DNA from: a virus
Lineage: Duplodnaviria > Heunggongvirae > Uroviricota > Caudoviricetes
Direction: 5' to 3' (one strand)
Virus record (IMG/VR): IMGVR_UViG_2874968258_000001
Coordinates: 1-61,666 of that record
Length of the DNA stretch: 61,666 nucleotides
Below are positions 1 to 61,666 of the stretch, piece by piece; within the stretch, counting starts at the first letter, position 1, and each line of letters starts with the position of its first letter. Both the position numbers and the translations under genes were made by a program. The notes under the pieces were generated by a model that saw only the letters and a program-made list of their open reading frames with translations, made no database searches and was not told the origin of the DNA.

Positions 1-363
1 ATGCAGACGAAACAACGTCTTGATGTACCGCTGAGTCTGAAATCTGTCAGTGACTCCGGTGAGTTTGAAGGGTATGGCTCCGTCTTTGGTGTAAAGGACA
101 GCCACGATGATGTGGTGATGTCCGGGGCATTTGCTGCTTCCCTGCGGGCGTGGAGTGACAGAAAAGCGTTACCTGCGCTGCTCTGGCAGCACCGCATGGA
201 TGAACCCATCGGTGTTTACACCGAAATGAAGGAAGACGATGTCGGGCTTTACGTCAGGGGACGGTTGCTTATTGATGATGATCCCCTCGCAAAACGTGCA
301 CATGCACACATGAAGGCCGGTTCGTTAACCGGCCTTTCTATTGGGTACGTCCTGAAAGACTGA
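1..363 (+). pseudogene. HK97-family prohead (head maturation) protease, N-terminal ~120 aa only, truncated by IS insertion
   Basis: Translation carries prohead-protease-like motifs (EFEGYGSVFG, LLWQH, PIGVY, GLSIGY); the TGA stop at 361-363 is the first 3 nt of the IS left end; downstream head genes are absent. Confidence 0.6.
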
Positions 364-424
364 GGTAGCCTGAGTTTAACGGACGCTCCTTCCTGAAATA
401 GAATGGCATCAGAAGGAGCTAATA

Positions 425-727
425 ATGAGCAGAAAAACCCAACGTTACTCTAAAGAGTTCAAAGCCGAAGCTGTCAGAACGGTTCTTGAAAATCAACTTT
501 CGATCAGTGAAGGCGCTTCCCGATTATCTCTTCCTGAAGGCACTTTAGGACAATGGGTTACCGCCGCCAGAAAAGGGCTCGGTACTCCTGGTTCCCGCAC
601 GGTGGCTGAACTGGAATCTGAAATTCTGCAACTGCGTAAGGCGTTAAATGAAGCTCGCCTTGAGCGAGATATATTAAAAAAAGCAACAGCGTATTTTGCA
701 CAGGAGTCGCTGAAAAATACGCGTTAA
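425..727 (+). CDS. IS3-family transposase OrfA (HTH)
   Basis: 100-aa ORF MSRKTQRYSKEFKAEAV... with leucine-zipper-like C-terminus; A7 slippery run at 676-682 inside the ORF. Confidence 0.85.
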   Translation: MSRKTQRYSKEFKAEAVRTVLENQLSISEGASRLSLPEGTLGQWVTAARKGLGTPGSRTVAELESEILQLRKALNEARLERDILKKATAYFAQESLKNTR

Positions 728-762
728 TCGAACAATGGCGACAACAATTTCCCATTGAAGCG

Positions 763-1581
763 ATGTGTCAGGTATTTGGTGTATCCAGGAGCGGTTATTA
801 CAACTGGGTACAGCATGAACCCTCAGACAGAAAACAAAGTGATGAGCGGCTAAAACTGGAGATTAAGGTGGCACATATCCGCACTCGCGAAACATATGGA
901 ACCCGGCGGCTCCAGACGGAGCTGGCAGAGAATGGCATCATCGTTGGTCGTGACCGACTGGCACGTCTTCGTAAGGAGCTAAGGCTACGCTGTAAGCAGA
1001 AACGCAAGTTCAGAGCGACTACGAACTCGAACCACAATCTGCCAGTTGCGCCAAATCTGCTGAACCAGACGTTCGCTCCTACAGCACCAAATCAGGTCTG
1101 GGTGGCGGACCTGACGTATGTTGCCACACAGGAGGGATGGTTGTACCTCGCTGGCATCAAAGATGTTTATACGTGCGAAATTGTCGGCTACGCCATGGGA
1201 GAGCGCATGACAAAAGAGCTGACAGGTAAAGCCCTGTTTATGGCGCTCAGGAGCCAGCGCCCACCTGCCGGGCTAATCCACCACTCTGATCGAGGTTCAC
1301 AGTACTGCGCATACGATTACCGGGTCATACAGGAGCAGTCTGGTCTGAAAACATCAATGTCGCGTAAAGGTAACTGTTACGACAACGCTCCGATGGAAAG
1401 CTTCTGGGGAACGCTGAAAAATGAGAGCCTGAGCCACTATCGTTTTAATAACCGGGATGAAGCCATCTCAGTAATACGGGAATACATTGAGATTTTCTAC
1501 AATCGTCAGCGTCGTCACTCTCGTCTGGGGAATATCTCCCCGGCAGCCTTCAGGGAAAAATATCATCAGATGGCTGCTTAA
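763..1581 (+). CDS. IS3-family transposase OrfB (DDE catalytic domain), expressed as OrfAB by -1 frameshift
   Basis: 272-aa ORF in the -1 frame relative to OrfA; integrase-core-like motifs (WVADLTY, HSDRGSQY, NCYDNAPMESFWGTLK). Confidence 0.85.
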   Translation: MCQVFGVSRSGYYNWVQHEPSDRKQSDERLKLEIKVAHIRTRETYGTRRLQTELAENGIIVGRDRLARLRKELRLRCKQKRKFRATTNSNHNLPVAPNLLNQTFAPTAPNQVWVADLTYVATQEGWLYLAGIKDVYTCEIVGYAMGERMTKELTGKALFMALRSQRPPAGLIHHSDRGSQYCAYDYRVIQEQSGLKTSMSRKGNCYDNAPMESFWGTLKNESLSHYRFNNRDEAISVIREYIEIFYNRQRRHSRLGNISPAAFREKYHQMAA

Positions 1582-1643
1582 AAAAAGAACAAATGGTAGT
1601 GTCCGCTATTGCCAGTACACCTCAAGGATAAGGCTAAAAAATC

Positions 1644-3140
1644 ATGACGATAAGTTTTAATACTGTTCCGTCGAATACGCTGGTGCCGTTGTTCTACGCC
1701 GAGATGAACAATTCTGCGGCAAATACAGCGGTGACCAGCGCGCCTGCATTACTGATCGGGCATGCCAGCAACGATGCAGCCATTGAGGTTAACAGCCTGG
1801 TGCTGATGCCATCGGCAGATTATGCCCGCCAGATTTGTGGGGCGGGGAGCCAGCTGGCGCGTATGGTGGAAGTCTACCGTCAGACAGATCCTTTCGGTGA
1901 ACTGTATGTTATTGCAGTACCGGAAGCCAGAGGGGCGGCGGCGACGGTCAGGGTGACGGTTGCCGGAGAAGCAGAGGAAAGCGGCACCCTGAGTCTGTAT
2001 GTCGGGCGCTCCCGTGTACAGGTGCCTGTGGTGAATGGCGATGATGCCACTGCGGTTGCCACCGCGATTAAGGAAGCGGTAAACGGGGTTATCACCCTGC
2101 CGTTTACGGCGTCATCTGATGCAGGTGTGGTGACGCTGACTGCCCGTCATAAGGGGCTGTATGGTAATGAGTTACCGGTCTGTCTGAATTATTATGGTTC
2201 TGGTGGTGGTGAGATTCTGCCAGCAGGGCTTCGGGTGGTGACGGAAGTCGGTGCTGCCGGTAGCGGAGCGCCTGATCTTACCGCCGCTGTTGCTGCTATG
2301 GGCGATGAGGCATTCGACTTTATCGGTCTGCCGTTCAACGATGCCGCCTCCATCAATATGATGATGACCGAAATGAATGACAGCAGCGGTCGCTGGAGTT
2401 ATGCGCGCCAGTTATACGGGCATGTCTATACCGCAAAACTGGGAACGCTGTCAGAGCTGGTTGGTGCCGGAGATATGCATAATCAGCAACATATCACGCT
2501 TGCCGGTTACGAAAAAGAAACCCAGTCGCCTGTCGATGAACTGGTTGCCAGTCGCCTTGCCCGTGAAGCGGTATTTATCCGGAATGATCCTGCCCGTCCG
2601 ACACAGACGGGGGAGCTGGTGGGGATGCTTCCGGCACCGAAAGGTAAGCGATTCATCATGACAGAGCAGCAGACCCTTTTATCTCACGGCGTGGCGACGG
2701 CTTATGTGGAAGGCGGCACGTTGCAGATCCAGCGTTCCGTAACCACCTACAAAAAGAATGCGTATGGCGTGGCAGACAACAGCTATCTGGACAGTGAAAC
2801 TCTGCATACCAGTGCATATGTTCTTCGCAAACTGAAATCGGTCATCACAAGCAAGTACGGACGTCACAAGCTGGCAAATGATGGTACCCGTTTTGGTCCG
2901 GGGCAGGCGATTGTCACTCCTGCCGTTATCAAAGGGGAACTTCTGGCGACATATCGTCAGATGGAGCGTGCCGGTATTGTGGAAAATTACGATCTGTTTA
3001 AACAGTATCTGATAGTTGAGCGTGATGCAGATAACCCGAACCGACTGAATACGCTGTTCCCGCCGGATTATGTTAATCAGTTACGTGTCTTTGCGGTGGT
3101 TAACCAGTTCCGTCTTCAGTATTCAGAGGAGTCAGCATAA
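1644..3140 (+). CDS. Phage contractile tail sheath protein (Mu/SfV-like)
   Basis: 498-aa ORF with RBS, directly followed by tube and chaperone genes; sheath-like sequence by recollection. Confidence 0.7.
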   Translation: MTISFNTVPSNTLVPLFYAEMNNSAANTAVTSAPALLIGHASNDAAIEVNSLVLMPSADYARQICGAGSQLARMVEVYRQTDPFGELYVIAVPEARGAAATVRVTVAGEAEESGTLSLYVGRSRVQVPVVNGDDATAVATAIKEAVNGVITLPFTASSDAGVVTLTARHKGLYGNELPVCLNYYGSGGGEILPAGLRVVTEVGAAGSGAPDLTAAVAAMGDEAFDFIGLPFNDAASINMMMTEMNDSSGRWSYARQLYGHVYTAKLGTLSELVGAGDMHNQQHITLAGYEKETQSPVDELVASRLAREAVFIRNDPARPTQTGELVGMLPAPKGKRFIMTEQQTLLSHGVATAYVEGGTLQIQRSVTTYKKNAYGVADNSYLDSETLHTSAYVLRKLKSVITSKYGRHKLANDGTRFGPGQAIVTPAVIKGELLATYRQMERAGIVENYDLFKQYLIVERDADNPNRLNTLFPPDYVNQLRVFAVVNQFRLQYSEESA

Positions 3141-3496
3141 TGGCAAAGATCGCCGGAACCTGTTTTTTTAAAGTGGATGGTCAGCAGTTATCGCTGACAG
3201 GTGGCATTGAAGTGCCGATGAACACCAATGTCCGGGATGACATCGTCGGCATGGCAGGGGATGTGGATTACAAGGAGACCTGGCGGTCACCTTACGTTAA
3301 GGGCACGTTTAAAGTGCCCAAAAACTTTCCGGTCGACAAAATTACCACCTCAGACCAGATGACGATTACCGCTGAGCTGGCAAACGGCATGGTGTATGTG
3401 CTTTCGGCGGCATGGCTGCACGGAGAGGCTAATCATAATGCCGAAGAAGGCACGGCAGATCTTGAATTCCACGGCGAAGAGGGAGGGTATCAGTAA
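3140..3496 (+). CDS. Phage tail tube protein
   Basis: 118-aa ORF starting on the sheath stop, in canonical sheath-tube order. Confidence 0.65.
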   Translation: MAKIAGTCFFKVDGQQLSLTGGIEVPMNTNVRDDIVGMAGDVDYKETWRSPYVKGTFKVPKNFPVDKITTSDQMTITAELANGMVYVLSAAWLHGEANHNAEEGTADLEFHGEEGGYQ

Positions 3497-3923
3497 TGGC
3501 AATGAACGTTACAGAAATAGTTTTAAAAAAACCGGTGACAGCGCATAACGAAATGCTGCATGTGCTGGAGTTGCGCGAGCCCACGTATGACGAAATCGAG
3601 GCGCTGGGTTTTCCTTTCATTATTTCCGGTGAAGGCAGTATTAAACTGGACAGCCAGGTGGCACTGAAATATATCCCGTTGCTGGCGGGGATCCCGCGTT
3701 CATCGGCGGCGCAGATGGCAAAACTGGATATTTTTAAGACCAGCATGCAGATCCTGCGTTTTTTTACCCAGTCGGAGACGGGAAGCACCTCCGGAAACGA
3801 CTCTACAATGTTGCCTGGTTCTGGAAACTGAATCCACTGGAGCTGCGACGGGGGGCTGTTTCGCAGTTTACAGAACTGGAAGCCGAGGCCGTCCGCATTA
3901 ACGAGGAGATGAAGCATGGCTGA
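3496..3923 (+). CDS. Tail assembly chaperone; short form ends 3831, long form by programmed -1 frameshift at T7 run 3759-3765 and ends at 3923
   Basis: Slippery cgT TTT TTT aligned to the zero frame; the -1 frame stays open for ~53 codons (FFYPVGDGKHLRKRLYNVAWFWKLNPLELRRGAVSQFTELEAEAVRINEEMKHG) and ends just inside the tape measure start; position upstream of TMP is conserved in tailed phages. Confidence 0.55.
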
Positions 3924-5865
3924 CAGTTTTCAGCTGAAGGCGATCATCACTGCCGTGGATAAGGTATCGGCACCGCTGAAGGGAATGCAGCGCCAGCTGA
4001 AAGGTTTTAAAAAGGAGTTTGCCAGCCTGTTACTGGGCGCAGCGGGTGCCGGAACCGCAGTACTGGGGGCGCTGGCGCTCCCGGTCAAATCTGCCATTGC
4101 CCTTGAATCAAAAATGGCGGATGTCCGGAAAGTGGTGGATGGTCTGGATACGCCGGAAGCGTTTAAGGCAATGACGGAGCAGGTGCGCGACCTGTCAACA
4201 GAACTGCCCATGTCGGCGGAAGGTATCGCCGAAATTGTGGCGGCGGGTGGTCAGGCTGGTATCGCCCGTGACGAGCTGATGCAGTTTACTGACGATGCCG
4301 TGAAGATGGGCGTGGCCTTTGACACCACGGCAGAAGAATCCGGTCAGATGATGGCGCAGTGGCGCACTGCCTTTAAACTGACACAGGGAGAGGTGGCAGG
4401 GCTTGCGGATAAGATTAACTATCTTGGTAATACCGGTCCTGCAAGTGCGAAAAAGATTTCTGATGTTGTGACCCGTATTGGCCCTTTAGGCAGTGTTGCG
4501 GGTGTGGCCTCCGGAGAGATTGCCGCAATGGGGGCAACCATTGCCGGAATGGGGGTGGAGTCAGAAATTGCTGCGACGGGGATAAAGAATTTTATGTTGT
4601 CGCTGACAGCGAGGGATTCTGCCACCAAATCGCAGAAAAAAGTGCTCCGCTCGTTGCGCATTAGCCCGAAAAAACTGGCGGCGGATATGCAGAAAGACGC
4701 CCGCGGGGCCATGCTGCACGTACTGGATTCTCTGGCAAAAGTGCCGAAAGAAAAACAGGCTGCTGTGCTGAAAGCGCTGTTCGGGAAGGAATCCCTGGGG
4801 GCCATTGCGCCGCTGCTCACGAATCTGGATTTGTTGCGAACCAACTTTAATCGTGTGGCGGATGCGCAGCAGTATGGCGGCTCAATGCAGAAAGAATATG
4901 CCGCCCGTGCCGCGACGACAGAAAATCAGTTGTTGCTGCTGCAGAACCAGATCAATGCGATTTCTTCCACGCTGGGGGAAACCTTCCTGCCTTCACTCAA
5001 TGAAGGCATAAAAGAGATGAAGCCTTTTCTGGAAGAAGTGCGCACGTTTGTCAGAGAAAATCCTGAGGTCGTAAAAACCATCGCGAAAACTGGTGCGGCA
5101 TTACTGACGATGGGCGTGGCGATTGGCACATTGACACGCATAACAAAAATCATGGGTAGCGTGATGAATATGACGCCGGCAAAGGGATTAATTGCGCTTC
5201 TCGTCGGTGGTGCATATCTCATAATTGATAACTGGGAAACGGTCGGTCCGGTTGTGAAAAAAGTCTGGCAGGAGGTTGATCAGGTTGTCAGAGCAATGGG
5301 GGGATGGGAACAGGCAGTAAAAACAATAGCAACGGTTTCTGCCCTGTATATTGGTGTGAAGGCGGTGGCAAGTATTCGTGCGGCAACAGTCGCCCAGAAT
5401 CAATGGACAACGGCGGCAGGAAAAACAGGGCTGAAATTAAAGGGCCTCGGAAAGATCAGTCTGATTGGTGGATTGCTTGAACTGGGCATGATGGCGCAGG
5501 AGTTTGAAAAAGCACATCCCTGGCTTGTTAAAAATTTTGTGGCTGATGCACTGAACAGTGGATTTGGTCTGAATGATAAGTTCGACGAGTGGGGCAAACA
5601 GTTCCATGATTTTGTCTATGACATGACCGGATGGCAGATGCCACGTGGTGATGGGTATTTATCTCCCGATAAACGCTACACCCCGAATGTATCACTGGAA
5701 AGGAATCAGCTGTTAAGCCTTGCATCTTCACCGGCAACCCGCAGCGAACTTAAGGTGACGTTTGACAACGCGCCGCCTGGAATGCGCGTTATCGATTTGC
5801 CGAAAACAGGCGATCCCTTTATGAAAATCACCCATGATGTTGGGTATTCTCCATTTAAAAGGTGA
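3916..5865 (+). CDS. Tail tape measure protein
   Basis: 649-aa ORF, Ala/Gly-rich with predicted hydrophobic segments, located after the chaperone pair. Confidence 0.75.
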   Translation: MADSFQLKAIITAVDKVSAPLKGMQRQLKGFKKEFASLLLGAAGAGTAVLGALALPVKSAIALESKMADVRKVVDGLDTPEAFKAMTEQVRDLSTELPMSAEGIAEIVAAGGQAGIARDELMQFTDDAVKMGVAFDTTAEESGQMMAQWRTAFKLTQGEVAGLADKINYLGNTGPASAKKISDVVTRIGPLGSVAGVASGEIAAMGATIAGMGVESEIAATGIKNFMLSLTARDSATKSQKKVLRSLRISPKKLAADMQKDARGAMLHVLDSLAKVPKEKQAAVLKALFGKESLGAIAPLLTNLDLLRTNFNRVADAQQYGGSMQKEYAARAATTENQLLLLQNQINAISSTLGETFLPSLNEGIKEMKPFLEEVRTFVRENPEVVKTIAKTGAALLTMGVAIGTLTRITKIMGSVMNMTPAKGLIALLVGGAYLIIDNWETVGPVVKKVWQEVDQVVRAMGGWEQAVKTIATVSALYIGVKAVASIRAATVAQNQWTTAAGKTGLKLKGLGKISLIGGLLELGMMAQEFEKAHPWLVKNFVADALNSGFGLNDKFDEWGKQFHDFVYDMTGWQMPRGDGYLSPDKRYTPNVSLERNQLLSLASSPATRSELKVTFDNAPPGMRVIDLPKTGDPFMKITHDVGYSPFKR

Positions 5866-6097
5866 GTTCTTTTTTTGTGGTGAAAGATGAGGCAAAATTA
5901 TCGCGTAACATGCTAACAATGGAGTTTGTTTTGTGATAAAGCCATTTTTAATGACGGTTGCAATATTAACCTCTTGCTGTGCTCAGGCGAAAATACTAAC
6001 AAATGAGGAGATTGTTTCACGATTTATTAGTAACGTTAAAACGGTGATGCTGCCAACTTACTGATTTAGTGTATGATGGTGTTTTTGAGGTGCTCCA

Positions 6098-6373
6098 GTG
6101 GCTTCTGTTTCTATCAGCTGTCCCTCCTGTTCAGCTACTGACGGGGTGGTGCGTAACGGCAAAAGCACTGCCGGACATCAGCGCTATCTCTGCTCTCACT
6201 GCCGTAAAACATGGCAACTGCAGTTCACTTACACCGCTTCTCAACCCGGTACGCACCAGAAAATCATTGATATGGCCATGAATGGCGTTGGATGCCGGGC
6301 AACTGCACGCATTATGGGCGTTGGCCTCAACACGATTTTACGTCACTTAAAAAACTCAGGCCGCAGTCGGTAA
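6098..6373 (+). CDS. insA: IS1 InsA
   Basis: 91-aa [43 protein letters not shown]... Confidence 0.95.
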
Positions 6374-6795
6374 CCTCGCGCATACAGCCGGGCAGTGACG
6401 TCATCGTCTGCGCGGAAATGGACGAACAGTGGGGCTATGTCGGGGCTAAATCGCGCCAGCGCTGGCTGTTTTACGCGTATGACAGTCTCCGGAAGACGGT
6501 TGTTGCGCACGTATTCGGTGAACGCACTATGGCGACGCTGGGGCGTCTTATGAGCCTGCTGTCACCCTTTGACGTGGTGATATGGATGACGGATGGCTGG
6601 CCGCTGTATGAATCCCGCCTGAAGGGAAAGCTGCACGTAATCAGCAAGCGATATACGCAGCGAATTGAGCGGCATAACCTGAATCTGAGGCAGCACCTGG
6701 CACGGCTGGGACGGAAGTCGCTGTCGTTCTCAAAATCGGTGGAGCTGCATGACAAAGTCATCGGGCATTATCTGAACATAAAACACTATCAATAA
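6292..6795 (+). CDS. insB: IS1 InsB frame (made as InsAB' by -1 frameshift at the A6C motif)
   Basis: 167-aa ORF overlapping insA in the -1 frame; identical copy present in the second IS1. Confidence 0.9.
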
Positions 6796-7198
6796 GTTGG
6801 AGTCATTACCCGTTAAAACATCTGCAGATAATGACGTTGACTTGGATACAGATGGATTCAGACAACTGAGGATATCGTGCCCATCCCCTTCTGCCAGCGG
6901 TGCGATTATATTGAGAAAAGCTTCTTATGAATTCGGCAAAAGTATAGGTGTATTTGATTTTGCAAACAATGCATCACCAGCGACGATGACATTTTTGATC
7001 CCAATATATAAAGATGATGATTTTGATTCAGATACTGTTGGTTTTACATTTGCGTTCAAGATGCCAAGAGGCCAGTTTTTTGTAGATGTAAAAGAAAACG
7101 GGAATATCAGAGCTGGAGTTAATGTTAATGGCGAGTCGGGAGTGACCTACGAAAATTGCAAATTGAATATGAAAGATATTAATGATGATTAATATATA

Positions 7199-7226
7199 AG
7201 CCGCCAGAAATTGGCGGTTTTTTTAT
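7199..7226 (+). terminator. Rho-independent terminator after the disrupted lipoprotein gene
   Basis: Hairpin CCGCCAGAAATTGGCGG followed by T7. Confidence 0.6.
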
Positions 7227-7238
7227 AGTGGAGACAGT

Positions 7239-8630
7239 ATGGACTTACCTTCTTTACCTTCTCTTTCTTCACTCTTTTCTGCATCTTCAGGTATCAATTG
7301 GCGCGATAATCTTTACGACGCTTCATTTCGTGGCGTTCCGTTTTCGGTGGAGAGCGACGAGGGTTCGTTCGGACGCCGCGTTCAGGTCCATGAATACCCA
7401 AACCGTGACAAACCGTACACGGAAGATCTCGGGCGTGCCACGCGACGGCTGACGATTAATGCGTATCTCGTTGGTGATGATTACGCAGAGCAGCGCGACA
7501 GGCTGATTACAGCGATTGAAACCGCCGGGCCGGGGACGCTGATCCATCCGCAGTTCGGTGAAATGCAGGGCTGTATTGACGGGCAGGTGACCGTTTCTCA
7601 CTCCGGCACTGAAGGCCGTATGTGCCGGGTTTCATTTCAGTTTGTTGAGAGCGGGGAACTGTCATTTCCGGTCGCCGGAGCTGCAACCGCCAGAAAACTG
7701 GAGGAGTCGTCCGTATTCCTGGATGAGTTGATTGAAGACATGTTCGGCGATTTTGATCTCGCGGGAATACCGGACTTTATTCAGAACGATGTTATTGCCC
7801 GGACGACCGATATGCTGGGAACCGTTCAGACAGCTTTCAAAATGGTTAATTCGGCTGTTTCTGCCGGAGCGAGACTACTGCAGGGCGATTTATCCGTCAT
7901 TCTGATGCCGCCGTCGGTTGCCAGTGATTTTGTGCATACGTTGCAGGATACCTGGCGGGCCGGAACCCGGCTGGTGGATAACACACAGGATCTGGTGCAG
8001 TCCATAACGACAATGTCCGGCATTACGCTGGACCCAGGACTGGCACCGCGTGCGGTGTGGCCCACAGATTCCGCATCGGTTATCAGGCAAAAACAGCAGA
8101 CAAACCTTGTGGCTGCTGTCATCCGGACGACGGCAATCAGCGAAGCCACAAGGGCGGTCACTTCACTGCCACAACCCGGAAGCCTGGTGAAAAATCAGCA
8201 GGCGGTTGTGGCTGTTGGTGGTTCCACTGAACGTCAGTCCGATATTATTCACGTTTCTCATCCGGCACTTGACAGCGTGGCAGCCAGCACAGGACAGGAT
8301 GAGAGAGCGCAACCACCCACGCGGGAAAATCTCACCATCATACGCGAATCGCTGAACGCGGCGATTGAACAGGAGCTCAGGCGTACGGCGGATGACAGGC
8401 TGTTTTTTCAGCTGACGTCATTACGTACAGAACTGAACCGGGATATTCAGGCGCGTCTGGTTCAGACGGAGGAAACCGCAGAGCGAACGCCAGCGGAAGT
8501 TCTGCCTGCGCTTGTTCTGGCTGCGTCATGGTACGACGATGCGTCCCGTGAAACTGATATCCTGGATCGAAATGCCATCTCTCATCCGGGCTTTGTTCCG
8601 GTCAGGGCATTAAGGGTACCCGTCAGATGA
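7239..8630 (+). CDS. Mu gp43-like DNA circulation / tail protein
   Basis: 463-aa ORF between TMP and baseplate genes in Mu-like order. Confidence 0.65.
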   Translation: MDLPSLPSLSSLFSASSGINWRDNLYDASFRGVPFSVESDEGSFGRRVQVHEYPNRDKPYTEDLGRATRRLTINAYLVGDDYAEQRDRLITAIETAGPGTLIHPQFGEMQGCIDGQVTVSHSGTEGRMCRVSFQFVESGELSFPVAGAATARKLEESSVFLDELIEDMFGDFDLAGIPDFIQNDVIARTTDMLGTVQTAFKMVNSAVSAGARLLQGDLSVILMPPSVASDFVHTLQDTWRAGTRLVDNTQDLVQSITTMSGITLDPGLAPRAVWPTDSASVIRQKQQTNLVAAVIRTTAISEATRAVTSLPQPGSLVKNQQAVVAVGGSTERQSDIIHVSHPALDSVAASTGQDERAQPPTRENLTIIRESLNAAIEQELRRTADDRLFFQLTSLRTELNRDIQARLVQTEETAERTPAEVLPALVLAASWYDDASRETDILDRNAISHPGFVPVRALRVPVR

Positions 8631-9709
8631 ATGATACCGTTTTACTTCGGGTTTCCGGTCGCGAATGGGGCGGCTGGACATCCGTCCGTATCAGTGCGGG
8701 CATTAACCGTATTGCCCGGGATTTTAATGTTGCCATTACCACCCGCTGGCCCGGAAGCCGGGATTATCAACCCCGGATAAAAAATGGTGAGCTGGTTGAA
8801 GTGCTTATCGGGGATGAGCCTGTGCTCACCGGATATGTGGAGGCACTACCGCTTCGTTATGACGCCAGCAGCGTCAGCATGGGAATTGTCGGGCGAAGCA
8901 AAACAGCCGATCTGGTTGACTGCTCTGCTTTGCCACTCCAGCAGAGCGGAAAAAACCTGCTCAGAATAGTCAGTGAACTGGCTGCGCCATTTGGCATCAC
9001 CGTTGTTGATGCTGGCGTGCCGCAGACAGCGGTGATTGATGCCCAGCCGGAACACGGCGAAACCGTTGCCGATTGTCTTAACCGGTTACTGGGGCAGGTT
9101 CAGACGCTGGCTTATGACGATGAATGCGGGCGACTGGTTCTGGGAAAACCCGGAACAGGTAAAGCGGCGACGGCGCTGGTGCTGGTGCTGGGAGAGAATA
9201 TTCTTTCCTGTGACACGGAAAGAAGCATCAGAGAGCGGTTTTCTGAATATCAGGTCAGTGGGCAGCGCCCGGGCAACGACGATGATTTTGGTGAGGCCAC
9301 CATTGCCGCAATACGTCAGACCATTCAGGACAGTGGCGTGACCCGTTATCGCCCTTTGTTGATTCAGCAGTCAGGCACAGCAACGACAGCAACCTGTAAG
9401 GCCCGTTGTGAATTTGAAGCGCGCCAACGGGCTGCGCTTACCCGTGAGACAACATATACGGTTCAGGGCTGGCGGCAGGGCAGTGGCGCGTTATGGCGTC
9501 CGGGGTTATCTGTCATCGTTTTCGACCCGCTGAATAATTTTGATAATGATGAACTGGTGATCGCAGAAGTTACCTATAACCAGGACGACCGGGGCACGAC
9601 GACTGAATTACGGGTTGGCCCGGCAGATGCTTATCTCCCCGAGCCTGTTACCGCCAGGAAGAAAAAAATGTTGAGGAGGATTTCTGATGAACGGGTTTTC
9701 TCTTCGTAA
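8627..9709 (+). CDS. Mu gpP (gp44)-like baseplate hub protein
   Basis: 360-aa ORF overlapping the previous stop; position in baseplate cluster. Confidence 0.65.
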   Translation: MNDTVLLRVSGREWGGWTSVRISAGINRIARDFNVAITTRWPGSRDYQPRIKNGELVEVLIGDEPVLTGYVEALPLRYDASSVSMGIVGRSKTADLVDCSALPLQQSGKNLLRIVSELAAPFGITVVDAGVPQTAVIDAQPEHGETVADCLNRLLGQVQTLAYDDECGRLVLGKPGTGKAATALVLVLGENILSCDTERSIRERFSEYQVSGQRPGNDDDFGEATIAAIRQTIQDSGVTRYRPLLIQQSGTATTATCKARCEFEARQRAALTRETTYTVQGWRQGSGALWRPGLSVIVFDPLNNFDNDELVIAEVTYNQDDRGTTTELRVGPADAYLPEPVTARKKKMLRRISDERVFSS

Positions 9710-10220
9710 TCTGATTTCCCGGGCTGTCATCACGGCGGTGGATTCCGCCAGAAAGTGTCAGTCTGTAGGGTTGAAAATGATAGCCGGAGATCAGAAACAA
9801 CACGTTGAGCACCTTGAACCTTATGGTTTTACATCTGCCGCACAGAACGGTGCTGAGGGCGTTGCTTTATTTCCGGCGGGCGATCGTTCTCATGGTGTGG
9901 TTGTGGTCGTGGCTGACAGACGTTACCGGCTGAAAGGACTGAAACGTGGGGAAGTGGCGCTTTATGACGATCTGGGACAGTCCGTTGTCCTGACCCGTTC
10001 CGGTATTGTGGTGGACGGGGCCGGGAAGGCCATAATTTTTAAAAACGCGCCTAAAGCGCGCTTTGAAATGCCAGTCGAATCCACCGCCGATATTACTGAC
10101 AATTGCGACAGTGGCGGACTCAGCATGCAGCAAATGCGGCAGGCCTACAATGCCCACAAACATACCGAAAATGGTGATGGTGGCGGGATCACTGACACGC
10201 CGGATCAACCGATGGGCTGA
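9687..10220 (+). CDS. Baseplate assembly protein V-like (Mu gp45-like spike)
   Basis: 177-aa ORF in baseplate cluster. Confidence 0.6.
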   Translation: MNGFSLRNLISRAVITAVDSARKCQSVGLKMIAGDQKQHVEHLEPYGFTSAAQNGAEGVALFPAGDRSHGVVVVVADRRYRLKGLKRGEVALYDDLGQSVVLTRSGIVVDGAGKAIIFKNAPKARFEMPVESTADITDNCDSGGLSMQQMRQAYNAHKHTENGDGGGITDTPDQPMG

Positions 10221-10225
10221 AAATC

Positions 10226-10636
10226 ATGATGATTAATGTTAACGGGCGACCCGTGTCGACCGGGGCTTCGATCGACCTTCTGACGCGTGCTGTGATTATT
10301 TCGCTTTTTACATGGCGGCGTGCCGGGCGTGATGATGCACCACGGATATTTGGATGGTGGGGGGATACCTGGCCTGCGGTTCAGAATGATCGCACGGGGT
10401 CGCGTTTGTATCTGTTGCGACGCAGCAAGCTGACAAATAAAACCCCGCAGCTTGCCAGAGATTATGTCCGTGAGGCGCTGGCGTGGATGGTGGAGGATGG
10501 TGTTGCTTCCCGTCTTGATATTAACGCTGTCCGGACCGGGACAGACTCGCTGGCACTTGCCATTACCATTTACCAGCGTGACGGCAATATTCACAACATT
10601 ATTTTTGATGATATCTGGAGTGAACTGAATGGCTGA
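10226..10636 (+). CDS. Mu gp46-like baseplate protein (gp25/W-like)
   Basis: 136-aa ORF in baseplate cluster. Confidence 0.6.
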   Translation: MMINVNGRPVSTGASIDLLTRAVIISLFTWRRAGRDDAPRIFGWWGDTWPAVQNDRTGSRLYLLRRSKLTNKTPQLARDYVREALAWMVEDGVASRLDINAVRTGTDSLALAITIYQRDGNIHNIIFDDIWSELNG

Positions 10637-11237
10637 CAGTCAGTTTTATCGCCCCGGCCTCCCGCAACTTATTTCTATGATCCGGAGCGATTTATTAACC
10701 CGCTTTGAGCAGGATACGCTGCTTCGTCGTATGGATGCGGAAGTGTATGCCCGTGTACAGGCTGCAGCCGTACACACGTTGTACGGGTATATCGATTATC
10801 TTGCCAGAAATCTGTTACCGGACGTGTGTGATGAAGACTGGCTGTACCGGCACGCCAGAATCAAACGCTGCCCGCGAAAAGAAGCGGTGGCAGCCCGGGG
10901 ATTTGTGCGCTGGGATGGCGTAGAGGGGACGCCGGTATTGCCAGCGGGAACGCAGATCCAGCGTGATAATCAGGTGACCTTTACCACGACGGCGACGGTG
11001 ACCGCAGCCGATGGTCTTCTCCGGGTGCCTGTTGTGGCAGACGAACCGGGATCGGCGGGGAATACGGATGATGGTATTGCCATGCAACTGGGAACACCCG
11101 TCAGTGGTCTGCCGTCCACAGGGTACGCTGACACCATTACAGACGGTGAAGATATTGAAAATCTGGAAATATGGCGTGCCCGCGTTATGGAACGTTATTA
11201 CTACATTCCACAGGGGGGCGCAGGTAATGACTCCAAC

Positions 11238-11741
11238 TTATTGATAGTGTTTTATGTTCAGATAATGCCCGATGACTTTGTCATGCAGCTCCACCGATTT
11301 TGAGAACGACAGCGACTTCCGTCCCAGCCGTGCCAGGTGCTGCCTCAGATTCAGGTTATGCCGCTCAATTCGCTGCGTATATCGCTTGCTGATTACGTGC
11401 AGCTTTCCCTTCAGGCGGGATTCATACAGCGGCCAGCCATCCGTCATCCATATCACCACGTCAAAGGGTGACAGCAGGCTCATAAGACGCCCCAGCGTCG
11501 CCATAGTGCGTTCACCGAATACGTGCGCAACAACCGTCTTCCGGAGACTGTCATACGCGTAAAACAGCCAGCGCTGGCGCGATTTAGCCCCGACATAGCC
11601 CCACTGTTCGTCCATTTCCGCGCAGACGATGACGTCACTGCCCGGCTGTATGCGCGAGGTTACCGACTGCGGCCTGAGTTTTTTAAGTGACGTAAAATCG
11701 TGTTAAGGCCAACGCCCATAATGCGTGCAGTTGCCCGGCAT
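11238..11741 (-). CDS. insB: IS1 InsB frame
   Basis: Same translation as the first copy; ORF track shows the part from an internal Met (11238..11615). Confidence 0.85.
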
Positions 11742-11935
11742 CCAACGCCATTCATGGCCATATCAATGATTTTCTGGTGCGTACCGGGTTGAGAAGCGGT
11801 GTAAGTGAACTGCAGTTGCCATGTTTTACGGCAGTGAGAGCAGAGATAGCGCTGATGTCCGGCAGTGCTTTTGCCGTTACGCACCACCCCGTCAGTAGCT
11901 GAACAGGAGGGACAGCTGATAGAAACAGAAGCCAC
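11660..11935 (-). CDS. insA: IS1 InsA
   Basis: Identical 91-aa InsA translation on minus strand. Confidence 0.95.
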
Positions 11936-12487
11936 TGGAGCACCTCAAAAACACCATCATACACTAAATCAGTAAGTTGGCAGCATCACCGGGGGCGCAG
12001 ACCCTGATTATGTTATCTGGGCGAAAGAAGTTCAGGGTATTAACCGTGCATGGACTTTCAGACACTGGAAAGGCACTGGAACGGTTGGCGTGATGGTGGC
12101 GACAAACGATCCGGAACGCCCGGCCCCGGATGAAAGCGTGATTAACGCAGTCAGGGACCACATCCTTCCTCTGGCACCTGTTGCCGGAAGCGGATTGTAT
12201 GTATTCGGTGCCACAGAAAAAGTCATCCCGATGACGATTGCATTATCGAAAGACACACCGCAGATCAGGACTGCAATAAAAGCAGAGCTGAATGCACTGA
12301 TGTTACGGGATGGTGTGCCAGAGGGGCGTATGTATCTGTCCAGAATCAGTGAGGCCATCAGTTTGTCTGCTGGTGAAGTGGCCCACCGGTTAATCGTCCC
12401 TTCATCGGATATTGACCTGGGGGAGACCGAGCTTCCGGTGCTCGGCGAGATCACCTGGCAGGCTTATGACCCGGCAAGGAGTAAATA

Positions 12488-13078
12488 ATGGATTCGTTAC
12501 AGGATGATTATACAAAGCTGCTGTACGGACTGATGCCGCCGGGGCCTGCATGGTCAGATACCGACGGTGTACTTGACGGTCTGGCACCATCGCTTGTGCG
12601 TGTTCACCAGCGGGCTGATGAACTGGTGATTGAAATCGATCCCGGTCAGTCCACAGAGCTGATTGAACGTTATGAAGAATTGTATGGTTTACCTGATTCC
12701 TGTTCCCCTGTCGGAACCCAGACATTACGCCAGCGTCAGCAACGTCTTGAAGCAAAAGCCAATGTGGCTGGTGGCATAAATGAGCAGTTCTTCCTGGATC
12801 AGCTTGAGGCGCTGGGATATACCGGCGTAACGATCGAACAGTTCCAGCACTTGGATGCAAGCCCCGATCCGGAATGGGGAGATCGCTGGCGTTATTTCTG
12901 GCGTGTGACGTTGCCGATGGATGCCGGTGCTCAGTGGCAGACATGCACGGACGCCTGCAACACACCGATCCGGACGTGGGGGGATACGGTTGCGGAGTGC
13001 GTGATTAATAAATTATGTCCGTCACACACCGTCGTTTTATTTTCCTATCCAGATGAGGATGAAGATGCACAGGATTGA
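12488..13078 (+). CDS. Mu gp48-like tail protein (YmfQ/DUF2313-like)
   Basis: 196-aa ORF between baseplate J and tail fibre. Confidence 0.6.
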   Translation: MDSLQDDYTKLLYGLMPPGPAWSDTDGVLDGLAPSLVRVHQRADELVIEIDPGQSTELIERYEELYGLPDSCSPVGTQTLRQRQQRLEAKANVAGGINEQFFLDQLEALGYTGVTIEQFQHLDASPDPEWGDRWRYFWRVTLPMDAGAQWQTCTDACNTPIRTWGDTVAECVINKLCPSHTVVLFSYPDEDEDAQD

Positions 13079-14105
13079 TACGCTGACTGCGGTAAAAGAT
13101 AAGTTTGGTCCGGGTAAGAACGGATTTACTGACGGAAATCTTCGCACAGGACGTCTTGCTACCTGGCTGAACAGTGCCATGTGGAATGCCATTCAGGAGG
13201 AAATCTGTGGTGTCATTGAGAAGGCCGGGATAGAACTGAATAAAGAAGAACACGACCAGCTATATAAGGCTATATTATTGCTGGTGGGCGGTGCAATTAA
13301 CGAAGAGGCATTGCTGATAAAAAATAACCTTTCGGATGTGGAAGACAGGGATGAGGCTGTTGAAAACCTCGGATTAAAACCCACGGTGGATAAGGCAAAA
13401 AATGCCGTTCAGCGTGATGGCGACACCATGACCGGAGAGCTGAAAATCCGTGGTGTTAATGCGCTGAGGATTTTCAACGAAGCTTTTGGCCTGATTTTTC
13501 GTCGTTCGGAAGAGTGCCTGCACCTTATTCCCACCAGTGAAGGTCAGGGGGAAAATGGCGATATTGGTCCCCTGCGCCCGTTCACCATTAATCTGCGGAC
13601 GGGTGAAATATCCATGTCGCATAAAGTGTCTGTTGGCGGTGGTTCGCAGGTCAATGGTGCGCTGGGTATCGGCGTTCAGAACGCCCTGGGGGGGAATTCA
13701 ATTGTTCTTGGTGATAATGACACCGGATTCAAACAGAATGGTGATGGCCTGCTGGATGTTTATGCCAATAGCGTGCATGTGTTGCGTTTTCAGAGTGGCA
13801 GTATCCAGAGTAATAAAGCTGTAAACGTTACAGGACGGGTAACACCGTCAGACTACGGAAACTTTGATGCCCGTTACCAGCAGCGAAATGGTGGCGTGCA
13901 GGATGTGCGGTATGGTTATGAAATGTATTACACCCCCGGCAGTAACACCGTTTCGTGGACATTTCGCTCACCTTCGGGACACGGGCTGTCAGGGATATCG
14001 ATATCGGATACCGGCCGTAACTCAGCGGATAACGTCAACGGCGTGTATTACCGACCGCTGCAAAAACTGATTAATGGCACCTGGTATAACGTAGCGAGTA
14101 TTTAA
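13065..14105 (+). CDS. Tail fibre protein
   Basis: ~347-aa ORF, Gly/Asn/Ser-rich C-terminal region, followed by a tfa-type gene. Confidence 0.65.
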   Translation: MHRIDTLTAVKDKFGPGKNGFTDGNLRTGRLATWLNSAMWNAIQEEICGVIEKAGIELNKEEHDQLYKAILLLVGGAINEEALLIKNNLSDVEDRDEAVENLGLKPTVDKAKNAVQRDGDTMTGELKIRGVNALRIFNEAFGLIFRRSEECLHLIPTSEGQGENGDIGPLRPFTINLRTGEISMSHKVSVGGGSQVNGALGIGVQNALGGNSIVLGDNDTGFKQNGDGLLDVYANSVHVLRFQSGSIQSNKAVNVTGRVTPSDYGNFDARYQQRNGGVQDVRYGYEMYYTPGSNTVSWTFRSPSGHGLSGISISDTGRNSADNVNGVYYRPLQKLINGTWYNVASI

Positions 14106-14107
14106 CA

Positions 14108-14653
14108 ATGTTGCATTTAAAAAATATTACGGCAGGTAATCCGAAAACCGCGGAATAATATCAGCTGACAAAACAGTATGATGTCACCTGGCTTTTTTCG
14201 GAAGACGGCAAAAACTGGTATGAAGAACAGAAGAACTTTGCCAGTGACACCATAAAAATGGTTTACACCGGAGACGGGCGCGTGGTGTGGGTCGGTAAGG
14301 ATGTGACAGGCATTGAACCCCGTAACGCCAGTGTTATTGAAGTTCCTGATATTACCGCCAACCGCCGCATTACCGCGCCGGGTTACTGGTTTTACCGCAA
14401 TGATGAATTTGTCTTTGACTACAGACTCAAAGCGGAAGATGAGCGTGATGCCCTTCTGGCTCAGGTCAGTGCCCGGACAGGGGAATGGGAAGAAGACCTG
14501 CTGCTGGGGCTAATCAGCGACGAAGACCGGGAAAAACTGAAAGCGTACCGTATTTACGCGAAATCGCTGCAGGCGATGGATTTCAGCACCATCACTGATA
14601 AATCCTCATATAACGCCATTGAATGGTCCGTCTCTCCGGAAGGTTCTTCCTGA
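14108..14653 (+). pseudogene. Tail fibre assembly protein with in-frame ochre stop at codon 17 (14156-14158)
   Basis: ATG 14108 gives MLHLKNITAGNPKTAE-stop-YQLTKQYDVTWLFSEDGKNWYEE...; the frame is continuous with the annotated ORF 14258..14653. Confidence 0.55.
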
Positions 14654-14676
14654 TTTAATTTATCGCGAGAAAAACT

Positions 14677-15945
14677 ATGTCTGTAGTGATATCAGGTGCG
14701 CTGACTGATGGCGCAGGCATCCCCATGTCCGGATGCCAGATTATTCTGAAATCCCGTGTAAACACCTCAGAAGTGGTGATGCGTACCAGGGCTGATGTAG
14801 TGACCGGAAATAACGGTGAATATTCGTTTGAGGCACAGGTCGGAAAATATTGCGTGTATCTGAAACGGGACTGGCGCGACGAGTACTGTGTTGGCGACAT
14901 TGCTGTATACGACGACTCAAAGCCCGGCACGCTGAATGACTTTCTGATTGCTCCTGATGAGGGCGACCTGAAACCGGATGTCGTCAAACGCTTTGAGGAA
15001 ATGGTGGCGCAGGCGCAGCAGAGCGCCGGGGCCGCAGCCGGAAACGCACAGCAGACGGCGCAGGATGTGGCGGCAGCCGCAGGTTATGCCCGCGCAGCAG
15101 AGCAGGCCAAAAATGACATTGATGCTGCGCTGACCGGCACTCTGAAAACGGCTAACCATCTGTCTGAAATCGCAGCAGCAGGCGAAAAGGCACAACAGAA
15201 GTCCCGGGATAATCTGGGGCTGAAAAGTGCGGCCACGATGGAAGCACAGAGCGACATTTACGACCGGACAAAAGGCCGTCTGGCGATACCCGGCGCATTC
15301 GGCTTTGGGTGTGCTTTTCTGCCTGAAGATGTTATCCGTTTTGACACTAAGAGTGATTTCCTGGCCTGGGTAAGGAATGCGCTGCCAGGTGAATATTCCG
15401 TTGCTGGCCCCTACGACATCATCATACCCGACACACGGTTTGAAGGGGTGCTCAGCATCCGGTGGACTGATGCACGCCCTGAGACAACAGAACCGAGGTA
15501 CAGAGCCAAATCCCTTACTTTTTACGGCATTAACGGCCCCATTTATCACACCCGCTACTGCTACTGGCCCATATCCAGACTGACTGGCTGGGTGAAAATA
15601 AATATAACCACAGAAGATATTATTTACAGAATCGTGGCGAGCTCTGTCTGCAACAGATGGGGAGACCCTGACATTGGCGGGCTGATTATTGCTGCGTACC
15701 AGGGAGAAGCTGACGGTGATAAAGTCATCAGACTTGTCAGGGGGCAGTCATACAGAGGCTCACGACTGGGACCGGTGGGGATTTCAGTGCCCAGTACTCC
15801 CACCGGAACGTATATAGCATCCCCACAATTTTTCATTACGGGATGTTCAGAGCATTCATTACCGGGGTCATATAGCGCCCTGTCCGGGGTGCCGGATGCT
15901 CATGTCTCTGGCGCAATGCCCGGGCTTTTTATTCGCACATCGTGA
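14677..15945 (+). CDS. Side tail fibre protein with lambda Stf-like N-terminal domain and a different C-terminal domain
   Basis: N-terminus MSVVISGALTDGAGIPMSGCQIILKSR...[13 protein letters not shown] parallels the stf gene at 54196 ([27 protein letters not shown]...[13 protein letters not shown]). Confidence 0.65.
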   Translation: MSVVISGALTDGAGIPMSGCQIILKSRVNTSEVVMRTRADVVTGNNGEYSFEAQVGKYCVYLKRDWRDEYCVGDIAVYDDSKPGTLNDFLIAPDEGDLKPDVVKRFEEMVAQAQQSAGAAAGNAQQTAQDVAAAAGYARAAEQAKNDIDAALTGTLKTANHLSEIAAAGEKAQQKSRDNLGLKSAATMEAQSDIYDRTKGRLAIPGAFGFGCAFLPEDVIRFDTKSDFLAWVRNALPGEYSVAGPYDIIIPDTRFEGVLSIRWTDARPETTEPRYRAKSLTFYGINGPIYHTRYCYWPISRLTGWVKINITTEDIIYRIVASSVCNRWGDPDIGGLIIAAYQGEADGDKVIRLVRGQSYRGSRLGPVGISVPSTPTGTYIASPQFFITGCSEHSLPGSYSALSGVPDAHVSGAMPGLFIRTS

Positions 15946-15955
15946 GGAATGCACC

Positions 15956-16519
15956 GTGGAAATTAAAAAAATCATTAATCCCCGTTATACCGAAAGTGGC
16001 GCAGTAGACTGTGACGTTTTTTTTGACGACAGGGACCTGGCAGTCCCCTACACAGCCACCGCTGATGATGTCGCACCGACGGGTCAGCAAATCTGGCAGG
16101 AACTGCAAAGTGGCAAATGGGGTGAGATAGCCCCATTCACTGTGACACCAGAAATGCTGGAAGCGGCCAGAGAGGCCAGACGTCAGGAAATTGAAGCATG
16201 GCGCACAGAACAGGAGGCGAAGCCGTTCACGTTTGAATGGAATGGTCGTATCTGGAATGCTGGCCCCGACTCACTGGGCCGCCTGTCCCCGGTAGTCATG
16301 CTGGCAAAATCTGTCACAGCACAAACGCATATGGCGTGGGGTGATGCCGATAATCAGCAGGTGAAACTGTCGATGCCGGAACTGGAAGAACTGGCGGCAG
16401 CAATGGTGCAGGCGCAGGTCGATCGCAACGATGAGATTTATCGCCGTCAGCGTGAAATGAAAGAGGAGCTGAGTGGTCTGGAGGATTTGGGAACAATTAG
16501 AGCGTTTGATGTTACGTAA
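15956..16519 (+). CDS. Putative tail fibre assembly / chaperone protein
   Basis: GTG start with GAGGA 8 nt upstream, immediately after the stf-like stop; family assignment uncertain. Confidence 0.4.
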   Translation: MEIKKIINPRYTESGAVDCDVFFDDRDLAVPYTATADDVAPTGQQIWQELQSGKWGEIAPFTVTPEMLEAAREARRQEIEAWRTEQEAKPFTFEWNGRIWNAGPDSLGRLSPVVMLAKSVTAQTHMAWGDADNQQVKLSMPELEELAAAMVQAQVDRNDEIYRRQREMKEELSGLEDLGTIRAFDVT

Positions 16520-16565
16520 TTGGTAAGCTGCATCGTGTTAAATTGTTACCCTTATTTACAACTAG

Positions 16566-16600
16566 AAAAGCCTCTGACTTCATAATCAGAGGCTTTTTTG
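16566..16600 (+). terminator. Rho-independent terminator
   Basis: AAAAGCCTCTGA...TCAGAGGCTTTTTT hairpin plus T-run. Confidence 0.65.
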
Positions 16601-16727
16601 AAATGCACGTGCATTTTGCGTGTATATTTTTGTCTTTTTCTGGTCCGCTTACTGTCTGGTCAGTGTCCGTAAGTGACTGTTTTTATAGTCTCTGTCCGGT
16701 TGCAGTCCTGTCAAAAGTGGTGGAGCT

Positions 16728-16762
16728 GGCGGGAGTTGAACCCGTGTCCGAATATTTGCAAT
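16728..16762 (-). other. Partial copy of ssrA (tmRNA) 3' end; candidate prophage attachment-site core
   Basis: Minus-strand TTCGGACACGGGTTCAACTCCCGCCAGCTCCACCA matches the E. coli tmRNA 3' terminus as I recall it, with one mismatch; similarity stops upstream, so it is a fragment. Confidence 0.6.
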
Positions 16763-16827
16763 GCGTTGATTTATAACGAATAAAATTTAAAGTTGGTTCT
16801 TACGGCTCTTTTGCGGATATTTTACTA

Positions 16828-17646
16828 TCAATTCGTAGTCCTGCCATATTTACGTTTTTTCTTGCGGTTTGTTTCTGGTTTCTTCTCTCGGTTATTGTCT
16901 ACTTTTTCATGTATATCCATATTGAACCAAGAAGCATGCGAAACCTCACTTAATGGAAATATGATACTGGTATCAACTCCATCAAGATCGTTGTAATCAT
17001 TTGAAAACAGGACCCTTAGTGTGTCCTTGTCCCTGTAACCAGATATGATTGGGCTAATAGAAATTTCAAGGTTAGGGCCTTGTTTTTCGTTTGGCTCACT
17101 AATCATGTTAACTGTTCCGACATATACTTTGCGGCATTTCAGGCTTATCAGTACCGGTCTGTTTGTAGTCGCTGAATCAAAGAATAGCTGACCAAGTGAG
17201 CCATCAGACAACAGTTTTTCCAACTCATTAAGCCTGATTAGTTGCTTTGCGAAATTGATAGAAATTGCATTATTGGATGCAGAACTAATAGTTTTTGCTG
17301 CCACAAACATACGAAATTTGCATATCTGCAACCAAATAAAAGCAACTCCACAAGTCGCCACTGATAGCAGGATGAGCCATGATGTTATCCTGTTTTCTTT
17401 AGGGTCTGCACTACCATCAATAAGATGTGATACCCATGTGACCAGTGTAAGGCTTGGTATAAAGTACTTGGTTGCATACGCCAGCACGACTGCAACAATG
17501 AACGAGTACACACCGTACGTGGCCACCTTCATATAGAGAAGCTGGCCGTCGTAACGGTGGAGTCGATAGAATAATTTGATGTTATGGGGCGATGTAACCA
17601 GTAAGGATCCACTTACTAAAAGTGGAATGATCAGCAATGCAAACAT
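16828..17646 (-). CDS. Hypothetical membrane protein, three N-terminal hydrophobic helices plus ~160-aa soluble domain with basic tail
   Basis: 272-aa ORF; hydrophobic segments at residues ~2-17, 41-62, 87-108; AT-rich codon usage; 4 bp downstream of the 82-aa ORF. Confidence 0.55.
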   Translation of the reverse strand: MFALLIIPLLVSGSLLVTSPHNIKLFYRLHRYDGQLLYMKVATYGVYSFIVAVVLAYATKYFIPSLTLVTWVSHLIDGSADPKENRITSWLILLSVATCGVAFIWLQICKFRMFVAAKTISSASNNAISINFAKQLIRLNELEKLLSDGSLGQLFFDSATTNRPVLISLKCRKVYVGTVNMISEPNEKQGPNLEISISPIISGYRDKDTLRVLFSNDYNDLDGVDTSIIFPLSEVSHASWFNMDIHEKVDNNREKKPETNRKKKRKYGRTTN

Positions 17647-17649
17647 TTG

Positions 17650-17898
17650 TTAGTCGTCATTGTCCATTGAGTTAGCTTTAGCGGCTGCAACAGCTTTTGC
17701 ATCCTGCTCGACGAATTTTCTAGCTGCTTTCCTAAGCTGAGTGATTTTTTCTGGGTCAGTAGATGGGTCTACAATAACTGCACCACGCCCTACGACCTTG
17801 ATGTTTTTAACACCAGATTTGTTCAAACGATCGGCCATGGCTTGTCCGCCTTTGACCAAATCATTCAGCCCAAACATCTTCATGACTAGTTCTGACAT
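17650..17898 (-). CDS. Hypothetical small hydrophilic protein, first gene of the cargo operon
   Basis: 82-aa ORF co-oriented and nearly abutting the membrane protein gene. Confidence 0.5.
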   Translation of the reverse strand: MSELVMKMFGLNDLVKGGQAMADRLNKSGVKNIKVVGRGAVIVDPSTDPEKITQLRKAARKFVEQDAKAVAAAKANSMDNDD

Positions 17899-18193
17899 AA
17901 AGACCTCCTTTCAGTCCCCCCAATGTATCCTTTTGAGGCATTTATTGCTCCCCGCAGAACGGGGCGCGGGATTTTACCATAATCTACGTACTGGCTCCAA
18001 GATTTCCCGCGTGTTCCTAGTACTAGGACAGCTGCCTGAGTACCAAGTTCACCTATAACATATATACTTGGTTCGAATTTTTGCAAGGTAAAAAGTGCCT
18101 TATGTTTAAGTATGTATGATGTGGATATGACGAACATAACCACATCACAAATAACTTTTTATCAGGTTTCAGTGGCTATTTGTTCGGGCAGCA

Positions 18194-19369
18194 TCAAGCC
18201 TGTTTTGTATCATTAGTATTTTTAGCGGTATGTCCGTCATATGCAGCAAGGTAACTGCCATAGTGACGAAATAGCATTTCTGGTCCCTTATGGCCCATCT
18301 GGCCTGCAAGCCAGAACAGGTTCGCACCACGGCTGATATGGCTGGTGGCGAATGTATGCCTGGTCTGATATGGGTTACGGTACCGGATACCTGCTTTACG
18401 TAAGGTTGGTATCCACGCTTTTTTCCTTATCGCATCGGCGCTGGCCCACGGTTTGTTTGTCTTTGGATCTTCAAAGACAGTAGCATCCTTCATGAATGTA
18501 AATGGCTTCTGATTTATCAGCGCCAACATTGCCTCTTCTGTCAGTTCAACTTTACGAGTACCGGCTTTTGTCTTTGTTCCTTTGATAACACCGACAACAC
18601 TTGCGCTCTGGACATGGGCAGTTTTTCCAACAAAGTCGATATCACGCCATCGAAGGGCACATAATTCAGAACTACGCAGGCCTGTATGTATAGCGAACCG
18701 GAACAGATTTTCCCATTGTTTGTTTCCGGCTGCTGCTAGTAATGCATCAACTTCTGCTGGTGATAGCGGATCAACCACGTAGCTGCTTTCTGCTTCTGAC
18801 TTATCACTTTGGTAGCGCGAAGCAGTTACCAACGATACGGGGTTAATTTGAAGTACCCCATCGGTTACGGCTTCATCAAGTGCTGACCGCAGGAAAGATA
18901 ACTGGTTGCGAATTGTTTTTAAGGTCGTTTTCTGGCTTTGAATCCACGCTTTCAGGATTGCTGGTGTTAATTCACTTGCAGGGCAAATGTGGAGTGAGGC
19001 TAACGCACTACGGCATTTTTTATAACCACCAATCGTAGAGGGTGAAAGTTTTCTCGTTTCGCAGATTTCAAGGTATTCGTCCAGGTACATTTTTACCGTT
19101 TTGCCTGCAGCAGCATTACCAAAAATTTTCAAACGAGCAGAACGGGGAAAATATTCCGCATAAATGAATGTTCCCCTTTCGATCTTATTATGAATTTCGC
19201 CGAGTGTGCGCTCGGCGTATTTTATGTTCTTTGGTATTACTTCCAGATTGGAAAGAGGCTCACGACATTTAACTCCTTTGTAGGTGAAAGTTATATTGAT
19301 CGTTTCGCCCTGGCGGTGTTTCCTGATTGTTACGCCGCGCGGTAGTTTGAGCAGTTTTGTCTGGCCCAT
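18194..19369 (-). CDS. int: Phage integrase (tyrosine recombinase)
   Basis: 391-aa ORF with R...HxxR...Y catalytic motifs (LRSSELCALRW, YQTRHTFAT, LFRHYGSY). Confidence 0.9.
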   Translation of the reverse strand: MGQTKLLKLPRGVTIRKHRQGETINITFTYKGVKCREPLSNLEVIPKNIKYAERTLGEIHNKIERGTFIYAEYFPRSARLKIFGNAAAGKTVKMYLDEYLEICETRKLSPSTIGGYKKCRSALASLHICPASELTPAILKAWIQSQKTTLKTIRNQLSFLRSALDEAVTDGVLQINPVSLVTASRYQSDKSEAESSYVVDPLSPAEVDALLAAAGNKQWENLFRFAIHTGLRSSELCALRWRDIDFVGKTAHVQSASVVGVIKGTKTKAGTRKVELTEEAMLALINQKPFTFMKDATVFEDPKTNKPWASADAIRKKAWIPTLRKAGIRYRNPYQTRHTFATSHISRGANLFWLAGQMGHKGPEMLFRHYGSYLAAYDGHTAKNTNDTKQA

Positions 19370-19536
19370 TTTGCAACCTCACTAAGATCAATCCACCTCT
19401 CCTTAACGCCTTCAACCTTTAAAACCTGAACACCTTCACGCCAAACACCGCGCTGTACACGTTTGTTTATTGCTTCAGGAGTTTCGCCAGTTTCTTTGCA
19501 ATAAGTTGAGATTGGAACACAATCGAGGTTCAGCAT
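19330..19536 (-). CDS. xis: Excisionase-like protein
   Basis: Small basic ORF overlapping the int start, canonical xis-int arrangement. Confidence 0.55.
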   Translation of the reverse strand: MLNLDCVPISTYCKETGETPEAINKRVQRGVWREGVQVLKVEGVKERWIDLSEVAKWARQNCSNYRAA

Positions 19537-19595
19537 ATGTTTCTCCACTTAGCCCGCTGCACACGGGCAGTAATATCAAATTCCAGTCCTGATAA

Positions 19596-19811
19596 TTAAT
19601 TTTGTTCCCTGGTTGCTACCTGTTTTATTGGCCTGATGCTGTCCAGTAGCAGACGGCGACGCATGTTAGGTGCCCCCCAACGGTAACCAGTCTTTTTGTC
19701 GTAGGATTCACAACGTCCGGCAACCCAGGACGTTTCAGTGGAATGTAATTTCATCCGCTTTTCACCGTCTCGGGTGATAACAATTCCTGTATGAGTTTTT
19801 ATCACGCTCAT
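19596..19811 (-). CDS. Hypothetical early-left protein (YfdT-like position)
   Basis: 71-aa ORF in operon. Confidence 0.35.
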   Translation of the reverse strand: MSVIKTHTGIVITRDGEKRMKLHSTETSWVAGRCESYDKKTGYRWGAPNMRRRLLLDSIRPIKQVATREQN

Positions 19812-20170
19812 TTCTTAGTCTCTGGTGCTTTCGGCATTACTGCCCAGTGAGTGATATTGACGTTTTCAAGGTCCCCGACCTGAAATGTCCACTGCCATTC
19901 TCCGGTTTCTTTTTGTCCCCAGGTGTACCAGAGAGAACGCCAGCCAATCAGCCAGCCTTCTCCGTTAGCATCAAATAACAGAACACTTTCATTTGCTGGT
20001 GGCAGTTCAGCTGACACTGGTATTATTTTGCTTTCCAGTGCCGCACATTTAGCTTCAAGCGCGTCGAATTTACGTACCAGGTACTCAGCATTTGTTTCGT
20101 TCACTTTCAGATCTCGCGGTACACATTTCCCGCGAAGAAACCCTTCCATTTCGAAAACACTCATGCGCAT
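19808..20170 (-). CDS. Hypothetical early-left protein (YfdS-like position)
   Basis: 120-aa ORF, overlapping stop/start with neighbours. Confidence 0.45.
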   Translation of the reverse strand: MRMSVFEMEGFLRGKCVPRDLKVNETNAEYLVRKFDALEAKCAALESKIIPVSAELPPANESVLLFDANGEGWLIGWRSLWYTWGQKETGEWQWTFQVGDLENVNITHWAVMPKAPETKK

Positions 20171-20697
20171 TTGCGTAACTCCGATAATTCGTTAAAGCGT
20201 TCCATAAACATCCCGTAGGCATGGCCTGGAGCCAGTGGAATCACGTTGAACATCTCTGTTGCCGGGATACCTTCCAGCACAGGCCAGAAAGAGCCATCAT
20301 CAAGCCCGAGATCGCGGCGTTCGGTTGCCAGCATGATGAGATCGGCATATTTCACTGGCGTGCTCATAACAGGAGGTAACCCGTATTTCTCACGGATTAC
20401 GGCGTCTATTTTTTCTTCCATCCGTTTATAGTCAGGAAGAAGTCGTTTCAGTGGTGCGGGGATGTCCTGGCAATACGCTTCTGTTGCATCATGCATTAAC
20501 GCTTCAAAAGCAAATTCCTGCGGCACCAGCTGGCTGCAAAGAACCGCATGTTGGGCGACGCTGTAGAAGTGCGAAAGATGACCGGCAAAGCGACAGATAT
20601 TTGAAAGGGAAACCGCGATATCGTTAATATCGATGTCGTCTTTATTTATCCTGTCATAATAAAAATGCTTCCCGGAAAAAGTTTTAATAAATGACAT
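20161..20697 (-). CDS. HD-domain phosphohydrolase (YfdR-like 5'-deoxynucleotidase)
   Basis: H...HD motif (LMHDATEAY) and downstream D; ~178 aa from the internal Met. Confidence 0.65.
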   Translation of the reverse strand: MSFIKTFSGKHFYYDRINKDDIDINDIAVSLSNICRFAGHLSHFYSVAQHAVLCSQLVPQEFAFEALMHDATEAYCQDIPAPLKRLLPDYKRMEEKIDAVIREKYGLPPVMSTPVKYADLIMLATERRDLGLDDGSFWPVLEGIPATEMFNVIPLAPGHAYGMFMERFNELSELRKCA

Positions 20698-20824
20698 TTT
20701 GTTCTCCACGTATATGCGCTGCACCGTGCTGAATTCTGGTAAAAGGAAGCCATCACCATCCGGCGATTATTGAGTAAATTATGTTTCCATAAATGCCCCC
20801 GCAGGGGCATTTGCAGTAATGAAA

Positions 20825-21649
20825 TCAGGCGGTGAAAGTACCAATAAAGGTTTCTACTTTGCTGTCTTTAAATTTCTCAACAAGCAGATCACGAAATTCG
20901 TTAGCCATTTCTTCCTGCACCGCTTCCAGCTGAATAATGCGCAGAACCAGTACAGGACGATCGCCAGTGATAATGCTGAGGCGTAATTTAAACGGACGTT
21001 CTTTAAGGCCTTCAAACGGAACGCATTTAAATTCAAATGCCACTGGCATAATGTCTTTAGTCTTCGCTTCGACAGACTCCATCAGGGAGCGTTTGCCGCT
21101 GAAGTCATTATCTTCAAAATCAGCGGTCTGGTTTGCTTCAATCGTGATTTTACGGACCGCCGCAGCCGCTTTTGTTGCCTGAATGGTGTCACCATTAGCA
21201 TCAAAGCCCACAAGGTAGTCGGCCCAGTCTTCAATCCATTCTGCCAGTGACTTCTGGGAGTTACGCTCGCCGTTAACAGACAACAGGGCAGAGAACGGTG
21301 CTGTCTTTTTCAGTTTGAGAGTGGCGGTGTTATCTGCGTGACCTGGTTCATCAATAGTACCCAGGTTAAGCACACTGACGGCTCGCATATTATCAGCATC
21401 GATAAAGCAGCGGGTGCCTTCATCTGCAAGATCTTTAGAATAACGGGTAAAGTCATCGATGCTGGCAGTGGAAAGCGCACCACGGAAACGGAAGCGATTT
21501 AAATTAAATTTTTCCAGATCATGAATGCGGAAATTCTCAGGCAATGCCACAGCATCGGCACCAATCTTACTGATAATTTCATTAACACCCTGAGCAGAAA
21601 TAAGGGCATGGATTTGATTAATTGCGGTTGCGTCTAAGTTCTGAGACAT
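20825..21649 (-). CDS. YfdQ-like (DUF2303-type) prophage protein
   Basis: 274-aa ORF, size and order as in CPS-53-type early regions. Confidence 0.55.
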
Positions 21650-21714
21650 AATAAGTCCTCACTATATAAAGATATTCAGTGATGAGATAAATAATCAGTT
21701 AATTAAGAACGATA

Positions 21715-22077
21715 TTAATGACCTGCTGCGCGGAGTTTTCCGTCAGGTTCACCGGCAAGAGTCAGTAATTGTCCCTGGTCTTCCTGCAGAATAGTCAGGC
21801 GACCACCGCGATTGACATACATCGGCGTTTCGGTGGTGTCTTCTTCGGAAATTTTCCCGCGGTTAGTCGGGCGAACATATGAGAGTTTGTGTTTGATTTT
21901 CACACGGTTCTCATCAAATGGTTCGATTTCCAGGTTGAGTGAGACCTTACCTTTGGTTTTCGTGTTCATCACACCGGAAGCGACTTCACTGAGAACTGCG
22001 CCGATTTTGGTTTCAAATACGCCGCCGTCCAGCTCCCCGATAAATGCCTGCACATCAGTACTGCGTTCGCTAGCCAT
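21715..22077 (-). CDS. YfdP-like early protein (120 aa)
   Basis: Internal Met MASERSTDV... has AGGAG 7 nt upstream; the longer 197-aa ORF upstream looks non-coding. Confidence 0.5.
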   Translation of the reverse strand: MASERSTDVQAFIGELDGGVFETKIGAVLSEVASGVMNTKTKGKVSLNLEIEPFDENRVKIKHKLSYVRPTNRGKISEEDTTETPMYVNRGGRLTILQEDQGQLLTLAGEPDGKLRAAGH

Positions 22078-22659
22078 TTTGCTGCTCCTCATCATATCGA
22101 CCCTGCAAGGTCGGTTGGTTTCTCCACAAAACAGAGAAGAACACCTGCGGTGGCAGCCGCCCGGATGGATTGGGTTATGAGCCCGTCGTCCGGTGATGCT
22201 CTTCTCTGTTTTGTAAAAAGAGCGGTACCAGCCGGAAGCAAGTGTACAAACTGGTACCGCCAAAGCAGTGGCTGTTGTGGTGGGGTTGTCACTCAGGCGT
22301 ATGGTCAACCTGACAATCCGGTGTCCTCAACGGGGAAAGAGTAACCCCGCCATACTTACCGCCGCGCCATTTCGCGGATTACCACAACGCTGAGAGCACT
22401 TAGCCAGTTACGGCACCACACTTTGTCGCGGCTCTATAAATGCCCTCATCGTTGCACCCTGGTCTCTTCCCAGGCGTCAAACCGAATCGCCACGCTGGTT
22501 AGGCGTCTTATCTGCATCATCATTGACTTGCACATTCCGGCTACCTGGTTTGTTTGCCCGAGCAAGAAGTGGATTGTCCCCTTTAACGTCCCCAGACCGC
22601 TAACGACGCATGTGCCATACGCCGTGTTACAACCAAATTTTGTTTGAATCTTGCCTGCC

Positions 22660-22700
22660 TCATGTTTCTTTTGGATACATTATGTATCTCATGGGTACAT
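22660..22700. promoter_or_regulatory. Putative OL/PL-like operator region
   Basis: Repeated TGTAC/GTACA half-sites (GATACATTATGTATC, GGGTACATTGTC) resembling those in the cI-cro intergenic region. Confidence 0.35.
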
Positions 22701-22710
22701 TGTCAAGTAT

Positions 22711-22733
22711 AAAAAAACCTGCCGAAGCAGGTT
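22711..22733 (-). terminator. Rho-independent terminator downstream of cI
   Basis: Minus strand AACCTGCTTCGGCAGGTTTTTTT. Confidence 0.6.
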
Positions 22734-22745
22734 CATAAATATTGA

Positions 22746-23420
22746 TTAGGCCTTTATTGTGTATCTTCTTGGTTTTCCCGAGAAAATCACTGTACCAATT
22801 ATAGAGCAATTACCGTTAATCTTAATGTAAGGCTCAGGCCAGTTTGGGTTTAATGCTTTGAGATAACGCTGTGTTCCATCTTCTATCAATCGCTTGAAGG
22901 TGGTTTCGCCTGAATCGTGCATCAATGCAATAACGTCGTCACCGTGGCAGGCAGGGACTTCAGGATCAACAAAAATCATGTCTCCCGGGCGGTACTCATC
23001 AATCATTGAATCACCAATCACCCGCAAGATATAAGTCATTTCGCCACAGGGTACAGGGCAGGGATAAGTTTCTGCTGTGCTCAAATCAACCTCAGAATAG
23101 CCAACTTCTTTCCATGCTCCGGCCTGTACCCATGATATGACAGGGACTAACGTTATTTGTTTGTTAGTGATTGAAACATCAGGTTTTTTTGTGATGTTCG
23201 TGGTCTGGTGTTCTTGATCAAGCCATCCGACAGGCAGGTCGAAACATTTTTCGATGTGCCTTGCCATGCTGTCACCGATATTTTTAGTAGCACCATCTCC
23301 CATAAACCTGCTGGTCTGGGTTGGCTCGCGATCAATCATGGTGGCAAAGGAAGAATTCCCGCCAACACCATCTCTCAGTTTTCTGGCGTTAGACCGCCGG
23401 ATGTCATGGACTGTTTTCAT
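22746..23420 (-). CDS. CI-type repressor (HTH plus LexA-like S24 peptidase domain)
   Basis: 224-aa ORF; GDSM serine motif and conserved lysine region; divergent from a cro-like gene. Confidence 0.85.
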   Translation of the reverse strand: MKTVHDIRRSNARKLRDGVGGNSSFATMIDREPTQTSRFMGDGATKNIGDSMARHIEKCFDLPVGWLDQEHQTTNITKKPDVSITNKQITLVPVISWVQAGAWKEVGYSEVDLSTAETYPCPVPCGEMTYILRVIGDSMIDEYRPGDMIFVDPEVPACHGDDVIALMHDSGETTFKRLIEDGTQRYLKALNPNWPEPYIKINGNCSIIGTVIFSGKPRRYTIKA

Positions 23421-23429
23421 AAAGAAATT

Positions 23430-23510
23430 AAAACCTTTGTACCGATAAGGTACAAGTATCTTGAAGGTTCATCTCAATCATGTAATATGTATATCGGAGG
23501 TACATATTGT
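23430..23510. promoter_or_regulatory. Putative OR/PR/PRM operator-promoter region
   Basis: Inverted repeats TTGTACC-N5-GGTACAA and GGTACATATTGTA between divergent cI and cro. Confidence 0.45.
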
Positions 23511-23711
23511 ATGAAAGCGTATTGGGACTCTTTAACCAAAGAACAGCAGGGCGAGTTGGCCGGAAAAGTTGGCTCAACACCTGGCTACTTACGGCTGGTT
23601 TTCAATGGTTATAAAAAAGCCAGTTTTGTGCTGGCGAAAAAACTTGAGCAATGCACGTCAGGTGCAATTACGAAATCTGACTTAAGACCGGATATCTATC
23701 CGAAAGATTAA
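23511..23711 (+). CDS. Cro-like HTH regulator (YdaS-like)
   Basis: 66-aa ORF with GGAGG 10 nt upstream of ATG 23511. Confidence 0.6.
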   Translation: MKAYWDSLTKEQQGELAGKVGSTPGYLRLVFNGYKKASFVLAKKLEQCTSGAITKSDLRPDIYPKD

Positions 23712-23742
23712 CAGAACACCTTCAATTTTTAACCACAGAACG

Positions 23743-24306
23743 ATGAGGCTAACCGTGGGTAAGTATCACTGGAAAGTAGAAAAACAGCCTGAGTGGTACG
23801 TGAAAGCTGTCAGAAAAACTATCGCAGCGTTGCCGGGTGGTTACGCTGAAGCAGCTGACTGGCTGGATGTAACAGAGAACGCATTATTTAACCGCCTTCG
23901 TGCCGATGGCGATCAGATTTTCCCGCTGGGATGGGCAATGGTTTTACAGCGCGCGGCTGGCACTCACTACATTGCGGATGCTGTCGCACAGTCTGCTGGT
24001 GGGGTGTTCGTATCGCTTCCTGAAATTGAGGAAGTAGAGAACGCCGATATAAACCAGCGCCTGCTGGAAGTCATCGAACAGATCGGGAATTACTCAAAGC
24101 AGATTCGTTCGGCAATCGAAGATGGGGTCGTGGAGCCACACGAGCAGACAGCAATTAATGATGAGTTGTATCTGTCAATTTCGAAGCTCCAGGAGCATGC
24201 AGCACTGGTCTACAAAATCTTTTGCGCTCCAGAAAAGAGTGACGCCCGCGAGTGTGCAGCTCCGGGCGTCGTGGCGTTTTGTGTCTGTGGAGAAACTAAC
24301 GCATGA
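23743..24306 (+). CDS. CII-like regulatory protein (YdaT-like)
   Basis: 187-aa ORF after cro; assignment by recollection. Confidence 0.4.
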   Translation: MRLTVGKYHWKVEKQPEWYVKAVRKTIAALPGGYAEAADWLDVTENALFNRLRADGDQIFPLGWAMVLQRAAGTHYIADAVAQSAGGVFVSLPEIEEVENADINQRLLEVIEQIGNYSKQIRSAIEDGVVEPHEQTAINDELYLSISKLQEHAALVYKIFCAPEKSDARECAAPGVVAFCVCGETNA

Positions 24307-25139
24307 ACAGTTTAACGGCAAATAACCGTTTGTCGCAACAGCTGGTGGTCAGTGTCGCTGAACACCTGTTGTTACGGCATGAATGCAGATTACCAAATCA
24401 CCTGGCTGTAAGTAACCACAGAGAACTTTACCTGACTGTGGGGGGCGAGTTGTGCAGGAACTTAACCGCTGGTTTCGTGATGGAAGAGGGCTTTATGTCC
24501 ATGTTATTCGTTGGGAGCCAGAAACACAGCGCGTTATCTATCTTCGCAAAGACTACCCGCATGAGTGCTTTAGTCCTTTGTGGAAATTCAGGCGTGATTT
24601 TGTTGAGTGTGAAGGACCACCAGCACATTGATTCTGCCATTCCGGGACGTTACACTGTTCAGGCACCTTATAAAGCGGGTGCCGGGATTGGCGTCCTGGA
24701 ATTGATCAAGGCGATATATGACGCGCCAGCGTCTTTTTTATCGTCCGCATTTGCTCACATCAAAGTTATGGTGGGCTGGGCGGGGGCATCGAAAGATGCG
24801 CCGGTTTCCTTGATCACCGGTTACGCCAACCCCGTTCAGTTCACCACCAGCGAAATTGGCGTTTCCGGTGGTGGAAGTATTTCACCGATCAAGGAGGCTG
24901 CCATCATGGCTACTGTCCCAGCCCTCACTCGTCTGAATGATGAAGACTTACATAAACTCAGTTATGTAACAACTGCACTACGTGCTCTGCGCAAGGTAAC
25001 TCTTTCGGATCCGCAGGCGCATCAGGTTCTGGTAGAAACCCTTCTTAACTTGCAGGCTGAACGTATCCGTTTGGCGGATAAGGCTAATTTTCATATTCAC
25101 CGTCTCCTGAATATCAGCGGAGGGCATCGTCATGCTTAA
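24303..25139 (+). CDS. Hypothetical protein (YdaU-like position)
   Basis: 278-aa ORF, too long to be chance, overlapping stop/start with the upstream gene. Confidence 0.35.
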   Translation: MNSLTANNRLSQQLVVSVAEHLLLRHECRLPNHLAVSNHRELYLTVGGELCRNLTAGFVMEEGFMSMLFVGSQKHSALSIFAKTTRMSALVLCGNSGVILLSVKDHQHIDSAIPGRYTVQAPYKAGAGIGVLELIKAIYDAPASFLSSAFAHIKVMVGWAGASKDAPVSLITGYANPVQFTTSEIGVSGGGSISPIKEAAIMATVPALTRLNDEDLHKLSYVTTALRALRKVTLSDPQAHQVLVETLLNLQAERIRLADKANFHIHRLLNISGGHRHA

Positions 25140-25364
25140 TCCGTTGATCCTCAATATTTGCCGTTTGCTTCAGCGTAAAAAAACATCAATTCCTACAGTT
25201 GGGCAGTGGTACACCACGCCTGCAGGGCATGTTCTACGTGTTAGCCTGGTTGACCGTGAATGTCAGAAGGTGGTTTGTGAACCGCTGGGCCGTAATTACC
25301 GCGTCAGTATGCCGCTTATAGCCTTTCGCTCCGGAAAAAACATGAAGCATCTCGGAGGTGCAGC

Positions 25365-26183
25365 ATGAGTATGGAGCTGATGGTTAAAGCGATGAAAATT
25401 CGAGTGGGTAATCCATTGCGAAAACTGGTTCTGATCAAGCTGGCTGATAATGCCAGCGATCAGGGTGAGTGCTGGCCCAGCTACCAGCATATTGCTGACC
25501 AGTGCGAGATTAGCAAACGTTCTGTGATGAATCATATTGCGGCCCTTTGTGAGTCCGGGCTGGTAAAAAAAGTCACCCGGAAAGGTGAAAAAGGTAACTC
25601 AAGTAATATCTATCTCCTTCATCTGGATGGTGCAGGAGATTCACTAGGGGGTAGTGCAAATAATTCACTATCTGGTGCAGCAAATTCACCAGGTAGTGCA
25701 GGAGTTGCACCAGGGGGTAGTGCAGGAGATTCACCCAGAACCAGTCACTCTTTTGAACCTGTCAAAGAACCAGTCAATGAACCAATAGCTGTTGGTGCAT
25801 CAGTTGATGAGTCCGTGCGAGTTCGTTCAAACCGACCGGAATACTCTCCGGAGTTTGAGCAGGCATGGCTGGTATATCCCAAACGTGCTGGTGGCAATTC
25901 AAAATCTGCAGCCTTCAAAGCCTGGAAAGCCCGTTTGAATGAGGGAGTAAACCCCGAAACCATGCTGGAAGGTGTGAAACGCTACGCGGGCTGGGTATCT
26001 GCGATGGGTAACAGCGGCACACAATTTGTGAAACAGGCTGTCACGTTCTTTGGTCCGGATCGTCATTTCGAAGAATCCTGGGAAGTTCCTGCGGTATCTG
26101 CAGCCAGACGCGAGGACCCGTACTTCAAAGCCAGTTACGACAACGTGGACTACAGCCAGATCCCGGCAGGATTCAGGGGGTGA
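25365..26183 (+). CDS. Replication initiator (lambda O-like) with N-terminal HTH and Gly/Ser/Ala linker
   Basis: GGAGG RBS; HTH-like N-terminus; iteron repeats lie inside the gene as in lambda O. Confidence 0.6.
   Translation: MSMELMVKAMKIRVGNPLRKLVLIKLADNASDQGECWPSYQHIADQCEISKRSVMNHIAALCESGLVKKVTRKGEKGNSSNIYLLHLDGAGDSLGGSANNSLSGAANSPGSAGVAPGGSAGDSPRTSHSFEPVKEPVNEPIAVGASVDESVRVRSNRPEYSPEFEQAWLVYPKRAGGNSKSAAFKAWKARLNEGVNPETMLEGVKRYAGWVSAMGNSGTQFVKQAVTFFGPDRHFEESWEVPAVSAARREDPYFKASYDNVDYSQIPAGFRG
25629..25735. repeat. Iteron-like repeats (putative origin) inside the O-like gene
   Basis: Five ~15-bp units GTGCAGGAGATTCAC / GTGCAAATAATTCAC / GTGCAGCAAATTCAC / GTGCAGGAGTTGCAC / GTGCAGGAGATTCAC at ~20-23 bp spacing. 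Confidence 0.6.
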
Positions 26184-26674
26184 TCATGAGTCTTTTGAAT
26201 GAAGTTCAGAAATTCATTGAAGCCCATCCGGGGTGTACTTCCGGAGACATTGCGGATGCTTTTGCAGGTTACTCACGGCAGCGCGTTCTGCAGTCAGCAA
26301 GCAAGTTACGTCAGAGTGGGCGTGTGGCTCACCGTTGTGAAGGAGATACACGCAGACATTTCCCGCGCCTGACTGAGAGAGCGCAGGAACCGGAACCACA
26401 ACCAGTTCGAGAAACCAGACCTGTGCGCAATTTCTATGTCGGCACTAACGATCCACGGGTGATTTTGTGCCTGACCCGCCAGGCTGAAGAACTGGAGTCC
26501 AGGGGCTTATACCGTCGTGCTGCAACCGTGTGGATGGCGGCATTCCGTGAAAGCCACTCCCAGCCAGAACGAAACAATTTTCTGGCGCGTCGTGAGCGGT
26601 GCTTACGGAAAAGCAGCAAGCGCGCTGTATCGGGTGATGAGTGGTATCTGTCAGGGAATTACGTGGGGGCTTAA
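26180..26674 (+). CDS. Putative regulator: winged-helix N-terminus, PerC-like C-terminal motif
   Basis: C-terminal AEELESRGLYRRAATVWMAAF...RRERC resembles the PerC/Pch motif as I recall it. Confidence 0.4.
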   Translation: MIMSLLNEVQKFIEAHPGCTSGDIADAFAGYSRQRVLQSASKLRQSGRVAHRCEGDTRRHFPRLTERAQEPEPQPVRETRPVRNFYVGTNDPRVILCLTRQAEELESRGLYRRAATVWMAAFRESHSQPERNNFLARRERCLRKSSKRAVSGDEWYLSGNYVGA

Positions 26675-27327
26675 TGAGTAATAAATATTGCCAGGAGCTG
26701 GTGGAACTGCGGAACAAACCAGCCCATGAACTGAAGGAAGTGGGCGATCAGTGGCGCACGCCGGACAACATTTTCTGGGGAATTAACACCCTGTTTGGTC
26801 CGTTTGTTCTGGATCTGTTCACTGACGGTGATAACGCCAAATGTGCTGCGTATTACACGGCGGAAGACAACGCGCTGGCGCATGACTGGTCAGAACGCCT
26901 TGCGGAGCTTAAAGGTGCTGCCTTTGGAAATCCCCCATACAGCCGCGCCAGTCAGCATGAGGGGCAATACATCACCGGCATGCGTTACATCATGAAGCAT
27001 GCCAGTGCCATGCGTGATAAGGGCGGGCGCTATGTTTTCCTGATCAAAGCTGCCACCAGCGAAGTGTGGTGGCCGGAAGATGCAGATCATATTGCTTTTA
27101 TTCGCGGGCGTATTGGTTTTGAACTGCCTGCCTGGTTTATCCCGAAGGATGAGAAGCAGGTGCCGACAGGCGCTTTCTTCGCTGGTGCTATTGCTGTTTT
27201 CGACAAGACCTGGAAGGGACCGGCAATCAGCTACATCGGGCGCGATGAACTTGAGGCATGTGGTGAGGCGTTTCTGGCGCAGGTTCGCCTGCAGGCGGAA
27301 AAGCTGGTCAGGGAGATGGCGGCATGA
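26674..27327 (+). CDS. Phage Dam-family DNA N6-adenine methyltransferase
   Basis: NPPY motif (FGNPPYSR); ATG 26674 with G-rich RBS. Confidence 0.75.
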   Translation: MSNKYCQELVELRNKPAHELKEVGDQWRTPDNIFWGINTLFGPFVLDLFTDGDNAKCAAYYTAEDNALAHDWSERLAELKGAAFGNPPYSRASQHEGQYITGMRYIMKHASAMRDKGGRYVFLIKAATSEVWWPEDADHIAFIRGRIGFELPAWFIPKDEKQVPTGAFFAGAIAVFDKTWKGPAISYIGRDELEACGEAFLAQVRLQAEKLVREMAA

Positions 27328-27650
27328 CGACGTTAACTCAATGCCAGCAGCAGGTGCTGGATATGCTGATTTCTTATCAGAAAGAGCGTGGCTTCCCGCC
27401 AACCAATCAGGAGGTGGCAACCATGCTGGGATACCGTTCGGTGAATGCAGCGGTGGAGCATCTTCGCGCACTGGAGAAAAAAGGCGTCATCACGATAAAG
27501 CGTGGTGTGGCCCGGGGGATCACGCTTCATACCGCGGTGAAGGACGACGACAGCGAGGCGGTCGGGATTATCCGCTCACTGCTTGCCGGTGAGGAAAACG
27601 CAAGGCTGCGTGCAACTCACTGGTTACATGAGAGAGGCCTGAAAGTATGA
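27324..27650 (+). CDS. LexA N-terminal DNA-binding domain protein lacking the S24 peptidase domain
   Basis: Residues 1-70 align by eye with the LexA DNA-binding domain (QQQVLD...GFPPT..E.A..LGYRS.NAA.EHL.AL..KGVI...G..RGI.L); only ~38 aa follow. Confidence 0.6.
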   Translation: MTTLTQCQQQVLDMLISYQKERGFPPTNQEVATMLGYRSVNAAVEHLRALEKKGVITIKRGVARGITLHTAVKDDDSEAVGIIRSLLAGEENARLRATHWLHERGLKV

Positions 27651-28036
27651 AGCTGATCCTGCCTTTCCCGCCCAGCGTGAACACCTACTGGCGACACCCC
27701 AACAAAGGGGCATTTGCTGGTAAGAGCCTGATAAGCGCGGCGGGGCGAAAATTTCAGAGCGCGGCGTGCGCAGCAATAGTTGAGCAGTTACGTCGTCTGC
27801 CAAAACCAACGTCGGCACCTGCTTCAGTGGAGATCGTGTTGTTTCCTCCGGATAACCGGATCCGCGATCTGGACAACTATAACAAGGCGCTGTTTGACGC
27901 CCTGACCCACGCGGGTGTGTGGGAAGACGACAGACAGGTGAAAAGAATGCTGGTGGAGTGGGGACCGGTTATCCCGAAAGGGAAGGTCGAGATCACTATC
28001 AGTAAGTATGAGAAACCGGCGGGTGCAGCCGCCTGA
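27647..28036 (+). CDS. rusA: RusA-family Holliday junction resolvase
   Basis: 129-aa ORF, N-terminus MKLILPFPPSVNTYWR typical of RusA. Confidence 0.8.
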   Translation: MKLILPFPPSVNTYWRHPNKGAFAGKSLISAAGRKFQSAACAAIVEQLRRLPKPTSAPASVEIVLFPPDNRIRDLDNYNKALFDALTHAGVWEDDRQVKRMLVEWGPVIPKGKVEITISKYEKPAGAAA

Positions 28037-28055
28037 TTAAGAGGAGAAACGAAGT

Positions 28056-28865
28056 ATGAATAATCTGATGGTTATTGATGGTATTGAAGTTCGCCGTGAT
28101 GCTTATGGGCGTTACAGCCTGAACGATCTGCACAGGGCAGCCGGGGGAGAACAAAAAAACCGCCCGAAATACTGGCTCTCCAATAAGCAAACCTGTGAAT
28201 TGATTGAACAACTTTTCACCGAGGGTGGAATTCCGCCTCTGGAACAAAATCAACCAGTTAGCGTCATTAATGGCGGAAATAACCAGGGGACGTATGTCTG
28301 CAAAGAACTGGTGTATGCCTATGCAATGTGGATCAGCCCGTCATTCCATCTGAAGGTGATCCGTACTTTCGATATGGTAACCAGCACACCGGAAAAATTA
28401 TCCGGGCAGGCTGCTGACAAGATGCAGGCTGGAGTGATTCTGCTGGACTTTATGCGCAGGGAGTTAAACCTGTCTAACTCTTCAGTGCTTGGGGCCTGTC
28501 AGAAACTCCAGGAGGCTGTTGGCTTACCGAATCTGGCACCGCGCTATGCCATTGATGCTCCTGCTGATGCACACGATGGCTCAAGTCGCCCGACACTGTC
28601 ACTGAGTGCACTGCTGAAACAGTATGGTATCCGCCTGACGGCTAATCAGGCATATCATCAGATGGTGAAGCTGGGGATCGTCGAGCAGCGCGAACGATAC
28701 AGCCGTACCGGGATTAACAACATCAAAAAATTCTGGTCGCTGACGGCGAAAGGCTGCATGTTCGGCAAGAACATCACCAGTCCAGCAAATCCGCGCGAGA
28801 CGCAGCCGCATTTCTTCGAATCCCGATTCCCTGAGCTGTTAAAGCTGCTCGATACCGTTCATTGA
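28056..28865 (+). CDS. KilA-N domain protein (Roi/antirepressor-like)
   Basis: N-terminal KilA-N-like segment (YVCKELVYAYAMWISPSFHLKV). Confidence 0.55.
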   Translation: MNNLMVIDGIEVRRDAYGRYSLNDLHRAAGGEQKNRPKYWLSNKQTCELIEQLFTEGGIPPLEQNQPVSVINGGNNQGTYVCKELVYAYAMWISPSFHLKVIRTFDMVTSTPEKLSGQAADKMQAGVILLDFMRRELNLSNSSVLGACQKLQEAVGLPNLAPRYAIDAPADAHDGSSRPTLSLSALLKQYGIRLTANQAYHQMVKLGIVEQRERYSRTGINNIKKFWSLTAKGCMFGKNITSPANPRETQPHFFESRFPELLKLLDTVH

Positions 28866-28866
28866 G

Positions 28867-29862
28867 GTGACCGTGAGAGCACTACTGACCCCTGAAATTG
28901 CCCCGCGTATGGGGATCGTATTGTTCAGGCCAGGTTCAGAGCTGATGCCCCTGTTTATGCAGGGGCGTGTCCTGCTGGAGCCTGAGCCGGAACGTTATTC
29001 ATCTTTCGCCAGTGGTGCCGTTCCGGCGGCATCACAACCGCTGGCGGATGATCCTGCCGTTCGGGCCGTGTTCCGCAATGAGGCAGTGATCCGTCGTGCT
29101 GGTGGCGTGGAATGTCTTGAAAGCTGGTTACTTCGTGAAAAAGGCTGCCAGTGGCCTCATTCCGACTGGCACAGCGAGAACATGACCACAATGCGACACG
29201 CTCCGGGCGCAATCCGTCTGTGCTGGCACTGCGATAACCAGCTGCGCGATCAGTTCACGGAACGGCTGGAATCAATGGCAACGGATAACTGTGCCCGCTG
29301 GGTGTTGTCTGTAGTCCGTCGGGATCTCGGTTTTGATGATAACCATGCCGTGACAATGCCGGAACTGTGCTGGTGGCTGATTCGTAATGACCTGGCGGAT
29401 GCCTTACCTGAAAGCGCAGCCCGTAAGGCGCTGAGATTACCGAAACCTGTTGTGCCGTCTGTCACCCGGGAAAGTGACCTTGTGCCTTCGGTTCCTGCCA
29501 CCAGCATCATACAGGATAAAGCGAAAAAGGTGCTGGCGCTGAAAGTGGATCCGGAGTCGCCGGAGTCTTTTATGTTACGCCCAAAACGCCGCCGCTGGGT
29601 TAATGAAAAGTACACGCGCTGGGTTAAGACACAGCCGTGTGCATGTTGTGGAAAGCCTGCTGATGATCCCCACCACCTGATAGGCCACGGTCAGGGTGGA
29701 ATGGGTACAAAAGCGCATGACCTCTTTGTGTTGCCTTTGTGCAGAAAGCATCACGACGAGCTGCATGCGGATACCGTGGCATTTGAAGAGAAGTATGGCT
29801 CTCAGCTGGAGCTGATATTTCGTTTTATCGATCGTGCGCTGGCAATTGGCGTATTGGCGTAA
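28867..29862 (+). CDS. DUF968-type protein with C-terminal Cys/His (HNH-like) motif (NinG/YdfU-like)
   Basis: C-terminus CACCGKPADDPHHLIGHG...CRKHHDELH. Confidence 0.5.
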   Translation: MTVRALLTPEIAPRMGIVLFRPGSELMPLFMQGRVLLEPEPERYSSFASGAVPAASQPLADDPAVRAVFRNEAVIRRAGGVECLESWLLREKGCQWPHSDWHSENMTTMRHAPGAIRLCWHCDNQLRDQFTERLESMATDNCARWVLSVVRRDLGFDDNHAVTMPELCWWLIRNDLADALPESAARKALRLPKPVVPSVTRESDLVPSVPATSIIQDKAKKVLALKVDPESPESFMLRPKRRRWVNEKYTRWVKTQPCACCGKPADDPHHLIGHGQGGMGTKAHDLFVLPLCRKHHDELHADTVAFEEKYGSQLELIFRFIDRALAIGVLA

Positions 29863-29875
29863 GTGGAGAACGAGC

Positions 29876-30628
29876 ATGAACCTTGAAGCCTTACCAAAAT
29901 ATTACTCCCCAAAATCTCCAAAATTGAGCGATGACGCACCGGCGACAGGCTCAGGTGGTTTAACGATTACGGATGTGATGGCTGCGCAGGGGATGGTGCA
30001 GTCGAAAGCACCGCTTGGGTTTGCCTTATTCCTGGCAAAAGTTGGTGTTCAGGATCCTCAATTTGCGATTGAAGGTCTGCTCAATTACGCGATGGCACTG
30101 GATAACCCGACATTGAACAAATTGAGTGAAGAAACCCGGTTACAGATCATCCCTTACCTTGTGAATTTTGCCTTTGCTGATTATTCCAGGTCTGCGGCAA
30201 GTAAGGCTCGCTGTGAGCATTGTGCTGGTACTGGATTTCATAATGTATTGCGCGAAGTGGTGAAACACTCCAGAAGCGGGGAATCTGTTATCAAGGAAGA
30301 GTGGGTGAAGGAACTATGTCAGCATTGTCATGGTAAGGGAGAAGTCAGCACAGCGTGCAGAGGGTGTAAGGGTAAAGGTATTGTCCTGGATGAAAAAAGG
30401 ACCCGGCTTCATGGCACACCTGTTTATAAGATTTGTGGGCGTTGCAATGGAAACCGGTTTAGCCGTTTACCAACCACACTGGCGCGGCATCATGTCCAGA
30501 AGCTGGTACCAGACCTGACGGATTATCAGTGGTACAAAGGATATGCAGATGTCATTGATAAACTGGTTACAAAGTGCTGGCAGGAAGAAGCATATGCAGA
30601 GATACAATTGAGAAAGGTGACAAGATAA
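29876..30628 (+). CDS. Late antiterminator Q-like protein with CxxC zinc-binding repeats
   Basis: CEHCAGTG...CQHCHGKG...CRGCKGKG motifs; position upstream of tR'-like terminator and lysis genes. Confidence 0.55.
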   Translation: MNLEALPKYYSPKSPKLSDDAPATGSGGLTITDVMAAQGMVQSKAPLGFALFLAKVGVQDPQFAIEGLLNYAMALDNPTLNKLSEETRLQIIPYLVNFAFADYSRSAASKARCEHCAGTGFHNVLREVVKHSRSGESVIKEEWVKELCQHCHGKGEVSTACRGCKGKGIVLDEKRTRLHGTPVYKICGRCNGNRFSRLPTTLARHHVQKLVPDLTDYQWYKGYADVIDKLVTKCWQEEAYAEIQLRKVTR

Positions 30629-30734
30629 ATGGTTTTCGCCGAAGATGACGACATGATGCTTGCATTTTTCAAAAAATATGGATAAGATTTTCCCAACGAT
30701 GGGCTTTGTATGTCTACCGTTGATAAGATTTAAG

Positions 30735-30761
30735 AACCCGCCACTGAGCGGGTTTTTTTGT
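30735..30761 (+). terminator. tR'-like rho-independent terminator (copy 1)
   Basis: AACCCGCCACTGAGCGGGTTTTTTT. Confidence 0.7.
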
Positions 30762-30908
30762 GCCTGATGTCTCATGAAACTATGAAATGGATTGGTGCGT
30801 TAAACATTTTTTCTTATTATCTTTTAGATTTTGGAGAGATGGTTAACGTCTGTATTCCAGAAACTCGATGATTATTTAATAAATTAGTTTCAATGATGCT
30901 TCTAGGTT

Positions 30909-31334
30909 ATGACTGTAATGAAAAAGGTATTAATAGCAGCGATAGGTTTTTGTTTAGTTGGTTGTGCAGGTATGAAATTACCTGAGTATTCGCAAGTTAA
31001 AGCAAGTCCGTATTATACAGATTGCCGTGCGTTTGCCATGGATGTTTATAAAAATGATGGATACAGCAAAATTGCGAAAACTACTATCCTTAGCATGGAT
31101 GATGTGAAGGCTAGATATATTGTGACAGGGTGTGTAGTTGCTATGGGGAAAAACACTGTAGAGGAAATCAAAGCTGATCTCTCTGCTAAAGGGAGTTCTT
31201 TTGGGCTTATCAGTGGAGCTTGTTCTAGTGCGGCATGTCGGGTTGATGTAGAGCAGCAAATGAACGCTTATGTACTTGGTAGTTATTATGCTGCAAATAA
31301 AAAATTCCCGGATAAAATGAAAGCAGAGTTTTAA
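30909..31334 (+). CDS. Lipoprotein moron of unknown function
   Basis: Signal peptide with lipobox (LVGCAG); AT-rich; flanked by two copies of the same terminator sequence. Confidence 0.6.
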   Translation: MTVMKKVLIAAIGFCLVGCAGMKLPEYSQVKASPYYTDCRAFAMDVYKNDGYSKIAKTTILSMDDVKARYIVTGCVVAMGKNTVEEIKADLSAKGSSFGLISGACSSAACRVDVEQQMNAYVLGSYYAANKKFPDKMKAEF

Positions 31335-31411
31335 GTAAACCTTGTTTTCGATTATATGTCGAAGATAAATGTTAGTAACGGCATAATAAGTAAATATATA
31401 GCTGTGATAGC

Positions 31412-31437
31412 AACCCGCCACTGAGCGGGTTTTTTGT
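31412..31437 (+). terminator. Rho-independent terminator (copy 2 of the tR'-like sequence)
   Basis: AACCCGCCACTGAGCGGGTTTTTTG. Confidence 0.7.
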
Positions 31438-31911
31438 ACCTGTAAACTTGGTGCAGTACAGTAAACACGCTGGTGGTCGTGAATACTGACTTTTTATCTT
31501 GCTGGCTTTTTAGACAAGAGTTATTGGTATGTCATGTTAACCAGAAGGGAAAAAGACATGCTAAAACAGCAAGATATGACAGAAACCGCCGCCGCAGTCC
31601 TTCATTTCTTACCTGCTGACAAGTGGGTAACGCCACGCATGATGACGAGAACTACCGGAGTAAGTGAAGCCCGGTGCCAGTTAATACTGACTCAGTTAGT
31701 TCTGGCGGGTCTGGCGAAGGATAGCGGCGGGTACGGGAATAAATTCAGACGCTGCCAGTAATGGCGGTTTCCTGCTGTGAAAATGGGCGGCTGGTGGGTG
31801 TTGGTAGCACCTGCCAGCCATTCGCTCATGCTTACTGGTCACAAGCGAACCACGGCCCACTGCTTTAGCGCAAAAGCAGAGTGAGCCTACCAGAGTTACG
31901 CTTACTGATCC

Positions 31912-32964
31912 ATGAAAAATACTGTAAAAATAAACAGTGTTGATTTAATCAACGCTGATTGCCTGCATTTTATTCAGTCCCTGCCTGATGATTCCATTGA
32001 CCTGATTGTTACCGATCCGCCGTACTTCAAGGTGAAACCCAACGGCTGGGACAATCAGTGGAAAGGGGACGAAGATTACCTTAAGTGGCTGGACCACTGT
32101 CTGGCCCAGTTCTGGCGGGTGTTAAAACCTGCCGGAAGCCTTTACCTGTTCTGTGGGCATCGCTTGGCATCTGATATTGAGATCATGATGCGTGAACGTT
32201 TCAACGTGCTTAACCATATCATCTGGGCGAAGCCGTCCGGACGTTGGAATGGGTGTAATAAAGAAAGTCTGCGCGCATATTTTCCTGCCACAGAGCGCGT
32301 TCTGTTTGCTGAACATTACCAGGGTCCATATCGCGGCAAAAGTGACGGCTATGCGGCAAAAGAAAGGGAACTCAAACAGCACATAATGGCACCGCTGATA
32401 TCGTATTTCAGGGATGCTCGTGCCGAACTGGGTATAACGGCAAAACAAATTGCCGAAGCCACAGGTAAGAAAAATATGGTTTCCCACTGGTTTGGTGCCA
32501 GTCAGTGGCAGTTGCCGAATGAGGCTGACTATCGGAAGTTACAGGCACTGTTTTCCCGTATAGCGGCAGAGAAGTTTCAGGAACAACAACTGGAACAACC
32601 ACACCACCAGCTGGTGGCATCTTATGATTCACTGAATCGCAAATATTCTGAATTGCTGGATGAGTTTAAATCTCTCCGGCGCTATTTCTCCGTATCAGTC
32701 TCCGTGCCTTATACCGATGTCTGGATGCATAAACCCGTTCAGTTCTACCCGGGTAAACATCCGTGTGAGAAACCTGCGGATATGCTCCGGCAAATAATCA
32801 ATGCCAGTAGTCGACCTGGTGATCTGGTTGCTGATTTTTTTATGGGATCCGGTTCCACAATAAAAGCAGCAATGGCGCTGGGGCGTCGGGCCTTAGGTGT
32901 TGAGCTTGAGTCAGAGCGGTTTAACCAGACAGTGAAAGAGATAAACGAGCTGGTGGGGAAATAA
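31912..32964 (+). CDS. Orphan DNA methyltransferase (N6-adenine/N4-cytosine type, DPPY motif first, SAM motif last)
   Basis: IVTDPPYF near N-terminus and FFMGSGST near C-terminus. Confidence 0.75.
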   Translation: MKNTVKINSVDLINADCLHFIQSLPDDSIDLIVTDPPYFKVKPNGWDNQWKGDEDYLKWLDHCLAQFWRVLKPAGSLYLFCGHRLASDIEIMMRERFNVLNHIIWAKPSGRWNGCNKESLRAYFPATERVLFAEHYQGPYRGKSDGYAAKERELKQHIMAPLISYFRDARAELGITAKQIAEATGKKNMVSHWFGASQWQLPNEADYRKLQALFSRIAAEKFQEQQLEQPHHQLVASYDSLNRKYSELLDEFKSLRRYFSVSVSVPYTDVWMHKPVQFYPGKHPCEKPADMLRQIINASSRPGDLVADFFMGSGSTIKAAMALGRRALGVELESERFNQTVKEINELVGK

Positions 32965-33030
32965 TCTGGTGGCCACGTAGGTGGCCTTTTTATTTCCATT
33001 ACACAGCACCCGCATCTGCGAGGTGGGGTT

Positions 33031-33246
33031 ATGAAATCCATGGATAAGTTAACAACGGGTGTCGCCTATGGCACCTCAGCAGGTAGTGCCGGGTACTGGT
33101 TTTTACAGTTGCTCGATAAAGTCACGCCCTCACAGTGGGCGGCAATAGGTGTGCTGGGTAGTCTGGTATTTGGCTTGCTGACGTATCTGACAAACCTTTA
33201 TTTCAAGATTAAAGAAGATAAGCGTAAGGCTGCGAGAGGTGAATAA
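33031..33246 (+). CDS. Holin
   Basis: 71-aa ORF with two hydrophobic helices and charged C-terminus, immediately upstream of the endolysin. Confidence 0.65.
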
Positions 33247-33743
33247 TGTCGCCATCATTACGCAAGGCTGTTGCTGCTGCTATTGGTGGTGGGGCTGTTG
33301 CCATAGCGTCTGTGCTCATCACTGGTCCGAGTGGTGACGATGGCCTGGAAGGTGTCAGCTACATACCATACAAAGATATCGTTGGCGTATGGACTGTATG
33401 TCACGGACACACCGGAAAAGACATCATGCTAGGTAAAACGTATACCGAAGCAGAATGCAAAGCCCTCCTGAATAAAGACCTTGCCACGGTCGCCAGACAA
33501 ATTAACCCGTACATCAAAGTCGATATACCGGAAACAACGCGCGGCGCTCTTTACTCGTTCGTCTACAACGTGGGTGCTGGCAATTTCAGAACATCGACGC
33601 TTCTTCGCAAAATAAACCAGGGCGATATCAAAGGCGCATGTGACCAGCTACGTCGCTGGACATACGCTGGCGGTAAGCAATGGAAAGGCCTGATGACTCG
33701 TCGTGAGATTGAGCGTGAAGTCTGTTTGTGGGGGCAACAATGA
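33246..33743 (+). CDS. Endolysin (lysozyme-type, probable signal-anchor-release N-terminus)
   Basis: 165-aa ORF between holin and Rz; hydrophobic N-terminus. Confidence 0.7.
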
Positions 33744-34207
33744 GCAGAGTAACCGCGATTATCTCCGCTCTGGTTATCTGCATCATCGTCTGCCTGTCGT
33801 GGGCGGTCAATCATTACCGTGATAACGCCATCGCCTACAAAGAACAGCGTGATAAAAAAGTCAGTGAGCTGAAGCAGGCGACCGCCACCATCGCTGACAT
33901 GCAGCAGCGTCAGCGTGATGTTGCTGCGATCGATGCAAAATACACGAAGGAGTTAGCCGATGCGAAAACTGAAAATGAAACTCTGCGCGCTGATGTTGCC
34001 GCTGGTCGTAAGCGCCTGCGGGTCAATGCCAGTTGCTCCGCAGCCGTGCGTGAAGCCACCGGACCCACCAGCATGGATAATGCAACCAGCCCCCGACTGG
34101 CAGACACCGCTGAACGGGATTATTTCACCCTCAGAGAACGGTTGATGACGATGCAGAAGCAACTGGAAGGGGCGCAGGAATATATCCGCACCCAGCGCAT
34201 TAAGTAG
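33740..34207 (+). CDS. Rz i-spanin
   Basis: N-terminal TM helix and coiled-coil, embedded Rz1 in the +1 frame. Confidence 0.7.
33960..34145 (+). CDS. Rz1 o-spanin lipoprotein embedded in Rz
   Basis: [22 protein letters not shown] lipobox, proline-rich. Confidence 0.7.
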
Positions 34208-34834
34208 CTGGAGAAAAAACACGAATCTGTGGTTTTTACTGAGCGCGGTGTACACGGTGGAACATATGGCGGGAAGTTTGTTGCTTATGATTATGCAGCA
34301 TGGCTAAACCCCGGATTTAAATATGCAGCCTATAAAGTCCTGGATGACTACTTCACCGGAGAACTTCAGCATCGCAACAGCTTAAGTGCGCAGCTCAATA
34401 TGAAGTGTCATGAGTTTGATCAGAAAAAAGATATGGCGAGCTTCTGTGGACAAGGGCTGGCGGCATGGCGCTATACGAAGCCAGTGTTGGTCGCTGAGAT
34501 TAACTCCCTGGCTAACCAGCTGCAGATAACGATCCCCGGGCTGTCCGGTATTTGCCGGTATGAAATTACCGGAAGGCGCGGTCGTTACTGAGTAACAGCA
34601 GGCATTACAGCAGCCCTTCACTGAGGGGCTGCGATAATGTGAGGAATAAAAAACCGGCAGGGGAAATCCATTGAAGATTTGCCGGTGGCAAAAGATGGCC
34701 ATGCTTTTAACCTTAGTAGCAGAGTTACGGAGTTCAACAACGACCGTCGCCGTTATCTTGCTGAAAGGCGTTTCAATGATTTTCATCAATTTATTCATCA
34801 GCAATGGTGATAATCACTCTCATTTTGGCGGGTC

Positions 34835-34990
34835 CTTCCGGTGGGGTGGCCTGCCACGGGGCGGGAGCGGCGCGGGAAAAGGCTAGTTTTTGAAATTTCA
34901 TTCGTCATCACCACTACTGTAATGCATTGATATTACATTGGTTTTATTTTTATGGTGTCGATTTTGATTGTTTTTTGTTCATCACTAACA
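34835..34990. other. Putative cos region
   Basis: GC-rich block GGCGGGTCCTTCCGGTGGGGTGGCC followed by AT-rich DNA containing TTCGTCAT, just upstream of a Nu1-like small terminase gene. Confidence 0.3.
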
Positions 34991-35044
34991 CCGTTTGCCT
35001 AAAGTTGTTCGCAAGATGCATGTTTAAAACATTCTGGAGCGGGT

Positions 35045-35539
35045 ATGGATCGAGAGTTAAAAAATCTGACGCTGAATATCAGTCAACTGGCGGCACTGTC
35101 AGGTGTACATCGCCAGACTGCTGCGGCAAGGCTGCAAAATCTACCCGTTGCAGGGGGGCATGAAAGCAACCTCAAGCTTTATCGGGTGGTTGATATTGTG
35201 TCGGCATTTCTGGCATTACCACCGCCGGTTGCAGAAGGCGAAATGGACGCGCATGAGCGCAAAGCCTGGTATCAGTCTGAACGTGAGCGTCTTAAGTTCG
35301 AACAGGAAACGGCGCAACTCATTCCGGCCAGTGATGTCAGACGGGAGTTTGCCATCTGGGCAAAAGCGGTCGTGCAGGTGCTGGAGACATTACCGGATAT
35401 TCTGGAACGTGACTGCGGTCTGCAGCCTGCCGCTGTGAGCCGTGTTCAGTCCATTATTGATGATCTGCGCGATCAGATAGCCCTGCGGGTGACCGAAGCA
35501 GGTGCGGATGATGAGGAGGAATTACAGCAGGAGGAGTAA
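35045..35539 (+). CDS. Terminase small subunit (Nu1-like)
   Basis: N-terminal HTH and acidic C-terminus; immediately upstream of large terminase. Confidence 0.65.
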   Translation: MDRELKNLTLNISQLAALSGVHRQTAAARLQNLPVAGGHESNLKLYRVVDIVSAFLALPPPVAEGEMDAHERKAWYQSERERLKFEQETAQLIPASDVRREFAIWAKAVVQVLETLPDILERDCGLQPAAVSRVQSIIDDLRDQIALRVTEAGADDEEELQQEE

Positions 35540-37641
35540 TGCTGAATCAGGAAACCGCAAAGGCAGCACGAACCGATTCAGGTTATATCCTTCGCGCACC
35601 GAGGCGAATGCGGGTTGCTGATGCCGTTGCTCAGTATATGCGGGTGCCCATGGGGGCAGGGAACTCAGTCCCGTGGGATCCGCTGGTGGCACCGTATGTT
35701 ATTGAGCCGATGAACTGCCTGGCCTCGCGTGAATACGACGCAGTGATATTTGTTGGCCCGGCACGAACCGGCAAGACTATCGGCCTGATTGACGGCTGGG
35801 TGATTTACAACGTGATTTGCGATCCTGCTGATATGCTGATCATTCAGATGACGGAGGAAAAAGCCCGCGAACACTCCAAAAAACGACTCGCCAGAACGTT
35901 TCGCGTCAGCCCGGAAGTGGTCAGTCGCCTGAGTCCGAACAAAAATGACAACAACGTTTATGACAGAACATTCCTTGCTGGTAACTACCTGAAAATCGGC
36001 TGGCCGTCAGTCAATATCATGTCCTCATCAGATTATAAATGCGTCGCGCTGACGGATTATGACCGTTTTCCGGAAGATATTGATGGCGAGGGGGATGCTT
36101 TCTCTCTTGCCTCAAAACGTACCACAACATTTATGTCCAGTGGTATGACGCTGGTGGAGAGTTCCCCCGGCAGGGATGTGAAGGATGTGAAATGGCGACG
36201 GACTTCACCGCATGAGGCTCCACCAACCACGGGGATACTGTCGCTCTATAACCGTGGCGATCGCCGTCGCTGGTACTGGCCCTGTCCACACTGTGGTGAG
36301 TATTTTCAGCCCTGCGGCGATGTGGTTGCTGGTTTCCGTGATATTGCCGATCCCGTGCTGGCAAGTGAGGCGGCTTATATTCAGTGTCCTTCCTGTTCAG
36401 GACGGATTATGCCTGAACAAAAACGTGAGCTGAACGGACGTGGGGTCTGGTTGCGGGATGGTGAATCCATCAATGCGGATGGTAGTCGTTATGGTGATCC
36501 CCGACGCTCACGTATTGCGTCATTCTGGATGGAGGGTCCGGCAGCTGCTTACCAGACACTCTCGCAACTCGTTTACAAACTGCTTACTGCAGAACAGGAA
36601 TACGAGACAACCGGAAGTGAAGAAACACTCAGGGCGGTTATCAATACTGACTGGGGATTACCTTATCTTCCCCGCGCCAGCATGGAGCAACGAAAAAGTG
36701 AACTGCTTGAGCAGCGGGCAGAGCCAGTTCCTTCCCGCAGTGTGCCGGATGGCGTTAATTTCCTTGTGGCGACAGTGGATGTGCAGGCGGGACGTCATCG
36801 CCGTTTTGTGGTTCAGGTAACGGGCTATGGCAGCCGTGGCGAACGCTGGATTATTGATCGTTACAACATCACGCAGTCATTGCGCGGTGACAGCGACGGG
36901 GAGAGCCAGCGAATTGATCCGGCCAGCTATCCGGAAGACTGGGATGTCCTGCTGACGGATGTTTTTCATAAAAGCTGGCCGCTGGCCTCCGATCCTTCTC
37001 AACAAATGCGACTGATGGCAATGGCGGTGGACTCCGGCGGTGAAGACGGGGTCACTGATAATGCCTATAAATTCTGGCGTCGTTGCCGTCGTGATGGCCT
37101 TGGTAAACGTATTTACCTGTTTAAGGGCGACAGCATCCGGCGCGCAAAACTGATCACCCGTACATTCCCTGATAACACCGGACGAACGGGCCGACGGGCG
37201 CAGGCCGCAGGTGATGTGCCGCTCTGGCTTCTTCAGACGGATGCCCTGAAAGACCGGGTGAATAACGCGTTATGGCGTGACTCGCCAGGTCCCGGCTATG
37301 TGCATTTTCCTGACTGGCTGGGGAGCTGGTTTTACGACGAACTGACGTATGAAGAGCGGAGCAGTGACGGGAAATGGAGTAAGCCGGGGCGCGGTGCCAA
37401 CGAAGCCTTTGACCTGATGGTGTATGCCGAGGCTCTGGTCATTCTGCATGGATACGAAAAGATCCGCTGGCCGGATGTACCGGAATGGGCGAGCCGGGAA
37501 ACCTGGCTGGAGTGTGTCCCGGACAGTACCGAACCGTCACCCTCACCGGAACCGGTATCCACGCCTGTTAAAAAACAAAAACGGAAGAAAACAGTAACTG
37601 ACGATGTTAACCCCTGGCTGACTTCCGGAGGATGGTTATGA
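35539..37641 (+). CDS. Terminase large subunit (GpA-like)
   Basis: 700-aa ORF with Walker A (VGPARTGKT). Confidence 0.85.
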   Translation: MLNQETAKAARTDSGYILRAPRRMRVADAVAQYMRVPMGAGNSVPWDPLVAPYVIEPMNCLASREYDAVIFVGPARTGKTIGLIDGWVIYNVICDPADMLIIQMTEEKAREHSKKRLARTFRVSPEVVSRLSPNKNDNNVYDRTFLAGNYLKIGWPSVNIMSSSDYKCVALTDYDRFPEDIDGEGDAFSLASKRTTTFMSSGMTLVESSPGRDVKDVKWRRTSPHEAPPTTGILSLYNRGDRRRWYWPCPHCGEYFQPCGDVVAGFRDIADPVLASEAAYIQCPSCSGRIMPEQKRELNGRGVWLRDGESINADGSRYGDPRRSRIASFWMEGPAAAYQTLSQLVYKLLTAEQEYETTGSEETLRAVINTDWGLPYLPRASMEQRKSELLEQRAEPVPSRSVPDGVNFLVATVDVQAGRHRRFVVQVTGYGSRGERWIIDRYNITQSLRGDSDGESQRIDPASYPEDWDVLLTDVFHKSWPLASDPSQQMRLMAMAVDSGGEDGVTDNAYKFWRRCRRDGLGKRIYLFKGDSIRRAKLITRTFPDNTGRTGRRAQAAGDVPLWLLQTDALKDRVNNALWRDSPGPGYVHFPDWLGSWFYDELTYEERSSDGKWSKPGRGANEAFDLMVYAEALVILHGYEKIRWPDVPEWASRETWLECVPDSTEPSPSPEPVSTPVKKQKRKKTVTDDVNPWLTSGGWL

Positions 37642-37850
37642 ACCAGAATGATATCGAAGCCATGATTCAGCGTTATACGGAAGCTGAAATGGCGGTGCTG
37701 GACGGAAAATCCGTCACCTTTAATGGTCAGCAGATGACCATGGAAAACTTATCTGAGATCCGGCAGGGACGGCAGGAGTGGGAGCGCCGCCTTGCGGCTC
37801 TGATTACACGACGACGGGGGCATCCCGGGTACCGGCTGGCGAGGTTCTGA
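37632..37850 (+). CDS. Head-tail joining protein (gpW-like)
   Basis: 72-aa ORF between terminase and portal. Confidence 0.55.
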   Translation: MVMNQNDIEAMIQRYTEAEMAVLDGKSVTFNGQQMTMENLSEIRQGRQEWERRLAALITRRRGHPGYRLARF

Positions 37851-39358
37851 TGGCAATTCTTGATGATGTGATTGGCGTTTTTTCACCAGGATGGAAAGCG
37901 GCAAGGCTGCGTTCCCGTGCGGTGATCCAGGCTTATGAGGCCGTAAAAACGACGCGGACACACAAAGCCCGGCGGGAAAACCGAACTGCCGACCAGTTAA
38001 GCCAGTACGGGGCCGTGTCGTTACGTGAGCAGGCCCGTTACCTTGATAACAACCACGATCTGGTCATTGGTGTATTTGACAAGCTGGAAGAACGGGTGGT
38101 GGGGAAAAACGGGATTATTGTCGAGCCACATCCGGTATTACGCAATGGGGCCATTGCCCGTGACCTGGCTGCGGAGATTCGCACCCGATGGAGTGAATGG
38201 TCTGTCAGCCCGGAAGTCACCGGGCAGTTTACCCGTCCGATGCTGGAACGTCTGATGCTGCGTACCTGGCTGCGCGATGGTGAGGTGTTTGCCCAGATGG
38301 TTTCCGGGCGCATAAACAGCCTGACGCCTTCTGCCGGTGTTCATTTCTGGCTGGAGGCACTCGAGCCGGACTTTATTCCCATGACCAGTGATGAGAGCAA
38401 CAGGCTGAATCAGGGCGTGTTTGTTGATGACTGGGGGCGTCCCGAAAAATATCTGGTGTATAAAAGTCGTCCTGTATCCGGACGGCAGATGGAAACCAAA
38501 GAAGTGGATGCAGAGCGAATGCTGCATCTTAAATTTGTTCGCCGTCTGCACCAGATGCGCGGGACGTCTTTATTGTCCGGTGTACTGATCCGCCTCAGTG
38601 CCCTGAAAGAGTATGAAGATTCTGAGCTGACTGCAGCAAGGATCGCCGCTGCTCTGGGGATGTACATCCGCAAAGGCGACGGGCAGAGCTATGAACCGGA
38701 TGGTAATGGCAGCAAGGATAAGGAACGCGAGCTTACCATTCAGCCAGGCATTATTTACGACGATCTGAAACCCGGCGAAGAAATCGGAATGGTGAAGTCG
38801 GATCGTCCCAATCCTAACCTTGAAACTTTTCGTAATGGTCAGTTGCGTGCCGTGGCGGCGGGCAGTCGTCTGAGTTTTTCCAGTACAGCGCGCAACTATA
38901 ACGGCACTTACAGCGCCCAGCGTCAGGAGCTGGTTGAATCCACTGATGGCTACCTGATCCTGCAGGACTGGTTTATTGGTGCCGTCACCCGCCCGATGTA
39001 CCGTGCCTGGCTGAAACAGGCTGTGGCATCCGGTGTTATCAGGCTACCCCGCGATCTTGACCGTTCTTCACTGTATACCGCGGTGTATTCCGGACCGGTG
39101 ATGCCGTGGATTGACCCTGTTAAGGAGGCTGAGGCCTGGAAAATCCAGATTCGTGGTGGAGCGGCGACAGAATCAGACTGGGTACGTGCTGGTGGTCGTA
39201 ATCCGGATGATGTCAAACGTCGGCGCAAGGCCGAAATTGATGAAAACCGCAAGCTGGATCTGGTATTTGATACCGATCCGGCCAGTGATAAAGGAGGCAG
39301 CAGTGCCGCAACGAAACGACAGGAGCCGCAGCACATCGACGACCAGTCCGAAGAATAA
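37850..39358 (+). CDS. Portal protein
   Basis: ~502-aa ORF after terminase/W. Confidence 0.8.
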   Translation: MAILDDVIGVFSPGWKAARLRSRAVIQAYEAVKTTRTHKARRENRTADQLSQYGAVSLREQARYLDNNHDLVIGVFDKLEERVVGKNGIIVEPHPVLRNGAIARDLAAEIRTRWSEWSVSPEVTGQFTRPMLERLMLRTWLRDGEVFAQMVSGRINSLTPSAGVHFWLEALEPDFIPMTSDESNRLNQGVFVDDWGRPEKYLVYKSRPVSGRQMETKEVDAERMLHLKFVRRLHQMRGTSLLSGVLIRLSALKEYEDSELTAARIAAALGMYIRKGDGQSYEPDGNGSKDKERELTIQPGIIYDDLKPGEEIGMVKSDRPNPNLETFRNGQLRAVAAGSRLSFSSTARNYNGTYSAQRQELVESTDGYLILQDWFIGAVTRPMYRAWLKQAVASGVIRLPRDLDRSSLYTAVYSGPVMPWIDPVKEAEAWKIQIRGGAATESDWVRAGGRNPDDVKRRRKAEIDENRKLDLVFDTDPASDKGGSSAATKRQEPQHIDDQSEE

Positions 39359-39371
39359 TTCCTGGTTCAGG

Positions 39372-41330
39372 ATGCAGGCTGGTCACCAGAGTGACGCGGA
39401 TATTTATATTTATGACGAGATTGGTTTCTGGGGTGTTACAGCGAAGCAGTTTATCAGTGATCTGAATGCACTGGGCGATATCACCCACATTAATCTCCAT
39501 ATCAATTCACCGGGTGGCGATGTCTTTGAAGGCATCGCCATTTTTAATGCACTGAAAACACATGGTGCGTCCATTACCGTTTATGTCGACGGTGTGGCGG
39601 CGTCAATGGCGTCGGTCATTGCGATGGTGGGAAACCCGGTCATTATGCCGGAAAACACCTTCATGATGATTCATAAACCATTTGGCTTTACGGGCGGTGA
39701 TGCGGAGGACATGCGCACCTATGCCGACCTGCTCGATAAGGTTGAGGCGGTTCTGTTACCCGCTTATGCACAGAAAACCGGGAAAACCACCGATGAAATT
39801 GCTGCCATGCTGGCGGATGAGACCTGGATGTCCGGTGCCGAATGTCTGGCACAGGGATTTGCTGATCAGGTGACGCCAGCCGTTAAGGCAATGGCATGTA
39901 TTCAGTCAAAACGTACAGAGGAATTTAAAAAGATGCCGGAATCCATTCGAAACATGATTACTCCGCCACGCAACAGTGCTCCACGCGTACAGGATGATGA
40001 ACCTGCAGCCTCCCGGACGCCAGTGCAGGCAGCAGCACCCGTGGTGGATGAAAACAGCATCCGTGCGCAGGTACTGGCAGAGCAAAAAGCGCGTGTAAAC
40101 GGTATTAATGATCTGTTTGCCATGTTTGGCGGGCGTTATCAGACGCTGCAGGCTCAGTGTCTTGCCGATCCTGAATGTTCGCTGGAGCAGGCCCGCGAAA
40201 AGCTGTTGAACGAGATGGGGCGCGAGTCCACGCCATCCAATAAAAATACCCCGGCTCATATTTATGCCGGTAACGGTAATTTTGTGGGGGACGGGATCCG
40301 CCAGGCGCTGATGGCGCGTGCCGGATTTGAAAAAACCGAACGTGATAATGTCTACAACGGGATGACCCTGCGTGAATATGCCCGTATGTCACTGACTGAA
40401 CGGGGTATTGGGGTTTCCAGTTATAACCCGATGCAGATGGTCGGTGCGGCGTTCACACACAGTACGTCTGACTTCGGTAATATTCTGCTGGATGTTGCGA
40501 ACAAAGCCATTCTGCAGGGCTGGGAAGATGCCCCTGAAACCTATGAACAGTGGACGCGGAAAGGTCAGTTGTCTGATTTTAAAATTGCCCATCGTGTGGG
40601 TATGGGGGGCTTCAGTGCTCTGCGTCAGGTGCGTGAAGGGGCGGAATATAAATACGTCACCACCGGAGATAAACAGGCCACTATTGCACTGGCGACCTAT
40701 GGCGAGCTGTTCAGTATCACCCGTCAGGCCATTATCAATGATGATCTGAATATGCTGACCGATGTCCCGATGAAACTGGGCCGTGCGGCGAAATCCACTA
40801 TTGCCGATCTGGTTTATGCCATTCTGACGTCTAACCCGAAAATCTCCACAGATAATGTAAGTCTGTTCGATAAAGCGAAACATGCAAACGTACTGGAGAG
40901 CGCTGCAATGGACGTGGCATCGCTGGATAAAGCCCGCCAGTTGATGCGCGTTCAGAAAGAGGGGGAGCGTCATCTGAATATTCGTCCTGCGTTCGTACTG
41001 GTACCGACGGCGATGGAGTCTGTTGCTAACCAGGTCATTCGCTCCTCAAGTGTCAAGGGGGCTGACATTAACGCCGGTATTATTAACCCGGTGAAAGATT
41101 TTGCGACCGTTATTGCAGAGCCTCGTCTTGATGATAACAGCCAGACCACCTTCTACCTGGCTGCGTCAAAAGGCTCCGATACGATTGAAGTGGCTTATCT
41201 CAACGGTGTGGATACGCCATATATTGATCAGATGGAGGGCTTCAGTGTGGATGGCGTGACAACGAAAGTGCGTATTGACGCCGGTGTCGCGCCAGTTGAT
41301 CACCGTGGTCTGGTGAAATGTACGGCGTAA
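39372..41330 (+). CDS. Prohead protease (ClpP-like) fused to major capsid protein
   Basis: 652-aa ORF: N-terminal ClpP-like segment (HINSPGGDVFEG...VAASMAS), C-terminal ~330 aa capsid-like. Confidence 0.7.
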   Translation: MQAGHQSDADIYIYDEIGFWGVTAKQFISDLNALGDITHINLHINSPGGDVFEGIAIFNALKTHGASITVYVDGVAASMASVIAMVGNPVIMPENTFMMIHKPFGFTGGDAEDMRTYADLLDKVEAVLLPAYAQKTGKTTDEIAAMLADETWMSGAECLAQGFADQVTPAVKAMACIQSKRTEEFKKMPESIRNMITPPRNSAPRVQDDEPAASRTPVQAAAPVVDENSIRAQVLAEQKARVNGINDLFAMFGGRYQTLQAQCLADPECSLEQAREKLLNEMGRESTPSNKNTPAHIYAGNGNFVGDGIRQALMARAGFEKTERDNVYNGMTLREYARMSLTERGIGVSSYNPMQMVGAAFTHSTSDFGNILLDVANKAILQGWEDAPETYEQWTRKGQLSDFKIAHRVGMGGFSALRQVREGAEYKYVTTGDKQATIALATYGELFSITRQAIINDDLNMLTDVPMKLGRAAKSTIADLVYAILTSNPKISTDNVSLFDKAKHANVLESAAMDVASLDKARQLMRVQKEGERHLNIRPAFVLVPTAMESVANQVIRSSSVKGADINAGIINPVKDFATVIAEPRLDDNSQTTFYLAASKGSDTIEVAYLNGVDTPYIDQMEGFSVDGVTTKVRIDAGVAPVDHRGLVKCTA

Positions 41331-41416
41331 ACGTCGCAGACAACAACTCTGATGGCCCGTAAGGGCTTTTTTTGTACCTGAAATCAGCCCCTGAACGGGG
41401 CTGTGCGGAGACAGTT

Positions 41417-41740
41417 ATGGCAAAGAATTTTGTAGAAGAAGGAAAAACGGTGGCGATTGTTGCCAGTGCAGCCATCAGCAGCGGAGATCTGGTGCAGGTG
41501 GGTGATGTTTTTGCGGTGGCGCTGACCGATATTCCACAGGGTGAAACAGGCGACGGCATGACCGAAGGTGTGTTTATGCTGCCTAAGCTGAAAACGGATG
41601 ATATGAAAACGGGTAAGAAGGTTTATCTGAAGTCCGGAAAAGTTCAGCTGACTAACAGCGGCTCTGATCCGCTGGTCGGGGTTGTCTGGGCAGATGCCGG
41701 AACCAGTGCAGAAGAAGTGCCGGTAAAACTCAATGTCTGA
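41417..41740 (+). CDS. Putative head decoration / capsid accessory protein
   Basis: 107-aa ORF immediately after capsid gene. Confidence 0.35.
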   Translation: MAKNFVEEGKTVAIVASAAISSGDLVQVGDVFAVALTDIPQGETGDGMTEGVFMLPKLKTDDMKTGKKVYLKSGKVQLTNSGSDPLVGVVWADAGTSAEEVPVKLNV

Positions 41741-42008
41741 TCCCTTTTCCCGGCTGGCAGCGCGTATGGATGCGATCACGGTCAGAAAGATGGGAAAGAC
41801 AGCCTCGATTAATGATGTCGATATGACTGTGATCCCGGGAGAAACACTGGCAGAGCTGAATGCTCTGTCCGGACCTGCGGTCTCTCTGGTGGTGTTTTCT
41901 TCGGGATACCGCCCACGGCGCGGGGATCGCGTTGTTTATGACGGACAACAATGGACGGTCACACGGCATGAACGCTTTAACGGTAAGCCAATGATCTTTA
42001 TTGAGTAA
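41733..42008 (+). CDS. Putative head-tail adaptor
   Basis: 91-aa ORF by position. Confidence 0.4.
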   Translation: MSDPFSRLAARMDAITVRKMGKTASINDVDMTVIPGETLAELNALSGPAVSLVVFSSGYRPRRGDRVVYDGQQWTVTRHERFNGKPMIFIE

Positions 42009-42019
42009 AGAGGTGTGGG

Positions 42020-42598
42020 ATGAAGGGGCTTGAGAATGCCATCCGCAATCTGAACAGCCTTGATACCCGTATGGTGCCACAGGCCAGCGCATGGGCGATA
42101 AACCGTGTGGCACAGAAAGCGGTCTCGGTTGCCACCCGGCAGGTTGCCGGGAATACCGTTGCGGGAGATAACCAGGTGAAAGGGATCCCCCTGAAACTGG
42201 TACGTCAGCGTGTCCGGGTGTTTAAAGCCAGTCCGTCAGGAAAAATGACGGCCAGGATCCGCGTTAACCGGGGCAATCTGCCCGCCATTAAGCTGGGGAC
42301 AGCCCGGGTCAGACTGGCCCGGCGTGGTGGAAAACTGCAGTACCGTGGCAGCGTGCTGAAGGTGGGTAAATATCTTTTCCGGGATGCGTTTATTCAGCAA
42401 CTGGCGAATGGTCGCTGGCATGTGATGCGACGTATTGATGGCAAAAATCGTTACCCCATTGATGTGGTGAAAATCCCGCTGTCCGGGCCGCTGACACAGG
42501 CATTTGAAGATGCCCGCGACCACATCATTGCTGCGGAAATGCCGAAACAGCTGGGGTATGCACTGAAACAACAACTGAGGTTATGGCTGACCCGATGA
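42020..42598 (+). CDS. Z: Minor tail protein Z-like
   Basis: 192 aa, same length and order as lambda Z. Confidence 0.6.
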   Translation: MKGLENAIRNLNSLDTRMVPQASAWAINRVAQKAVSVATRQVAGNTVAGDNQVKGIPLKLVRQRVRVFKASPSGKMTARIRVNRGNLPAIKLGTARVRLARRGGKLQYRGSVLKVGKYLFRDAFIQQLANGRWHVMRRIDGKNRYPIDVVKIPLSGPLTQAFEDARDHIIAAEMPKQLGYALKQQLRLWLTR

Positions 42599-42996
42599 AC
42601 CGACATACACAAATCCGCCAGGCCGTACTGGCACGCCTTCGGGAACAGTGTGGAGACAGCGCCACATTTTTTGACGGGCTTCCGGCATTTATTGATGCGC
42701 AGGAACTGCCTGCCGTGGCGGTGTGGCTGAGTGATGCTCAGTACACCGGAAAAATGACGGATGAAGATGACTGGCAGGCTGTTCTGCATATTGCCGTCTT
42801 CATCCGGGCACAGGCACCGGATTCAGAGCTGGATATGTGGATGGAGAGCACCATTTTCCCTGCCCTGAATGATATACCGGCACTTTCCGGACTCATCGAC
42901 ACCCTGATCCCACTCGGTTTTAACTATCAACGTGATAATGAGATGGCCACCTGGGCGATGGCGGAAATCACGTACCAGATCACGTACACGAATTAA
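42583..42996 (+). CDS. U: Tail terminator protein U-like
   Basis: 137 aa, by order. Confidence 0.6.
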   Translation: MADPMNRHTQIRQAVLARLREQCGDSATFFDGLPAFIDAQELPAVAVWLSDAQYTGKMTDEDDWQAVLHIAVFIRAQAPDSELDMWMESTIFPALNDIPALSGLIDTLIPLGFNYQRDNEMATWAMAEITYQITYTN

Positions 42997-43006
42997 GGAG
43001 GTGGTA

Positions 43007-43750
43007 ATGACCACACCAAATCCACTGGCAAAGACGAAAGGTGCGGGGACGACGTTCTGGATGTATACCGGCAACGGCGATGCGTTTGCGAACCCTTTGT
43101 CGGACACTGACTGGCTGCGTCTTGCGATGGTGAAGGATCTGCAACCTGGCGAAATGACCGCTGATGCAGAAGATGACACTTATCTCGATGATGAAGATGC
43201 AGACTGGAAAACGACAACCCAGGGGCAGAAATCCGTTGGTGATACTTCGGCGACGCTGGCCTGGCGTCCGGGTGACAGCGGGCAGAAAAAACTGGTTCAG
43301 TTGTTCGACTCCGGTGAAGTCTGCGCGTTTCGTATCAAATATCCCAACGGCACTGTTGATGTTTTCCGTGGCTGGCTGAGCTCACTGGGTAAAACCATTG
43401 CCTCAAAAGACGTGATGACCCGCACAGTGAAAATCAGCGGTGTTGGGCGTCCGTATCTGGCAGAGGAAGGCACTGAAACAGTGAGCGTTACCGGGCTGAC
43501 GGTGGCACCGGCATCTGCCAGTGTAAAAGTGGGAGCAACCACCACGCTGACCTTTACAGTAAAACCTGACGGAGCCAGTGACAAAGCGATCAGCGTGCAT
43601 TCGACAGATCCACAGACTGCCACGGTGACCCTGAACGGGCTTGTGGCCACGGTGAAAGGCGTGAAGCAGGGCAGTGTCAGCATTGTGGGCATGACTTCTG
43701 ACGGCGATTTTGTGGCAGTGGCTACGGTGGCTGTCAGCGCCGCAGGTTAA
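43007..43750 (+). CDS. V: Major tail protein V with C-terminal Ig-like domain
   Basis: MTTPNPLAKTKGAGTTFWMY...FRIKYPNGTVDVFRGW closely parallels lambda gpV. Confidence 0.85.
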   Translation: MTTPNPLAKTKGAGTTFWMYTGNGDAFANPLSDTDWLRLAMVKDLQPGEMTADAEDDTYLDDEDADWKTTTQGQKSVGDTSATLAWRPGDSGQKKLVQLFDSGEVCAFRIKYPNGTVDVFRGWLSSLGKTIASKDVMTRTVKISGVGRPYLAEEGTETVSVTGLTVAPASASVKVGATTTLTFTVKPDGASDKAISVHSTDPQTATVTLNGLVATVKGVKQGSVSIVGMTSDGDFVAVATVAVSAAG

Positions 43751-43807
43751 CAGGACGATACTCATCATTTGCCCCGGTTATCAGGGGCTTTTTTGCAGGT
43801 GGAGAAC

Positions 43808-44197
43808 ATGATGTTTCTGAAACAGGGCACGTTTAATTATGAAAAGCAGTCCGTGGTGCTCAGTGAGCTGTCCGGGCTGCAGAGAATTGAATATCTGGCG
43901 TTTGTTCAGCAGCGAACGGCAAAGTTTGATGCCGAAGAGGGAGAACTGCCGGAGGCTGAACGACAGATTGCTTTTCTGCGGATGGGGATGGATATCAATG
44001 CCTGGCTGGTTTCCCGCTCACTGTGGAATGCGGAACAGTCTCAGGATGTTGAGACGCTTTGCGCATCCGTTATTACAACATGGTCGTATGATGCCCTGGG
44101 AGCGGGGGCGGAGATGGTTCTGTCGCTGAGCGGTATGGGAGCCATTGAGAATGCCGGGGATTTGGAGCATGAGGTGCTGACGCCGGAAAAGTCCTGA
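43808..44197 (+). CDS. G: Tail assembly chaperone G
   Basis: MMFLK... start with GGAG RBS; position before T/H. Confidence 0.65.
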   Translation: MMFLKQGTFNYEKQSVVLSELSGLQRIEYLAFVQQRTAKFDAEEGELPEAERQIAFLRMGMDINAWLVSRSLWNAEQSQDVETLCASVITTWSYDALGAGAEMVLSLSGMGAIENAGDLEHEVLTPEKS

Positions 44198-44535
44198 CGC
44201 GGGAAATGCAGTTTGTCATGCGGCTTGCCCGGGAGTTCCGGCGGGCAGACTGGCGGCGGATGCTGTCGGAAATGTCGGCCACTGAGCTTGGTGAGTGGGG
44301 CGATTATTTCCGGATGCAGAGCTTCAGTGATGTGTGGATGGATGCGCAGTTTGCCTCGCTGAAGGCATTGATCGTGAGAATGGTGTCCGGCAGCAGTGAT
44401 GCTGCGGTGGCTGATTTCAGCCTTTTACCGGAAGAGAACGGGATACCGGAGCGAACGGACGAAGAACTGATGCATCTTGGGGAAGGTATTTCCGGAGGTG
44501 TGCGTTATGGACCAGATAGCCAACCTGGTCATTGA
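44173..44535 (+). CDS. T: T region of the G-T -1 frameshift fusion chaperone
   Basis: -1 frame opens at 44173 overlapping the G 3' end (GAAAAG region); exact slip site not resolved. Confidence 0.5.
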   Translation, partial: GADAGKVLTREMQFVMRLAREFRRADWRRMLSEMSATELGEWGDYFRMQSFSDVWMDAQFASLKALIVRMVSGSSDAAVADFSLLPEENGIPERTDEELMHLGEGISGGVRYGPDSQPGH

Positions 44536-47500
44536 TTTGGGGATTGATGCGGCAGAGTTTAAAAATGAAATTCCCCGTATCAAAAACCTTCTGAATGGTG
44601 CAGCCAGCGATGCAGAACGGTCTTCTGCCCGTATGCAGCGTTTTATGGAGCGTCAGACTCAGGCCGCCCGGCAGACAATGCAGGCGGCGTCTTCGGCTGC
44701 AACAGCCGCATCCGTCCATGCGCAGACGGTGGAGAAGAGCGCACAGGCTCATGAACGCATGGCCCGCGAGGTGGAGCAAACCCGCCAGCGTATGGAGGCA
44801 CTGAGCCAGAAAATGCGCGAGGAACAGGCGCAGGCCATGGCTCTGGCGGAGGCTCAGGATAAAGCGGCTGCCGCGTTTTATCGTCAGATTGACAGTGTGA
44901 AACAGGCCAGTGCGGGGTTGCAGGAATTACAGCGTATTCAGCAGCAGATCCGACAGGCCAGAAACAGTGGCGGGATTGGTCAGCAGGATTATCTGGCGCT
45001 GATTTCTGAGATTACGGCGAAAACCCGTGTTCTTACGCAGGCTGAGGCAGAGGCTACCCGACAGAAAGTGGCGTTTATCCGTCAGCTTAAAGAGCAGGCA
45101 ACCCGCCAGAATCTTTCTTCTTCTGAGTTGCTTCGTGCCAGGGCTGCCCAGCTGGGGGTAAGCAGTGCTGCAGAAGTGTATATCCGCAAAATGGAGCGGG
45201 CAGGAAAAGCCACGCATTCGCTGGGTCTGAAAAGTGCAGCGGCCCGCCAGGAGATAGGCGTTCTGATAGGTGAACTGGCCCGCGGCAATTTAGGGGCGCT
45301 GAGGGGATCCGGGATAACGCTGGCTAACCGTGCCGGATGGATAGACACACTGATGTCACCGAAAGGCATGATGCTGGGCGGGGTTATTGGCGGTATTACC
45401 GCGGCCGTCTATGGTCTGGGTAAAGCCTGGTATGACGGTCAGAAGGAGGGGGAAGAATTTAACCGCCAGCTGTCGCTGACGGGGCATTATGCCGGAGTCA
45501 CTGCCGGGCAGCTGTGGACGCTCAGTCGTACTATTTCCGGGAATGGTATCACGCAACATGCTGCAGCCGGTGCGCTGGCTCAGGTGGTGGGGAGTGGTGC
45601 ATTTCGTGGAAACGATATCGGTATGGTGGCGAGAGCTGCCGCACAGATGGAGCGATCGGTTGGCCAGTCGGTCAGCGATACCATAAATCAGTTTAAGCGG
45701 CTGAAGGATGATCCTGTAAATGCCGCGAAGTCTCTGGACAATGAGCTGCATTTTCTTACTGCCACTCAGCTTGAGCAGATACGCGTCCTTGGAGAGCAGG
45801 GGCGGTCCAGTGATGCTGCACGGATAGCCATGTCTGCACTGGCAGAGGAAACCGGACGGCGTACTGCGGATATTGATAATAACCTCAATGCGCTGGGTAG
45901 TACGCTGCAAACCTTGTCTGACTGGTGGAAGCAGTTCTGGGATGCGGCCATGAATATTGGTCGTGAAGATTCGCTGGATGCGCAGATTGCCACTTTGCAG
46001 GAGAAAGTGTCGCGGGCGAAAAGACTCCCCTGGACGGCATCATCTTCTCAGGTTGAATACGATCAGCAGCGTCTTAACGATCTTCAGGAGAAAAAACGCC
46101 AGAAGGATTTGCAGGATGCAAAAGAGCAGGCAGAGCGGAATTATCAGGAGCAACAGAAACGCCGTAATGCTGAAAATGCTGCACTGAACCGGATGAATGA
46201 AACGGAAGCTGCACGACATCAGCGTGAAATTGCGCGTATTAATGCCATGCAGTACGCCGATCAGGCTGTCAGGGATGCGGCGATACAACGTGAAAATGAA
46301 CGTTACGAGAAAGCCCTGGCATCCGGTAAGAAAAAAACACGCGAAACCCGTAATGATGAGGCCACCCGGTTATTGCTGCAGTACAGTCAGCAACAGGCAC
46401 AGGTGGAAGGACAGATTGCTGCTGCAAGACAGTCAGCAGGCATTGCCACTGACAGGATGACAGAAGCGCATAAACAGCTTCTGGCTCTGCAGCAGCGCAT
46501 CAGCGATCTGGACGGGAAAAAACTGACGGCAGATGAAAAGAGTGTGCTGGCCCGTAAAGATGAACTGATTCAGGCACTGACGCTGCTGGATGTAAAACAG
46601 CAGGAGCTTCAGAAACAGACGGCACTCAACGATCTGAAGAAAAAAACAATTCAGCTGACCAGTCAACTGGCTGAAGAAGAGCGCGCTCAGCGTCAGCAAC
46701 ATGACCTGGATATCGCCACGGTGGGTATGGGTGATCAGCAGCGGCAGCGATATCAGGTACAACTGAGTCTTCGCCAGAAATACCAGCAACAGCTGGAGCA
46801 GTTGAGGCGGGATAGTGAGCAGAAAGGGACATATAACACGGATGACTACAGAAAGGCCGAGCAGGCGCTGACGGAGAGCCTGAACCGACAACTGAATGAG
46901 AATCGCCGTTACTGGCAACAGCTTGAAGTTGTGCAGGGTAACTGGAAAAACGGAGTCCTGCGTGCATTTCAGGATTTTACCGTGGATGCAGATAATACGG
47001 CAGGAACAGCAGAACAGGTGTTCTCGTCAGCTTTCAGCAACATGGGAAATGGCCTGGCAACTTTTGTCACTACCGGCAAACTCAACTTCAAATCCTTCAC
47101 CTCTTCGGTGCTGTCAGATATGGCGAAAATCCTGGCGCAGGCAACCATGATGAAATCGATAAAAGGGATTGGCAGTGTACTGGGATTTGATCTCAGCAGC
47201 CTTTCCCTGAATGCCAATGGGGGGATTTATCAGTCTGCTGATTTGAGTCGTTACAGTGGCACGGTGGTTAACCGTCCGACGTTTTTTGCTTTTGCAAAAG
47301 GCGCGGGTGTGATGGGGGAAGCTGGACCTGAAGCCATTCTGCCACTGCGTCGTGGTGCTGACGGTAAGCTGGGGGTTGTGGCGGATATTGGTGGTTCAGG
47401 TATGGCGATGTTTGCCCCGCAGTACAACATCGAGATCAATAACGATGGCACGAACGGGCAGATAGGTCCGGCTGCCCTGAAGGTGGTTTATGACCTCGGG

Positions 47501-47572
47501 AAAAAAGCGGCAGCGGACTTTATGCAACAGCAGGCCCGTGATGGTGGTCGGTTAAGTGGAGCATATCGGTAA
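44507..47572 (+). CDS. H: Tail tape measure protein H
   Basis: N-terminus MDQIANLVIDLGIDAAEF and C-terminus NNDGTNGQIGPAALK..DGG parallel lambda gpH. Confidence 0.85.
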   Translation: MDQIANLVIDLGIDAAEFKNEIPRIKNLLNGAASDAERSSARMQRFMERQTQAARQTMQAASSAATAASVHAQTVEKSAQAHERMAREVEQTRQRMEALSQKMREEQAQAMALAEAQDKAAAAFYRQIDSVKQASAGLQELQRIQQQIRQARNSGGIGQQDYLALISEITAKTRVLTQAEAEATRQKVAFIRQLKEQATRQNLSSSELLRARAAQLGVSSAAEVYIRKMERAGKATHSLGLKSAAARQEIGVLIGELARGNLGALRGSGITLANRAGWIDTLMSPKGMMLGGVIGGITAAVYGLGKAWYDGQKEGEEFNRQLSLTGHYAGVTAGQLWTLSRTISGNGITQHAAAGALAQVVGSGAFRGNDIGMVARAAAQMERSVGQSVSDTINQFKRLKDDPVNAAKSLDNELHFLTATQLEQIRVLGEQGRSSDAARIAMSALAEETGRRTADIDNNLNALGSTLQTLSDWWKQFWDAAMNIGREDSLDAQIATLQEKVSRAKRLPWTASSSQVEYDQQRLNDLQEKKRQKDLQDAKEQAERNYQEQQKRRNAENAALNRMNETEAARHQREIARINAMQYADQAVRDAAIQRENERYEKALASGKKKTRETRNDEATRLLLQYSQQQAQVEGQIAAARQSAGIATDRMTEAHKQLLALQQRISDLDGKKLTADEKSVLARKDELIQALTLLDVKQQELQKQTALNDLKKKTIQLTSQLAEEERAQRQQHDLDIATVGMGDQQRQRYQVQLSLRQKYQQQLEQLRRDSEQKGTYNTDDYRKAEQALTESLNRQLNENRRYWQQLEVVQGNWKNGVLRAFQDFTVDADNTAGTAEQVFSSAFSNMGNGLATFVTTGKLNFKSFTSSVLSDMAKILAQATMMKSIKGIGSVLGFDLSSLSLNANGGIYQSADLSRYSGTVVNRPTFFAFAKGAGVMGEAGPEAILPLRRGADGKLGVVADIGGSGMAMFAPQYNIEINNDGTNGQIGPAALKVVYDLGKKAAADFMQQQARDGGRLSGAYR

Positions 47573-47901
47573 TGGAGACGTTTCACTGGAAAGTGCGCCC
47601 GGATATGAATGTGGTATCAGAGCCGAAAGTGGTGACAGTGAAGCTGGGCGATGGTTATGAACAGCGTCGTGCGGCGGGACTGAATAACCAGTTGTCGACT
47701 TACAGCGTGACGATACGTGTTCGTAAATGTGAACACCCATCTTTAAAAGCCTTTCTGGAACGGCACGGTGGCGTCCGCGCATTTCAGTGGACGCCACCTT
47801 ATGACTGGAAGCCGATCAGGGTGGTTTGTCGTAAATGGTCGGCAAGCGTGGGGGCGCTGTGGGTAACCATAACGGCAGATTTTGAACAGGTCGTGGCATA
47901 G
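47572..47901 (+). CDS. M: Minor tail protein M
   Basis: 109 aa, lambda order. Confidence 0.75.
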   Translation: METFHWKVRPDMNVVSEPKVVTVKLGDGYEQRRAAGLNNQLSTYSVTIRVRKCEHPSLKAFLERHGGVRAFQWTPPYDWKPIRVVCRKWSASVGALWVTITADFEQVVA

Positions 47902-47907
47902 GAGGCC

Positions 47908-48609
47908 ATGATGCAGGATATTCCACAGGAAACACATCATGAGACGACACGCCTCACTCAGTCAGCCCAGGTGGTGCTCTGGGAAATCGATCTGACAGAG
48001 GTCGGTGGTGAACGTTATTTTTTCTGTAATGAGCAGAACGAAAAAGGTGAGCCGGTCACCTGGCAGGGGCGGCAGTATCAGGCATACCCCATTCAGGGGA
48101 CAGGATTTGAACTGAACGGCAAGGGCAGTGCTGCCCGTCCGACACTGACGGTTTCTAACCTGCACGGTATGGTCACCGGTATGGCGGAAGATCTGCAGAG
48201 TCTGGTCGGCGGAACGGTGGTCCGGCGTAAGGTTTACGCCCGTTTTCTGGATGCGGTGAACTTCGTCAACGGAAACAGTGATGCCGACCCGGAGCAGGAG
48301 GTGATCAGCCGCTGGCGCATCGAGCAGTGCAGTGAACTGAGTGCGGTCAGTGCTTCTTTTGTACTGTCCACGCCGACGGAAACGGACGGTGCTGTTTTTC
48401 CGGGGCGTATCATGCTGGCCAACACCTGCACCTGGACCTATCGCGGTGATGAGTGCGGTTATAACGGTCCGGCTGTCGCGGATGAATATGACCAGCCGAC
48501 GTCCGATATCACGAAGGATAAATGCAGCAAATGCCTGAGCGGCTGTAAGTTTCGCAATAACGTCGGCAACTTTGGCGGTTACCTTTCCATTAACAAACTT
48601 TCGCAGTAA
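47908..48609 (+). CDS. L: Minor tail protein L
   Basis: 233 aa, Cys-rich C-terminus. Confidence 0.75.
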   Translation: MMQDIPQETHHETTRLTQSAQVVLWEIDLTEVGGERYFFCNEQNEKGEPVTWQGRQYQAYPIQGTGFELNGKGSAARPTLTVSNLHGMVTGMAEDLQSLVGGTVVRRKVYARFLDAVNFVNGNSDADPEQEVISRWRIEQCSELSAVSASFVLSTPTETDGAVFPGRIMLANTCTWTYRGDECGYNGPAVADEYDQPTSDITKDKCSKCLSGCKFRNNVGNFGGYLSINKLSQ

Positions 48610-48614
48610 ATCCC

Positions 48615-49358
48615 ATGACAGAGACAGAATCAGCGATTCTGGCGCACGCCCGGCGATGTGCGCCAGCGGAGTCGTGCGGCTTCGTGGTGAGAATGCCGGA
48701 GGGAGAAAGATATTTTCCCTGCGTGAATATCTCCGGTGAGCCGGAGGCGTATTTCCGGATGGCTCCGGAGGACTGGCTGCGGGCAGAAATGCAGGGTGAG
48801 ATTGTGGCGCTGGTCCACAGTCACCCCGGTGGTCTGCCCTGGCTGAGTGAGGCCGATCGGCGGCTGCAGGTGCAGAGTGATTTGCCGTGGTGGCTGGTCT
48901 GCCGCGGGGCGATTCACAAGTTCCGCTGTGTGCCACATCTTACCGGGCGGCGCTTTGAGCACGGGGTGACGGACTGTTACACGCTGTTCCGGGATGCATA
49001 CCATCTGGCGGGAATTGAGATGCCGGATTTTCATCGCGGAGATGACTGGTGGCGTAACGGCCAGAATCTCTATCTTGACAATATGGAGGCGACTGGTTTT
49101 TACCGTGTCGCACTGACAGAGGCGCAGCCGGGCGATGTGCTGCTGTGCTGTTTTGGTTCATCGGTGCCGAATCATGCCGCCATTTACTGTGGTGATGGCG
49201 AGCTGCTGCACCATATTCCTGAACAACTGAGCAAACGAGAGAGGTATACCGACAAATGGCAGCGACGCACACACTCCCTCTGGCGTCACCGGGCATGGCG
49301 CGCATCTGCCTTTACGGGGATTTGCAACGATTTGGCCGCCGCATCGACCTTCGTGTGA
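48615..49358 (+). CDS. K: Tail assembly protein K (MPN/NlpC-P60-like)
   Basis: HSHP motif; overlaps the I start; true 3' end may be earlier than the ORF end. Confidence 0.65.
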   Translation: MTETESAILAHARRCAPAESCGFVVRMPEGERYFPCVNISGEPEAYFRMAPEDWLRAEMQGEIVALVHSHPGGLPWLSEADRRLQVQSDLPWWLVCRGAIHKFRCVPHLTGRRFEHGVTDCYTLFRDAYHLAGIEMPDFHRGDDWWRNGQNLYLDNMEATGFYRVALTEAQPGDVLLCCFGSSVPNHAAIYCGDGELLHHIPEQLSKRERYTDKWQRRTHSLWRHRAWRASAFTGICNDLAAASTFV

Positions 49359-49903
49359 AAACGGGGGCTGAAGCCATCCGGGCGCTGGCCACACAGCTTC
49401 CGTCGTTTCGCCAGAAACTGAATGAGGGCTGGTATCAGGTGCGCATTGCCGGGCGTGATGCAGGCGAAAATGAATTATCTGCCCGTCTTAATGAGCCGCT
49501 GGAAAATGGTGCCGTGATTCACATCGTGCCGCGTATGGCGGGAGCTAAAAGTGGCGGTGTGTTTCAGGTGGTGCTGGGGGCGGCGCTGATTGCGGTGGCA
49601 TGGTGGAACCCTGTGGGCTGGCTGGGTGCTGCGGCTGTATCGGGCATGTATGCGGCAGGGGCCAGTATGATCCTGGGTGGTGTGGCCCAGATGCTGGCAC
49701 CGAAAGCCAGGACGCCCACGGCAGCCAGTACAGATAACGGCAAACAGAACACCTATTTCTCCTCACTGGATAACATGGTTGCTCAGGGCAATGTTCTGCC
49801 TGTTCTGTACGGTGAAATGCGTGTGGGGTCGCGGGTGGTTTCTCAGGAGATCAGCACGGCAGACGAAGGTGACGGTGGTCAGGTTGTGGTGATTGGTCGC
49901 TGA
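49256..49903 (+). CDS. I: Tail assembly protein I
   Basis: MAATHTLPLASPGMARICLYGDLQRFGRRIDLRVKTGAEAIRALATQLP... matches lambda gpI as recalled. Confidence 0.8.
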   Translation: MAATHTLPLASPGMARICLYGDLQRFGRRIDLRVKTGAEAIRALATQLPSFRQKLNEGWYQVRIAGRDAGENELSARLNEPLENGAVIHIVPRMAGAKSGGVFQVVLGAALIAVAWWNPVGWLGAAAVSGMYAAGASMILGGVAQMLAPKARTPTAASTDNGKQNTYFSSLDNMVAQGNVLPVLYGEMRVGSRVVSQEISTADEGDGGQVVVIGR

Positions 49904-49963
49904 TGCAAAATGTTTTATGTGAAACCGCCTGCGGGCGGTTTTGTCGTTTATGGAGCATGACGA

Positions 49964-52900
49964 ATGGGTAAAGGCAGCAGTAAGGGGCATACCCCGCGCG
50001 AAGCGAAGGACAACCTGAAGTCCACGCAGTTGCTGAGTGTGATCGATGCCATCAGCGAAGGGCCGGTTGAAGGTCCGGTGGATGGGTTAAAAAGCGTGCT
50101 GCTGAACAGTACGCCGGTGCTGGACAGTGAGGGGAATACCAATATCTCCGGTGTCACGGTGGTGTTCCGGGCAGGTGAGCAGGAGCAGACTCCGCCGGAG
50201 GGGTTTGAATCCTCCGGTTCCGAGACGGTGCTGGGTACGGAAGTGAAATATGACACGCCGATCACCCGCACCATTACGTCGGCAAACATCGACCGACTGC
50301 GCTTTACCTTCGGTGTGCAGGCACTGGTGGAAACCACTTCAAAGGGTGACCGGAATCCGTCGGAAGTCCGCCTGCTGGTTCAGATACAACGTAACGGTGG
50401 CTGGGTGACGGAAAAAGACATCACCATTAAAGGCAAAACCACCTCGCAGTATCTGGCCTCGGTGGTGGTGGATAACCTGCCGCCGCGCCCGTTTAATATC
50501 CGGATGCGCAGGATGACGCCGGACAGCACCACAGACCAGCTGCAGAACAAAACGCTCTGGTCGTCATACACCGAAATCATCGATGTGAAACAGTGCTACC
50601 CGAATACGGCACTGGTCGGCGTACAGGTGGATTCGGAGCAGTTCGGCAGCCAGCAGGTGAGCCGTAATTATCATCTTCGCGGGCGCATTCTGCAGGTGCC
50701 GTCGAACTATAACCCGCAGACGCGGCAATACAGCGGTATCTGGGACGGAACGTTTAAGCCAGCATACAGCAACAACATGGCCTGGTGTCTGTGGGATATG
50801 CTGACCCATCCGCGCTACGGCATGGGGAAACGTCTTGGTGCGGCGGATGTGGACAAATGGGCGCTGTATGTCATCGGCCAGCATTGCGATCAGTCGGTGC
50901 CGGACGGTTTTGGCGGCACGGAGCCGCGCATCACCTGTAATGCGTACCTGACCACACAGCGCAAGGCGTGGGATGTGCTCAGTGATTTCTGCTCTGCGAT
51001 GCGCTGTATGCCGGTATGGAACGGGCAGACGCTGACGTTCGTGCAGGACCGACCGTCGGATAAGGTGTGGACCTATAACCGCAGTAATGTGGTGATGCCG
51101 GATGATGGTGCGCCGTTCCGCTACAGCTTCAGCGCCCTGAAGGACCGCCATAATGCCGTTGAGGTGAACTGGATTGACCCGAATAACGGCTGGGAGACGG
51201 CGACAGAGCTTGTGGAGGACACGCAGGCCATTGCCCGTTACGGTCGTAACGTCACGAAGATGGATGCTTTTGGCTGTACCAGCCGGGGGCAGGCACACCG
51301 CGCCGGGCTGTGGCTGATTAAAACAGAACTGCTGGAAACGCAGACCGTGGACTTCAGCGTGGGTGCCGAAGGGCTTCGCCATGTACCGGGCGATGTCATT
51401 GAAATCTGCGATGATGACTATGCCGGTATCCGCACCGGCGGGCGCGTGCTGGCGGTAAACAGCCAGACCCGGACGCTGACGCTCGACCGTGAAATCACGC
51501 TGCCATCTTCCGGCACCACGCTGATAAGCCTGGTTGACGGGCAGGGGAGTCCGGTCAGCGTGGAGGTTCAGTCCGTCACCGACGGCGTGAAGGTGAAAGT
51601 GAGCCGTGTTCCTGACGGCGTTGCTGAATACAGCGTATGGGGGCTGAAGCTGCCGACGTTGCGCCAGCGCCTGTTCCGCTGCGTGAGTATCCGTGAGAAC
51701 GACGACGGCACGTATGCCATCACCGCCGTGCAGCATGTACCGGAAAAAGAGGCCATCGTGGATAACGGGGCGCACTTTGACGGCGACCAGAGCGGCACGG
51801 TAAATGGTGTCACGCCGCCAGCGGTGCAGCACCTGACCGCAGAAGTCACCGCAGACAGCGGGGAATACCAGGTGCTGGCGCGCTGGGACACGCCGAAGGT
51901 GGTGAAGGGCGTGAGCTTCCTGCTTCGCCTGACCGTGGCAGCGGATGACGGCCGTGAGCGGCTGGTCAGCACGGCCCGGACGACGGAAACCACTTACCGC
52001 TTCACACAACTGGCTCTGGGGAACTACAGGCTGACAGTCCGGGCAGTAAATGCGTGGGGGCAGCAGGGCGATCCGGCGTCGGTATCGTTCCGGATTGCCG
52101 CACCGGCAGCGCCGTCGCGGATTGAGCTGACGCCGGGCTATTTTCAGATAACCGCCACGCCGCATCTTGCGGTTTATGACCCGACGGTACAGTTTGAGTT
52201 CTGGTTCTCGGAAAAACGGATTGCGGATATCAGGCAGGTTGAAACCAGCGCGCGTTATCTTGGTACGGCACTGTACTGGATAGCCGCCAGTATCAATATC
52301 AAACCGGGCCATGATTATTATTTTTACGTTCGCAGTGTGAACACCGTTGGCAAATCGGCATTCGTGGAGGCTGTCGGTCAGCCGAGTGATGATGCATCAG
52401 GCTATCTGGATTTTTTCAAAGGCGAGATAGGGAAAACCCATCTGGCTCAGGAGCTGTGGACGCAGATTGATAACGGTCAGCTTGCGCCTGACCTGACTGA
52501 AATCAGGACGTCCATAACGGATGTCAGCAATGAAATAACACAGACCGTCAATAAGAAACTGGAAGACCAGAGTGCAGCGATCCAGCAGATACAGAAGGTT
52601 CAGGTTGATACAAATAATAACCTGAACAGCATGTGGGCAGTGAAGCTGCAGCAGATGCAGGACGGACGCCTTTATATTGCGGGTATCGGTGCCGGTATTG
52701 AGAACACCCCTGACGGCATGCAGAGTCAGGTGCTGCTGGCAGCAGACAGGATTGCGATGATTAATCCTGCGAATGGCAACACAAAGCCGATGTTTGTTGG
52801 TCAGGGCGATCAGATATTCATGAATGAAGTGTTCCTGAAACGCCTGACGGCCCCCACCATTACCAGCGGCGGTAATCCTCCGGCATTTTCCCTGACATCA

Positions 52901-53461
52901 GACGGGAGACTGACGGCGAAAAATGCGGATATCAGTGGCAGTGTGAATGCGAACTCAGGAACGCTCAACAATGTCACGATTAACCAGAACTGTACGATTA
53001 AGGGCATGCTGGAGGCGACCCAGGTCAGAGGAGATTTCGTTAAAGCTGTATCAAAAGCCTTCCCGAAAAAAGTCGGTACGTGGGGTAACACGGAAACACC
53101 AAACGGTACGGTTACAGTCACCATCAGCGATGATCATAACTTTGACCGCCAGATTATTATTCCGCCCATTATTTTTAACGGTATAGCGTATGACGATCCG
53201 GGGAGCGGAAATAACCCGGGAGGCACGCGATACACGGGTTATGGTTTTGAAGTTCGCAAAAACGGCGTATTAATCGCATCCAGAGAAACTAAAGGGGCCA
53301 TTCCCGGTAGTTACAGTGCAGTTATTGATATGCCTAGTGGTGGTGGTAGCGTCACTCTGGAGTTTAAGATTTTCCAGAAAGGCAATCAGGGGGCAGGCAA
53401 TATCACCGACTGTACGGTGATTGTGACCAAAAAAGCGGCTTCCGGCATCAGTATTCGTTGA
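49964..53461 (+). CDS. J: Host specificity protein J (central tail fibre)
   Basis: 1165-aa ORF after I. Confidence 0.85.
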
Positions 53462-53531
53462 AATATTTATAACCCCAATAAATGGCGTCAGGAATGACGC
53501 CTTTTTTATTGCAGAAAAGCGAGAGGTAATT

Positions 53532-54131
53532 ATGCGTAAAGTTTGTGCCGCCATTTTGTCCGCAGCCATTTGTCTGGCCGTATCCGGTGCGCCTGCATGG
53601 GCGTCTGAACATCAGTCCACGCTGAGCGCGGGGTATCTTCATGCCCGGACCAACGTTCCCGGCAGTGATGATCTGAACGGGATTAACGTGAAATACCGTT
53701 ATGAGTTTACGGATACGCTGGGGCTGGTGACGTCATTCAGCTATGCAGGAGACAAGAATCGCCAGCTGACCCATTACAGCGATACTCGCTGGCATGAAGA
53801 TTCCGTTCGTAACCGCTGGTTCAGCGTAATGGCGGGGCCGTCTGTGCGCGTGAATGAATGGTTCAGCGCGTATGCGATGGCGGGTGTGGCTTACAGCCGT
53901 GTGTCGACTTTCTCCGGGGATTATCTCCGCGTAACTGACAACAAGGGGAAAACGCACGACGTGCTGACCGGAAGTGATGACGGTCGCCACAGCAACACGT
54001 CTCTGGCGTGGGGAGCTGGCGTGCAGTTTAACCCGACCGAATCCGTGGCCATTGATATTGCTTATGAAGGCTCCGGCAGTGGCGACTGGCGCACTGACGG
54101 TTTCATCGTGGGTGTCGGTTATAAGTTCTGA
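53532..54131 (+). CDS. lom: Lom-like outer membrane protein (Ail/Lom family)
   Basis: 199 aa with signal peptide and beta-barrel-like alternating pattern, C-terminal ...GVGYKF. Confidence 0.8.
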   Translation: MRKVCAAILSAAICLAVSGAPAWASEHQSTLSAGYLHARTNVPGSDDLNGINVKYRYEFTDTLGLVTSFSYAGDKNRQLTHYSDTRWHEDSVRNRWFSVMAGPSVRVNEWFSAYAMAGVAYSRVSTFSGDYLRVTDNKGKTHDVLTGSDDGRHSNTSLAWGAGVQFNPTESVAIDIAYEGSGSGDWRTDGFIVGVGYKF

Positions 54132-54195
54132 TTAGCCAGGTAACACAGTGTTATGACAGCCCGCCGGTTCAGGCGGGCTTTTTTGTGGGGTGAAT

Positions 54196-57156
54196 ATGGC
54201 AGTAAAGATTTCAGGTGTACTGAAAGACGGCACAGGAAAACCGGTACAGAACTGCACAATCCAGCTGAAAGCAAAACGTAACAGCACCACGGTGGTGGTG
54301 AACACGGTGGCCTCAGAAAATCCGGATGAAGCCGGGCGTTACAGCATGGACGTTGAGTACGGTCAGTACAGCGTTATTCTGTTGGTGGAAGGATTCCCGC
54401 CGTCACATGCCGGGACCATCACCGTGTATGAAGATTCCCGACCCGGTACGCTGAATGATTTTCTCGGTGCCATGACGGAGGATGATGCCCGTCCGGAGGC
54501 TCTGCGCCGTTTTGAACTGATGGTGGAAGAGGTGACGCGTAACGCGTCCGCGGTGGCACAGAACACGGCAGCCGCGAAGAAGTCAGCCAGTGATGCCGGC
54601 ACATCTGCCCGTGAGGCGGCAACCCATGCGACTGATGCTGCAGGCTCAGCGCGTGCAGCCAGCACGTCAGCCGGACAGGCCGCGACTTCGGCTCAGGAGG
54701 CGTCTTCCAGCGCAGGAACGGCATCAACAAAGGCCACTGAAGCATCAAAAAGTGCTGCCGCTGCAGAGTCCTCAAAAAGCGCGGCGGCCACCAGTGCCGG
54801 TGCGGCGAAAACGTCAGAAACGAATGCTGCAGCGTCACAAAAATCAGCAGCCACTTCTGCATCCACTGCGACGACGAAAGCGTCAGAAGCCGCCACTTCA
54901 GCCAGAGATGCGGCGGCCTCCAAAGAGGCGGCAAAATCATCAGAAACGAACGCCTCCACAAGCGCCAGCAGTGCAGCCTCCTCGGCAACGGCGGCAGGAA
55001 ATTCCGTGAAGGCGGCAAAAACGTCCGAGACGAATGCCAGGTCTTCTGAAACGGCAGCGGAACAGAGCGCCTCAGCTGCGGCAGACTCTGAGACAGCAGC
55101 TGCATCATCGGCCCGTGAGGCGTCCATTAAGGCAGAGGAGGCAGCAGTCAGTGCCACCGCCGCCGGAAAATCGGCAGAAAGCGCCGCATCATCCGCTTCA
55201 ACAGCCACAACGAAGGCTGGCGAAGCCACTGAACAGGCCAGCGCAGCAGCGAGGTCTGCTTCCGCAGCGAAGACATCCGAAACGAACGCGAAAGCGTCGG
55301 AAACCAGCGCAGAATCCTCAAAAACGGCTGCCGCATCGTCCGCCAGTTCGGCGGCGTCATCGGCATCATCTGCGTCTGCTTCAAAAGATGAGGCGACCAG
55401 ACAGGCGTCAGCAGCGAGGGGCAGCGCCACGACGGCATCCACGAAGGCGACAGAGGCTGCTGGCAGTGCGGCAGCGGCAGCACAGAGCAAAAGTACGGCG
55501 GAATCCGCGGCAACGCGCGCCGAGACAGCAGCAAAACGGGCAGAGGATATTGCATCCGCCGTGGCGCTTGAGGATGCGAGCACGACGAAAAAGGGGATAG
55601 TACAGCTCAGCAGTGCGACCAACAGCACTTCCGAGTCACAGGCGGCAACGCCAAAAGCCGTTAAGGCCGCGTATGACCTGGCTAACGGGAAATACACCGC
55701 ACAGGATGCAACGACAGCACAGAAAGGGATAGTTCAGCTCAGCAGTGCGACTAACAGCACTTCCGAGTCACAGGCGGCAACGCCAAAAGCCGTTAAGGCC
55801 GCGTATGACCTGGCTAACGGGAAATACACCGCACAGGACGCTACGACAGCACAAAAAGGAATTGTCCAGCTCAGTAGTGCAACCAACAGCACATCTGAAA
55901 CGCTTGCTGCGACACCGAAAGCAGTGAAAGCAGCTAATGACAATGCGAATGGTCGGGTACCTTCTGCCCGTAAGGTGAATGGTAAGGCGCTTTCAGCGGA
56001 TATAACACTGACGCCGAAAGATATTGGTACGCTTAACTCAACAACAATGTCATTCAGCGGTGGTGCTGGTTGGTTCAAATTAGCAACGGTAACCATGCCA
56101 CAGGCGAGTTCTGTTGTTTCAATTACGTTGATTGGTGGCGCTGGATTTAACGTGGGGTCACCTCAACAGGCAGGTATATCTGAACTTGTTTTACGTGCAG
56201 GTAATGGTAATCCGAAGGGGATTACTGGTGCTTTATGGCAGCGCACATCGACAGGGTTTACAAATTTTGCCTGGGTCAATACATCTGGTGATACTTACGA
56301 TATTTACGTTGCAATCGGAAATTATGCGACTGGTGTAAATATTCAATGGGATTATACCAGTAATGCCAGCGTGACGATTCATACGTCACCAGCATATTCT
56401 GCTAATAAGCCGGAAGGGTTAACGGACGGTACAGTTTATTCACTCTATACGCCATCAGAGCAGTTTTATCCGCCTGGCGCACCAATCCCGTGGCCATCAG
56501 ATACCGTTCCGTCTGGCTATGCCCTGATGCAGGGGCAGACTTTTGACAAATCTGCATACCCGAAACTTGCAGCCGCTTATCCGTCAGGCGTGATCCCTGA
56601 TATGCGTGGCTGGACGATTAAGGGCAAACCTGCCAGTGGTCGGGCCGTATTGTCTCAGGAACAGGACGGCATTAAATCGCATACCCACAGCGCCAGCGCA
56701 TCCAGTACGGATTTGGGGACGAAAACCACATCGTCGTTTGATTACGGCACTAAATCCACGAATAACACTGGTGCGCATACCCATAGTTTAAGTGGCAGCA
56801 CGAATGCAGCTGGTAATCACAGCCATAGAGATGGCCGTCGATTTAACCCCAGTGTTTTTAAAGATACTTATCAATATGGTTATACAAGCTCAGGTCAAAA
56901 TACCTGGGGTGTACAAGGCTCAGTAGGTATGTCTACGGGGTGGTTAGCGAATACCAGTACAGATGGTAATCATAGCCATTCACTGTCCGGCACAGCAGCA
57001 TCTGCAGGTGCACACGCGCATACTGTCGGTATTGGTGCTCATACGCACTCCGTTGCGATTGGTTCACATGGACACACCATCACCGTTAACGCTGCTGGTA
57101 ACGCGGAAAACACCGTCAAAAACATCGCATTTAACTATATTGTGAGGCTTGCATAA
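54196..57156 (+). CDS. stf: Side tail fibre protein Stf
   Basis: [26 protein letters not shown]... and C-terminus ...[22 protein letters not shown] parallel lambda Stf; long Ala/Ser-rich region. Confidence 0.85.
55583..55955 (+). repeat. In-frame tandem repeat, ~2.9 copies of a 126-bp unit, inside stf
   Basis: Units begin near 55583, 55711, 55837; each encodes ~42 aa ([43 protein letters not shown]). Confidence 0.75.
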
Positions 57157-57740
57157 TGGCATTCAGAATGAGTGAACAAGCACGGACCATAAAAATTTAT
57201 AATCTGCTGGCCGGAACTAATGAATTTATTGGTGAAGGTGACGCATATATTCCGCCTCATACAGGTCTGCCAGCAAACAGTACCGATATTGCACCACCAG
57301 ATATTCCGGCAGGCTTCGTGGCTGTTTTCAACAGTGATGAGGCATCGTGGCATCTCGTTGAAGACCATCGGGGTAAAACGGTTTATGACGTGGCTTCCGG
57401 CGACGCGTTATTTATTTCTGAACTCGGTCCGTTACCGGAAAATGTTACCTGGTTGTCGCCGGGAGGGGAATATCAGAAGTGGAGCGGCACAGCCTGGGTG
57501 AAGGATACGGAAGCAGAAAAACTGTTCCGGATCCGGGAGGCAGAAGAAACAAAAAACAGCCTGATGCAGGTAGCCAGTGAGCATATTGCGCCACTTCAGG
57601 ATGCTGTAGATCTGGAAATCGCAACGGAGGAAGAAACCTCATTGCTGGAAGCCTGGAAAAAGTATCGGGTGTTGCTGAACCGTGTTGATACATCAACTGC
57701 ACCGGATATTGAGTGGCCAGAAGAACCAGACACCGTGTAA
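57156..57740 (+). CDS. tfa: Tail fibre assembly protein Tfa
   Basis: [54 protein letters not shown]... parallels lambda Tfa. Confidence 0.85.
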
Positions 57741-57809
57741 GCAAAAAAGAAAAACCGCAGACACGACGTATGCATGACGTGCTGCGGTTTATGCTTATCA
57801 CTTAAAGAC

Positions 57810-58628
<819 letters not shown>

Positions 58629-58989
58629 TCATTGCAAGGGCTCACAACCAGTAGTGTTGAGAAAACCATCGGAGAAATGAGGCTAAGCCTTTGAATTTAC
58701 ATAGTACAAAAAAGATACTTTTCCTCATAATGTGAGCTAATTTTATGTTTCGTTTGATGATTGGACCGGTCTCGAAAACCGTAGACACATAGTATGCGTT
58801 AATTTATGAACAAACTACTTATCTGCTGTTTTTCTGTCATTAGTCGTATATAGAATGATTCTCTATGCCTAACAAAGCATCACCAGTGCTAGATTACGTT
58901 GTAGTCACTGTTTAAATATCCAGATAAAACATTTCCTTCTGGGTTGAATGAGTGATAAAGTTTCACCCATTAGACCCCTTGGAGGAATT

Positions 58990-60423
58990 ATGTCTGAATT
59001 TGAAGTGTTGGCACAGCATCTGCTGAAGGAAGCCGAGGCGGAAGAAAAGCTGCGACAGGAAAATGATAAAAAGCTTATCGAGAAAGTGCTGGAAATCTAT
59101 GATCAGAAGTATGTGGCTGAATTACTGAGAAAAGTCGGAAAAAATGAGTGGAGCCGTGAAACCATTAACCGCTGGATTAATGGCAAGTGTTTACCAAAAT
59201 CGTTGACTTCAGTAGAAGAGTCTCTTCTGCGTAAGATGCTACCAGAACCACCTGCAAACCATCCGGAATATGCTTTCCGCTTCATTGACTTATTTGCTGG
59301 AATTGGAGGGATACGGAAAGGTTTTGAGGCCATTGGAGGCCAGTGTGTTTTTACCAGTGAATGGAATAAAGATGCTGTGCGTACATACAAGGCCAACTGG
59401 TTTAACGATGAACAGGTGCATAAATTCAATCTCGATATTCGGGAAGTCACGCTGAGTGATAAAACCGATGTATTGGAAACGGATGCTTATGCATATATTG
59501 ATGAGCATGTGCCGGATCATGATGTGCTTCTTGCGGGGTTCCCGTGCCAGCCATTTAGCCTTGCTGGTGTTAGTAAGAAAAACTCACTTGGTCGTGCGCA
59601 TGGTTTTGAATGTGAAGCACAAGGAACACTTTTTTTTGACGTGGCACGTATTATACGAGCAAAAAAACCGGCAATTTTTGTGCTGGAAAATGTCAAAAAT
59701 CTGAAGAGCCATGATAAGGGTAAAACTTTCAAAGTCATTATGGAGACCCTTGACGAGCTGGGCTACGAAGTTGCCGATGCTGCAGAAATGGGAAAAAACG
59801 ATCCAAAGATTATCGATGGGAAGCATTTTTTGCCTCAGCATCGTGAACGTATTGTTCTGGTCGGATTTAGACGAGATCTGAATATTCACAAGGGGTTTAC
59901 CTTGCGTGATATCAGTCGTTTTTATCCGGAACACCGCCCATCATTTGGTGAATTGCTGGAGCCTGTAGTCGACAGTAAATATATACTTACGCCAAAACTA
60001 TGGGAGTACCTTTATAACTACGCCAAAAAGCATGCAGCCAAGGGGAATGGTTTTGGCTTTGGGTTGGTCAATCCTGAGAATAAGGAAAGCATTGCACGCA
60101 CACTTTCTGCCAGATATCACAAAGACGGATCAGAAATTCTTATTGATCGTGGTTGGGATATGGCAACGGGAGAGGCTGACTTTATGAATGAGAGTAATCA
60201 GGCTCGTCGACCACGCAGGCTGACTCCCCGAGAGTGCGCACGCCTTATGGGATTTGAAAAACCTGGAGGGAAACCATTCCGTATTCCGGTTTCAGATACT
60301 CAGTCATATCGGCAGTTCGGTAACTCAGTTGTGGTGCCAGTATTTGAAGCTGTTGCCAGACTTCTGGAACCCTATATCCTCAAAGCTGTTTCTGCTGATG
60401 CTGGTAAGACTGGGCAGCCTTGA
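58990..60423 (+). CDS. ecoRIIM: DNA cytosine-5 methyltransferase, M.EcoRII/Dcm-like
   Basis: FAGIGG, PCQPFS, ENV, QFGNSV motifs; 477 aa from ATG 58990 with GGAGG RBS. Confidence 0.85.
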
Positions 60424-60429
60424 GAACAT

Positions 60430-60452
60430 CTCCCGGCCTTTTAAGCCGGGAG
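60430..60452. terminator. Bidirectional hairpin between convergent M and R genes
   Basis: CTCCCGGC-CTTTTAA-GCCGGGAG. Confidence 0.5.
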
Positions 60453-60457
60453 TCAGC

Positions 60458-61666
60458 CTATGATAGTTCAGCGTAAAGCTCTATCAGCTCAGTAATGAAT
60501 GCTCCGAGCGTTATTAATTCTTCTCTAACTGCTTCTGGGTATTTTTTATGTAAAGTTGATGGTACAACGAGTCTGACACCCGCATCTTTCATTTCTCGGT
60601 ATTGTGCTGAAGAAACACCTTCTTGCAGTGTAAATAAATGTACCTGATGGATTTTATCTGCTTCATTCAGTATCTGACGCCAGCGATCTTTGCAGGTGGT
60701 CTTTACTGCCAGCATACGTAAGTTTTCTACAGGAAATTCAACGTTATGATATGCCTCTGCTGAAGGAAACAGGAAATCTGGTTTTTTATTACCTTCAGTA
60801 ACTGCCTGAGTGGAGAAATGCCGTAGTCCGTGCTCGATAAAAAGCTTCTCTAGGTGAAGTTCAAGTGATTTGCCTGCCCTTGATTTACGTCGATTACTGA
60901 CAGAGTTGGCTAATGCAATAAACTCATCTACAGAATCGAATCCTTTCTTAATAATATCAAGAACATGTAATTCCTCGACGAGTAGAAAAATATCATACTC
61001 GACACGCCGACGGTCAATCAGTTGCTCATCTGGATCCTTGGAGTTTTTAGCATAATGGCCAGCAGCATATTGAATAATTTCGTTTCCAGAAGGAAAACGC
61101 TTCTTCCAGTCTTCAGGAATAACATATTTATGATTTACTGGAGTTTGCTGAAGAGACAATCCGCCCAAAATTTGTCCGGCAGGGCCGGAAATTAGGGTTC
61201 CAGGTATGATTTCGCCAATAGCAGACTCGATGATATCCTCTTCATCGGGATTGACGCAGACCCATATATCTACCTCGGAACAGTCAGTGTTCTGTTCGTT
61301 TAACCTGAAAGCAAGAATTGTGAGGGCTCCTGTATTTTCAGGGTTCTGTAATGGACTTCCTCTCCCCCAGCGCGTAATTCTTTTTTCGTTTCGGGTCTTA
61401 CCAAAATAACGGTTGTTGTAATAAATTGCGCGTGCTTGGGTATCAGGGCAATCATGGGATGATACATGCGCAGTAAGGAAGACTGAAGGGTTCAGTTCGC
61501 GAGTATGATTGATAGATGGAAAAAGCTTTTCAACGATATTTGAGGGGATATAAAGTCCGACCTGATGGCCACCTGTTGCGCCTGTGTCGTTTGCAGAAAG
61601 GCGTTTGATGTAGATAAAGTAATTCCCGCTTGCGATATCAAGCAGCCAGTTATGAAAAACCGACAT
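60458..61666 (-). CDS. ecoRIIR: EcoRII-type restriction endonuclease
   Basis: 402-aa ORF starting at the last base of the window; N-terminus MSVFHNWLLDIASGNYFIYIKRLSANDTGATGGHQVGLYIP matches EcoRII as recalled; convergent with the Dcm-like gene. Confidence 0.75.
   Translation of the reverse strand: MSVFHNWLLDIASGNYFIYIKRLSANDTGATGGHQVGLYIPSNIVEKLFPSINHTRELNPSVFLTAHVSSHDCPDTQARAIYYNNRYFGKTRNEKRITRWGRGSPLQNPENTGALTILAFRLNEQNTDCSEVDIWVCVNPDEEDIIESAIGEIIPGTLISGPAGQILGGLSLQQTPVNHKYVIPEDWKKRFPSGNEIIQYAAGHYAKNSKDPDEQLIDRRRVEYDIFLLVEELHVLDIIKKGFDSVDEFIALANSVSNRRKSRAGKSLELHLEKLFIEHGLRHFSTQAVTEGNKKPDFLFPSAEAYHNVEFPVENLRMLAVKTTCKDRWRQILNEADKIHQVHLFTLQEGVSSAQYREMKDAGVRLVVPSTLHKKYPEAVREELITLGAFITELIELYAELS

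What the first reader, a model, noticed from the sequence alone, without database searches (positions are those of the whole stretch)
361..1624. IS600-like element truncates the prohead protease and replaces the rest of the head module
The protease ORF stops on the first TGA of the IS. The 3 bp on each side differ (GAC vs AGG), so there is no target duplication, and the next gene is the tail sheath. Capsid and connector genes are missing, consistent with an IS-mediated adjacent deletion. The left element cannot form a head.
Basis: partly seen in the sequence, partly recalled or inferred. Interest (0 to 1): 0.45.

Follow-up and report, generated by a model that had tools for sequence, protein, structure and literature searches.

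The report
IS600-linked deletion in decayed Shigella prophage
A complete copy of the insertion sequence IS600 sits exactly where 3.5 kb of head and neck genes have been lost from a defective phiP27-like prophage of Shigella sonnei, which is an ordinary example of how insertion sequences erode prophages in Shigella.

Summary
Window 361-1624 is a full 1264-bp IS600. It is one base off the consensus of 11 copies, has the same ends as four annotated E. coli copies, and has intact orfA, orfB and frameshift site. Its flanks are GAC and AGG, so there is no 3-bp target duplication, although three of the four E. coli copies and both IS1 copies in the window have clean duplications.

The left flank is the first 120 of 216 codons of an HK97-type prohead protease. 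The right flank starts 19 bp before the tail sheath gene. Both flanks are 100% identical to a single continuous prophage in E. coli FDAARGOS_944. That reference, a second genome and phage phiP27 show that 3511 bp (3509 in phiP27) are missing exactly at the IS: the protease 3' part, capsid, connector, head closure, a 174-aa neck protein, tail terminator and most of a DUF2635 gene. None of these occurs elsewhere in the window or in the 10 kb upstream.

The junction is fixed in S. sonnei. An IS4 lies 90 bp upstream of the window, so portal and terminase are gone from this locus too.

Transposase-driven adjacent deletion cannot be separated from recombination between two IS600 copies. Known phenomenon, low interest.

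The parts
1..360 (+). 5' 360 bp (codons 1-120 of 216) of an HK97-type prohead protease gene. The ORF runs to 363 by borrowing the TGA of the IS. Bases 1-23 also overlap the last codons of the portal gene.
   Evidence: Pfam PF04586 at 6.9e-21 over profile positions 6-115/165. TIGR01543 at 7.9e-32 over positions 1-100/142. 100% identical to L001 14001-14362, annotated as HK97 family prohead protease of 216 aa.
361..1624 (+). Complete IS600 (IS3 family), 1264 bp, in the same orientation as the phage late genes. It has no 3-bp target duplication (GAC on the left, AGG on the right).
   Evidence: Same ends and length as four annotated E. coli IS600 copies, at 99.6-99.8% identity, and three of those four have 3-bp duplications. 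One difference from the consensus of 11 copies.
361..400 (+). Left terminal inverted repeat region of IS600 (TGAGGTAGCCTGAGTTTAACGGACGCTCC...). It carries the copy-specific A-to-G change at IS position 25, which is window 385.
   Evidence: Alignment of the two ends and comparison of copies.
425..727 (+). IS600 orfA (100 aa, HTH_Tnp_1), with the A7G programmed -1 frameshift motif at 676-683.
   Evidence: PGAP annotates the E. coli copies as 'programmed frameshift'.
763..1581 (+). IS600 orfB (DDE/rve catalytic domain). The reading frame is open, and upstream of the first ATG it continues into the frameshift region.
   Evidence: Pfam rve 8.7e-26, rve_3, rve_2 and HTH_21. Frame translation.
1585..1624 (+). 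Right terminal inverted repeat region of IS600 (...GGTAGTGTCCGCTATTGCCAGTACACCTCA).
1625..1647 (+). Last 23 bp of the DUF2635 gene (162 bp in intact relatives). This includes the ribosome-binding region of the sheath gene.
   Evidence: Window 1625 corresponds to L001 17872, and DUF2635 is annotated at L001 17733-17894.
1644..3140 (+). Intact tail sheath gene (498 aa), the first gene after the IS.
   Evidence: Pfam Phage_sheath_1, Phage_sheath_1C and Phage_sheath_domII. The identical protein is listed in 4015 blocks of the public collection; the 30 contigs read include S. flexneri and S. sonnei.
3140..16520 (+). Rest of the Mu-type contractile tail module: tube, chaperone, tape measure, DNA circulation protein, baseplate genes and fibres. 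It is collinear with the FDAARGOS_944 prophage except for two IS1 insertions.
6043..6810 (+). IS1 simple insertion with a 9-bp target duplication CGTTAAAAC (6034-6042 and 6811-6819). It serves as an internal control for what an undisturbed insertion looks like.
11223..11991 (-). Second IS1, inverted, which splits the baseplate J gene. It has a 9-bp target duplication (GGGGGCGCAG is repeated, with one base ambiguous).

Best explanation
A phiP27-like prophage of the Shigella sonnei ancestor received one IS600 insertion. The site was either in the protease gene (target GAC) or 19 bp before the sheath gene inside DUF2635 (target AGG). Later the IS600 transposase joined one end of that resident copy to a second site 3.5 kb away on the same molecule. 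This is a transposase-driven adjacent deletion. The IS was kept and the 3511 bp between the two sites were lost, along with one copy of the 3-bp duplication.

The result is a protease ORF cut at codon 120 that ends on the TGA of the IS. The capsid, connector, head-closure, neck, tail-terminator and DUF2635 genes are gone. The sheath gene now follows the IS directly.

Shown: the identity and boundaries of the IS, the absence of a duplication, the exact size and content of the missing segment, and its fixation in S. sonnei. Inferred: the order of events and the involvement of the transposase. The broader statement, that this is an IS600-mediated deletion by this route or by the two-copy route listed as rival 1, I hold at about 0.9.
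For: - Both flanks are 100% identical to, and collinear with, one uninterrupted prophage. Window 1-362 matches L001 14001-14362 and window 1625-2097 matches L001 17872-18344. The missing interval starts and ends exactly at the IS ends.
- The interval has the same size in a second genome (L019, 3511 bp) and in phage phiP27 (3509 bp).
- The IS is full length with canonical ends but has no duplication. Three of four E. coli IS600 copies have 3-bp duplications and both IS1 copies in the same remnant have 9-bp duplications.
- The identical truncated protease followed by IS600 and the sheath gene is present in all 27 contigs read, including complete S. sonnei chromosomes. L004 is S. sonnei AR-0030.
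- In S. flexneri, a different IS600 copy in the sister remnant is seen both as a simple insertion with an ATG duplication (L024, L026) and as a one-sided deletion with the same right junction (L017, L018, L020, L023). The process is therefore documented in this prophage family.
- In the Lenski experiment, all 14 IS-associated deletions involved IS150 (IS3 family), none had a duplication, and all were preceded by an IS at the same position. Fusing orfA and orfB of IS3-family elements raises adjacent deletions (PMC11708052).
Against: - The end product is identical to that of recombination between two directly repeated IS600 copies, and nothing in the sequence separates the two routes.
- No precursor genome with IS600 at only one of the two sites was found.
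- IS3-family elements mainly move by copy-out and paste-in through a circle. That mode favours a new nearby copy followed by recombination over a classical one-step adjacent deletion.
- The S. flexneri comparison is easier to explain if a second IS600 copy once existed there.
Confidence: 0.5

Rival explanations
1. Two independent IS600 insertions in the same orientation, one in the protease gene (duplicating GAC) and one in DUF2635 (duplicating AGG), were followed by RecA-dependent recombination between the two 1264-bp copies. This excised the 3.5 kb plus one IS as a circle that was lost. It left one hybrid IS flanked by the left flank of the first copy and the right flank of the second.
For: - It predicts exactly the observed structure: an intact IS, GAC on the left, AGG on the right, and collinear flanks.
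- IS600 is one of five IS expanded in all Shigella species, with high recent activity in S. sonnei. Deletions between homologous IS copies are the standard explanation in Shigella (PMC7373316).
- In S. flexneri, the two states of the sister remnant cannot be derived from one another. L018 keeps 2 bp of ISSfl3 that L024 lacks, and L024 keeps 1.6 kb of phage DNA that L018 lacks. This is most simply explained by an ancestor with two IS600 copies.
Against: No genome with either single insertion or with both insertions was seen among the 27 and 30 contigs read, or in 5426 E. coli genomes. It needs three events instead of two.
Confidence: 0.4
2. The 3.5 kb were lost first, or at the same moment, by a break or illegitimate recombination unrelated to IS600. 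IS600 then entered the break or junction without making a target duplication. This follows the proposal made for IS5 and IS481 in PMC11708052.
For: Absence of a duplication is compatible with it. The hypothesis exists in the literature. There are 2 bp (TG) of shared sequence at the left junction.
Against: A normal insertion into an older deletion junction would leave a 3-bp duplication, and none is present. Insertion into breaks without a duplication has not been shown for IS3-family elements. All 14 IS150 cases in the same paper were explained as adjacent deletions. The 2-bp match is expected by chance once in 16.
Confidence: 0.05
3. The junction is not a real deletion. It is either an assembly mis-join across a repeated IS, or an IS600-mediated rearrangement that moved the head genes elsewhere in the genome.
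For: S. sonnei chromosomes are heavily rearranged at IS copies. The IS4 junction just upstream is such a rearrangement point, with bamD placed next to a portal gene fragment.
Against: The same structure occurs in many independently assembled complete chromosomes. Both flanks keep their native order and orientation, and recombination between copies within one prophage produces that arrangement only by deletion. The segment has no DNA or protein match in the 61.7-kb window or in the 10 kb upstream.
Confidence: 0.03

Closest known systems
IS600 (IS3 family) of Shigella and E. coli
   Same: 1264 bp, with TG...CA ends and imperfect terminal inverted repeats. It has orfA and orfB with an A7G -1 frameshift site and an rve (DDE) catalytic domain. 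Identity to annotated copies is 99.6-99.8%, with one base off the consensus.
   Different: This copy lacks the 3-bp target duplication and carries a private A25G change in the left inverted repeat.
Stx2e phage phiP27 and the phiP27-like, ipaH-associated prophages of Shigella and E. coli FDAARGOS_944
   Same: Same gene order: portal, HK97-type protease, capsid, adaptor, head closure, neck, tail terminator, DUF2635, sheath, tube and a Mu-type baseplate. Identity is 94.4% to phiP27 over the head-to-sheath segment and 98-100% to the FDAARGOS_944 prophage across the flanks and tail module.
   Different: The S. sonnei copy lacks 3511 bp between protease codon 120 and the end of DUF2635. It lacks everything upstream of the last 90 bp of the portal gene (IS4 junction). 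It also has two IS1 insertions in the tail module. It cannot be a functional phage.
IS150-associated deletions in the E. coli long-term evolution experiment (PMC11708052)
   Same: An IS3-family element is kept at the deletion junction, there is no target duplication, and the deletion is anchored at an IS end.
   Different: In that experiment the precursor insertions were observed directly in earlier time points. Here no precursor genome was found.
   Same: Related HK97-type portal, protease and capsid genes, about 89-90% identical over the first 1860 bp, and a contractile tail.
   Different: Similarity at the megablast level stops after the capsid gene. These phages are more distant references than phiP27. 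SfV itself was not listed among the rows shown, and e14 was not tested.

Membership tests
IS600 / IS3 family insertion sequence | Length about 1.26 kb with TG...CA termini and imperfect terminal inverted repeats | tested here: met
   1264 bp. Its ends are identical to those of four annotated IS600 copies. The inverted-repeat alignment shows 6 of the first 6 bases and 18 of the first 28 bases matching.
IS600 / IS3 family insertion sequence | High nucleotide identity to annotated IS600 copies | tested here: met
   99.6-99.8% over all 1264 bp against PGAP-annotated IS600 copies. One mismatch to the consensus of 11 copies. The ISfinder reference itself was not available.
IS600 / IS3 family insertion sequence | Two overlapping ORFs (orfA with a helix-turn-helix, orfB with the DDE/rve domain) joined by a programmed -1 frameshift | tested here: met
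   Pfam HTH_Tnp_1 in orfA, and HTH_21, rve, rve_3 and rve_2 in orfB. A7G motif at 676-683 with the orfB frame open across it. Frameshifting itself is not testable here.
IS600 / IS3 family insertion sequence | 3-bp direct target duplication at a simple insertion | tested here: not met
   The flanks are GAC and AGG. This is a property of the insertion event, not of the element. Its absence is what marks a secondary rearrangement.
IS-mediated deletion (adjacent deletion or recombination between IS copies) | Both flanks collinear with an intact reference, with the missing interval beginning and ending exactly at the IS ends | tested here: met
   L001 14361-17871 is missing and both flanks are 100% identical. 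The same holds in L019 and in phiP27.
IS-mediated deletion (adjacent deletion or recombination between IS copies) | A precursor state exists, with the IS and a target duplication at one or both breakpoints | tested here: inconclusive
   None was found in 5426 E. coli genomes or in the contigs read. Exact-junction scans of two collections were negative, but the positive control was negative too.
HK97-family prohead protease (Peptidase S78, TIGR01543) | Full-length match to the family profile | tested here: not met
   Only profile positions 6-115 of 165 (Pfam) and 1-100 of 142 (TIGR01543) are present, which is 120 of 216 residues. It is a gene fragment.
phiP27-like prophage | Collinear late-gene order with high nucleotide identity | tested here: met
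   The reference head-to-sheath segment of FDAARGOS_944 (L001 14001-18344) is 94.4% identical to phiP27. The window's own sheath region (1625-3200) is 96.6% identical to phiP27. Window 1625-16520 is collinear with the FDAARGOS_944 prophage at 97.6-100%.

The most novel reading that the evidence does not exclude
IS600 did not first insert and then delete. Instead it was captured, without any target duplication, into the double-strand break that created the 3.5-kb deletion. This would be an example from natural populations of the break-insertion route proposed for IS5 and IS481 in PMC11708052, extended to a true IS3-family element.
Probability: 0.04. Interest if true: 0.35.

Novelty: already known. 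Interest (0 to 1): 0.08.

Why it matters
It matters little beyond annotation.

- The locus should be annotated as a dead prophage remnant, and the 120-codon ORF as a protease pseudogene.
- It gives a cleanly sized example (3511 bp, with exact breakpoints) of IS-driven prophage decay in S. sonnei.
- Together with the S. flexneri states of the sister remnant, it could be used to ask which route IS600 uses to make deletions: transposase-driven or recombination between copies.
- The junction is fixed in S. sonnei and could serve as a lineage marker.

Tried and rejected
- Boundary shift to rescue a target duplication. This was rejected. Four reference copies fix the ends at 361 and 1624, and no 2- to 4-bp shift gives matching flanks.
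- Head genes elsewhere. blastn of the 3511-bp segment and tblastn of its eight proteins against the whole window and the 10 kb upstream found only the 120-codon protease fragment and the 29-codon portal tail. The head genes at 35-41 kb belong to a separate lambdoid prophage with its own integrase. They are of different families: lambda-type portal, ClpP-capsid fusion and gpA terminase.
- Search for precursor states. There was no E. coli genome with a place covering the left flank plus the IS, or the IS plus the right flank. All contigs read that carry the truncated protease have the final structure. Exact scans for the two predicted precursor junctions in genome contigs and metagenome contigs gave nothing. 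The real junctions also gave nothing there, so these scans are uninformative.
- An outward promoter at the right IS end that could drive the sheath gene. The consensus scan found none. The only promoter-like site is the IS's own at 376-404, and it is not above the shuffled expectation.
- Fetching CP065611 as an annotated record. It is not in the collection.

Full report
**What is at 361-1624.** The stretch is 1264 bp. It begins TGAGGTAGCC and ends CACCTCA. It encodes a 100-aa orfA (425-727, Pfam HTH_Tnp_1) and an orfB (763-1581; HTH_21, rve, rve_3, rve_2). An A7G slippery motif at 676-683 lies where the orfB frame is already open. Four E. coli elements that PGAP annotates as 'IS3-like element IS600 family transposase, programmed frameshift' have exactly the same first and last bases and the same length, and are 99.6-99.8% identical. 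Against a consensus of 11 copies from E. coli, S. flexneri and S. sonnei, the window copy differs at one position, A25G inside the left inverted repeat.

**Target duplication.** Three of the four E. coli copies are flanked by perfect 3-bp repeats (AAG, AGA, AGC). The fourth sits in a nest of IS fragments and has none. The window copy has GAC on the left and AGG on the right. No shift of the boundary rescues a repeat. The only ambiguity is that the first two IS bases (TG) also match the intact phage sequence at that point, which is a 1-in-16 coincidence. As an internal control, both IS1 copies in the same prophage remnant (6043-6810 and 11223-11991) have clean 9-bp duplications, and the phage sequence is continuous across them.

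**The flanks.** ORF 1-363 is the first 120 codons of an HK97-type prohead protease. It matches Pfam S78 positions 6-115 of 165 and TIGR01543 positions 1-100 of 142. It ends on the TGA that opens the IS. The full-length protein in relatives is 216 aa. Downstream, 19 bp separate the IS from the ATG of a 498-aa tail sheath gene. Bases 1625-1647 are the last 23 bp of a 162-bp DUF2635 gene.

**Sizing the loss.** Both flanks are 100% identical to one prophage of E. coli FDAARGOS_944. Window 1-362 matches L001 14001-14362 and window 1625-2097 matches L001 17872-18344. The interval in between, L001 14361-17871, is 3511 bp. It holds:

- the protease 3' 291 bp
- the major capsid gene
- the head-tail connector
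- the head closure protein
- a 174-aa protein that phiP27 annotation calls tail completion/Neck1
- the tail terminator
- 139 of the 162 bp of DUF2635

A second genome with an uninterrupted head module (L019, CP065611.1) gives the same 3511 bp. The functional Stx2e phage phiP27 is the nearest sequenced phage, at 94.4% over the whole 4.3-kb segment, and gives 3509 bp. SfI, SfII, SfIV and ST64B match only the protease and capsid genes, at about 89-90%. 'SfV-like' is therefore a fair but looser description.

**Are the lost genes elsewhere?** I compared the 3511-bp segment by blastn, and its proteins by tblastn, against the whole 61.7-kb window and the 10 kb upstream of it in an identical genome. 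These searches found only the protease fragment and a 29-codon portal tail. The head genes at 35-41 kb (gpA terminase, lambda-type portal, ClpP-capsid fusion) belong to a separate lambdoid prophage. That prophage begins at about 16.7 kb and has its own integrase at 18194-19369.

**Organism and distribution.** The exact 120-aa truncated protein is indexed in 674 blocks of the public collection. All 27 contigs read show protease fragment, IS600 and sheath in that order, many of them on complete 4.8-5.0 Mb chromosomes. L004 (CP032523.1) is identical to the window over 10.3 kb and is S. sonnei AR-0030. L022 (CP044151.1) is S. sonnei AR-0426. No complete E. coli genome of the 5426 searched has either junction. 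The event therefore appears fixed in S. sonnei and is not an assembly artefact.

**Context outside the window.** In these genomes a 1426-bp IS4 (L004 8485-9910) lies 90 bp upstream of window position 1. It has no target duplication, and bamD, rluD, yfiH and clpB lie on its other side. Only 450 bp of the head module survive, namely 90 bp of portal plus 360 bp of protease, stranded between two IS that lack duplications. The remnant cannot make a head. It also lacks a tail terminator, and its baseplate J gene is split by IS1, so it is not a working tail machine either.

**Mechanism.** The structure is the textbook signature of an IS-mediated deletion: an intact IS, no duplication, collinear flanks, and a missing interval that starts and stops at the IS ends. 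Two routes give this same product.

- Route (a): one insertion is followed by transposase-driven joining of an IS end to a nearby site (adjacent deletion).
- Route (b): two insertions in direct orientation are followed by homologous recombination between them.

Literature on a sister IS3-family element supports (a). All 14 IS150-associated deletions in three Lenski populations lacked duplications and were preceded by an IS at the same site, and fusing orfA and orfB raises adjacent deletions (PMC11708052). The Shigella literature usually invokes (b), and IS600 is one of five IS expanded in every Shigella species (PMC7373316).

A natural parallel exists in S. flexneri, where the identical sheath gene sits in a sister remnant. 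In FDAARGOS_535 (L026) and in L024, another IS600 copy lies in the tail-terminator gene with an ATG duplication and with the connector genes upstream. In ATCC 29903 and G1663 (L018, L023) the same right junction is kept, but the left flank is a truncated ISSfl3 and 1.6 kb are gone. This shows insertion first and one-sided loss later in this prophage family. Neither state can be derived from the other, which hints at a lost second IS600 copy and so at route (b) in that case.

I could not find a precursor for the S. sonnei event. Exact-junction scans were negative, but so was the positive control. My estimates are:

| Explanation | Probability |
|---|---|
| Route (a), adjacent deletion | about 0.5 |
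| Route (b), two-copy recombination | about 0.4 |
| Insertion into a break without duplication | about 0.05 |
| Rearrangement or artefact | about 0.03 |

1. The reference phage is phiP27-like.
2. The loss includes neck and tail-terminator genes.
3. The mechanism is not uniquely 'adjacent deletion'.
4. The head module is also cut from the other side by IS4.

IS-driven decay of prophages in Shigella is well known, so this is an ordinary, already-known kind of feature.

Noticed in passing
L004 8485-9910 (90 bp upstream of window position 1, outside the window): A complete IS4 (1426 bp, 18-bp inverted repeats) without its usual target duplication joins the bamD-rluD-yfiH-clpB region to the last 90 bp of the phage portal gene. 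The whole early, lysis, terminase and portal part of the prophage is therefore absent from this locus. This is probably an IS4-mediated rearrangement point.
   Followed up: partly
window 6043-6810 and 11223-11991: Two IS1 copies in inverted orientation, each a simple insertion with a 9-bp duplication. One interrupts a 160-aa hypothetical gene between the tape measure and DNA-circulation genes. The other splits the baseplate J gene. The segment between them is not inverted relative to FDAARGOS_944.
   Followed up: yes
L018 6187-6240, L024 4586-4665, L029 2880-2970: In the S. flexneri sister remnant, the truncated ISSfl3 ends at ...GATGACACTC next to IS600 in strains ATCC 29903 and G1663. In FDAARGOS_535 and CP097831 it ends at ...GATGACAC next to a capsid 3' fragment. 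The two breakpoints are 2-4 bp apart, yet neither state can be derived from the other. A lost IS600 copy inside ISSfl3 would explain both states, but this is unproven.
   Followed up: partly
window 385: This IS600 copy has G where ten copies at other sites (four in E. coli and six in S. flexneri) have A, at IS position 25 inside the left inverted repeat. The change is shared by the same copy in other S. sonnei genomes. Whether it affects transposase binding is unknown.
   Followed up: partly
window about 16700-58600: A separate lambdoid prophage lies directly next to the remnant. It has an integrase at 18194-19369 on the minus strand, gpA-type terminase, lambda-type portal, a ClpP-capsid fusion, a lambda-type tape measure and tip attachment protein J. 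It appears far more complete than the left element.
   Followed up: partly
window 16520-16720 compared with NZ_CP065613.1 622592-625543: In FDAARGOS_944 and S. flexneri the remnant ends with an ipaH effector gene and a methyltransferase gene. In the window the similarity stops at 16520, after the DUF4376 fibre gene, and the neighbouring prophage follows, so ipaH is not at this position.
   Followed up: partly
window 16828-17646 (- strand): A 271-aa ORF has no Pfam or NCBIfam match. It lies beside the integrase of the lambdoid prophage and is annotated as a hypothetical protein in E. coli genomes.
   Followed up: partly
window 58948-61666: A cytosine-5 DNA methyltransferase (491 aa, with the DNA_meth_N domain) lies convergent with an EcoRII-type restriction endonuclease (EcoRII-N and EcoRII-C domains) at the right edge of the window.
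   Followed up: no

Follow-up and report, generated by a model that had tools for sequence, protein, structure and literature searches.

The 61,666-nt stretch of DNA analysed here (hereafter, the window) carries a displaced copy of the 3' end of ssrA, the tmRNA gene, at 16718-16752 on the minus strand, exactly where two prophage-derived elements meet. To its left, at 1-16717 on the plus strand, lies the late-gene half of a myovirus-type prophage remnant (element A). To its right is a lambdoid prophage (prophage B), whose int-side arm starts at 16753 and which, on the plus strand, extends through 61666 and runs 234 nt beyond the window end. We consider it highly probable (about 95%) that this core sequence is the ssrA 3' end displaced when B integrated site-specifically, by means of its tyrosine integrase, into the tmRNA gene beside the older remnant A. 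For prophage B the core is the int-proximal att site, and for element A it is the ssrA 3' end that formerly abutted it.

A fragment of ssrA at the boundary of two elements

A pattern search found the 35-mer TTCGGACACGGGTTCAACTCCCGCCAGCTCCACCA as a single exact copy in the 61.7-kb window, reading on the minus strand from 16752 down to 16718. We aligned it to the intact ssrA genes, annotated or called by ARAGORN, of the CP-1639 record, E. coli AST81, STEC308, AR_0081 and S. sonnei 53G. It corresponds to the last 35 nt of the 363-nt tmRNA gene (positions 329-363) with one mismatch, GACACGGG in the copy versus GACGCGGG in intact ssrA. This mismatch is numbered G336A, a numbering that we verified through T357, which has been placed in the acceptor stem (PMC10107115). 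The first of the five T-stem pairs is lost through the substitution, and folding agrees with this loss. Similarity to ssrA breaks off directly 5' of TTCGGAC. An initial annotation of this DNA had already recognized a tmRNA 3' end with one mismatch and an upstream stop of the similarity, and the alignments confirm both points. The sequence and the strand that it gave were also right, and only its coordinates (16728-16762) have to be corrected, as they were shifted by 10 nt and covered 25 of the 35 nt.

The core is a fragment of ssrA and not a gene, in line with its earlier description as an att-type duplicate. ARAGORN called neither a tRNA nor a tmRNA gene in the 61.7 kb of the window, and no tmRNA was detected there at the Rfam gathering thresholds, at which IS009, C4 and isrK were the only families reported. 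A permissive Rfam scan returned a local tmRNA match at 16718-16845 scoring 15.8 bits, against a gathering score of 47 for RF00023. A functional tmRNA gene would be expected to reach that score or to yield an ARAGORN call with a tag peptide, and the core copy does neither. Moreover, searches with the 35-mer, a 26-mer and a 16-mer, with 2-3 mismatches allowed, found no second core copy in the window.

The bare resemblance to ssrA would by itself also suit a decayed pseudogene or duplication of this gene, or a chance match, with no relation to integration. Chance is excluded by the shuffled controls, since the 35-mer had no match in 100 dinucleotide-preserving shuffles, even at 3 mismatches. A decayed pseudogene or duplication was likewise rejected, as the similarity stops abruptly and does not fade gradually. 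In addition, the 35-mer begins and ends at exactly the base where one of two independently mobile elements has its boundary, and these elements are seen separately in other genomes. The alignment with 53G, the comparison of occupied and unoccupied genomes and the junctions of AR_0081, all described below, refute an origin unrelated to integration, to which we assign a negligible probability.

Junctions in genomes with and without prophage B

When loci were looked up by the exact 207-aa product of the last gene of A, two kinds of locus were returned. In HE616528.1, the genome of S. sonnei 53G (PMC5447701), and in 7 others, an intact tmRNA gene (tag ANDENYALAA) comes directly after A, with smpB next to it. 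The order in CP032523.1 and CP044151.1 is A, core, 272-aa ORF, 82-aa ORF and int, and there is no tmRNA gene within this A-side junction locus. The two loci carrying A and B are 100% identical to window positions 10896-21519, whereas the A-only loci are 99.95% identical to the window only up to 16756, the 5' edge of the core. The alignment with 53G makes this switch from A to either ssrA or B visible base for base. Their identity to 53G and the shared IS insertions indicate that CP032523.1 and CP044151.1 belong to the S. sonnei lineage. STEC308 likewise has an intact A-like prophage directly against ssrA, and it matches the window through 16756. Among 5,426 complete E. coli genomes, a collection without Shigella, the A/core/B junction was found in none at >=80% coverage of 14500-19500.

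The far end of B was reached in CP032523.1 by a lookup with a B tail-fibre protein. Since the intact ssrA lies outside the window, this junction was read from CP032523.1, a genome without any difference from the window in the 10.6 kb compared (100% identity). There, an intact tmRNA gene lies 234 nt past the EcoRII-type gene, and next come smpB, ratA, yfjF and IS4, as in 53G. The core-to-core distance in this genome is about 45.2 kb. A tmRNA gene with the tag ANDENYALAA lies 234 nt past the last gene of B in CP032523.1, AST81 and AR_0081 alike. In E. coli AR_0081, B is found alone, in the order glaH flank, core (A allele), B, ssrA (G allele) and smpB. Beyond the displaced core of AR_0081, at about 7930-7995, the sequence resembles the R-M-side arm of B itself (GATTGGACGGTGTAAGGAC...AAAAACAGGAAGTTA), and looks like a fossil arm of an earlier occupant of the ssrA site. 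The intact ssrA and the second core that the initial annotation had proposed to look for are thus present at the far end of B in CP032523.1, and the empty site is represented by the A-only strains of the same lineage, such as 53G.

Four junctions can be compared in these genomes. The state before B is that of S. sonnei 53G, with ssrA body, core (G336) and A arm. The first product, ssrA body, core (G336) and B R-M arm, is found in CP032523.1, AR_0081 and AST81, and the second, B int arm, core (A336) and A arm, is the sequence of the window. The fourth is the distal site of the single B lysogen AR_0081, with B int arm, core (A336) and flank. At the sequence level, these junctions form the exact reciprocal-recombination set predicted for attP of B and a resident ssrA. 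The alleles segregate in the same manner, as G336 is present in all intact ssrA genes and A336 in all copies joined to the B int arm. On the side of B, identity ends at the CCA (ATCATG vs CTTTTG). Since G stays with the gene, A stays with the phage arm and identity ends at CCA, strand exchange is placed within the 27-nt block of perfect identity CGGGTTCAACTCCCGCCAGCTCCACCA (16718-16744, minus strand), which comprises most of the T arm, the acceptor 3' strand and the CCA. The crossover is bounded to these 27 nt.

This block includes the T loop flanked by the inverted T-stem halves, an arrangement that provides the overlap and the core-binding sites for many tDNA-specific integrases. Crossover sublocations at the T loop of tDNA integration sites were reportedly described by Williams in 2002/2003. 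By analogy with such sites, the crossover probably took place in the 7-nt T loop. Sites in the "T-stem region" are one of the two main classes in Islander (PMC4383910). A repeat search for arm-type sites recovered only short two-copy families (GTCnnTGTCCG, twice). GGAC-rich motifs were seen by eye in both arms and are at most candidate integrase arm sites.

In the proposed course of events, attP of B would have consisted of the ssrA-like 35-mer with G336A, placed between an int-side arm and an R-M-side arm. Its target would have been the intact ssrA of a chromosome of the S. sonnei lineage, with the decayed remnant A already directly downstream. Strand exchange within the 27-nt identical block would then yield two products. 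One would be a regenerated functional ssrA, formed by the ssrA body, the core with G and the R-M arm of B, now 234 nt beyond the right edge of the window. The other would be the window sequence itself, in which the int arm of B, the core with A and the A arm follow each other.

B could instead have been imported by homologous recombination of a larger segment, through transduction or conjugation from an E. coli B-lysogen, with the core merely inherited. The 100% identity of B to E. coli prophages fits such an import, and the enzyme that made a junction is invisible to a sequence-only analysis. However, the flanks are lineage-specific right to the core, with the A arm on one side and smpB-ratA-yfjF-IS4 on the other, both as in 53G. 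Homologous exchange would therefore need one crossover inside the 27-35-nt core. Even in that event, integration in the donor would have made the core, which would remain an att-site copy. We consider an import of this kind very unlikely, and site-specific integration of B at the resident ssrA remains the reading that we prefer.

Element A, prophage B and the order of their arrival

Element A was delimited by Pfam/PHROG hits and by comparison with the intact A-like prophage of STEC308. It carries contractile-tail genes, namely the sheath (1644-3140) and then the tube, baseplate genes, Mu gp45/46/48-like genes and tail-fibre genes that end at 16519, together with a tape measure gene (3916-5865). 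The prohead protease gene (1-363) is cut by IS600 (approximately 361-1624) at codon 120 of 216 and is directly joined in this way to the start of the tail sheath. At this IS600, about 3.5 kb of capsid and head-completion genes are missing that are present in the intact STEC308 relative. The IS600-truncated protease gene occurs in 674 collection blocks of the index, with the same layout in 4/4 loci shown. Two IS1 copies (6042-6810 and 11223-11991, the second splitting the baseplate J gene) are inverted relative to each other and lie 4.4 kb apart; the segment between them may also have been inverted by them.

On the left, A is cut off just outside the window by an IS4 whose end lies about 90 bp before window position 1 in CP032523.1 and which borders bamD, rluD, yfiH and clpB. 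No integrase or early genes of A were found in the window or nearby in CP032523.1. The 10 kb to the left of the window in CP032523.1 contain no distal core copy for A, and IS4 and bamD are found there instead. With neither an integrase nor a distal att site nearby, A is a stranded remnant that cannot excise. By the gene order of E. coli K-12, the bamD side and the ssrA-smpB-recN side presumably lie in opposite orientations. This arrangement would suggest an IS4-mediated inversion with one breakpoint inside A, and a second IS4 is located between yfjF and bamE. The other end of such an inversion may hold the int-side half that A lacks here, together with a third core copy.

The ssrA-proximal arm of A (16543-16717, minus strand) comprises the 175 nt between its last gene and the core. 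This arm follows ssrA in A-only strains and is identical in S. sonnei 53G and relatives. It contains a hairpin at 16566-16597, 120 nt downstream of the core, with 12-nt perfect arms, 14 pairs when folded, a free energy of -21.4 kcal/mol and z = -5.0. The hairpin has A and T runs on both sides, and the region is conserved in CP-1639. Although very stable on folding, it was not flagged by a simple terminator scan. This candidate is probably a bidirectional terminator that serves the tail-fibre operon and, in A-only strains, ssrA.

Prophage B was recognized by its identity to the prophages of AR_0081 and AST81, and its ends are seen in AR_0081 and CP032523.1. The window is 100% identical to the E. 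coli AR_0081 prophage over 16718-41600 and to E. coli AST81 over 40000-61666. More than 1,700 E. coli genomes match the B side, and the best ones are 100% identical, with matches starting at window positions 16715-16725, that is, at the core. B is free of IS elements within the window. Its tyrosine integrase (391 aa; 18194-19369, minus strand; Pfam Arm-DNA-bind_2, Phage_int_SAM_5 and Phage_integrase) is transcribed towards the core. It is accompanied by an excisionase (72 aa; 19330-19548, minus strand; phrog_2917 excisionase, E = 1.6e-45), and both genes lie 1.4-2.8 kb from the core. The core-int interval holds two cargo ORFs of unknown function on the minus strand (16828-17898), one of 272 aa (16828-17646; phrog_3630) and one of 82 aa (17650-17898; phrog_35771). 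Neither has a Pfam match, and both are annotated as hypothetical proteins in E. coli. A possible third ORF of 85 aa lies in the same interval, at 17886-18143. The three ORFs occupy the moron position between att core and int.

Up to the window end, B further contains lambda-type head and tail genes, Lom and tail fibres. Its ssrA-proximal end is formed by a LEM-3-like GIY-YIG nuclease (57810-58583, minus strand), a Dcm-like methyltransferase (58990-60423, plus strand) and an EcoRII-type endonuclease, the last gene of the window (60458-61666, minus strand). The exact sequence of this endonuclease is found in more than 10,000 collection blocks of the index. In the 8 loci shown it almost always adjoins ssrA-smpB, and the phage or island modules on its other side differ. 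These data suggest that the nuclease and restriction-modification genes at 57810-61666 are a conserved att-arm cassette exchanged among elements.

Several RNA families map to B. In the early region, Rfam places isrK (24663-24739) next to a C4 antisense RNA (24764-24851), and in E. coli 3PT, the annotated copy of B has a gene for an ash-family protein just upstream of the corresponding site. We assume that this region may be a P1/P7-like c4-type antisense immunity/antirepressor module within a lambdoid prophage. The Rfam IS009 match (57499-57697, 229 bits) lies inside a tail-fibre assembly gene (57156-57740), and what this family describes may be a fragment of prophage coding sequence rather than a separate sRNA.

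The order in which the two elements arrived has to be weighed separately. The junction of B arm, core (A) and A arm alone fits either order, as the same product would arise if B had entered ssrA first and A had later integrated into the displaced core at the distal end of B. However, A-only genomes of the same lineage, with a 99.95% identical A, have A against intact ssrA. Moreover, A shows heavy decay, with its IS600, two IS1 copies, the IS4 truncation and no integrase nearby, and the truncated protease is widespread (674 blocks). A recent arrival of B is indicated by its 100% identity to E. coli prophages and by the lack of IS elements in it here. We therefore give the reverse order a very low probability. 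The reading that we favour is that A came first and B later, into an ssrA that A would have regenerated earlier. A, with its IS600 scar, is common to many genomes of the lineage and is also found without B, and B is IS-free and identical to E. coli prophages, so that B would have integrated later.

As to the overall layout, the initial annotation had seen a myovirus-like remnant on the left and a lambdoid prophage on the right, and the gene content of both elements agrees with this view, including the contractile-tail genes, IS600, the two IS1 copies and the IS4 truncation of A, as well as int and xis near the core and the lambda-like head and tail genes of B. It had placed the core between the last late gene of A and the int of B, which is its position, with three small ORFs separating core and int. 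Its suggestion of tandem elements at ssrA stands in so far as the elements are stacked there; they are one complete prophage beside a stranded remnant, not two complete elements.

Relation to other ssrA-integrated elements and significance

The closest phage record for the int-xis region of B is Citrobacter rodentium phage phiNP. The attP and attB of this phage are the same 25-bp sequence, TGGTGGAGCTGGCGGGAGTTGAACC, at the ssrA 3' end, as determined from sequenced junctions of E. coli K-12 lysogens, and its integration regenerates ssrA (PMC6456863). We found that this att site is exactly present at window positions 16718-16742, inside the 27-nt block that bounds the crossover. The integrases of phiNP and B are identical at 352/382 positions (92%), the excisionases at 66/72 (92%), and both elements share the layout of xis, int, cargo gene(s) and core. 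With orthologous Int and Xis and an identical 25-bp core, B is predicted to carry a phiNP-type integration module; for the activity of its own integrase the evidence is comparative, from the reciprocal junctions and from the genomes with and without B. The cargo beside the att site differs, as phiNP has an AAA-family ATPase there and B the 272-aa and 82-aa ORFs of unknown function. The cargo in this slot seems to vary and may include defence genes. Outside the module, too, the two phages differ: phiNP was assigned to Myoviridae by an earlier study reported in PMC6456863, and B has lambda-like siphovirus tail genes.

The attP of phiNP contains the same 35-nt ssrA-like stretch as B, again with a single mismatch in the 5' T-stem strand, which is G338T in phiNP and G336A in B. 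That this mismatch is a selected feature of the attP family, and not drift, seems to us improbable. If it were selected, it could keep phage-borne or displaced copies from adopting the fold of a tRNA-like 3' domain or from undergoing the processing of one. It could also fix the left boundary of strand exchange, with the host always keeping its own T-stem 5' strand.

In Islander, an element in a tDNA is defined by a regenerated target gene, a displaced 3' fragment in the same orientation and an integrase inside (PMC4383910). One end of B has an intact regenerated ssrA in CP032523.1, AST81 and AR_0081; the core and ssrA are both on the minus strand in window-oriented loci; and the tyrosine integrase gene (18194-19369) lies inside the element. 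Islander also describes several elements stacked at one tDNA, with the tmRNA gene as the most enriched target (PMC4383910). A tandem array in that sense needs an integrase and a fragment for each member, whereas here only B has both and A has lost both locally, with no integrase of its own in the window and no core copy in the 10 kb upstream in CP032523.1.

A related arm is found in CP-1639, an Stx1 prophage at ssrA of E. coli O111 (AJ304858.2), whose tail-fibre end abuts an intact ssrA-smpB. Its arm after ssrA is about 83% identical to the A arm (16543-16717). The att arm is all that CP-1639, a lambdoid Stx phage, has in common with A and its myovirus tail genes, which is in agreement with module exchange.

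In other E. coli, CP4-57-like islands fill the slot beyond B. In 3PT, the integrase gene of this island lies directly downstream of the core on the same strand, whereas B has cargo ORFs before int. We take the K-12 CP4-57, with intA right after ssrA, to have the same layout as the 3PT island. The island in the 3PT slot beyond the B core encodes an integrase-domain protein and a NACHT-domain protein, and P4-like satellite pseudogenes (psu, ogr/delta) are part of it. Some E. coli, of which 3PT is an example, have three layers of elements stacked at ssrA. The cryptic prophage CP4-57 is integrated at the ssrA 3' end of E. coli K-12, and its excision deletes T357 and inactivates tmRNA (PMC10107115). 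In several other ssrA elements, the displaced copies also have deletions that damage tmRNA on excision, and a table of ssrA-integrated elements is given in the same work (PMC10107115). Unlike CP4-57 and these other elements, B has a displaced copy with the complete CGCCAGCTCCACCA.

With int, xis and both att sites, B should be excisable. Excision of B would restore the 53G-type A/ssrA junction with a wild-type tmRNA 3' end, since the displaced copy keeps the full CGCCAGCTCCACCA and its removal should leave ssrA wild type, followed by the A arm. In B-lysogens, the A arm, with its strong hairpin 120 nt after the CCA, is swapped for the R-M arm of B, a change that could alter tmRNA 3' processing or termination, although we consider such an effect improbable.

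Altogether, the core is an ordinary, already known kind of feature from which nothing new in biology follows. That elements integrate at the ssrA 3' end, regenerate the gene and stack at this site has been described for more than 20 years; elements stacked at tDNA/ssrA sites were reportedly described by Williams in 2003. The main value of the finding lies in correct annotation. It shows ssrA itself to be intact a short distance beyond the window and delimits, to the exact base, a complete and probably inducible 45-kb prophage, B, and the adjoining remnant A. B brings an EcoRII-type restriction-modification pair, a GIY-YIG nuclease and cargo genes of unknown function. It is polymorphic within the S. 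sonnei lineage, and its presence or absence is usable as a strain marker.

Follow-up and report, generated by a model that had tools for sequence, protein, structure and literature searches.

We describe a pair of adjacent genes at the integrase end of a prophage that, as the evidence below supports, forms a self-contained two-gene cargo module lying outside the phage core machinery. The pair resides in a stretch of 61,666 nucleotides of tailed-phage DNA (Caudoviricetes; positions 1 to 61,666 of IMG/VR record IMGVR_UViG_2874968258_000001), which is referred to as the window, and encodes a small protein of 82 aa and a membrane protein of 272 aa. The best explanation, to which we assign a probability of roughly 0.5, is that the two genes are a mobile, self-contained accessory module directed against phages via abortive infection or superinfection exclusion, in which the effector would be the membrane protein and the sensor its beta-barrel. 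We favor the anti-phage reading because of the genomic context and the architecture of the pair. The relevant features of the window are the following:

16718..16750, minus strand: ssrA (tmRNA) 3′ end, which is the att core and delimits the prophage end (matched to annotated ssrA in E. coli and phage records; weak Rfam tmRNA match)
17646..16828, minus strand: large gene, 272 aa, RefSeq WP_000457798.1, three-TM-helix membrane protein with a predicted cytoplasmic small beta-barrel
16831..16890, minus strand: Lys/Arg-rich C-terminal tail of the large protein, aa 253-272 (translation, alignment)
16897..17199, minus strand: predicted cytoplasmic Sm/Hfq/WYL-like small beta-barrel of the large protein, aa 150-250
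17296..17646, minus strand: membrane domain of the large protein, aa 1-117, comprising TM1, the cytoplasmic loop RLHRYDGQLLY.K, TM2, a periplasmic loop and TM3 (hydropathy)
17898..17650, minus strand: small partner gene, 82 aa, RefSeq WP_001293201.1 (ORF, conserved start and motif)
17904..17909, minus strand: Shine-Dalgarno sequence AGGAGG, 5 nt before the ATG of the small gene (read from the sequence)
17971..18000, minus strand: candidate promoter, TTGGAG, 18 nt, extended -10 TGgTAAAAT (read from the sequence)
18194..19369, minus strand: tyrosine integrase, 391 aa (Pfam Arm-DNA-bind_2 and Phage_integrase; annotated as site-specific integrase in E. coli genomes)

Given the low dN (0.10-0.15) alongside saturated dS for both genes in comparison with orthologues at approximately 72-77% nucleotide identity, and a dN/dS ratio of at most 0.06 for both genes where it was computable, the two ORFs are genuine genes under strong purifying selection and not chance ORFs. 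In addition, the homologues are conserved at their N-termini (MSELV... and MFALLIIP...), and both start codons agree with these. The initial annotation had proposed two co-oriented minus-strand genes, 4 bp apart, as AT-rich cargo. The ORFs indeed lie exactly at 17898..17650 and 17646..16828, and the G+C content across the pair (0.39-0.45) is below that of the tail genes to the left (0.50-0.58). The close spacing stands as well; the value of 4, however, is a coordinate difference, and the ATG of the large gene is located 3 nt past the TAA stop codon of the small gene. This gap, together with the Shine-Dalgarno sequence, is compatible with translational coupling of the large to the small gene. 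The candidate promoter sits within the 295 bp that separate the small gene from int, and a consensus promoter scan was silent on it because the -35 hexamer fits at only three of six positions.

The att core sequence, GGTTCAACTCCCGCCAGCTCCACCA, is present once in the window, at 16718-16742 on the minus strand, and corresponds to the 3′ end of ssrA. Seventeen complete E. coli genomes contain matches to the prophage end that start precisely at position 16718; in one of them, strain SA186, the genes follow each other in the order bacterial glaH, 272-aa gene, 82-aa gene, int. The integrase gene, which is located upstream of the pair in the same orientation, closes the cargo slot on its other side. 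To the left of the att core, we observed a tail-fibre gene, a DUF4376 tail-fibre assembly gene and a Mu-like contractile tail module that resembles phages phiP27 and SfV, and to the right of int, SfV-like early genes followed by a lambda-type terminase, portal, tape measure, gpJ and side tail fibre. With a Mu-like tail module on the left and lambda-like genes on the right, the window is therefore most simply read as two tandem prophages at ssrA. It is probably the junction between these prophages rather than a simple attP, and the gene pair probably occupies the int-proximal end of the lambda-like prophage in the tandem. The att core named by the initial annotation is the ssrA 3′ end at 16718-16750.

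The int-side slot is a recognised cargo position in the SfV phage lineage. SfV and the window have in common the order tail-fibre assembly gene, att/attP, cargo, int, xis, ... yfdR, yfdQ, yfdP, and the syntenic slot of SfV holds gtrABV (as gtrV-gtrB-gtrA) instead of the present pair. As with the latter, gtrABV shares the strand of int, and membrane proteins are among its products. The gtr genes, however, encode glycosyltransferases and a flippase, whereas the two proteins described here are unrelated to them in sequence and biochemistry; no GtrA flippase, GtrB or Gtr(type) glycosyltransferase domain was found in either protein using Pfam.

Related pairs are found in several unrelated settings. 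The ssrA prophage end beside int carries the pair not only in the window but also in 17 E. coli genomes and in the Cronobacter phage phiES15 (gp01/gp02). In Klebsiella, where it is common, and in Enterobacter, the pair abuts a lambda-type integrase (Arm-DNA-bind_1) at prophage ends located at no fewer than two chromosomal sites, and there it is convergent with int. The search for the pair at att-int junctions of unrelated prophages, as suggested by the initial annotation, was hence positive in Klebsiella and Enterobacter, next to a different integrase. Moreover, the slot between gpA and gpQ of P2/186-like elements holds the pair in E. coli, Citrobacter, Enterobacter, Scandinavium, Pantoea, Erwinia and Yersinia. 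In P2, this position has been described as a hotspot for defence (Rousset et al. 2022, PMC9122126). IetAS is located directly beside the pair in several P2/186-like elements and in an integrase/AlpA island, and the pair is likewise present on IncC conjugative plasmids of Salmonella. Other copies reside at chromosomal sites amid unrelated housekeeping genes, and some of these keep their synteny within a genus. Occurrences of the family in the phage database are restricted to temperate phages. Among 5,426 complete E. coli genomes, 17 contain the version found in the window and 12 contain most of the P2 version; when the Citrobacter P2-type copy was compared with E. coli genomes, megablast remained blank and a more sensitive blastn mode gave matches.

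Strong PADLOC hits placed known defence genes at a distance of up to three genes at roughly 9-10 of 56 loci (~16-18%), with second and third neighbors scanned at 30 of the 56 loci only. These were IetAS at two loci, and PD-Lambda-4, CBASS, AbiLi, a reverse transcriptase, AriA (PARIS), Wadjet and PDC-S08 at one locus each. Proximity to defence genes is modest, perhaps twice a rough chance expectation made without a control set. A tyrosine recombinase within 6 kb was present at only 11 of 81 species-representative loci.

To describe the conservation of the two genes as a pair, 80 loci drawn from one-genome-per-species contigs were compared. At nearly all of them, an ORF of 60-90 aa is located directly upstream of the large gene on the same strand. 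The small protein is detectably homologous at 41 of the 80 loci, and every one of the jackhmmer matches to it (41/41) is the ORF directly upstream of a large-gene homologue. The small proteins of Acidobacteria are homologous in an hhalign profile-profile comparison (probability 88.6%, E 2.6e-6), those of Erwinia and Photorhabdus align in register, albeit weakly (E 1e-3), and a pattern of hairpin then helix is common to all groups of small proteins. Furthermore, the identities of the small and the large proteins correlate pairwise (Mantel r 0.87, a value reached by 0 of 2000 permutations), and across the loci no conserved neighbor other than the small gene was found. The constant upstream ORF, the correlated divergence and the lack of any other retained neighbor indicate that the pair is the unit of inheritance. 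Conservation as a pair in other genomes, whose absence the initial annotation had listed among its refuting conditions, holds, and its proposal of a two-gene cargo is supported, in the form of a self-contained module recurring in unrelated mobile elements. Large proteins encoded upstream of the pair at some loci were considered as a third component; they are P2 gpA, and so represent context and not part of the system.

The large protein contains three hydrophobic segments at about residues 1-21, 36-69 and 86-117, followed by a soluble C-terminal part of ~155 aa. An AlphaFold2 model (pLDDT 80) comprises three TM helices, two linker helices (130-161) and a small beta-barrel (165-240). Based on hydropathy and the K+R bias of the loops, the predicted topology is N-out, loop 1 in, loop 2 out and C-in. 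The membrane domain (aa 1-117) is the most conserved stretch of the family, and the most conserved parts are TM1 (MFALLIIPLLVSG), the cytoplasmic loop RLHRYDGQLLY.K and a set of barrel residues; the periplasmic part is small and poorly conserved. In line with the initial annotation, both the hydropathy and the model show three N-terminal hydrophobic helices, and the soluble part agrees with the ~160-aa domain stated there. The Lys/Arg-rich tail is likewise present, with the alignment limiting its conservation to close relatives.

In the model, the barrel is bent, five-stranded and preceded by a helix, as is typical of the Sm-like fold, although this assignment is a fold match of moderate Z and designed SH3-like barrels score equally well. 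It can be likened to Sm/LSm/Hfq and WYL domains, such as those of Hfq (1kq1), LSm6 (3swn), DriD (WYL, 7tzv), BrxR and CapW. Unlike these domains, the present barrel is fused to three TM helices, and its ring formation and ligand binding are only putative. At the sequence level, no match of the large protein to the LSM, Hfq or WYL families was found in Pfam (E up to 1 for LSM and Hfq), profile searches yielded no relatives of either protein family in the PDB, and a Foldseek search of the large-protein model against viral predicted structures gave weak matches only, all with E >1e-3. Seven barrel residues are invariant in the family (K173, Y175, G177, P185, S202, G203 and R205) and seven are nearly so (E184, E187, P199, Y204, K207, D208 and Y218). 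Judged by their position relative to the predicted strands, the conserved residues map to the loops between strands 2-3, 3-4 and 4-5. Sm proteins bind nucleotides with the face formed by these inter-strand loops, and the conserved loops of the modelled barrel may therefore constitute a ligand site.

The small protein is predicted to form a helix, a beta-hairpin and a second helix in a low-confidence model (pLDDT 64), and the hairpin motif VVGRG is invariant in its family. A structural search revealed no relatives and no recognisable fold, including any DNA-binding fold. The label 'TfoX/Sxy' given by one source was rejected, as there is neither a Pfam TfoX match (E up to 1) nor a structural match. 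Likewise, a likeness of the VVGRG hairpin to AbrB/MazE-type motifs has no supporting profile match and is not claimed, and seemingly fused forms of the small protein with lengths of 110-220 aa are artefacts of ORF extension.

The initial annotation could place neither protein in a known family, and this is confirmed by Pfam, NCBIfam and PADLOC, which gave no match for either; in PADLOC-DB 2.0.0 this extends to E values up to 1, and none of the three resources assigns either protein to a known toxin or antitoxin family. The sole database matches are two PHROG families of unknown function, phrog_3630 and phrog_35771, and 104 homologue clusters of the large protein are all annotated as 'hypothetical'. 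In a profile search of 1.84 billion representative proteins, the large protein had 2,846 relatives, counted as representatives at 50% identity, with E values up to 1e-3, and 1,772 when the limit was set at 1e-10. Over the 80 loci, the family ranges from Gamma-, Beta- and Alphaproteobacteria to Acidobacteria, a Flavobacterium and Turneriella.

The cassette has nevertheless been recorded before. Table S5B of Rousset et al. (2022, PMC9122126) lists it as P2-hotspot system #57, counted 75 times in the gpA-gpQ interval of P2-like prophages from E. coli; the entry gives no Pfam domain, '2 TM in protein 1' and no note, and the same table includes a single-gene relative as system #43. The large protein is 48% identical to its #57 counterpart (E 7e-83) and the small protein 38% identical over 52 aa (E 9e-9), while system #43 matches the family profile with a probability of 99.9%. 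In contrast to #57, which sits in the P2-like gpA-gpQ slot, the copy in the window belongs to a lambda-like prophage and is flanked by int on one side and by the ssrA att core on the other. The motifs of the family are missing from the table of tested systems in the same study (PMC9122126), they were not found in the searched supplements of two discovery screens, DefensePredictor and Vassallo 2022, and literature searches by accession and keyword revealed no paper characterising the pair. With a catalogue line and no characterisation found, the family is therefore catalogued and, as far as we found, has never been studied. The initial description of the pair as a candidate undescribed system holds with a reservation: no characterisation was found, and the pair was already listed as #57.

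If the module is directed against phages, the prophage would express the pair from its own signals and thereby shield the lysogen from other phages. The Shine-Dalgarno sequence, the 3-nt spacing and the candidate extended -10 promoter suggest that both genes would be co-transcribed and translationally coupled. The 272-aa protein would be inserted into the inner membrane with the N-terminus out and the C-terminus in, presenting the predicted Sm-like barrel on a helical linker of ~50 aa. Like other Sm/Hfq/WYL barrels, this domain may oligomerise and/or bind a nucleic-acid or nucleotide-like ligand, with the family-invariant residues as the putative binding site. Because of its strict adjacency and co-divergence, the 82-aa protein may be a direct physical partner that either keeps the effector in an inactive state or passes on the signal of infection. 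Upon infection, the TM helices might then, more speculatively, compromise the membrane or block DNA entry. In its most specific form, the proposal is a membrane-tethered, ring-forming Sm-like sensor that, at the inner membrane, would bind either phage nucleic acid (incoming or early) or a nucleotide signal, and that would be coupled through the TM helices to a pore or an entry block and guarded by the small hairpin protein as gatekeeper. We regard this form as doubtful; if true, it would represent a new class of immune effectors with ~2,800 clusters in several phyla that is unrelated to characterised defence proteins.

In weighing the anti-phage reading, we counted in its favor that the pair is constrained and inherited as a unit, that it recurs in the cargo slots of unrelated elements, its adjacency to IetAS and, at a minority of loci, its proximity to further defence genes, its restriction to temperate phages, its sporadic distribution, the conversion operon in the syntenic SfV slot and the combination of three TM helices with an Sm-like barrel; we counted against it the blank PADLOC result, the absence from the supplements of the two discovery screens, the small number of recombinase-flanked loci, the many housekeeping settings, the modest proximity to defence genes, the moderate Z of the fold match and the lack of a recognisable fold in the small protein. 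The foremost rival, itself unlikely, is that the pair is a factor of lysogenic conversion or host physiology that changes the envelope or the stress response (receptor masking, ion homeostasis, membrane-associated RNA handling) rather than conferring intracellular immunity. The occupant of the syntenic slot in SfV, gtrABV, is an envelope-modifying conversion operon, many members of the family lie amid transporters and metabolic genes without a nearby mobile-element marker, and a membrane protein with a short periplasmic loop, as predicted here, would suit such a role. However, conservation is concentrated in TM1, the cytoplasmic loop and the cytoplasmic barrel while the small periplasmic part varies, no enzyme or transporter domain was found with Pfam, and the pair recurs in the P2 defence hotspot next to IetAS. 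It is improbable that the pair is a toxin-antitoxin-like addiction module, in which a membrane toxin and a small antitoxin encoded upstream stabilise prophages, islands and plasmids rather than defend against phages. The absence of a toxin or antitoxin family match, of a recognisable DNA-binding fold in the small protein, and of mobile-element genes among the scanned neighbors of within-genus copies, which share flanking genes, all argue against it, even though the gene order of small then large with 3-nt spacing or 1-nt overlap, the co-divergence of both proteins, the occurrence on conjugative IncC plasmids and integrative elements, and the plausibility of the membrane protein as a toxin would fit. 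Addiction and defence are not mutually exclusive, because many toxin-antitoxin modules also defend.

We give similarly little credence to a conserved cellular membrane family unrelated to conflict, for instance a membrane anchor for an RNA- or ligand-binding barrel, which mobile elements would have captured occasionally. The family is very large and phylogenetically broad (~2,846 representatives; Proteobacteria, Acidobacteria, Flavobacterium, Turneriella), and an integrase within 6 kb is missing at most loci, as such an origin would predict; yet within species the distribution is sporadic (about 1-2% of complete E. coli genomes), the neighborhoods are highly variable, and capture in phage cargo slots and plasmids has been repeated. 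A role in the life cycle of the phage itself, be it control of integration and excision, DNA entry or lysis timing, is very improbable. It would be suggested by the location of the pair next to int and xis in the same orientation. However, closely related phages have other genes in this slot, as SfV with gtrABV, the prophages of Klebsiella and Enterobacter carry the pair in convergent orientation to int, P2-like phages hold it in a different slot, and it is also found on plasmids and in chromosomes without phage genes among the scanned neighbors.

If the anti-phage reading holds, the pair would represent a defence system that is very widespread, compact at 1.1 kb and missed by current detection tools. 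Its carriers include lambdoid and P2-like prophages, integrative islands and IncC resistance plasmids of Enterobacterales, and a defensive function would bear on phage host range and phage therapy. The combination of a membrane domain with an Sm-like barrel would then also provide an unusual link between a nucleic-acid- or ligand-binding fold and a membrane effector. If it is not defensive, the pair still belongs to the larger unannotated two-gene families of bacteria, without a Pfam model.

Two groups of characterised proteins invite comparison. In MscS-type channels, TM helices are followed by an Sm-like beta domain, and the barrels assemble into a ring. The large protein has the same layout of a few TM helices and then a cytoplasmic Sm-like barrel, and it does not carry the MS_channel domains of the MscS family. 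Closer in genetic organisation are lambda RexAB, gp30/31 of mycobacteriophage Butters and gp30/31 of Sbash, two-component prophage exclusion systems with a membrane effector. These are two-gene prophage cassettes expressed from the lysogen, in which the membrane protein presumably acts as the effector. They have in common with the present pair that a prophage two-gene cassette encodes one soluble and one multi-pass membrane protein. There is, however, no sequence kinship to RexAB, as both Pfam RexA and RexB are unmatched and PADLOC is blank, and the large protein possesses three TM helices as compared with four in RexB. Moreover, unlike in the RexAB-type systems, the soluble partner has a very short chain of 60-90 aa, and it is the membrane protein that carries the candidate sensor domain. 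By kind, the pair is a prophage two-gene cassette with a membrane effector like RexAB, with a family and an architecture unlike anything characterised.

Two prophages appear to lie in tandem at ssrA within the window, one in the region 1-16519 and the other in the region 16718-57156. Between them lies the att core, corresponding to the 3′-end of ssrA, of which we observed a single copy within the window and which marks the start of the lambda-like prophage. The features on either side are as follows.

within 1-16519, Mu-like contractile-tail module resembling phiP27 and SfV, terminating at the att core
1644-3140, sheath gene of the Mu-like module
35539, terminase gpA of the lambda-like prophage
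37778, portal of the lambda-like prophage
44477, tape measure of the lambda-like prophage
49964, gpJ of the lambda-like prophage
54190, side tail fibre of the lambda-like prophage

Two hairpins lie near the minus-strand gene pair for the 82-aa soluble and the 272-aa three-helix membrane protein. A perfect, bidirectional terminator-like hairpin (16564-16599; AAAAAA GCCTCTGA ttatgaag TCAGAGGC TTTTCT), which is absent from the output of the consensus scan, separates the tail-fibre assembly gene from the att core. In addition, a G+C-rich hairpin (CCCCG ttctg CGGGG, 17950-17970) that is not followed by a T-run falls within what is presumably the 5′ leader of the small gene, a short distance past the candidate extended -10 promoter. 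The product of this gene (17650-17898) is named 'TfoX/Sxy family transcriptional regulator of competence genes' in one public source, a label supported by none of the profile or fold searches.

The lambda-like prophage carries more cargo at its far, tail-fibre end (57810-61666), as well as a further methylase gene in its late or regulatory region.

57810-58583, minus strand, GIY-YIG protein
58948-60423, C-5 cytosine methylase
60458-61666, minus strand, EcoRII-type restriction endonuclease
31912-32964, N6/N4 DNA methylase of 350 aa

The cargo at the tail-fibre end constitutes an EcoRII restriction-modification system, and the prophage bearing the pair therefore encodes a known defence system at its opposite end. 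The N6/N4 DNA methylase is apparently an orphan.

Homologous pairs are likewise found in other mobile elements. At loci L006-L008, L082-L085 and L092 the pair is arranged tail to tail with the IetAS defence system, comprising an S8 peptidase and an AAA ATPase, as exemplified by L092 (6010-10450); the two travel together in P2-like prophages and in one integrase/AlpA island. Moreover, 26 Salmonella plasmid records represent conjugative IncC plasmids with a homologous pair of 68 and 262 aa. On one of these, pSTY1-2010K-1587 (L103, 4791-5789), the pair is located just downstream of the gene for an AAA family ATPase of 547 aa, and genes for mercury resistance lie further upstream. In one Klebsiella genome (L087, 1621-7228), the prophage end bearing the pair adjoins another integrase island encoding SMC_N/AAA_23, MComp1 and CTD1 domain proteins, which may represent a conflict system.

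Among the large-protein homologues of alignment A1, Vibrio, Shewanella and Moritella members (e.g. P0062, P0081, P0089 and P0092) have, in place of the enterobacterial Lys/Arg tail, an extended C-terminus in which a CxxC motif precedes a basic stretch, such as CVDCRSKMKLKIG. As phrog_23864, a second PHROG family of unknown function with a profile of 143 positions, matches only the region of the predicted Sm-like barrel in the 272-aa protein (aa 145-221, E 5.5e-9), the barrel may also occur in other phage proteins devoid of this membrane domain. Furthermore, one sub-branch combines the same SGYRDKDTL barrel with a different N-terminal membrane domain (MGPLVIMVV... or MWPVFITFV...). It comprises L043-L046, L050 and L056, the Photorhabdus and Xenorhabdus loci of the sub-branch still containing an ORF of 71-72 aa 5 nt upstream, together with system #43 of Rousset 2022, for which Table S5B (PMC9122126) gives 93 occurrences as a P2-hotspot system of one gene.

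Follow-up and report, generated by a model that had tools for sequence, protein, structure and literature searches.

A LexA-type winged-helix protein without the S24 peptidase domain, encoded in the nin operon of lambdoid prophages: a possible RecA-proof LexA surrogate

A stretch of 61,666 nucleotides, covering positions 1 to 61,666 of IMG/VR record IMGVR_UViG_2874968258_000001 and referred to below as the window, was found to encode a protein of 108 residues in which a LexA-type winged-helix domain (LexA-NTD) is followed by a conserved helical tail, and in which the S24 peptidase domain of LexA is missing. The protein is tentatively interpreted as a RecA-proof LexA surrogate which binds SOS-box-like sites during lytic growth; a probability of about 0.45 is assigned to this reading. 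A more far-reaching version, according to which a widespread RecA-proof surrogate dimerises through its hairpin and re-imposes SOS-box repression once the host repressor has been destroyed, is considered rather doubtful as a whole.

Genomic context and expression

Two prophages are represented in the window, one by its tail-gene end, which extends from position 1 to about 17.6 kb, and a lambdoid one that is complete. The early-right region of the latter contains, in this order, the genes of an S24-type repressor, a Cro-like, a CII-like and an Ash-family protein, an HTH_36 replication protein, a PerC-family protein, a Dam methylase, the LexA-NTD protein, RusA, a KilA-N protein, a DUF968/HNH protein and the Q antiterminator, after which the lysis, head and tail genes follow. 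The coordinates of the features are compiled in Table 1.

Table 1. Features of the LexA-NTD gene and of the surrounding prophage; positions are counted from the first nucleotide of the window.
Feature	Position	Strand	Basis or remark
Integrase gene, start of the lambdoid prophage	18194-19369	-	
S24-type repressor gene, product like YmfK of e14	22746-23420	-	
Dam-family phage DNA N6-adenine methyltransferase gene (upstream gene)	26641-27327	+	Pfam PF05869, E=1.2e-45
Shine-Dalgarno-like AGGGAG	27310-27315	+	8 nt 5' of the LexA-NTD ATG; read from the sequence
LexA-NTD-only coding sequence	27324-27650	+	108 aa, stop codon counted in the positions; ORF list and sequence
LexA-type winged helix-turn-helix, residues 1-68	27324-27527	+	AlphaFold model, Foldseek, phmmer against PDB
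Recognition helix, residues 40-52 (VNAAVEHLRALEK)	27441-27479	+	Alignments with LexA and relatives
Beta-hairpin wing, residues 56-68 (ITIKRGVARGITL)	27489-27527	+	Alignments, AlphaFold model
Family-specific C-terminal tail, residues 75-108	27546-27647	+	AlphaFold model, alignments of relatives, dN/dS
RusA Holliday-junction resolvase gene (downstream gene)	27647-28036	+	Pfam PF05866
Late-region N6_N4 DNA methylase gene	31912-32964		SOS box spans codons 3-9
Consensus-grade SOS box TACTGTAAAAATAAACAGTG	31920-31939	not applicable	PWM 22.4 bits; perfect CTGT-N8-ACAG

The LexA-NTD open reading frame was read from the window sequence as 108 codons from an ATG to a TGA. The stop codon TGA of the dam gene (27325-27327) shares bases with the start codon of the LexA-NTD gene, whose own stop codon in turn shares bases with the ATG of rusA. 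Because of these ATGA overlaps at both ends, the gene is regarded as translationally coupled on both sides.

On the plus strand, no promoter-like site was found between the cro region and the LexA-NTD gene. From this result and from the place of the gene in the nin operon we infer that it should be expressed as a delayed-early gene, in lytic growth or upon infection and not in the quiescent lysogen. Since the protein would be produced in lytic growth and not in the lysogen, an effect on the spontaneous induction of its own prophage is less likely than effects on the SOS regulon of the host, on co-resident elements and on phage-borne SOS boxes.

The gene order (methylase)-LexA-NTD-RusA-(Rha/ANT or KilA-N)-DUF968-Q recurs in four relatives with 41-51% identity, which stem from independent assemblies. 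In these four, as well as in the window and in mEp460, SfIV and Lys8385Vzw, the LexA-NTD gene is located directly upstream of rusA. A PADLOC search returned only a marginal and irrelevant CARF match, and membership of the gene in a defence system is thus unsupported.

Winged-helix domain

The N-terminal part of the protein matched the Pfam family LexA_DNA_bind (PF01726) with E=2.9e-19 over residues 1-65, by which the whole 65-position profile is spanned. The second-best helix-turn-helix family, HTH_Crp_2, reached just E=1.6e-3 and failed its own cut-off. A phmmer search of PDB sequences retrieved structures of the E. coli LexA NTD with E=7e-16 over residues 2-69, and BLASTP aligned the protein to E. 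coli LexA with 43% identity over 90 aa (E=8e-22).

A structural model was calculated with AlphaFold2 using a 21-sequence alignment as input. The model (pLDDT 83) shows a winged-helix domain with three helices (residues 6-22, 28-35 and 40-52) and a two-stranded wing (56-58 and 66-68). Superposition with Foldseek on the LexA-DNA complex 3jso gave an rmsd of 1.0 A over 68 columns at 50% identity. The first-pass annotation had proposed that the first 70 or so residues correspond to the LexA NTD, and profile match, identity over residues 1-68 and superposition all agree with that proposal. The objection that the similarity might be that of winged helices in general fails in view of the alignment with LexA, the predicted structure and the poor score of the next family. 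The resemblance is LexA-specific.

Absence of the peptidase domain

No Pfam match to Peptidase_S24 was obtained with the 108-residue protein. The NCBIfam equivalog model for lexA (TIGR00498) was matched over profile positions 1-91 of 203 only, with 70.8 bits against a cut-off of 110.95. The C-terminal S24 domain with its Ser119/Lys156 dyad is absent, as the protein stops at residue 108, and tblastn with the C-terminal domain of LexA as query detected no remnant near the gene in any frame. The loss of the peptidase domain, already stated in the first-pass annotation, is hereby confirmed for both the protein and the neighbouring DNA. It also follows, as had been stated there, that RecA-stimulated autocleavage is unable to remove the protein, since the domain which carries out the cleavage is missing. 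In this respect the protein resembles the E. coli LexA NTD fragment (residues 1-84) and LexA(Ind-), which are likewise immune to RecA*-stimulated self-cleavage. It differs from LexA in that a helical hairpin of 35 residues takes the place of the S24 domain, and in that its gene belongs to a lytic operon instead of being transcribed from an autoregulated SOS promoter.

In the BLASTP and phmmer alignments, a segment LLAGEE of the phage protein is placed opposite the cleavage-site region VAAGEP of LexA; in the AlphaFold model this segment is helical. The idea that a LexA cleavage site persists in the tail, for cleavage in trans, was dropped, as the alignment shows that the Ala-Gly pair is lost in distant members of the short family.

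DNA-contact residues and likely specificity

In E. coli LexA, the DNA is contacted by Ser39, Asn41, Ala42, Glu44 and Glu45 (PMC3091678, PMC13416735). Four of these five base-contact residues (Ser39, Asn41, Ala42 and Glu45) are kept in the phage protein, and Glu44 is replaced by Val. Furthermore, Arg28 of LexA is replaced by Asn. Within the short family Ser39 never varies, Asn41 varies hardly if at all, and Ala42 and Glu45 are retained in most members. Position 44 is occupied by a hydrophobic or small residue in 10 of 12 short-family representatives, versus Glu in 14 of the 23 full-length LexA matches. In the wing, the alignments show conservation of G61, R64, G65 and I66; in LexA, the wing is credited with the fixed operator spacing (PMC8565304).

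The NTD fragment which is released by cleavage of LexA keeps some SOS-box binding and repression, and cells must for this reason degrade it by ClpXP (PMC10584840). Taken together with the kept contact residues and the conserved wing, this activity of the fragment makes binding of the phage protein to SOS-box-like sites plausible. As the exchange of Glu44 for Val belongs to a family-wide change at this position, specificity or affinity may be shifted from those of LexA. An effect on SOS or on prophage induction, which was put forward in the first-pass annotation, is likewise plausible, with the kept residues, the activity of the LexA fragment and the consensus-grade SOS boxes of the same phages in its favour.

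The C-terminus of the phage protein (...RGLKV) is unlike the C-terminus that is exposed by LexA cleavage, and the phage protein would therefore probably escape the ClpXP route by which cleaved LexA is removed. This expectation draws in part on the work of Neher and coworkers from 2003.

SOS boxes on these phages

SOS boxes were searched with a position weight matrix derived from 21 E. coli boxes, and all bit scores given here are indicative only. The best site of the window, at the start of the late-region methylase gene and 4.6 kb downstream of the LexA-NTD gene, scored 22.4 bits on this scale, versus a maximum of 18.9 bits over 50 shuffles. The number of perfect CTGT-N8-ACAG matches in the whole window was 2, with 0.72 expected, i.e. 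these matches are not enriched. The scan for SOS boxes that had been suggested in the first-pass annotation thus yielded one consensus-grade box in the window and a perfect-match count without significance.

The box at the methylase start recurs without any base change in mEp460 and in over 120 IMG/VR contigs. It is overlapped by a second palindrome, and no promoter-like site was found adjoining it. The box is a candidate cis target of host LexA, of the LexA-NTD protein, or of both.

Recurrent boxes were surveyed in 80 IMG/VR loci which encode a protein with 98-100% identity. Only three conserved strong boxes recur in these loci, namely the box at the methylase start (26 of 80), a box inside the mEp460-type cI gene (22 of 80; 25.8 bits on the indicative scale), and a box between the LexA-NTD and KilA-N genes (5 of 80). 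A near-identical box is present in SfIV, where it shares bases with a -10-like TACTGT and lies about 100 bp 5' of the KilA-N gene. One distant relative has an SOS box with an indicative score of 21 bits directly 5' of the operon segment that holds the LexA-NTD gene. The presence of conserved boxes at several sites indicates that these phages are wired to LexA at several points.

Co-occurrence of the boxes and the gene was counted as well. The LexA-NTD gene is present in each of the 13 phage-database records that have the cI-internal box. The same holds for 35 of the 45 IMG/VR loci with this box (10 without the gene) and for 36 of the 41 IMG/VR contigs which have the methylase box and enough upstream sequence (5 without). 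A role of the boxes as dedicated partners of the gene was rejected, because boxes also occur where the gene is missing. Boxes and gene lie within about 5 kb of each other, and their co-occurrence is therefore explained by linkage no less well than by function. The boxes of the phages are most simply taken as host-LexA sites.

Comparison with gp6 of phage GIL01

A drifted DNA-binding domain is the core of the first alternative, in which the protein would be a phage regulator that recognises a non-SOS operator and acts on a phage promoter, leaving the host SOS regulon unaffected. The precedent is gp6 of the Bacillus tectivirus GIL01, the only truncated phage LexA homologue that has been characterised, which recognises a palindrome of its own at -43.5 of P3, a late promoter whose -35 is overlapped by this operator, and activates P3 (PMC6182141). 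Like gp6, the protein studied here is phage-encoded, is the product of an early gene and contains the DNA-binding domain of LexA only. This alternative would also agree with the loss of Glu44 throughout the family and the exchange of Arg28 for Asn, and with the fixed operon place of the gene in all relatives, just upstream of RusA, antirepressor-like genes, DUF968 and Q. Furthermore, stand-alone LexA DNA-binding domains are common in unrelated phages, as seen from the many further short phage proteins of this architecture in BFVD.

The two proteins are nevertheless dissimilar. With 66 aa, gp6 is shorter and has no tail, whereas the phage protein has a two-helix tail; the recognition residue Lys38 of gp6 and its palindrome GaCACAnnTGTGaC are not LexA-like. 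BLASTP of the phage protein against gp6 gave no alignment at E<=100. This lack of similarity speaks against a gp6-like role and points to independent truncations, of Bacillus LexA in the one case and of gammaproteobacterial LexA in the other. With four of five contacts, the wing and 50% identity retained, the phage protein is also closer to E. coli LexA than are those LexA orthologues that recognise different boxes.

A private operator was searched for as inverted repeats with arms of 4-6 bp and spacers of 2-10 bp over the whole prophage, and no candidate repeated palindrome was obtained, in a search from which a single-copy site would escape. Among short-range inverted repeats between 22.5 and 33.2 kb, only terminator hairpins and the SOS box stood out. 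A conspicuous or repeated non-SOS palindrome is thus lacking in the prophage and in its nin and late regulatory regions, with the same reservation for a single site. A regulator with its own operator is regarded as the main rival of the surrogate reading, with a somewhat lower probability.

C-terminal tail and selection

In the AlphaFold model the tail forms two helices (residues 75-88 and 93-103) with a pLDDT of about 85, which are connected to the winged helix by a linker of lower confidence (residues 69-74). The pTM of the model is low (0.56) and leaves the placement of the tail relative to the winged helix undefined. The hydrophobic positions I83, L86, L87, A97, W100 and L101 are conserved in the alignments, and the tail is still conserved in relatives with as little as about 40% identity. 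It matched no Pfam family and no PDB structure. A phmmer search of 1.84 billion representatives returned 4580 matches, among them short proteins of 106-135 aa with 40-52% identity which align over the full length including the tail.

Selection was estimated from 134 full-length copies (72 alleles) taken from the loci that were fetched. Mean dN/dS against the window allele was 0.02 for residues 1-70 and 0.11 for residues 71-108. Judged from these values, purifying selection is strong over the gene and acts on the DNA-binding domain and the tail alike. LexA dimerises through the domain that is missing here; strong DNA binding would hence require that the tail dimerises, and the tail is a candidate dimerisation element in place of the S24 domain.

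Conservation of the tail would also be expected if protein contacts made by the tail were the primary function and DNA binding were secondary, with RusA or another nin product, or RecA*, ClpX or RNA polymerase, as the partner. The purifying selection on the tail is in line with this second alternative, as is the fact that the gene always adjoins rusA, with translational coupling in the window. RusA is, however, widespread in lambdoid phages which have no LexA-NTD gene, e.g. DLP12 and phage 82. Constraint is higher on the winged-helix domain than on the tail, the conservation concerns the DNA-contact residues specifically, and no evidence for any partner was obtained. This alternative is therefore regarded as quite improbable.

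A decaying, functionless fragment of a captured lexA gene, as which a protein resembling truncated LexA with LLAGEE in place of VAAGEP might be taken, is effectively refuted by dN/dS values of 0.02-0.11, by intact genes in 2222 genomes, by the lack of an S24 remnant on the 3' side, and by the conservation of length and tail to 40% identity in several genera.

Distribution and annotation

The LexA-NTD gene was detected in 2233 of 5426 complete E. coli genomes (about 41%), with up to four copies each. Nucleotide identity was at least 90% in all matching records but one. The gene is carried by 50 phage records, among them mEp460, SfII, SfIV, SfV, cdtI, 1720a-02 and many Stx2a, Stx2c and Stx2k converting phages. 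When GTDB species representatives were scanned, 5 of the 80 loci returned belonged to the short family, which was met in Shigella/E. coli, Citrobacter and Kosakonia only. The other loci were genuine lexA genes, and the scan was consequently of no use for a broad survey of SOS boxes.

The RefSeq entry WP_000210170.1 is labelled "LexA family transcriptional regulator", and the labels in phage records differ, with "LexA DNA binding domain protein" at one end and "SOS-response repressor and protease LexA", which is incorrect, at the other. PHROG 362, annotated as a phage 'transcriptional repressor', was matched with E=1.1e-59 (residues 1-108 against profile positions 1-106 of 106). The observation at the level of the sequence is thus already present in databases, and restates an existing LexA-like annotation. 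The domain-only architecture is shared with PHROG 362, PHROG 24920 and BFVD entries such as Q19Y47 of Mycobacterium phage Wildcat. Most stand-alone LexA_DNA_bind phage proteins have 65-90 aa and are devoid of the two-helix tail. It is the conserved helical-hairpin tail and the very frequent occurrence in E. coli and Stx phages that set the protein apart. Full-text literature searches retrieved no paper reporting an experimental test of the short LexA-NTD family; for stand-alone LexA_DNA_bind phage proteins in general, a functional test was found for gp6 only.

Proposed mode of action

If the protein is a RecA-proof LexA surrogate, it would have originated as a stand-alone winged-helix protein from a gammaproteobacterial LexA, the S24 domain being swapped for a short helical hairpin. 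Upon prophage induction or infection, the gene would be transcribed from the early-right promoter as part of the nin region. The protein would then pair via the hairpin, via wing contacts on the DNA, or via both, and would in this form bind SOS-box-like palindromes of the type CTGT-N8-ACAG or a close variant. Devoid of the cleavage machinery and of a C-terminus that is targeted by ClpXP, it would be expected to outlast host LexA while RecA* is active. LexA-controlled promoters of host SOS genes may thereby stay repressed or become repressed again, and the repression could extend to LexA-controlled genes of co-resident prophages and other elements and to phage boxes such as that at 31920-31939.

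Other mobile elements are known to act on the SOS system. GIL01 gp7 binds LexA and stabilises it on the DNA, whereas the phage protein would replace LexA on the DNA. Plasmid-encoded PsiB blocks RecA*. Both share with the present proposal the outcome that a mobile element restrains the host SOS response for its own benefit, but the mechanism differs.

Biological implications

Phage 1720a-02, which carries the LexA-NTD gene, suppresses the co-resident prophage phiNP through Cro and alters the induction of several other prophages; of these effects, only the one of Cro on phiNP has been explained (bioRxiv 10.1101/2025.01.01.630987). A RecA-proof LexA surrogate would enable an inducing or infecting phage to silence host SOS functions and those antirepressors of rival prophages that are under LexA control. 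The shutdown could include colicins and SOS-induced defences, and phage genes with SOS boxes could receive a timed pulse of expression. If the protein has its own operator instead, it would represent a second, independent case in which a LexA domain was recruited as a developmental regulator of a phage.

Should binding to SOS boxes prove true, about 41% of complete E. coli genomes, lysogens of Stx2 phages included, would carry an SOS override which acts once the prophage has fired. This would bear on the competition between co-resident prophages, on SOS-dependent mutagenesis and antibiotic responses in induced cells, and on the control of Shiga-toxin phage development.

SOS boxes within repressor and methylase genes

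The positions of SOS boxes and neighbouring genes are listed in the table below. In phage mEp460 and in the related locus L005, a very strong SOS box was located inside the coding region of a CI-type repressor, approximately 165-230 nt from the start codon. The repressor of L005, in which the domains were checked, consists of HTH and S24 domains. The LexA-NTD proteins of mEp460 and L005 are only 48% identical. These cI-internal boxes suggest LexA control within cI, perhaps in the form of an SOS-inducible antisense or internal promoter.

The two highest-scoring SOS-like sites of the window each lie at the start of a DNA methylase gene. The first is the consensus-grade box TACTGTAAAAATAAACAGTG, whose sequence is conserved without change in mEp460 and more than 120 contigs of IMG/VR. 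A sigma-70-like promoter was not detected adjoining this box; candidate roles are a roadblock, an internal promoter, or something else. The second, CACTGTTTAAATATCCAGAT, is located 42 bp upstream of the C5 methylase start and scored 18.8 bits, which is about the maximum obtained with shuffled sequences. This methylase belongs to an EcoRII-type restriction-modification pair at 58906-61666.

Features of the window and of related phages. SOS-box scores (bits) derive from a matrix of 21 E. coli boxes and are indicative only.
Feature	Sequence	Position	Strand	Remarks
SOS box	mEp460 (L002)	31970-31989		25.8 bits; inside CI-type repressor coding region
SOS box	L005	836-855		27.0 bits; inside CI-type repressor coding region
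SOS box	SfIV (L003)	region 32618-32660		23.8 bits; overlaps -10-like TACTGT; ~100 bp upstream of KilA-N gene
SOS box	window	31920-31939		consensus-grade; within first nine codons of late-region N6_N4 DNA methylase gene
Second palindrome	window	31932-31960		14-nt arms; overlaps SOS box 31920-31939
PerC-family transcriptional activator homologue	window	26180-26674		YfdN-like; two genes upstream of LexA-NTD gene, same operon
Tail sheath	window	1644-3140		
Tail tube	window	3140-3496		
Tape measure	window	3916-5865		followed by baseplate and fibre genes
GIY-YIG protein	window	57810-58583	-	full-length match to PD-T4-3 anti-phage defence model (E=7.6e-140)
C5 cytosine methylase	window	58948-60423		DNA_meth_N domain
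EcoRII endonuclease	window	60458-61666	-	extends to last base

Gene neighbourhood

The order PerC, (Dam), LexA-NTD recurs in SfIV, in phage Lys8385Vzw and in the related locus L011. The rusA gene of SfIV-type phages is a pseudogene, and their KilA-N gene is followed by DUF968 and Q. The SfIV box together with TACTGT looks like a LexA-controlled promoter within the nin region.

The lambdoid prophage carries the GIY-YIG (PD-T4-3-like) gene at its right end. A myovirus tail module occupies positions 1-17600, and its gene sizes agree with those of SfIV. This module appears to be part of a second prophage that directly abuts the lambdoid prophage at its integrase end, resulting in tandem prophages.

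Proteins with two LexA DNA-binding stretches

Six proteins of 140-350 aa from the exhaustive search (P0132, P0133, P0149, P0152, P0153 and P0156) contain two LexA_DNA_bind stretches each, which adjoin in every protein with both positions readable. Such proteins could be single-chain pseudo-dimers and, if so, would represent another route to dispensing with the S24 dimerisation domain.

Follow-up and report, generated by a model that had tools for sequence, protein, structure and literature searches.

A probable single-gene lipoprotein moron directly downstream of tR' in lambdoid phages, closed by a second copy of the terminator

The viral DNA analysed here (a stretch of 61,666 nucleotides, referred to below as the window) probably harbours a single-gene moron, an AT-rich cassette of 641 bp that lies directly 3' of the late terminator tR' of a lambdoid E. 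coli prophage and is closed by a second copy of that terminator, with the transcriptional logic, fate of the product and origin that we propose below. We favour this reading because the cassette is present or absent at one and the same site, its composition is foreign, its gene is under purifying selection and relatives of the gene are found in other contexts. It is a clean example of a known phenomenon for which the evidence is unusually sharp, with sites of both kinds, empty and occupied, with counts across a population of genomes and with a lineage that is the probable donor. An earlier note on this DNA had described AACCCGCCACTGAGCGGGTTTTTT at 30735 and again at 31412, flanking an AT-rich 141-aa lipoprotein gene downstream of Q, and this description holds in full: the repeat is exact, the open reading frame is present within a trough of G+C content, and the product of the upstream ORF matches the antiterminator family PF03589 (Table 1).

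Table 1. Features at and around the lipoprotein cassette, numbered from the first nucleotide of the window
Feature	Position	Strand	Basis
Q antiterminator gene, 250 aa from ATG	29876-30628	+	PF03589 Antiterm, E = 1.3e-53
Candidate late promoter PR': TTGCAT (30660-65), 17-nt spacer, TAAGAT (30683-88), then CCAACGATGG (30693-30702)	30660-30702	+	Sequence reading
Terminator copy 1 (tR'): hairpin 30737-30752, T7 30753-30759	30735-30759	+	Exact repeat, fold
GTGCCTGATGT, post-terminator bases homologous to SfV-type empty site	30760-30770	+	Alignment with SfV and 720R4
AT-rich insert of 641 bp (leader, lipoprotein gene, 3' UTR)	30771-31411	+	Absent from SfV and 720R4
Candidate moron promoter TTGGTG-N17-TATTAT	30792-30820	+	Sequence reading
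Weaker alternative promoter TTGGAG-N16-TATTCC	30831-30858	+	Sequence reading
Lipoprotein gene, 141 aa (alternative start ATG 30918)	30909-31334	+	ORF
Terminator copy 2 (hairpin, T6) and GTACCTG, right end of direct repeat	31412-31442	+	Repeat, alignment, fold, scan
orf47-like backbone gene, 67 aa from annotated ATG	31558-31761	+	phrog_331, E = 4e-26
Backbone DNA methyltransferase (N6/N4)	31912-32964	+	PF01555, E = 2e-42; PADLOC MTase_II
Third intrinsic terminator, ahead of lysis genes	32971-32991	+	Terminator scan
Lysis cassette	33031-34207	+	PF04971 (holin), ORFs, annotations in relatives
P21-type holin	33031-33246	+	PF04971
Endolysin	33246-33743	+	ORF, annotations in relatives
Rz (Rz1 embedded at 33960-34145)	33728-34207	+	ORF

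The 24-mer AACCCGCCACTGAGCGGGTTTTTT occurs exactly twice on the plus strand of the window, at 30735-30758 and 31412-31435; no third match was found there at up to 3 mismatches, and 100 dinucleotide-preserving shuffles gave 0 matches, so that none is expected by chance. Both copies have the G+C-rich hairpin and following U tract of an intrinsic (Rho-independent) terminator, with predicted folding energies of -14.1 kcal/mol (z = -3.6) for copy 1 and -12.0 kcal/mol (z = -2.2) for copy 2, and a terminator scan independently recovered copy 2. The repeat outruns the 24 nt, continuing as T7-GTGCCTG after copy 1 and as T6-GTACCTG after copy 2, and the duplicated unit spans about 31-36 bp with one indel. 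Both terminators are annotated in Ayreon; copy 1 is also annotated in SfV and is the sole terminator of empty sites, and copy 2 runs on into the sequence of a 720R4-type empty site. A search of Rfam returned no curated RNA in 30600-31560, where sub-threshold matches to Trp and Leu leaders merely reflect the terminator hairpins, and the stretch from the cargo to the backbone ORF yielded no sRNA of the AgvB/AsxR type.

Upstream of the cassette a DUF968 gene stands alongside the Q gene, whose mechanical ORF begins at a GTG at 29834 and which is annotated as antitermination protein Q or ydfT in Ayreon, SfV, 720R4 and JJ1886. The initial transcribed region of the candidate PR' contains CCAACGATGG, a 10-mer that occurs nowhere else in the window, is found again at the corresponding place after Q in related loci and resembles the sigma-dependent pause element of lambda PR'. 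The concept of such a pause element at PR' is treated elsewhere (PMC9191641). On the far side of the cassette, the mechanical ORF of the orf47-like gene begins at 31534, the gene itself being found in empty and occupied sites alike, and Ayreon and SfV have an annotated terminator in the position that corresponds to the third one here.

Comparison with related phages delimits the insert. The 961 bp that span the feature are 99.8-100% identical in mEp460, Ayreon and 15 Stx2c phages. SfV and vB_EcoM-720R4 have the KilA-N, DUF968, Q, orf47 and methylase backbone in common, with one terminator and without the lipoprotein gene. In 720R4 the left flank is followed by a single terminator and then, exactly, by what comes after copy 2 in the window, and alignment with this phage sets the right junction at 31411/31412; SfV has the variant T7-GTGCCTTGATGT, as after copy 1, and comparison with its empty site places the left junction near 30770, after GTGCCTGATGT. 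Of 5426 complete E. coli genomes, 215 contain the insert (each with at least 80% cover, an equal number of genomes covering 80% or more of the 961-bp query that spans the flanks), 425 contain a contiguous empty junction and 2414 contain this type of Q. Carriers make up about 4% of these genomes and include the ST131 strains JJ1886 and JJ1887, and the same cassette lies upstream of stx2AB, in the Q-to-holin interval, in phiSTEC1575-Stx2k. The empty sites of SfV and 720R4, together with the counts of 215 and 425 genomes, support at the level of sequence the view that the lipoprotein cassette is an accessory insertion and not a core gene; a core gene accompanied by a single terminator in all relatives, which the earlier note had set as the counter-case, is not what the related prophages contain.

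The earlier note had further suggested that the insertion arose by recombination at tR'. The position at tR' and the direct repeat bear this out, with the qualification that the 22-nt core of the terminator is not unique: in viral contigs it occurs at least 124 times, in at least 55 upstream and at least 59 downstream contexts. It follows several Q/leader contexts, at least two of which were checked and have unrelated Q families (PF03589 and DUF1133), and several different downstream modules follow it in the viral contigs sampled. Many E. coli megablast matches begin or end exactly at the core, and the stem often recurs with a different loop. At about half of the occupied sites that could be scored in the viral-contig sample, one or a few bases, usually a single loop base, distinguish copy 1 from copy 2. 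Copy 1 itself varies among occupied sites (CCACTG, CCGCTG as in SfV, or CCCCTG as in mEp460), and copy 2 is constant across the occupied sites sampled, which is partly an effect of ascertainment. Against the insertion reading it may be said that recombination between the two repeats could, in principle, also have produced the empty sites by precise deletion, in which case they would not be ancestral.

These findings bear on an alternative history, possible but on balance doubtful, in which the two copies are independent resident terminators of a kind ubiquitous at the module boundaries of enterobacterial phages, one having come with the cassette and the other with the site. The number and variety of contexts of the 22-mer and the abundance of loop variants speak for it, as do the many occupied E. 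coli sites at which the copies differ, the Salmonella locus described below, where the upstream terminator is identical despite saturated synonymous divergence and the downstream one is a loop variant, and the similar terminator that precedes a plasmid homologue. However, the likeness of the two copies extends past the hairpin and T tract (GTGCCTG versus GTACCTG), and the empty sites read exactly as left flank, one copy and right flank. Independent origins of the terminators would in any case be largely compatible with our main explanation, altering the history of the cassette and not its architecture. Since the 22-nt core sits at many unrelated junctions, the apparent duplication may best be read as recombination among resident copies of a shared junction sequence, and not as copying at the time of insertion.

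Turning to the cargo, the interval has a G+C content of 0.30-0.42 across 30700-31500, compared with 0.45-0.58 on both sides, and that of the lipoprotein coding sequence is 0.38. The N-terminus of the product, MTVMKKVLIAAIGFCLVGC/AG, contains the lipobox L-V-G-C with Cys19, and the pattern [LVI][ASTVI][GAS]C is found at the end of the signal peptide (N-terminus MKKVLIAAIGFCLVGC). In an alignment of 8 homologues G18 and C19 are invariant, together with four more cysteines at 39, 75, 105 and 110. Pairwise dN/dS values lie at 0.08-0.2; between the E. coli and Salmonella versions synonymous sites are saturated. From these values and from the invariant lipobox and cysteines, we conclude on sequence grounds that the gene is real and that its product is under strong purifying selection. 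Two further reading frames were dismissed as artefacts of AT-richness: an antisense ORF of 147 aa (30978-31421, minus strand), selection acting on the plus frame, and an ORF of 37 aa annotated in Ayreon between copy 1 and the lipoprotein gene.

The homology and structure search that the earlier note had called for yielded homologues and a family, phrog_4748, and neither a functional homologue nor a specific fold. The match to phrog_4748 (E = 7.5e-91), a family with no assigned function, is the sole strong PHROG match; profile searches returned nothing in Pfam, NCBIfam or PADLOC, there was no significant match to the envelope-lipoprotein families Bor (PF06291), TraT (PF05818) or the Cor and Llp PHROGs, and a sequence-profile search of the PDB gave noise only. 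An AF2 model built from 8 sequences is all-alpha, with a pLDDT of 79 in one of five models only, and structure comparison gave no specific fold match, so the predicted fold is that of a generic helical bundle. The family is tiny: a word-indexed search found nine clusters among 5.8 billion proteins, and an exhaustive HMM search of 1.84 billion representatives found eight matches. All homologues are named 'hypothetical' or automatically 'lipoprotein', and deposited genomes of several phages already list the protein itself (WP_000217632) as hypothetical. Literature searches found no paper with this accession and, for mEp460, Stx2c or SSU5 in combination with lipoprotein, nothing on this gene.

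We propose that the product would be exported and lipidated at Cys19, as its sequence suggests. Under the +2 rule, Ala at position +2 suggests sorting to the outer membrane, and this is the location predicted here. In such a model the cysteines would form two disulfides and a small helical domain would be placed in the periplasm, where it would most likely alter the envelope to the benefit of the lysogen. A role as an o-spanin was ruled out, as separate Rz and Rz1 genes are present. Our best guess, offered tentatively, is that the lipoprotein might exclude superinfecting phage at the receptor or injection step; since no method returned a functional homologue, this is a guess by analogy, and it is the analogy with Bor, Cor, Llp and Ltp that leads us to favour exclusion or envelope fitness.

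Like the lipoprotein described here, lambda Bor, phi80 and N15 Cor, T5 Llp and Ltp of Streptococcus phage TP-J34 are small phage lipoproteins that are dispensable for lytic growth and for which an action at the envelope is predicted. Ltp is likewise all-helical. The present lipoprotein has no sequence or profile similarity to any of them, gave no specific fold match, is longer (about 122 aa when mature) and has four conserved cysteines. Of these proteins, Ltp is mentioned in PMC3952083. We conclude that the lipoprotein belongs to no named lipoprotein family and that the cassette is probably a moron, clear but ordinary.

Morons of lambdoid phages were reportedly defined for HK97 and HK022 by Juhala et al. 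in 2000. The criteria applied to them have been reviewed (PMC3594210), and the PR'-proximal interval between Q and the holin is a recognised moron slot (PMC4104026); with stx2AB in this slot in phiSTEC1575-Stx2k, the earlier note was right that it carries morons in other lambdoid phages. Like the HK97 and HK022 morons, the lipoprotein cassette is an extra gene with deviant base composition and its own terminator, here in the interval that also holds stx. It is present or absent at the same site, as described above, and at the sequence level its own terminator is copy 2 (31412-31435). It differs from those morons in that its promoter is only a candidate, and in that the closing terminator copies the resident tR' instead of being unrelated to it. 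The proposed promoter, TTGGTG-N17-TATTAT, falls below the scan threshold and is kept in the Salmonella leader; other candidates exist.

Homologues occur in several other phage contexts. Salmonella prophages have a gene of 76% identity, placed between the holins and a Q of unrelated type (DUF1133/PF06530); an identical CCCGCCACTGAGCGGG-T7-GTACCTG stands before it, and after it comes AACCCGCATTGCGCGGG-T5-GTATCC, a terminator with a variant loop. In prophages of the S. diarizonae type the gene adjoins vapBC in the early region, without these hairpins. Copies are also carried by 204 non-mobilizable plasmids of Klebsiella, Cronobacter, Citrobacter and Buttiauxella, the listed examples being about 100-120 kb, and by several large Klebsiella phages, in which the gene stands behind dnaE and has a 99-aa lipoprotein as its partner. 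By size and gene content the carrier plasmids appear to be SSU5-like phage-plasmids. Their gene order is dnaE, a DUF7740 gene, the lipoprotein gene and then, directly, the 99-aa second lipoprotein, which in profile-profile comparison resembles the lipoprotein family in the signal peptide only.

The first gene of this lipoA-lipoB pair is the closest relative outside E. coli and Salmonella (54-65% amino-acid identity; 62-65% between the E. coli lipoprotein and the plasmid-type and Klebsiella phage copies), and it has the lipobox and cysteines in common with the lambdoid gene, is comparable in G+C content (0.42-0.43 for those plasmid-type copies that were measured) and has a homologous leader; homology of the stretch ahead of the start codon runs through these lineages. 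The SSU5-like copies differ in that they follow dnaE within a replication and recombination module and are accompanied by the 99-aa partner, whereas the lambdoid cassette holds the first gene only. In the Citrobacter plasmid pCAV1741-110 the gene is preceded by CCCGCCGATTGGCGGGTTTTGTTTTGCC, a terminator of tR' design. SSU5-like phage-plasmids are the probable source of the lambdoid cassette. We suggest that a single gene would have been captured from their lipoA-lipoB pair, and that the left joint would have formed by recombination at or near CCCGCC...GCGGG-T(n) terminators, helped by their similarity.

How the gene would be expressed can be set out as follows. In the lysogen, constitutive transcripts from PR' would end at copy 1, giving an RNA of about 65 nt when Q is absent, and the lipoprotein gene would be read from the candidate promoter in its own leader. 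Copy 2 would stop this transcript before orf47, the methylase, holin and endolysin (or before stx in Stx2 phages), and we infer that transcription of the moron is thereby kept away from the late lysis genes and, in the Stx2k phage, from stx. After induction, Q-modified RNA polymerase would pass both copies as well as the third terminator, and would thereby express the gene late too.

The promoter is the weakest link of this scheme. Both candidates have weak -35 hexamers, a stricter consensus scan found no promoter in 30760-30908, and a comparison of leaders from six lineages revealed conserved blocks and no unambiguous -35/-10 pair. The Salmonella leader, about 60% identical, keeps the candidate hexamers as TTGGTA-N18-TATCAT, and a leader motif, CCAACGATGG or CCAACGAGGG, is conserved in the plasmid and Salmonella versions and degraded in the E. 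coli cassette. Expression by Q read-through only is therefore the main rival to this scheme: the gene would be an optional late gene that has no promoter of its own, is transcribed from PR' and serves a lytic role in envelope or lysis, with copy 2 as a leftover of recombination. The gene does lie inside the late operon beside the lysis genes in both E. coli and Salmonella, and the scan result and the degraded leader motif point the same way. We nonetheless consider a late-only gene unlikely. Homologues are found outside late operons, namely next to vapBC in an early region or, in phage-plasmids, behind dnaE; the set of holin, endolysin, Rz and Rz1 is already complete; the gene is missing from two-thirds of otherwise identical sites; and the candidate -35 and -10 hexamers have been kept across a leader of only about 60% identity.

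Still less can be said for a small non-autonomous transposable or site-specific element that targets terminators and leaves a long target-site duplication, which the direct repeat at both ends, the position directly after an intrinsic terminator and an imperfect inverted repeat near the ends (30806-30820 and 31383-31397, 13 of 15 positions complementary) might suggest, but which we regard as highly improbable, since no transposase or integrase is encoded, the inverted repeat sits inside the insert, in AT-rich DNA 35 and 15 nt away from the junctions, such ends are absent from homologous genes elsewhere, and a duplication of 31-36 bp far exceeds, to our knowledge, any known target-site duplication. 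An IS or MITE, with terminal inverted repeats, a short target-site duplication and a transposase, was rejected likewise.

The moron reading has consequences for toxin-carrying phages. Since the cassette separates PR' from stx2 in the Stx2k phage, and its region is also present in 15 Stx2c phages, an extra terminator and possibly an extra promoter would lie upstream of the toxin genes, where they could influence basal toxin expression. More broadly, a strongly conserved, predicted envelope lipoprotein is found in about 4% of complete E. coli genomes, in many Salmonella and in a large family of Klebsiella phage-plasmids, and the recurring terminator bracket suggests a simple rule by which a promoter-bearing gene can enter a late operon without killing the lysogen.

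Two further loci, judged by their sequence, indicate that the arrangement of terminator, cargo and terminator is recurrent. In an IMG/VR locus (L105), a Q of the same family is followed, as here, by the same 22-mer at tR', a single cargo ORF, a second terminator that is nearly identical, and the holin; it differs in that the cargo is a PemK/MazF-like toxin and that the second terminator is off by two loop bases. In a second locus (L113), a myovirus baseplate operon contains two copies of the 22-mer, of which the second lies behind a putative lipoprotein of 118 aa, in a place where relatives have different DNA. A more far-reaching idea, which we regard as speculative and rather improbable, is that the unit of about 30 bp (CCCGCC-loop-GAGCGGG, T6-7, GYRCCYG) is a portable recombination joint and that the lipoprotein represents a new exclusion family from SSU5-like phage-plasmids. 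Cassettes with two copies would excise as circles and enter any phage with one copy by homologous recombination, Campbell-style, and the second copy would automatically re-insulate the downstream late or structural operon. Such a joint would explain the dozens of unrelated junctions at which the 22-mer is found and the several Q/leader contexts upstream of it, as well as the bracketed lipoprotein here and in Salmonella, the PemK toxin in the same slot and the putative lipoprotein in the myovirus baseplate operon.

The two terminators that bracket the lipoprotein cassette share an exact 22-nt core, CCCGCCACTGAGCGGGTTTTTT, and a scan of IMG/VR (loci L008-L127) returned at least 124 exact occurrences of it, set in at least 55 distinct upstream and at least 59 distinct downstream contexts. 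Among the IMG/VR matches listed, the core often has GYRCCYG(G)AG plus a start codon on its 3' side. From this comparison of sequences, the terminator core behaves like a module-junction sequence common to many phage loci.

The same kind of bracket is also found around other cargo. In the IMG/VR viral contig L105, whose Q belongs to the same family as that of the window (PF03589), the arrangement is, as read from its sequence, the terminator-cargo-terminator architecture of the window with a different, PemK/MazF-like cargo. L113, a further IMG/VR viral contig, has two copies of the 22-mer, the second of which comes after an ORF of 118 aa that may encode a lipobox (LTSC); the relatives L036, L054 and L116 carry different DNA at that position, together with a loop-variant terminator.

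Locations of the features considered here, in the window and in the comparison loci (L numbers)
Feature	Location	Strand	Basis
Exact 22-nt terminator core CCCGCCACTGAGCGGGTTTTTT	window 30737-30758 and 31414-31435		sequence match
Q (PF03589), 22-mer tR', 133-aa PemK/MazF-like ORF, CCCGCCATCGAGCGGG-T7, holin, in this order	L105:1455-3638		
Two copies of the 22-mer, 1428 bp apart, in a myovirus baseplate operon	L113:5671-7120	-	
99-aa second lipoprotein gene	L005:4446-4745; L133:751-1050; L136:3931-4230; L137:3937-4236		
GATAAGATTT, two occurrences, 41 nt apart	window 30681-30690 and 30722-30731		
CCAACGATGG	window 30693-30702; L137:3449-3458; L133:262-271		
isrK and C4 antisense RNA	window 24663-24739 and 24764-24851		Rfam gathering-level matches
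IS009 sRNA	window 57499-57697		Rfam match

The cassette is also present in phages that carry Shiga toxin genes. In phiSTEC1575-Stx2k (L129:5001-8616) Q and a terminator precede the lipoprotein gene, and a second terminator, an orf47-like gene, tRNAs and stx2AB come after it in this order; the identity of the cassette region indicates that 15 Stx2c phages (for example L128, Stx2c_PV98-693) probably have the same gene order. Given this order, PR' is separated from the toxin genes by two intrinsic terminators, and possibly by an additional promoter, in Stx2k and probably in the Stx2c phages. In one E. coli genome (NZ_OZ501612.1 4148013-4149430, hit H61) the moron contains an inserted IS1 element.

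In the Salmonella prophage L004, an apparent C-terminal remnant of a DNA methyltransferase, recognised by reading the DNA by eye, lies 3' of the cassette's downstream terminator (L004:4540-4812). A methyltransferase of this type is intact in the window, and the apparent remnant suggests that the two share an ancestral downstream context. In the phage-plasmids, the second lipoprotein gene begins 10 nt downstream of the lipoprotein gene; its 99-aa product has no match in Pfam, and the lambdoid cassette lacks it.

The leaders of the lipoprotein homologues have a motif in common with the PR' region. CCAACGATGG lies just 3' of the candidate PR' -10 element in the window and about 50 nt 5' of the lipoprotein start in the phage-plasmid and metagenome homologues (L137, L133); the Salmonella version is CCAACGAGGG, and in the E. 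coli cassette leader the motif is degraded. Its occurrence both near PR' and in the homologue leaders hints that the ancestral leader had a PR'-like promoter-proximal element.

The first GATAAGATTT shares bases with the candidate PR' -10 element, the second is just 5' of tR', and the repeat may provide a second -10-like element inside the short PR' transcript. The RNA predicted to run from PR' to tR' (window ~30695-30760) would be about 65 nt long and folds into two parts, a hairpin at its 5' end and the terminator (z = -3.5); Rfam gave only sub-threshold Trp/Leu-leader matches to it. By analogy with the PR' transcripts of other lambdoid phages, this short RNA may be stable. Elsewhere in the window, Rfam matched the IS009 sRNA and the adjoining isrK and C4 antisense RNA, the latter pair in an arrangement like that of the P1/P7-type antirepressor immunity region.
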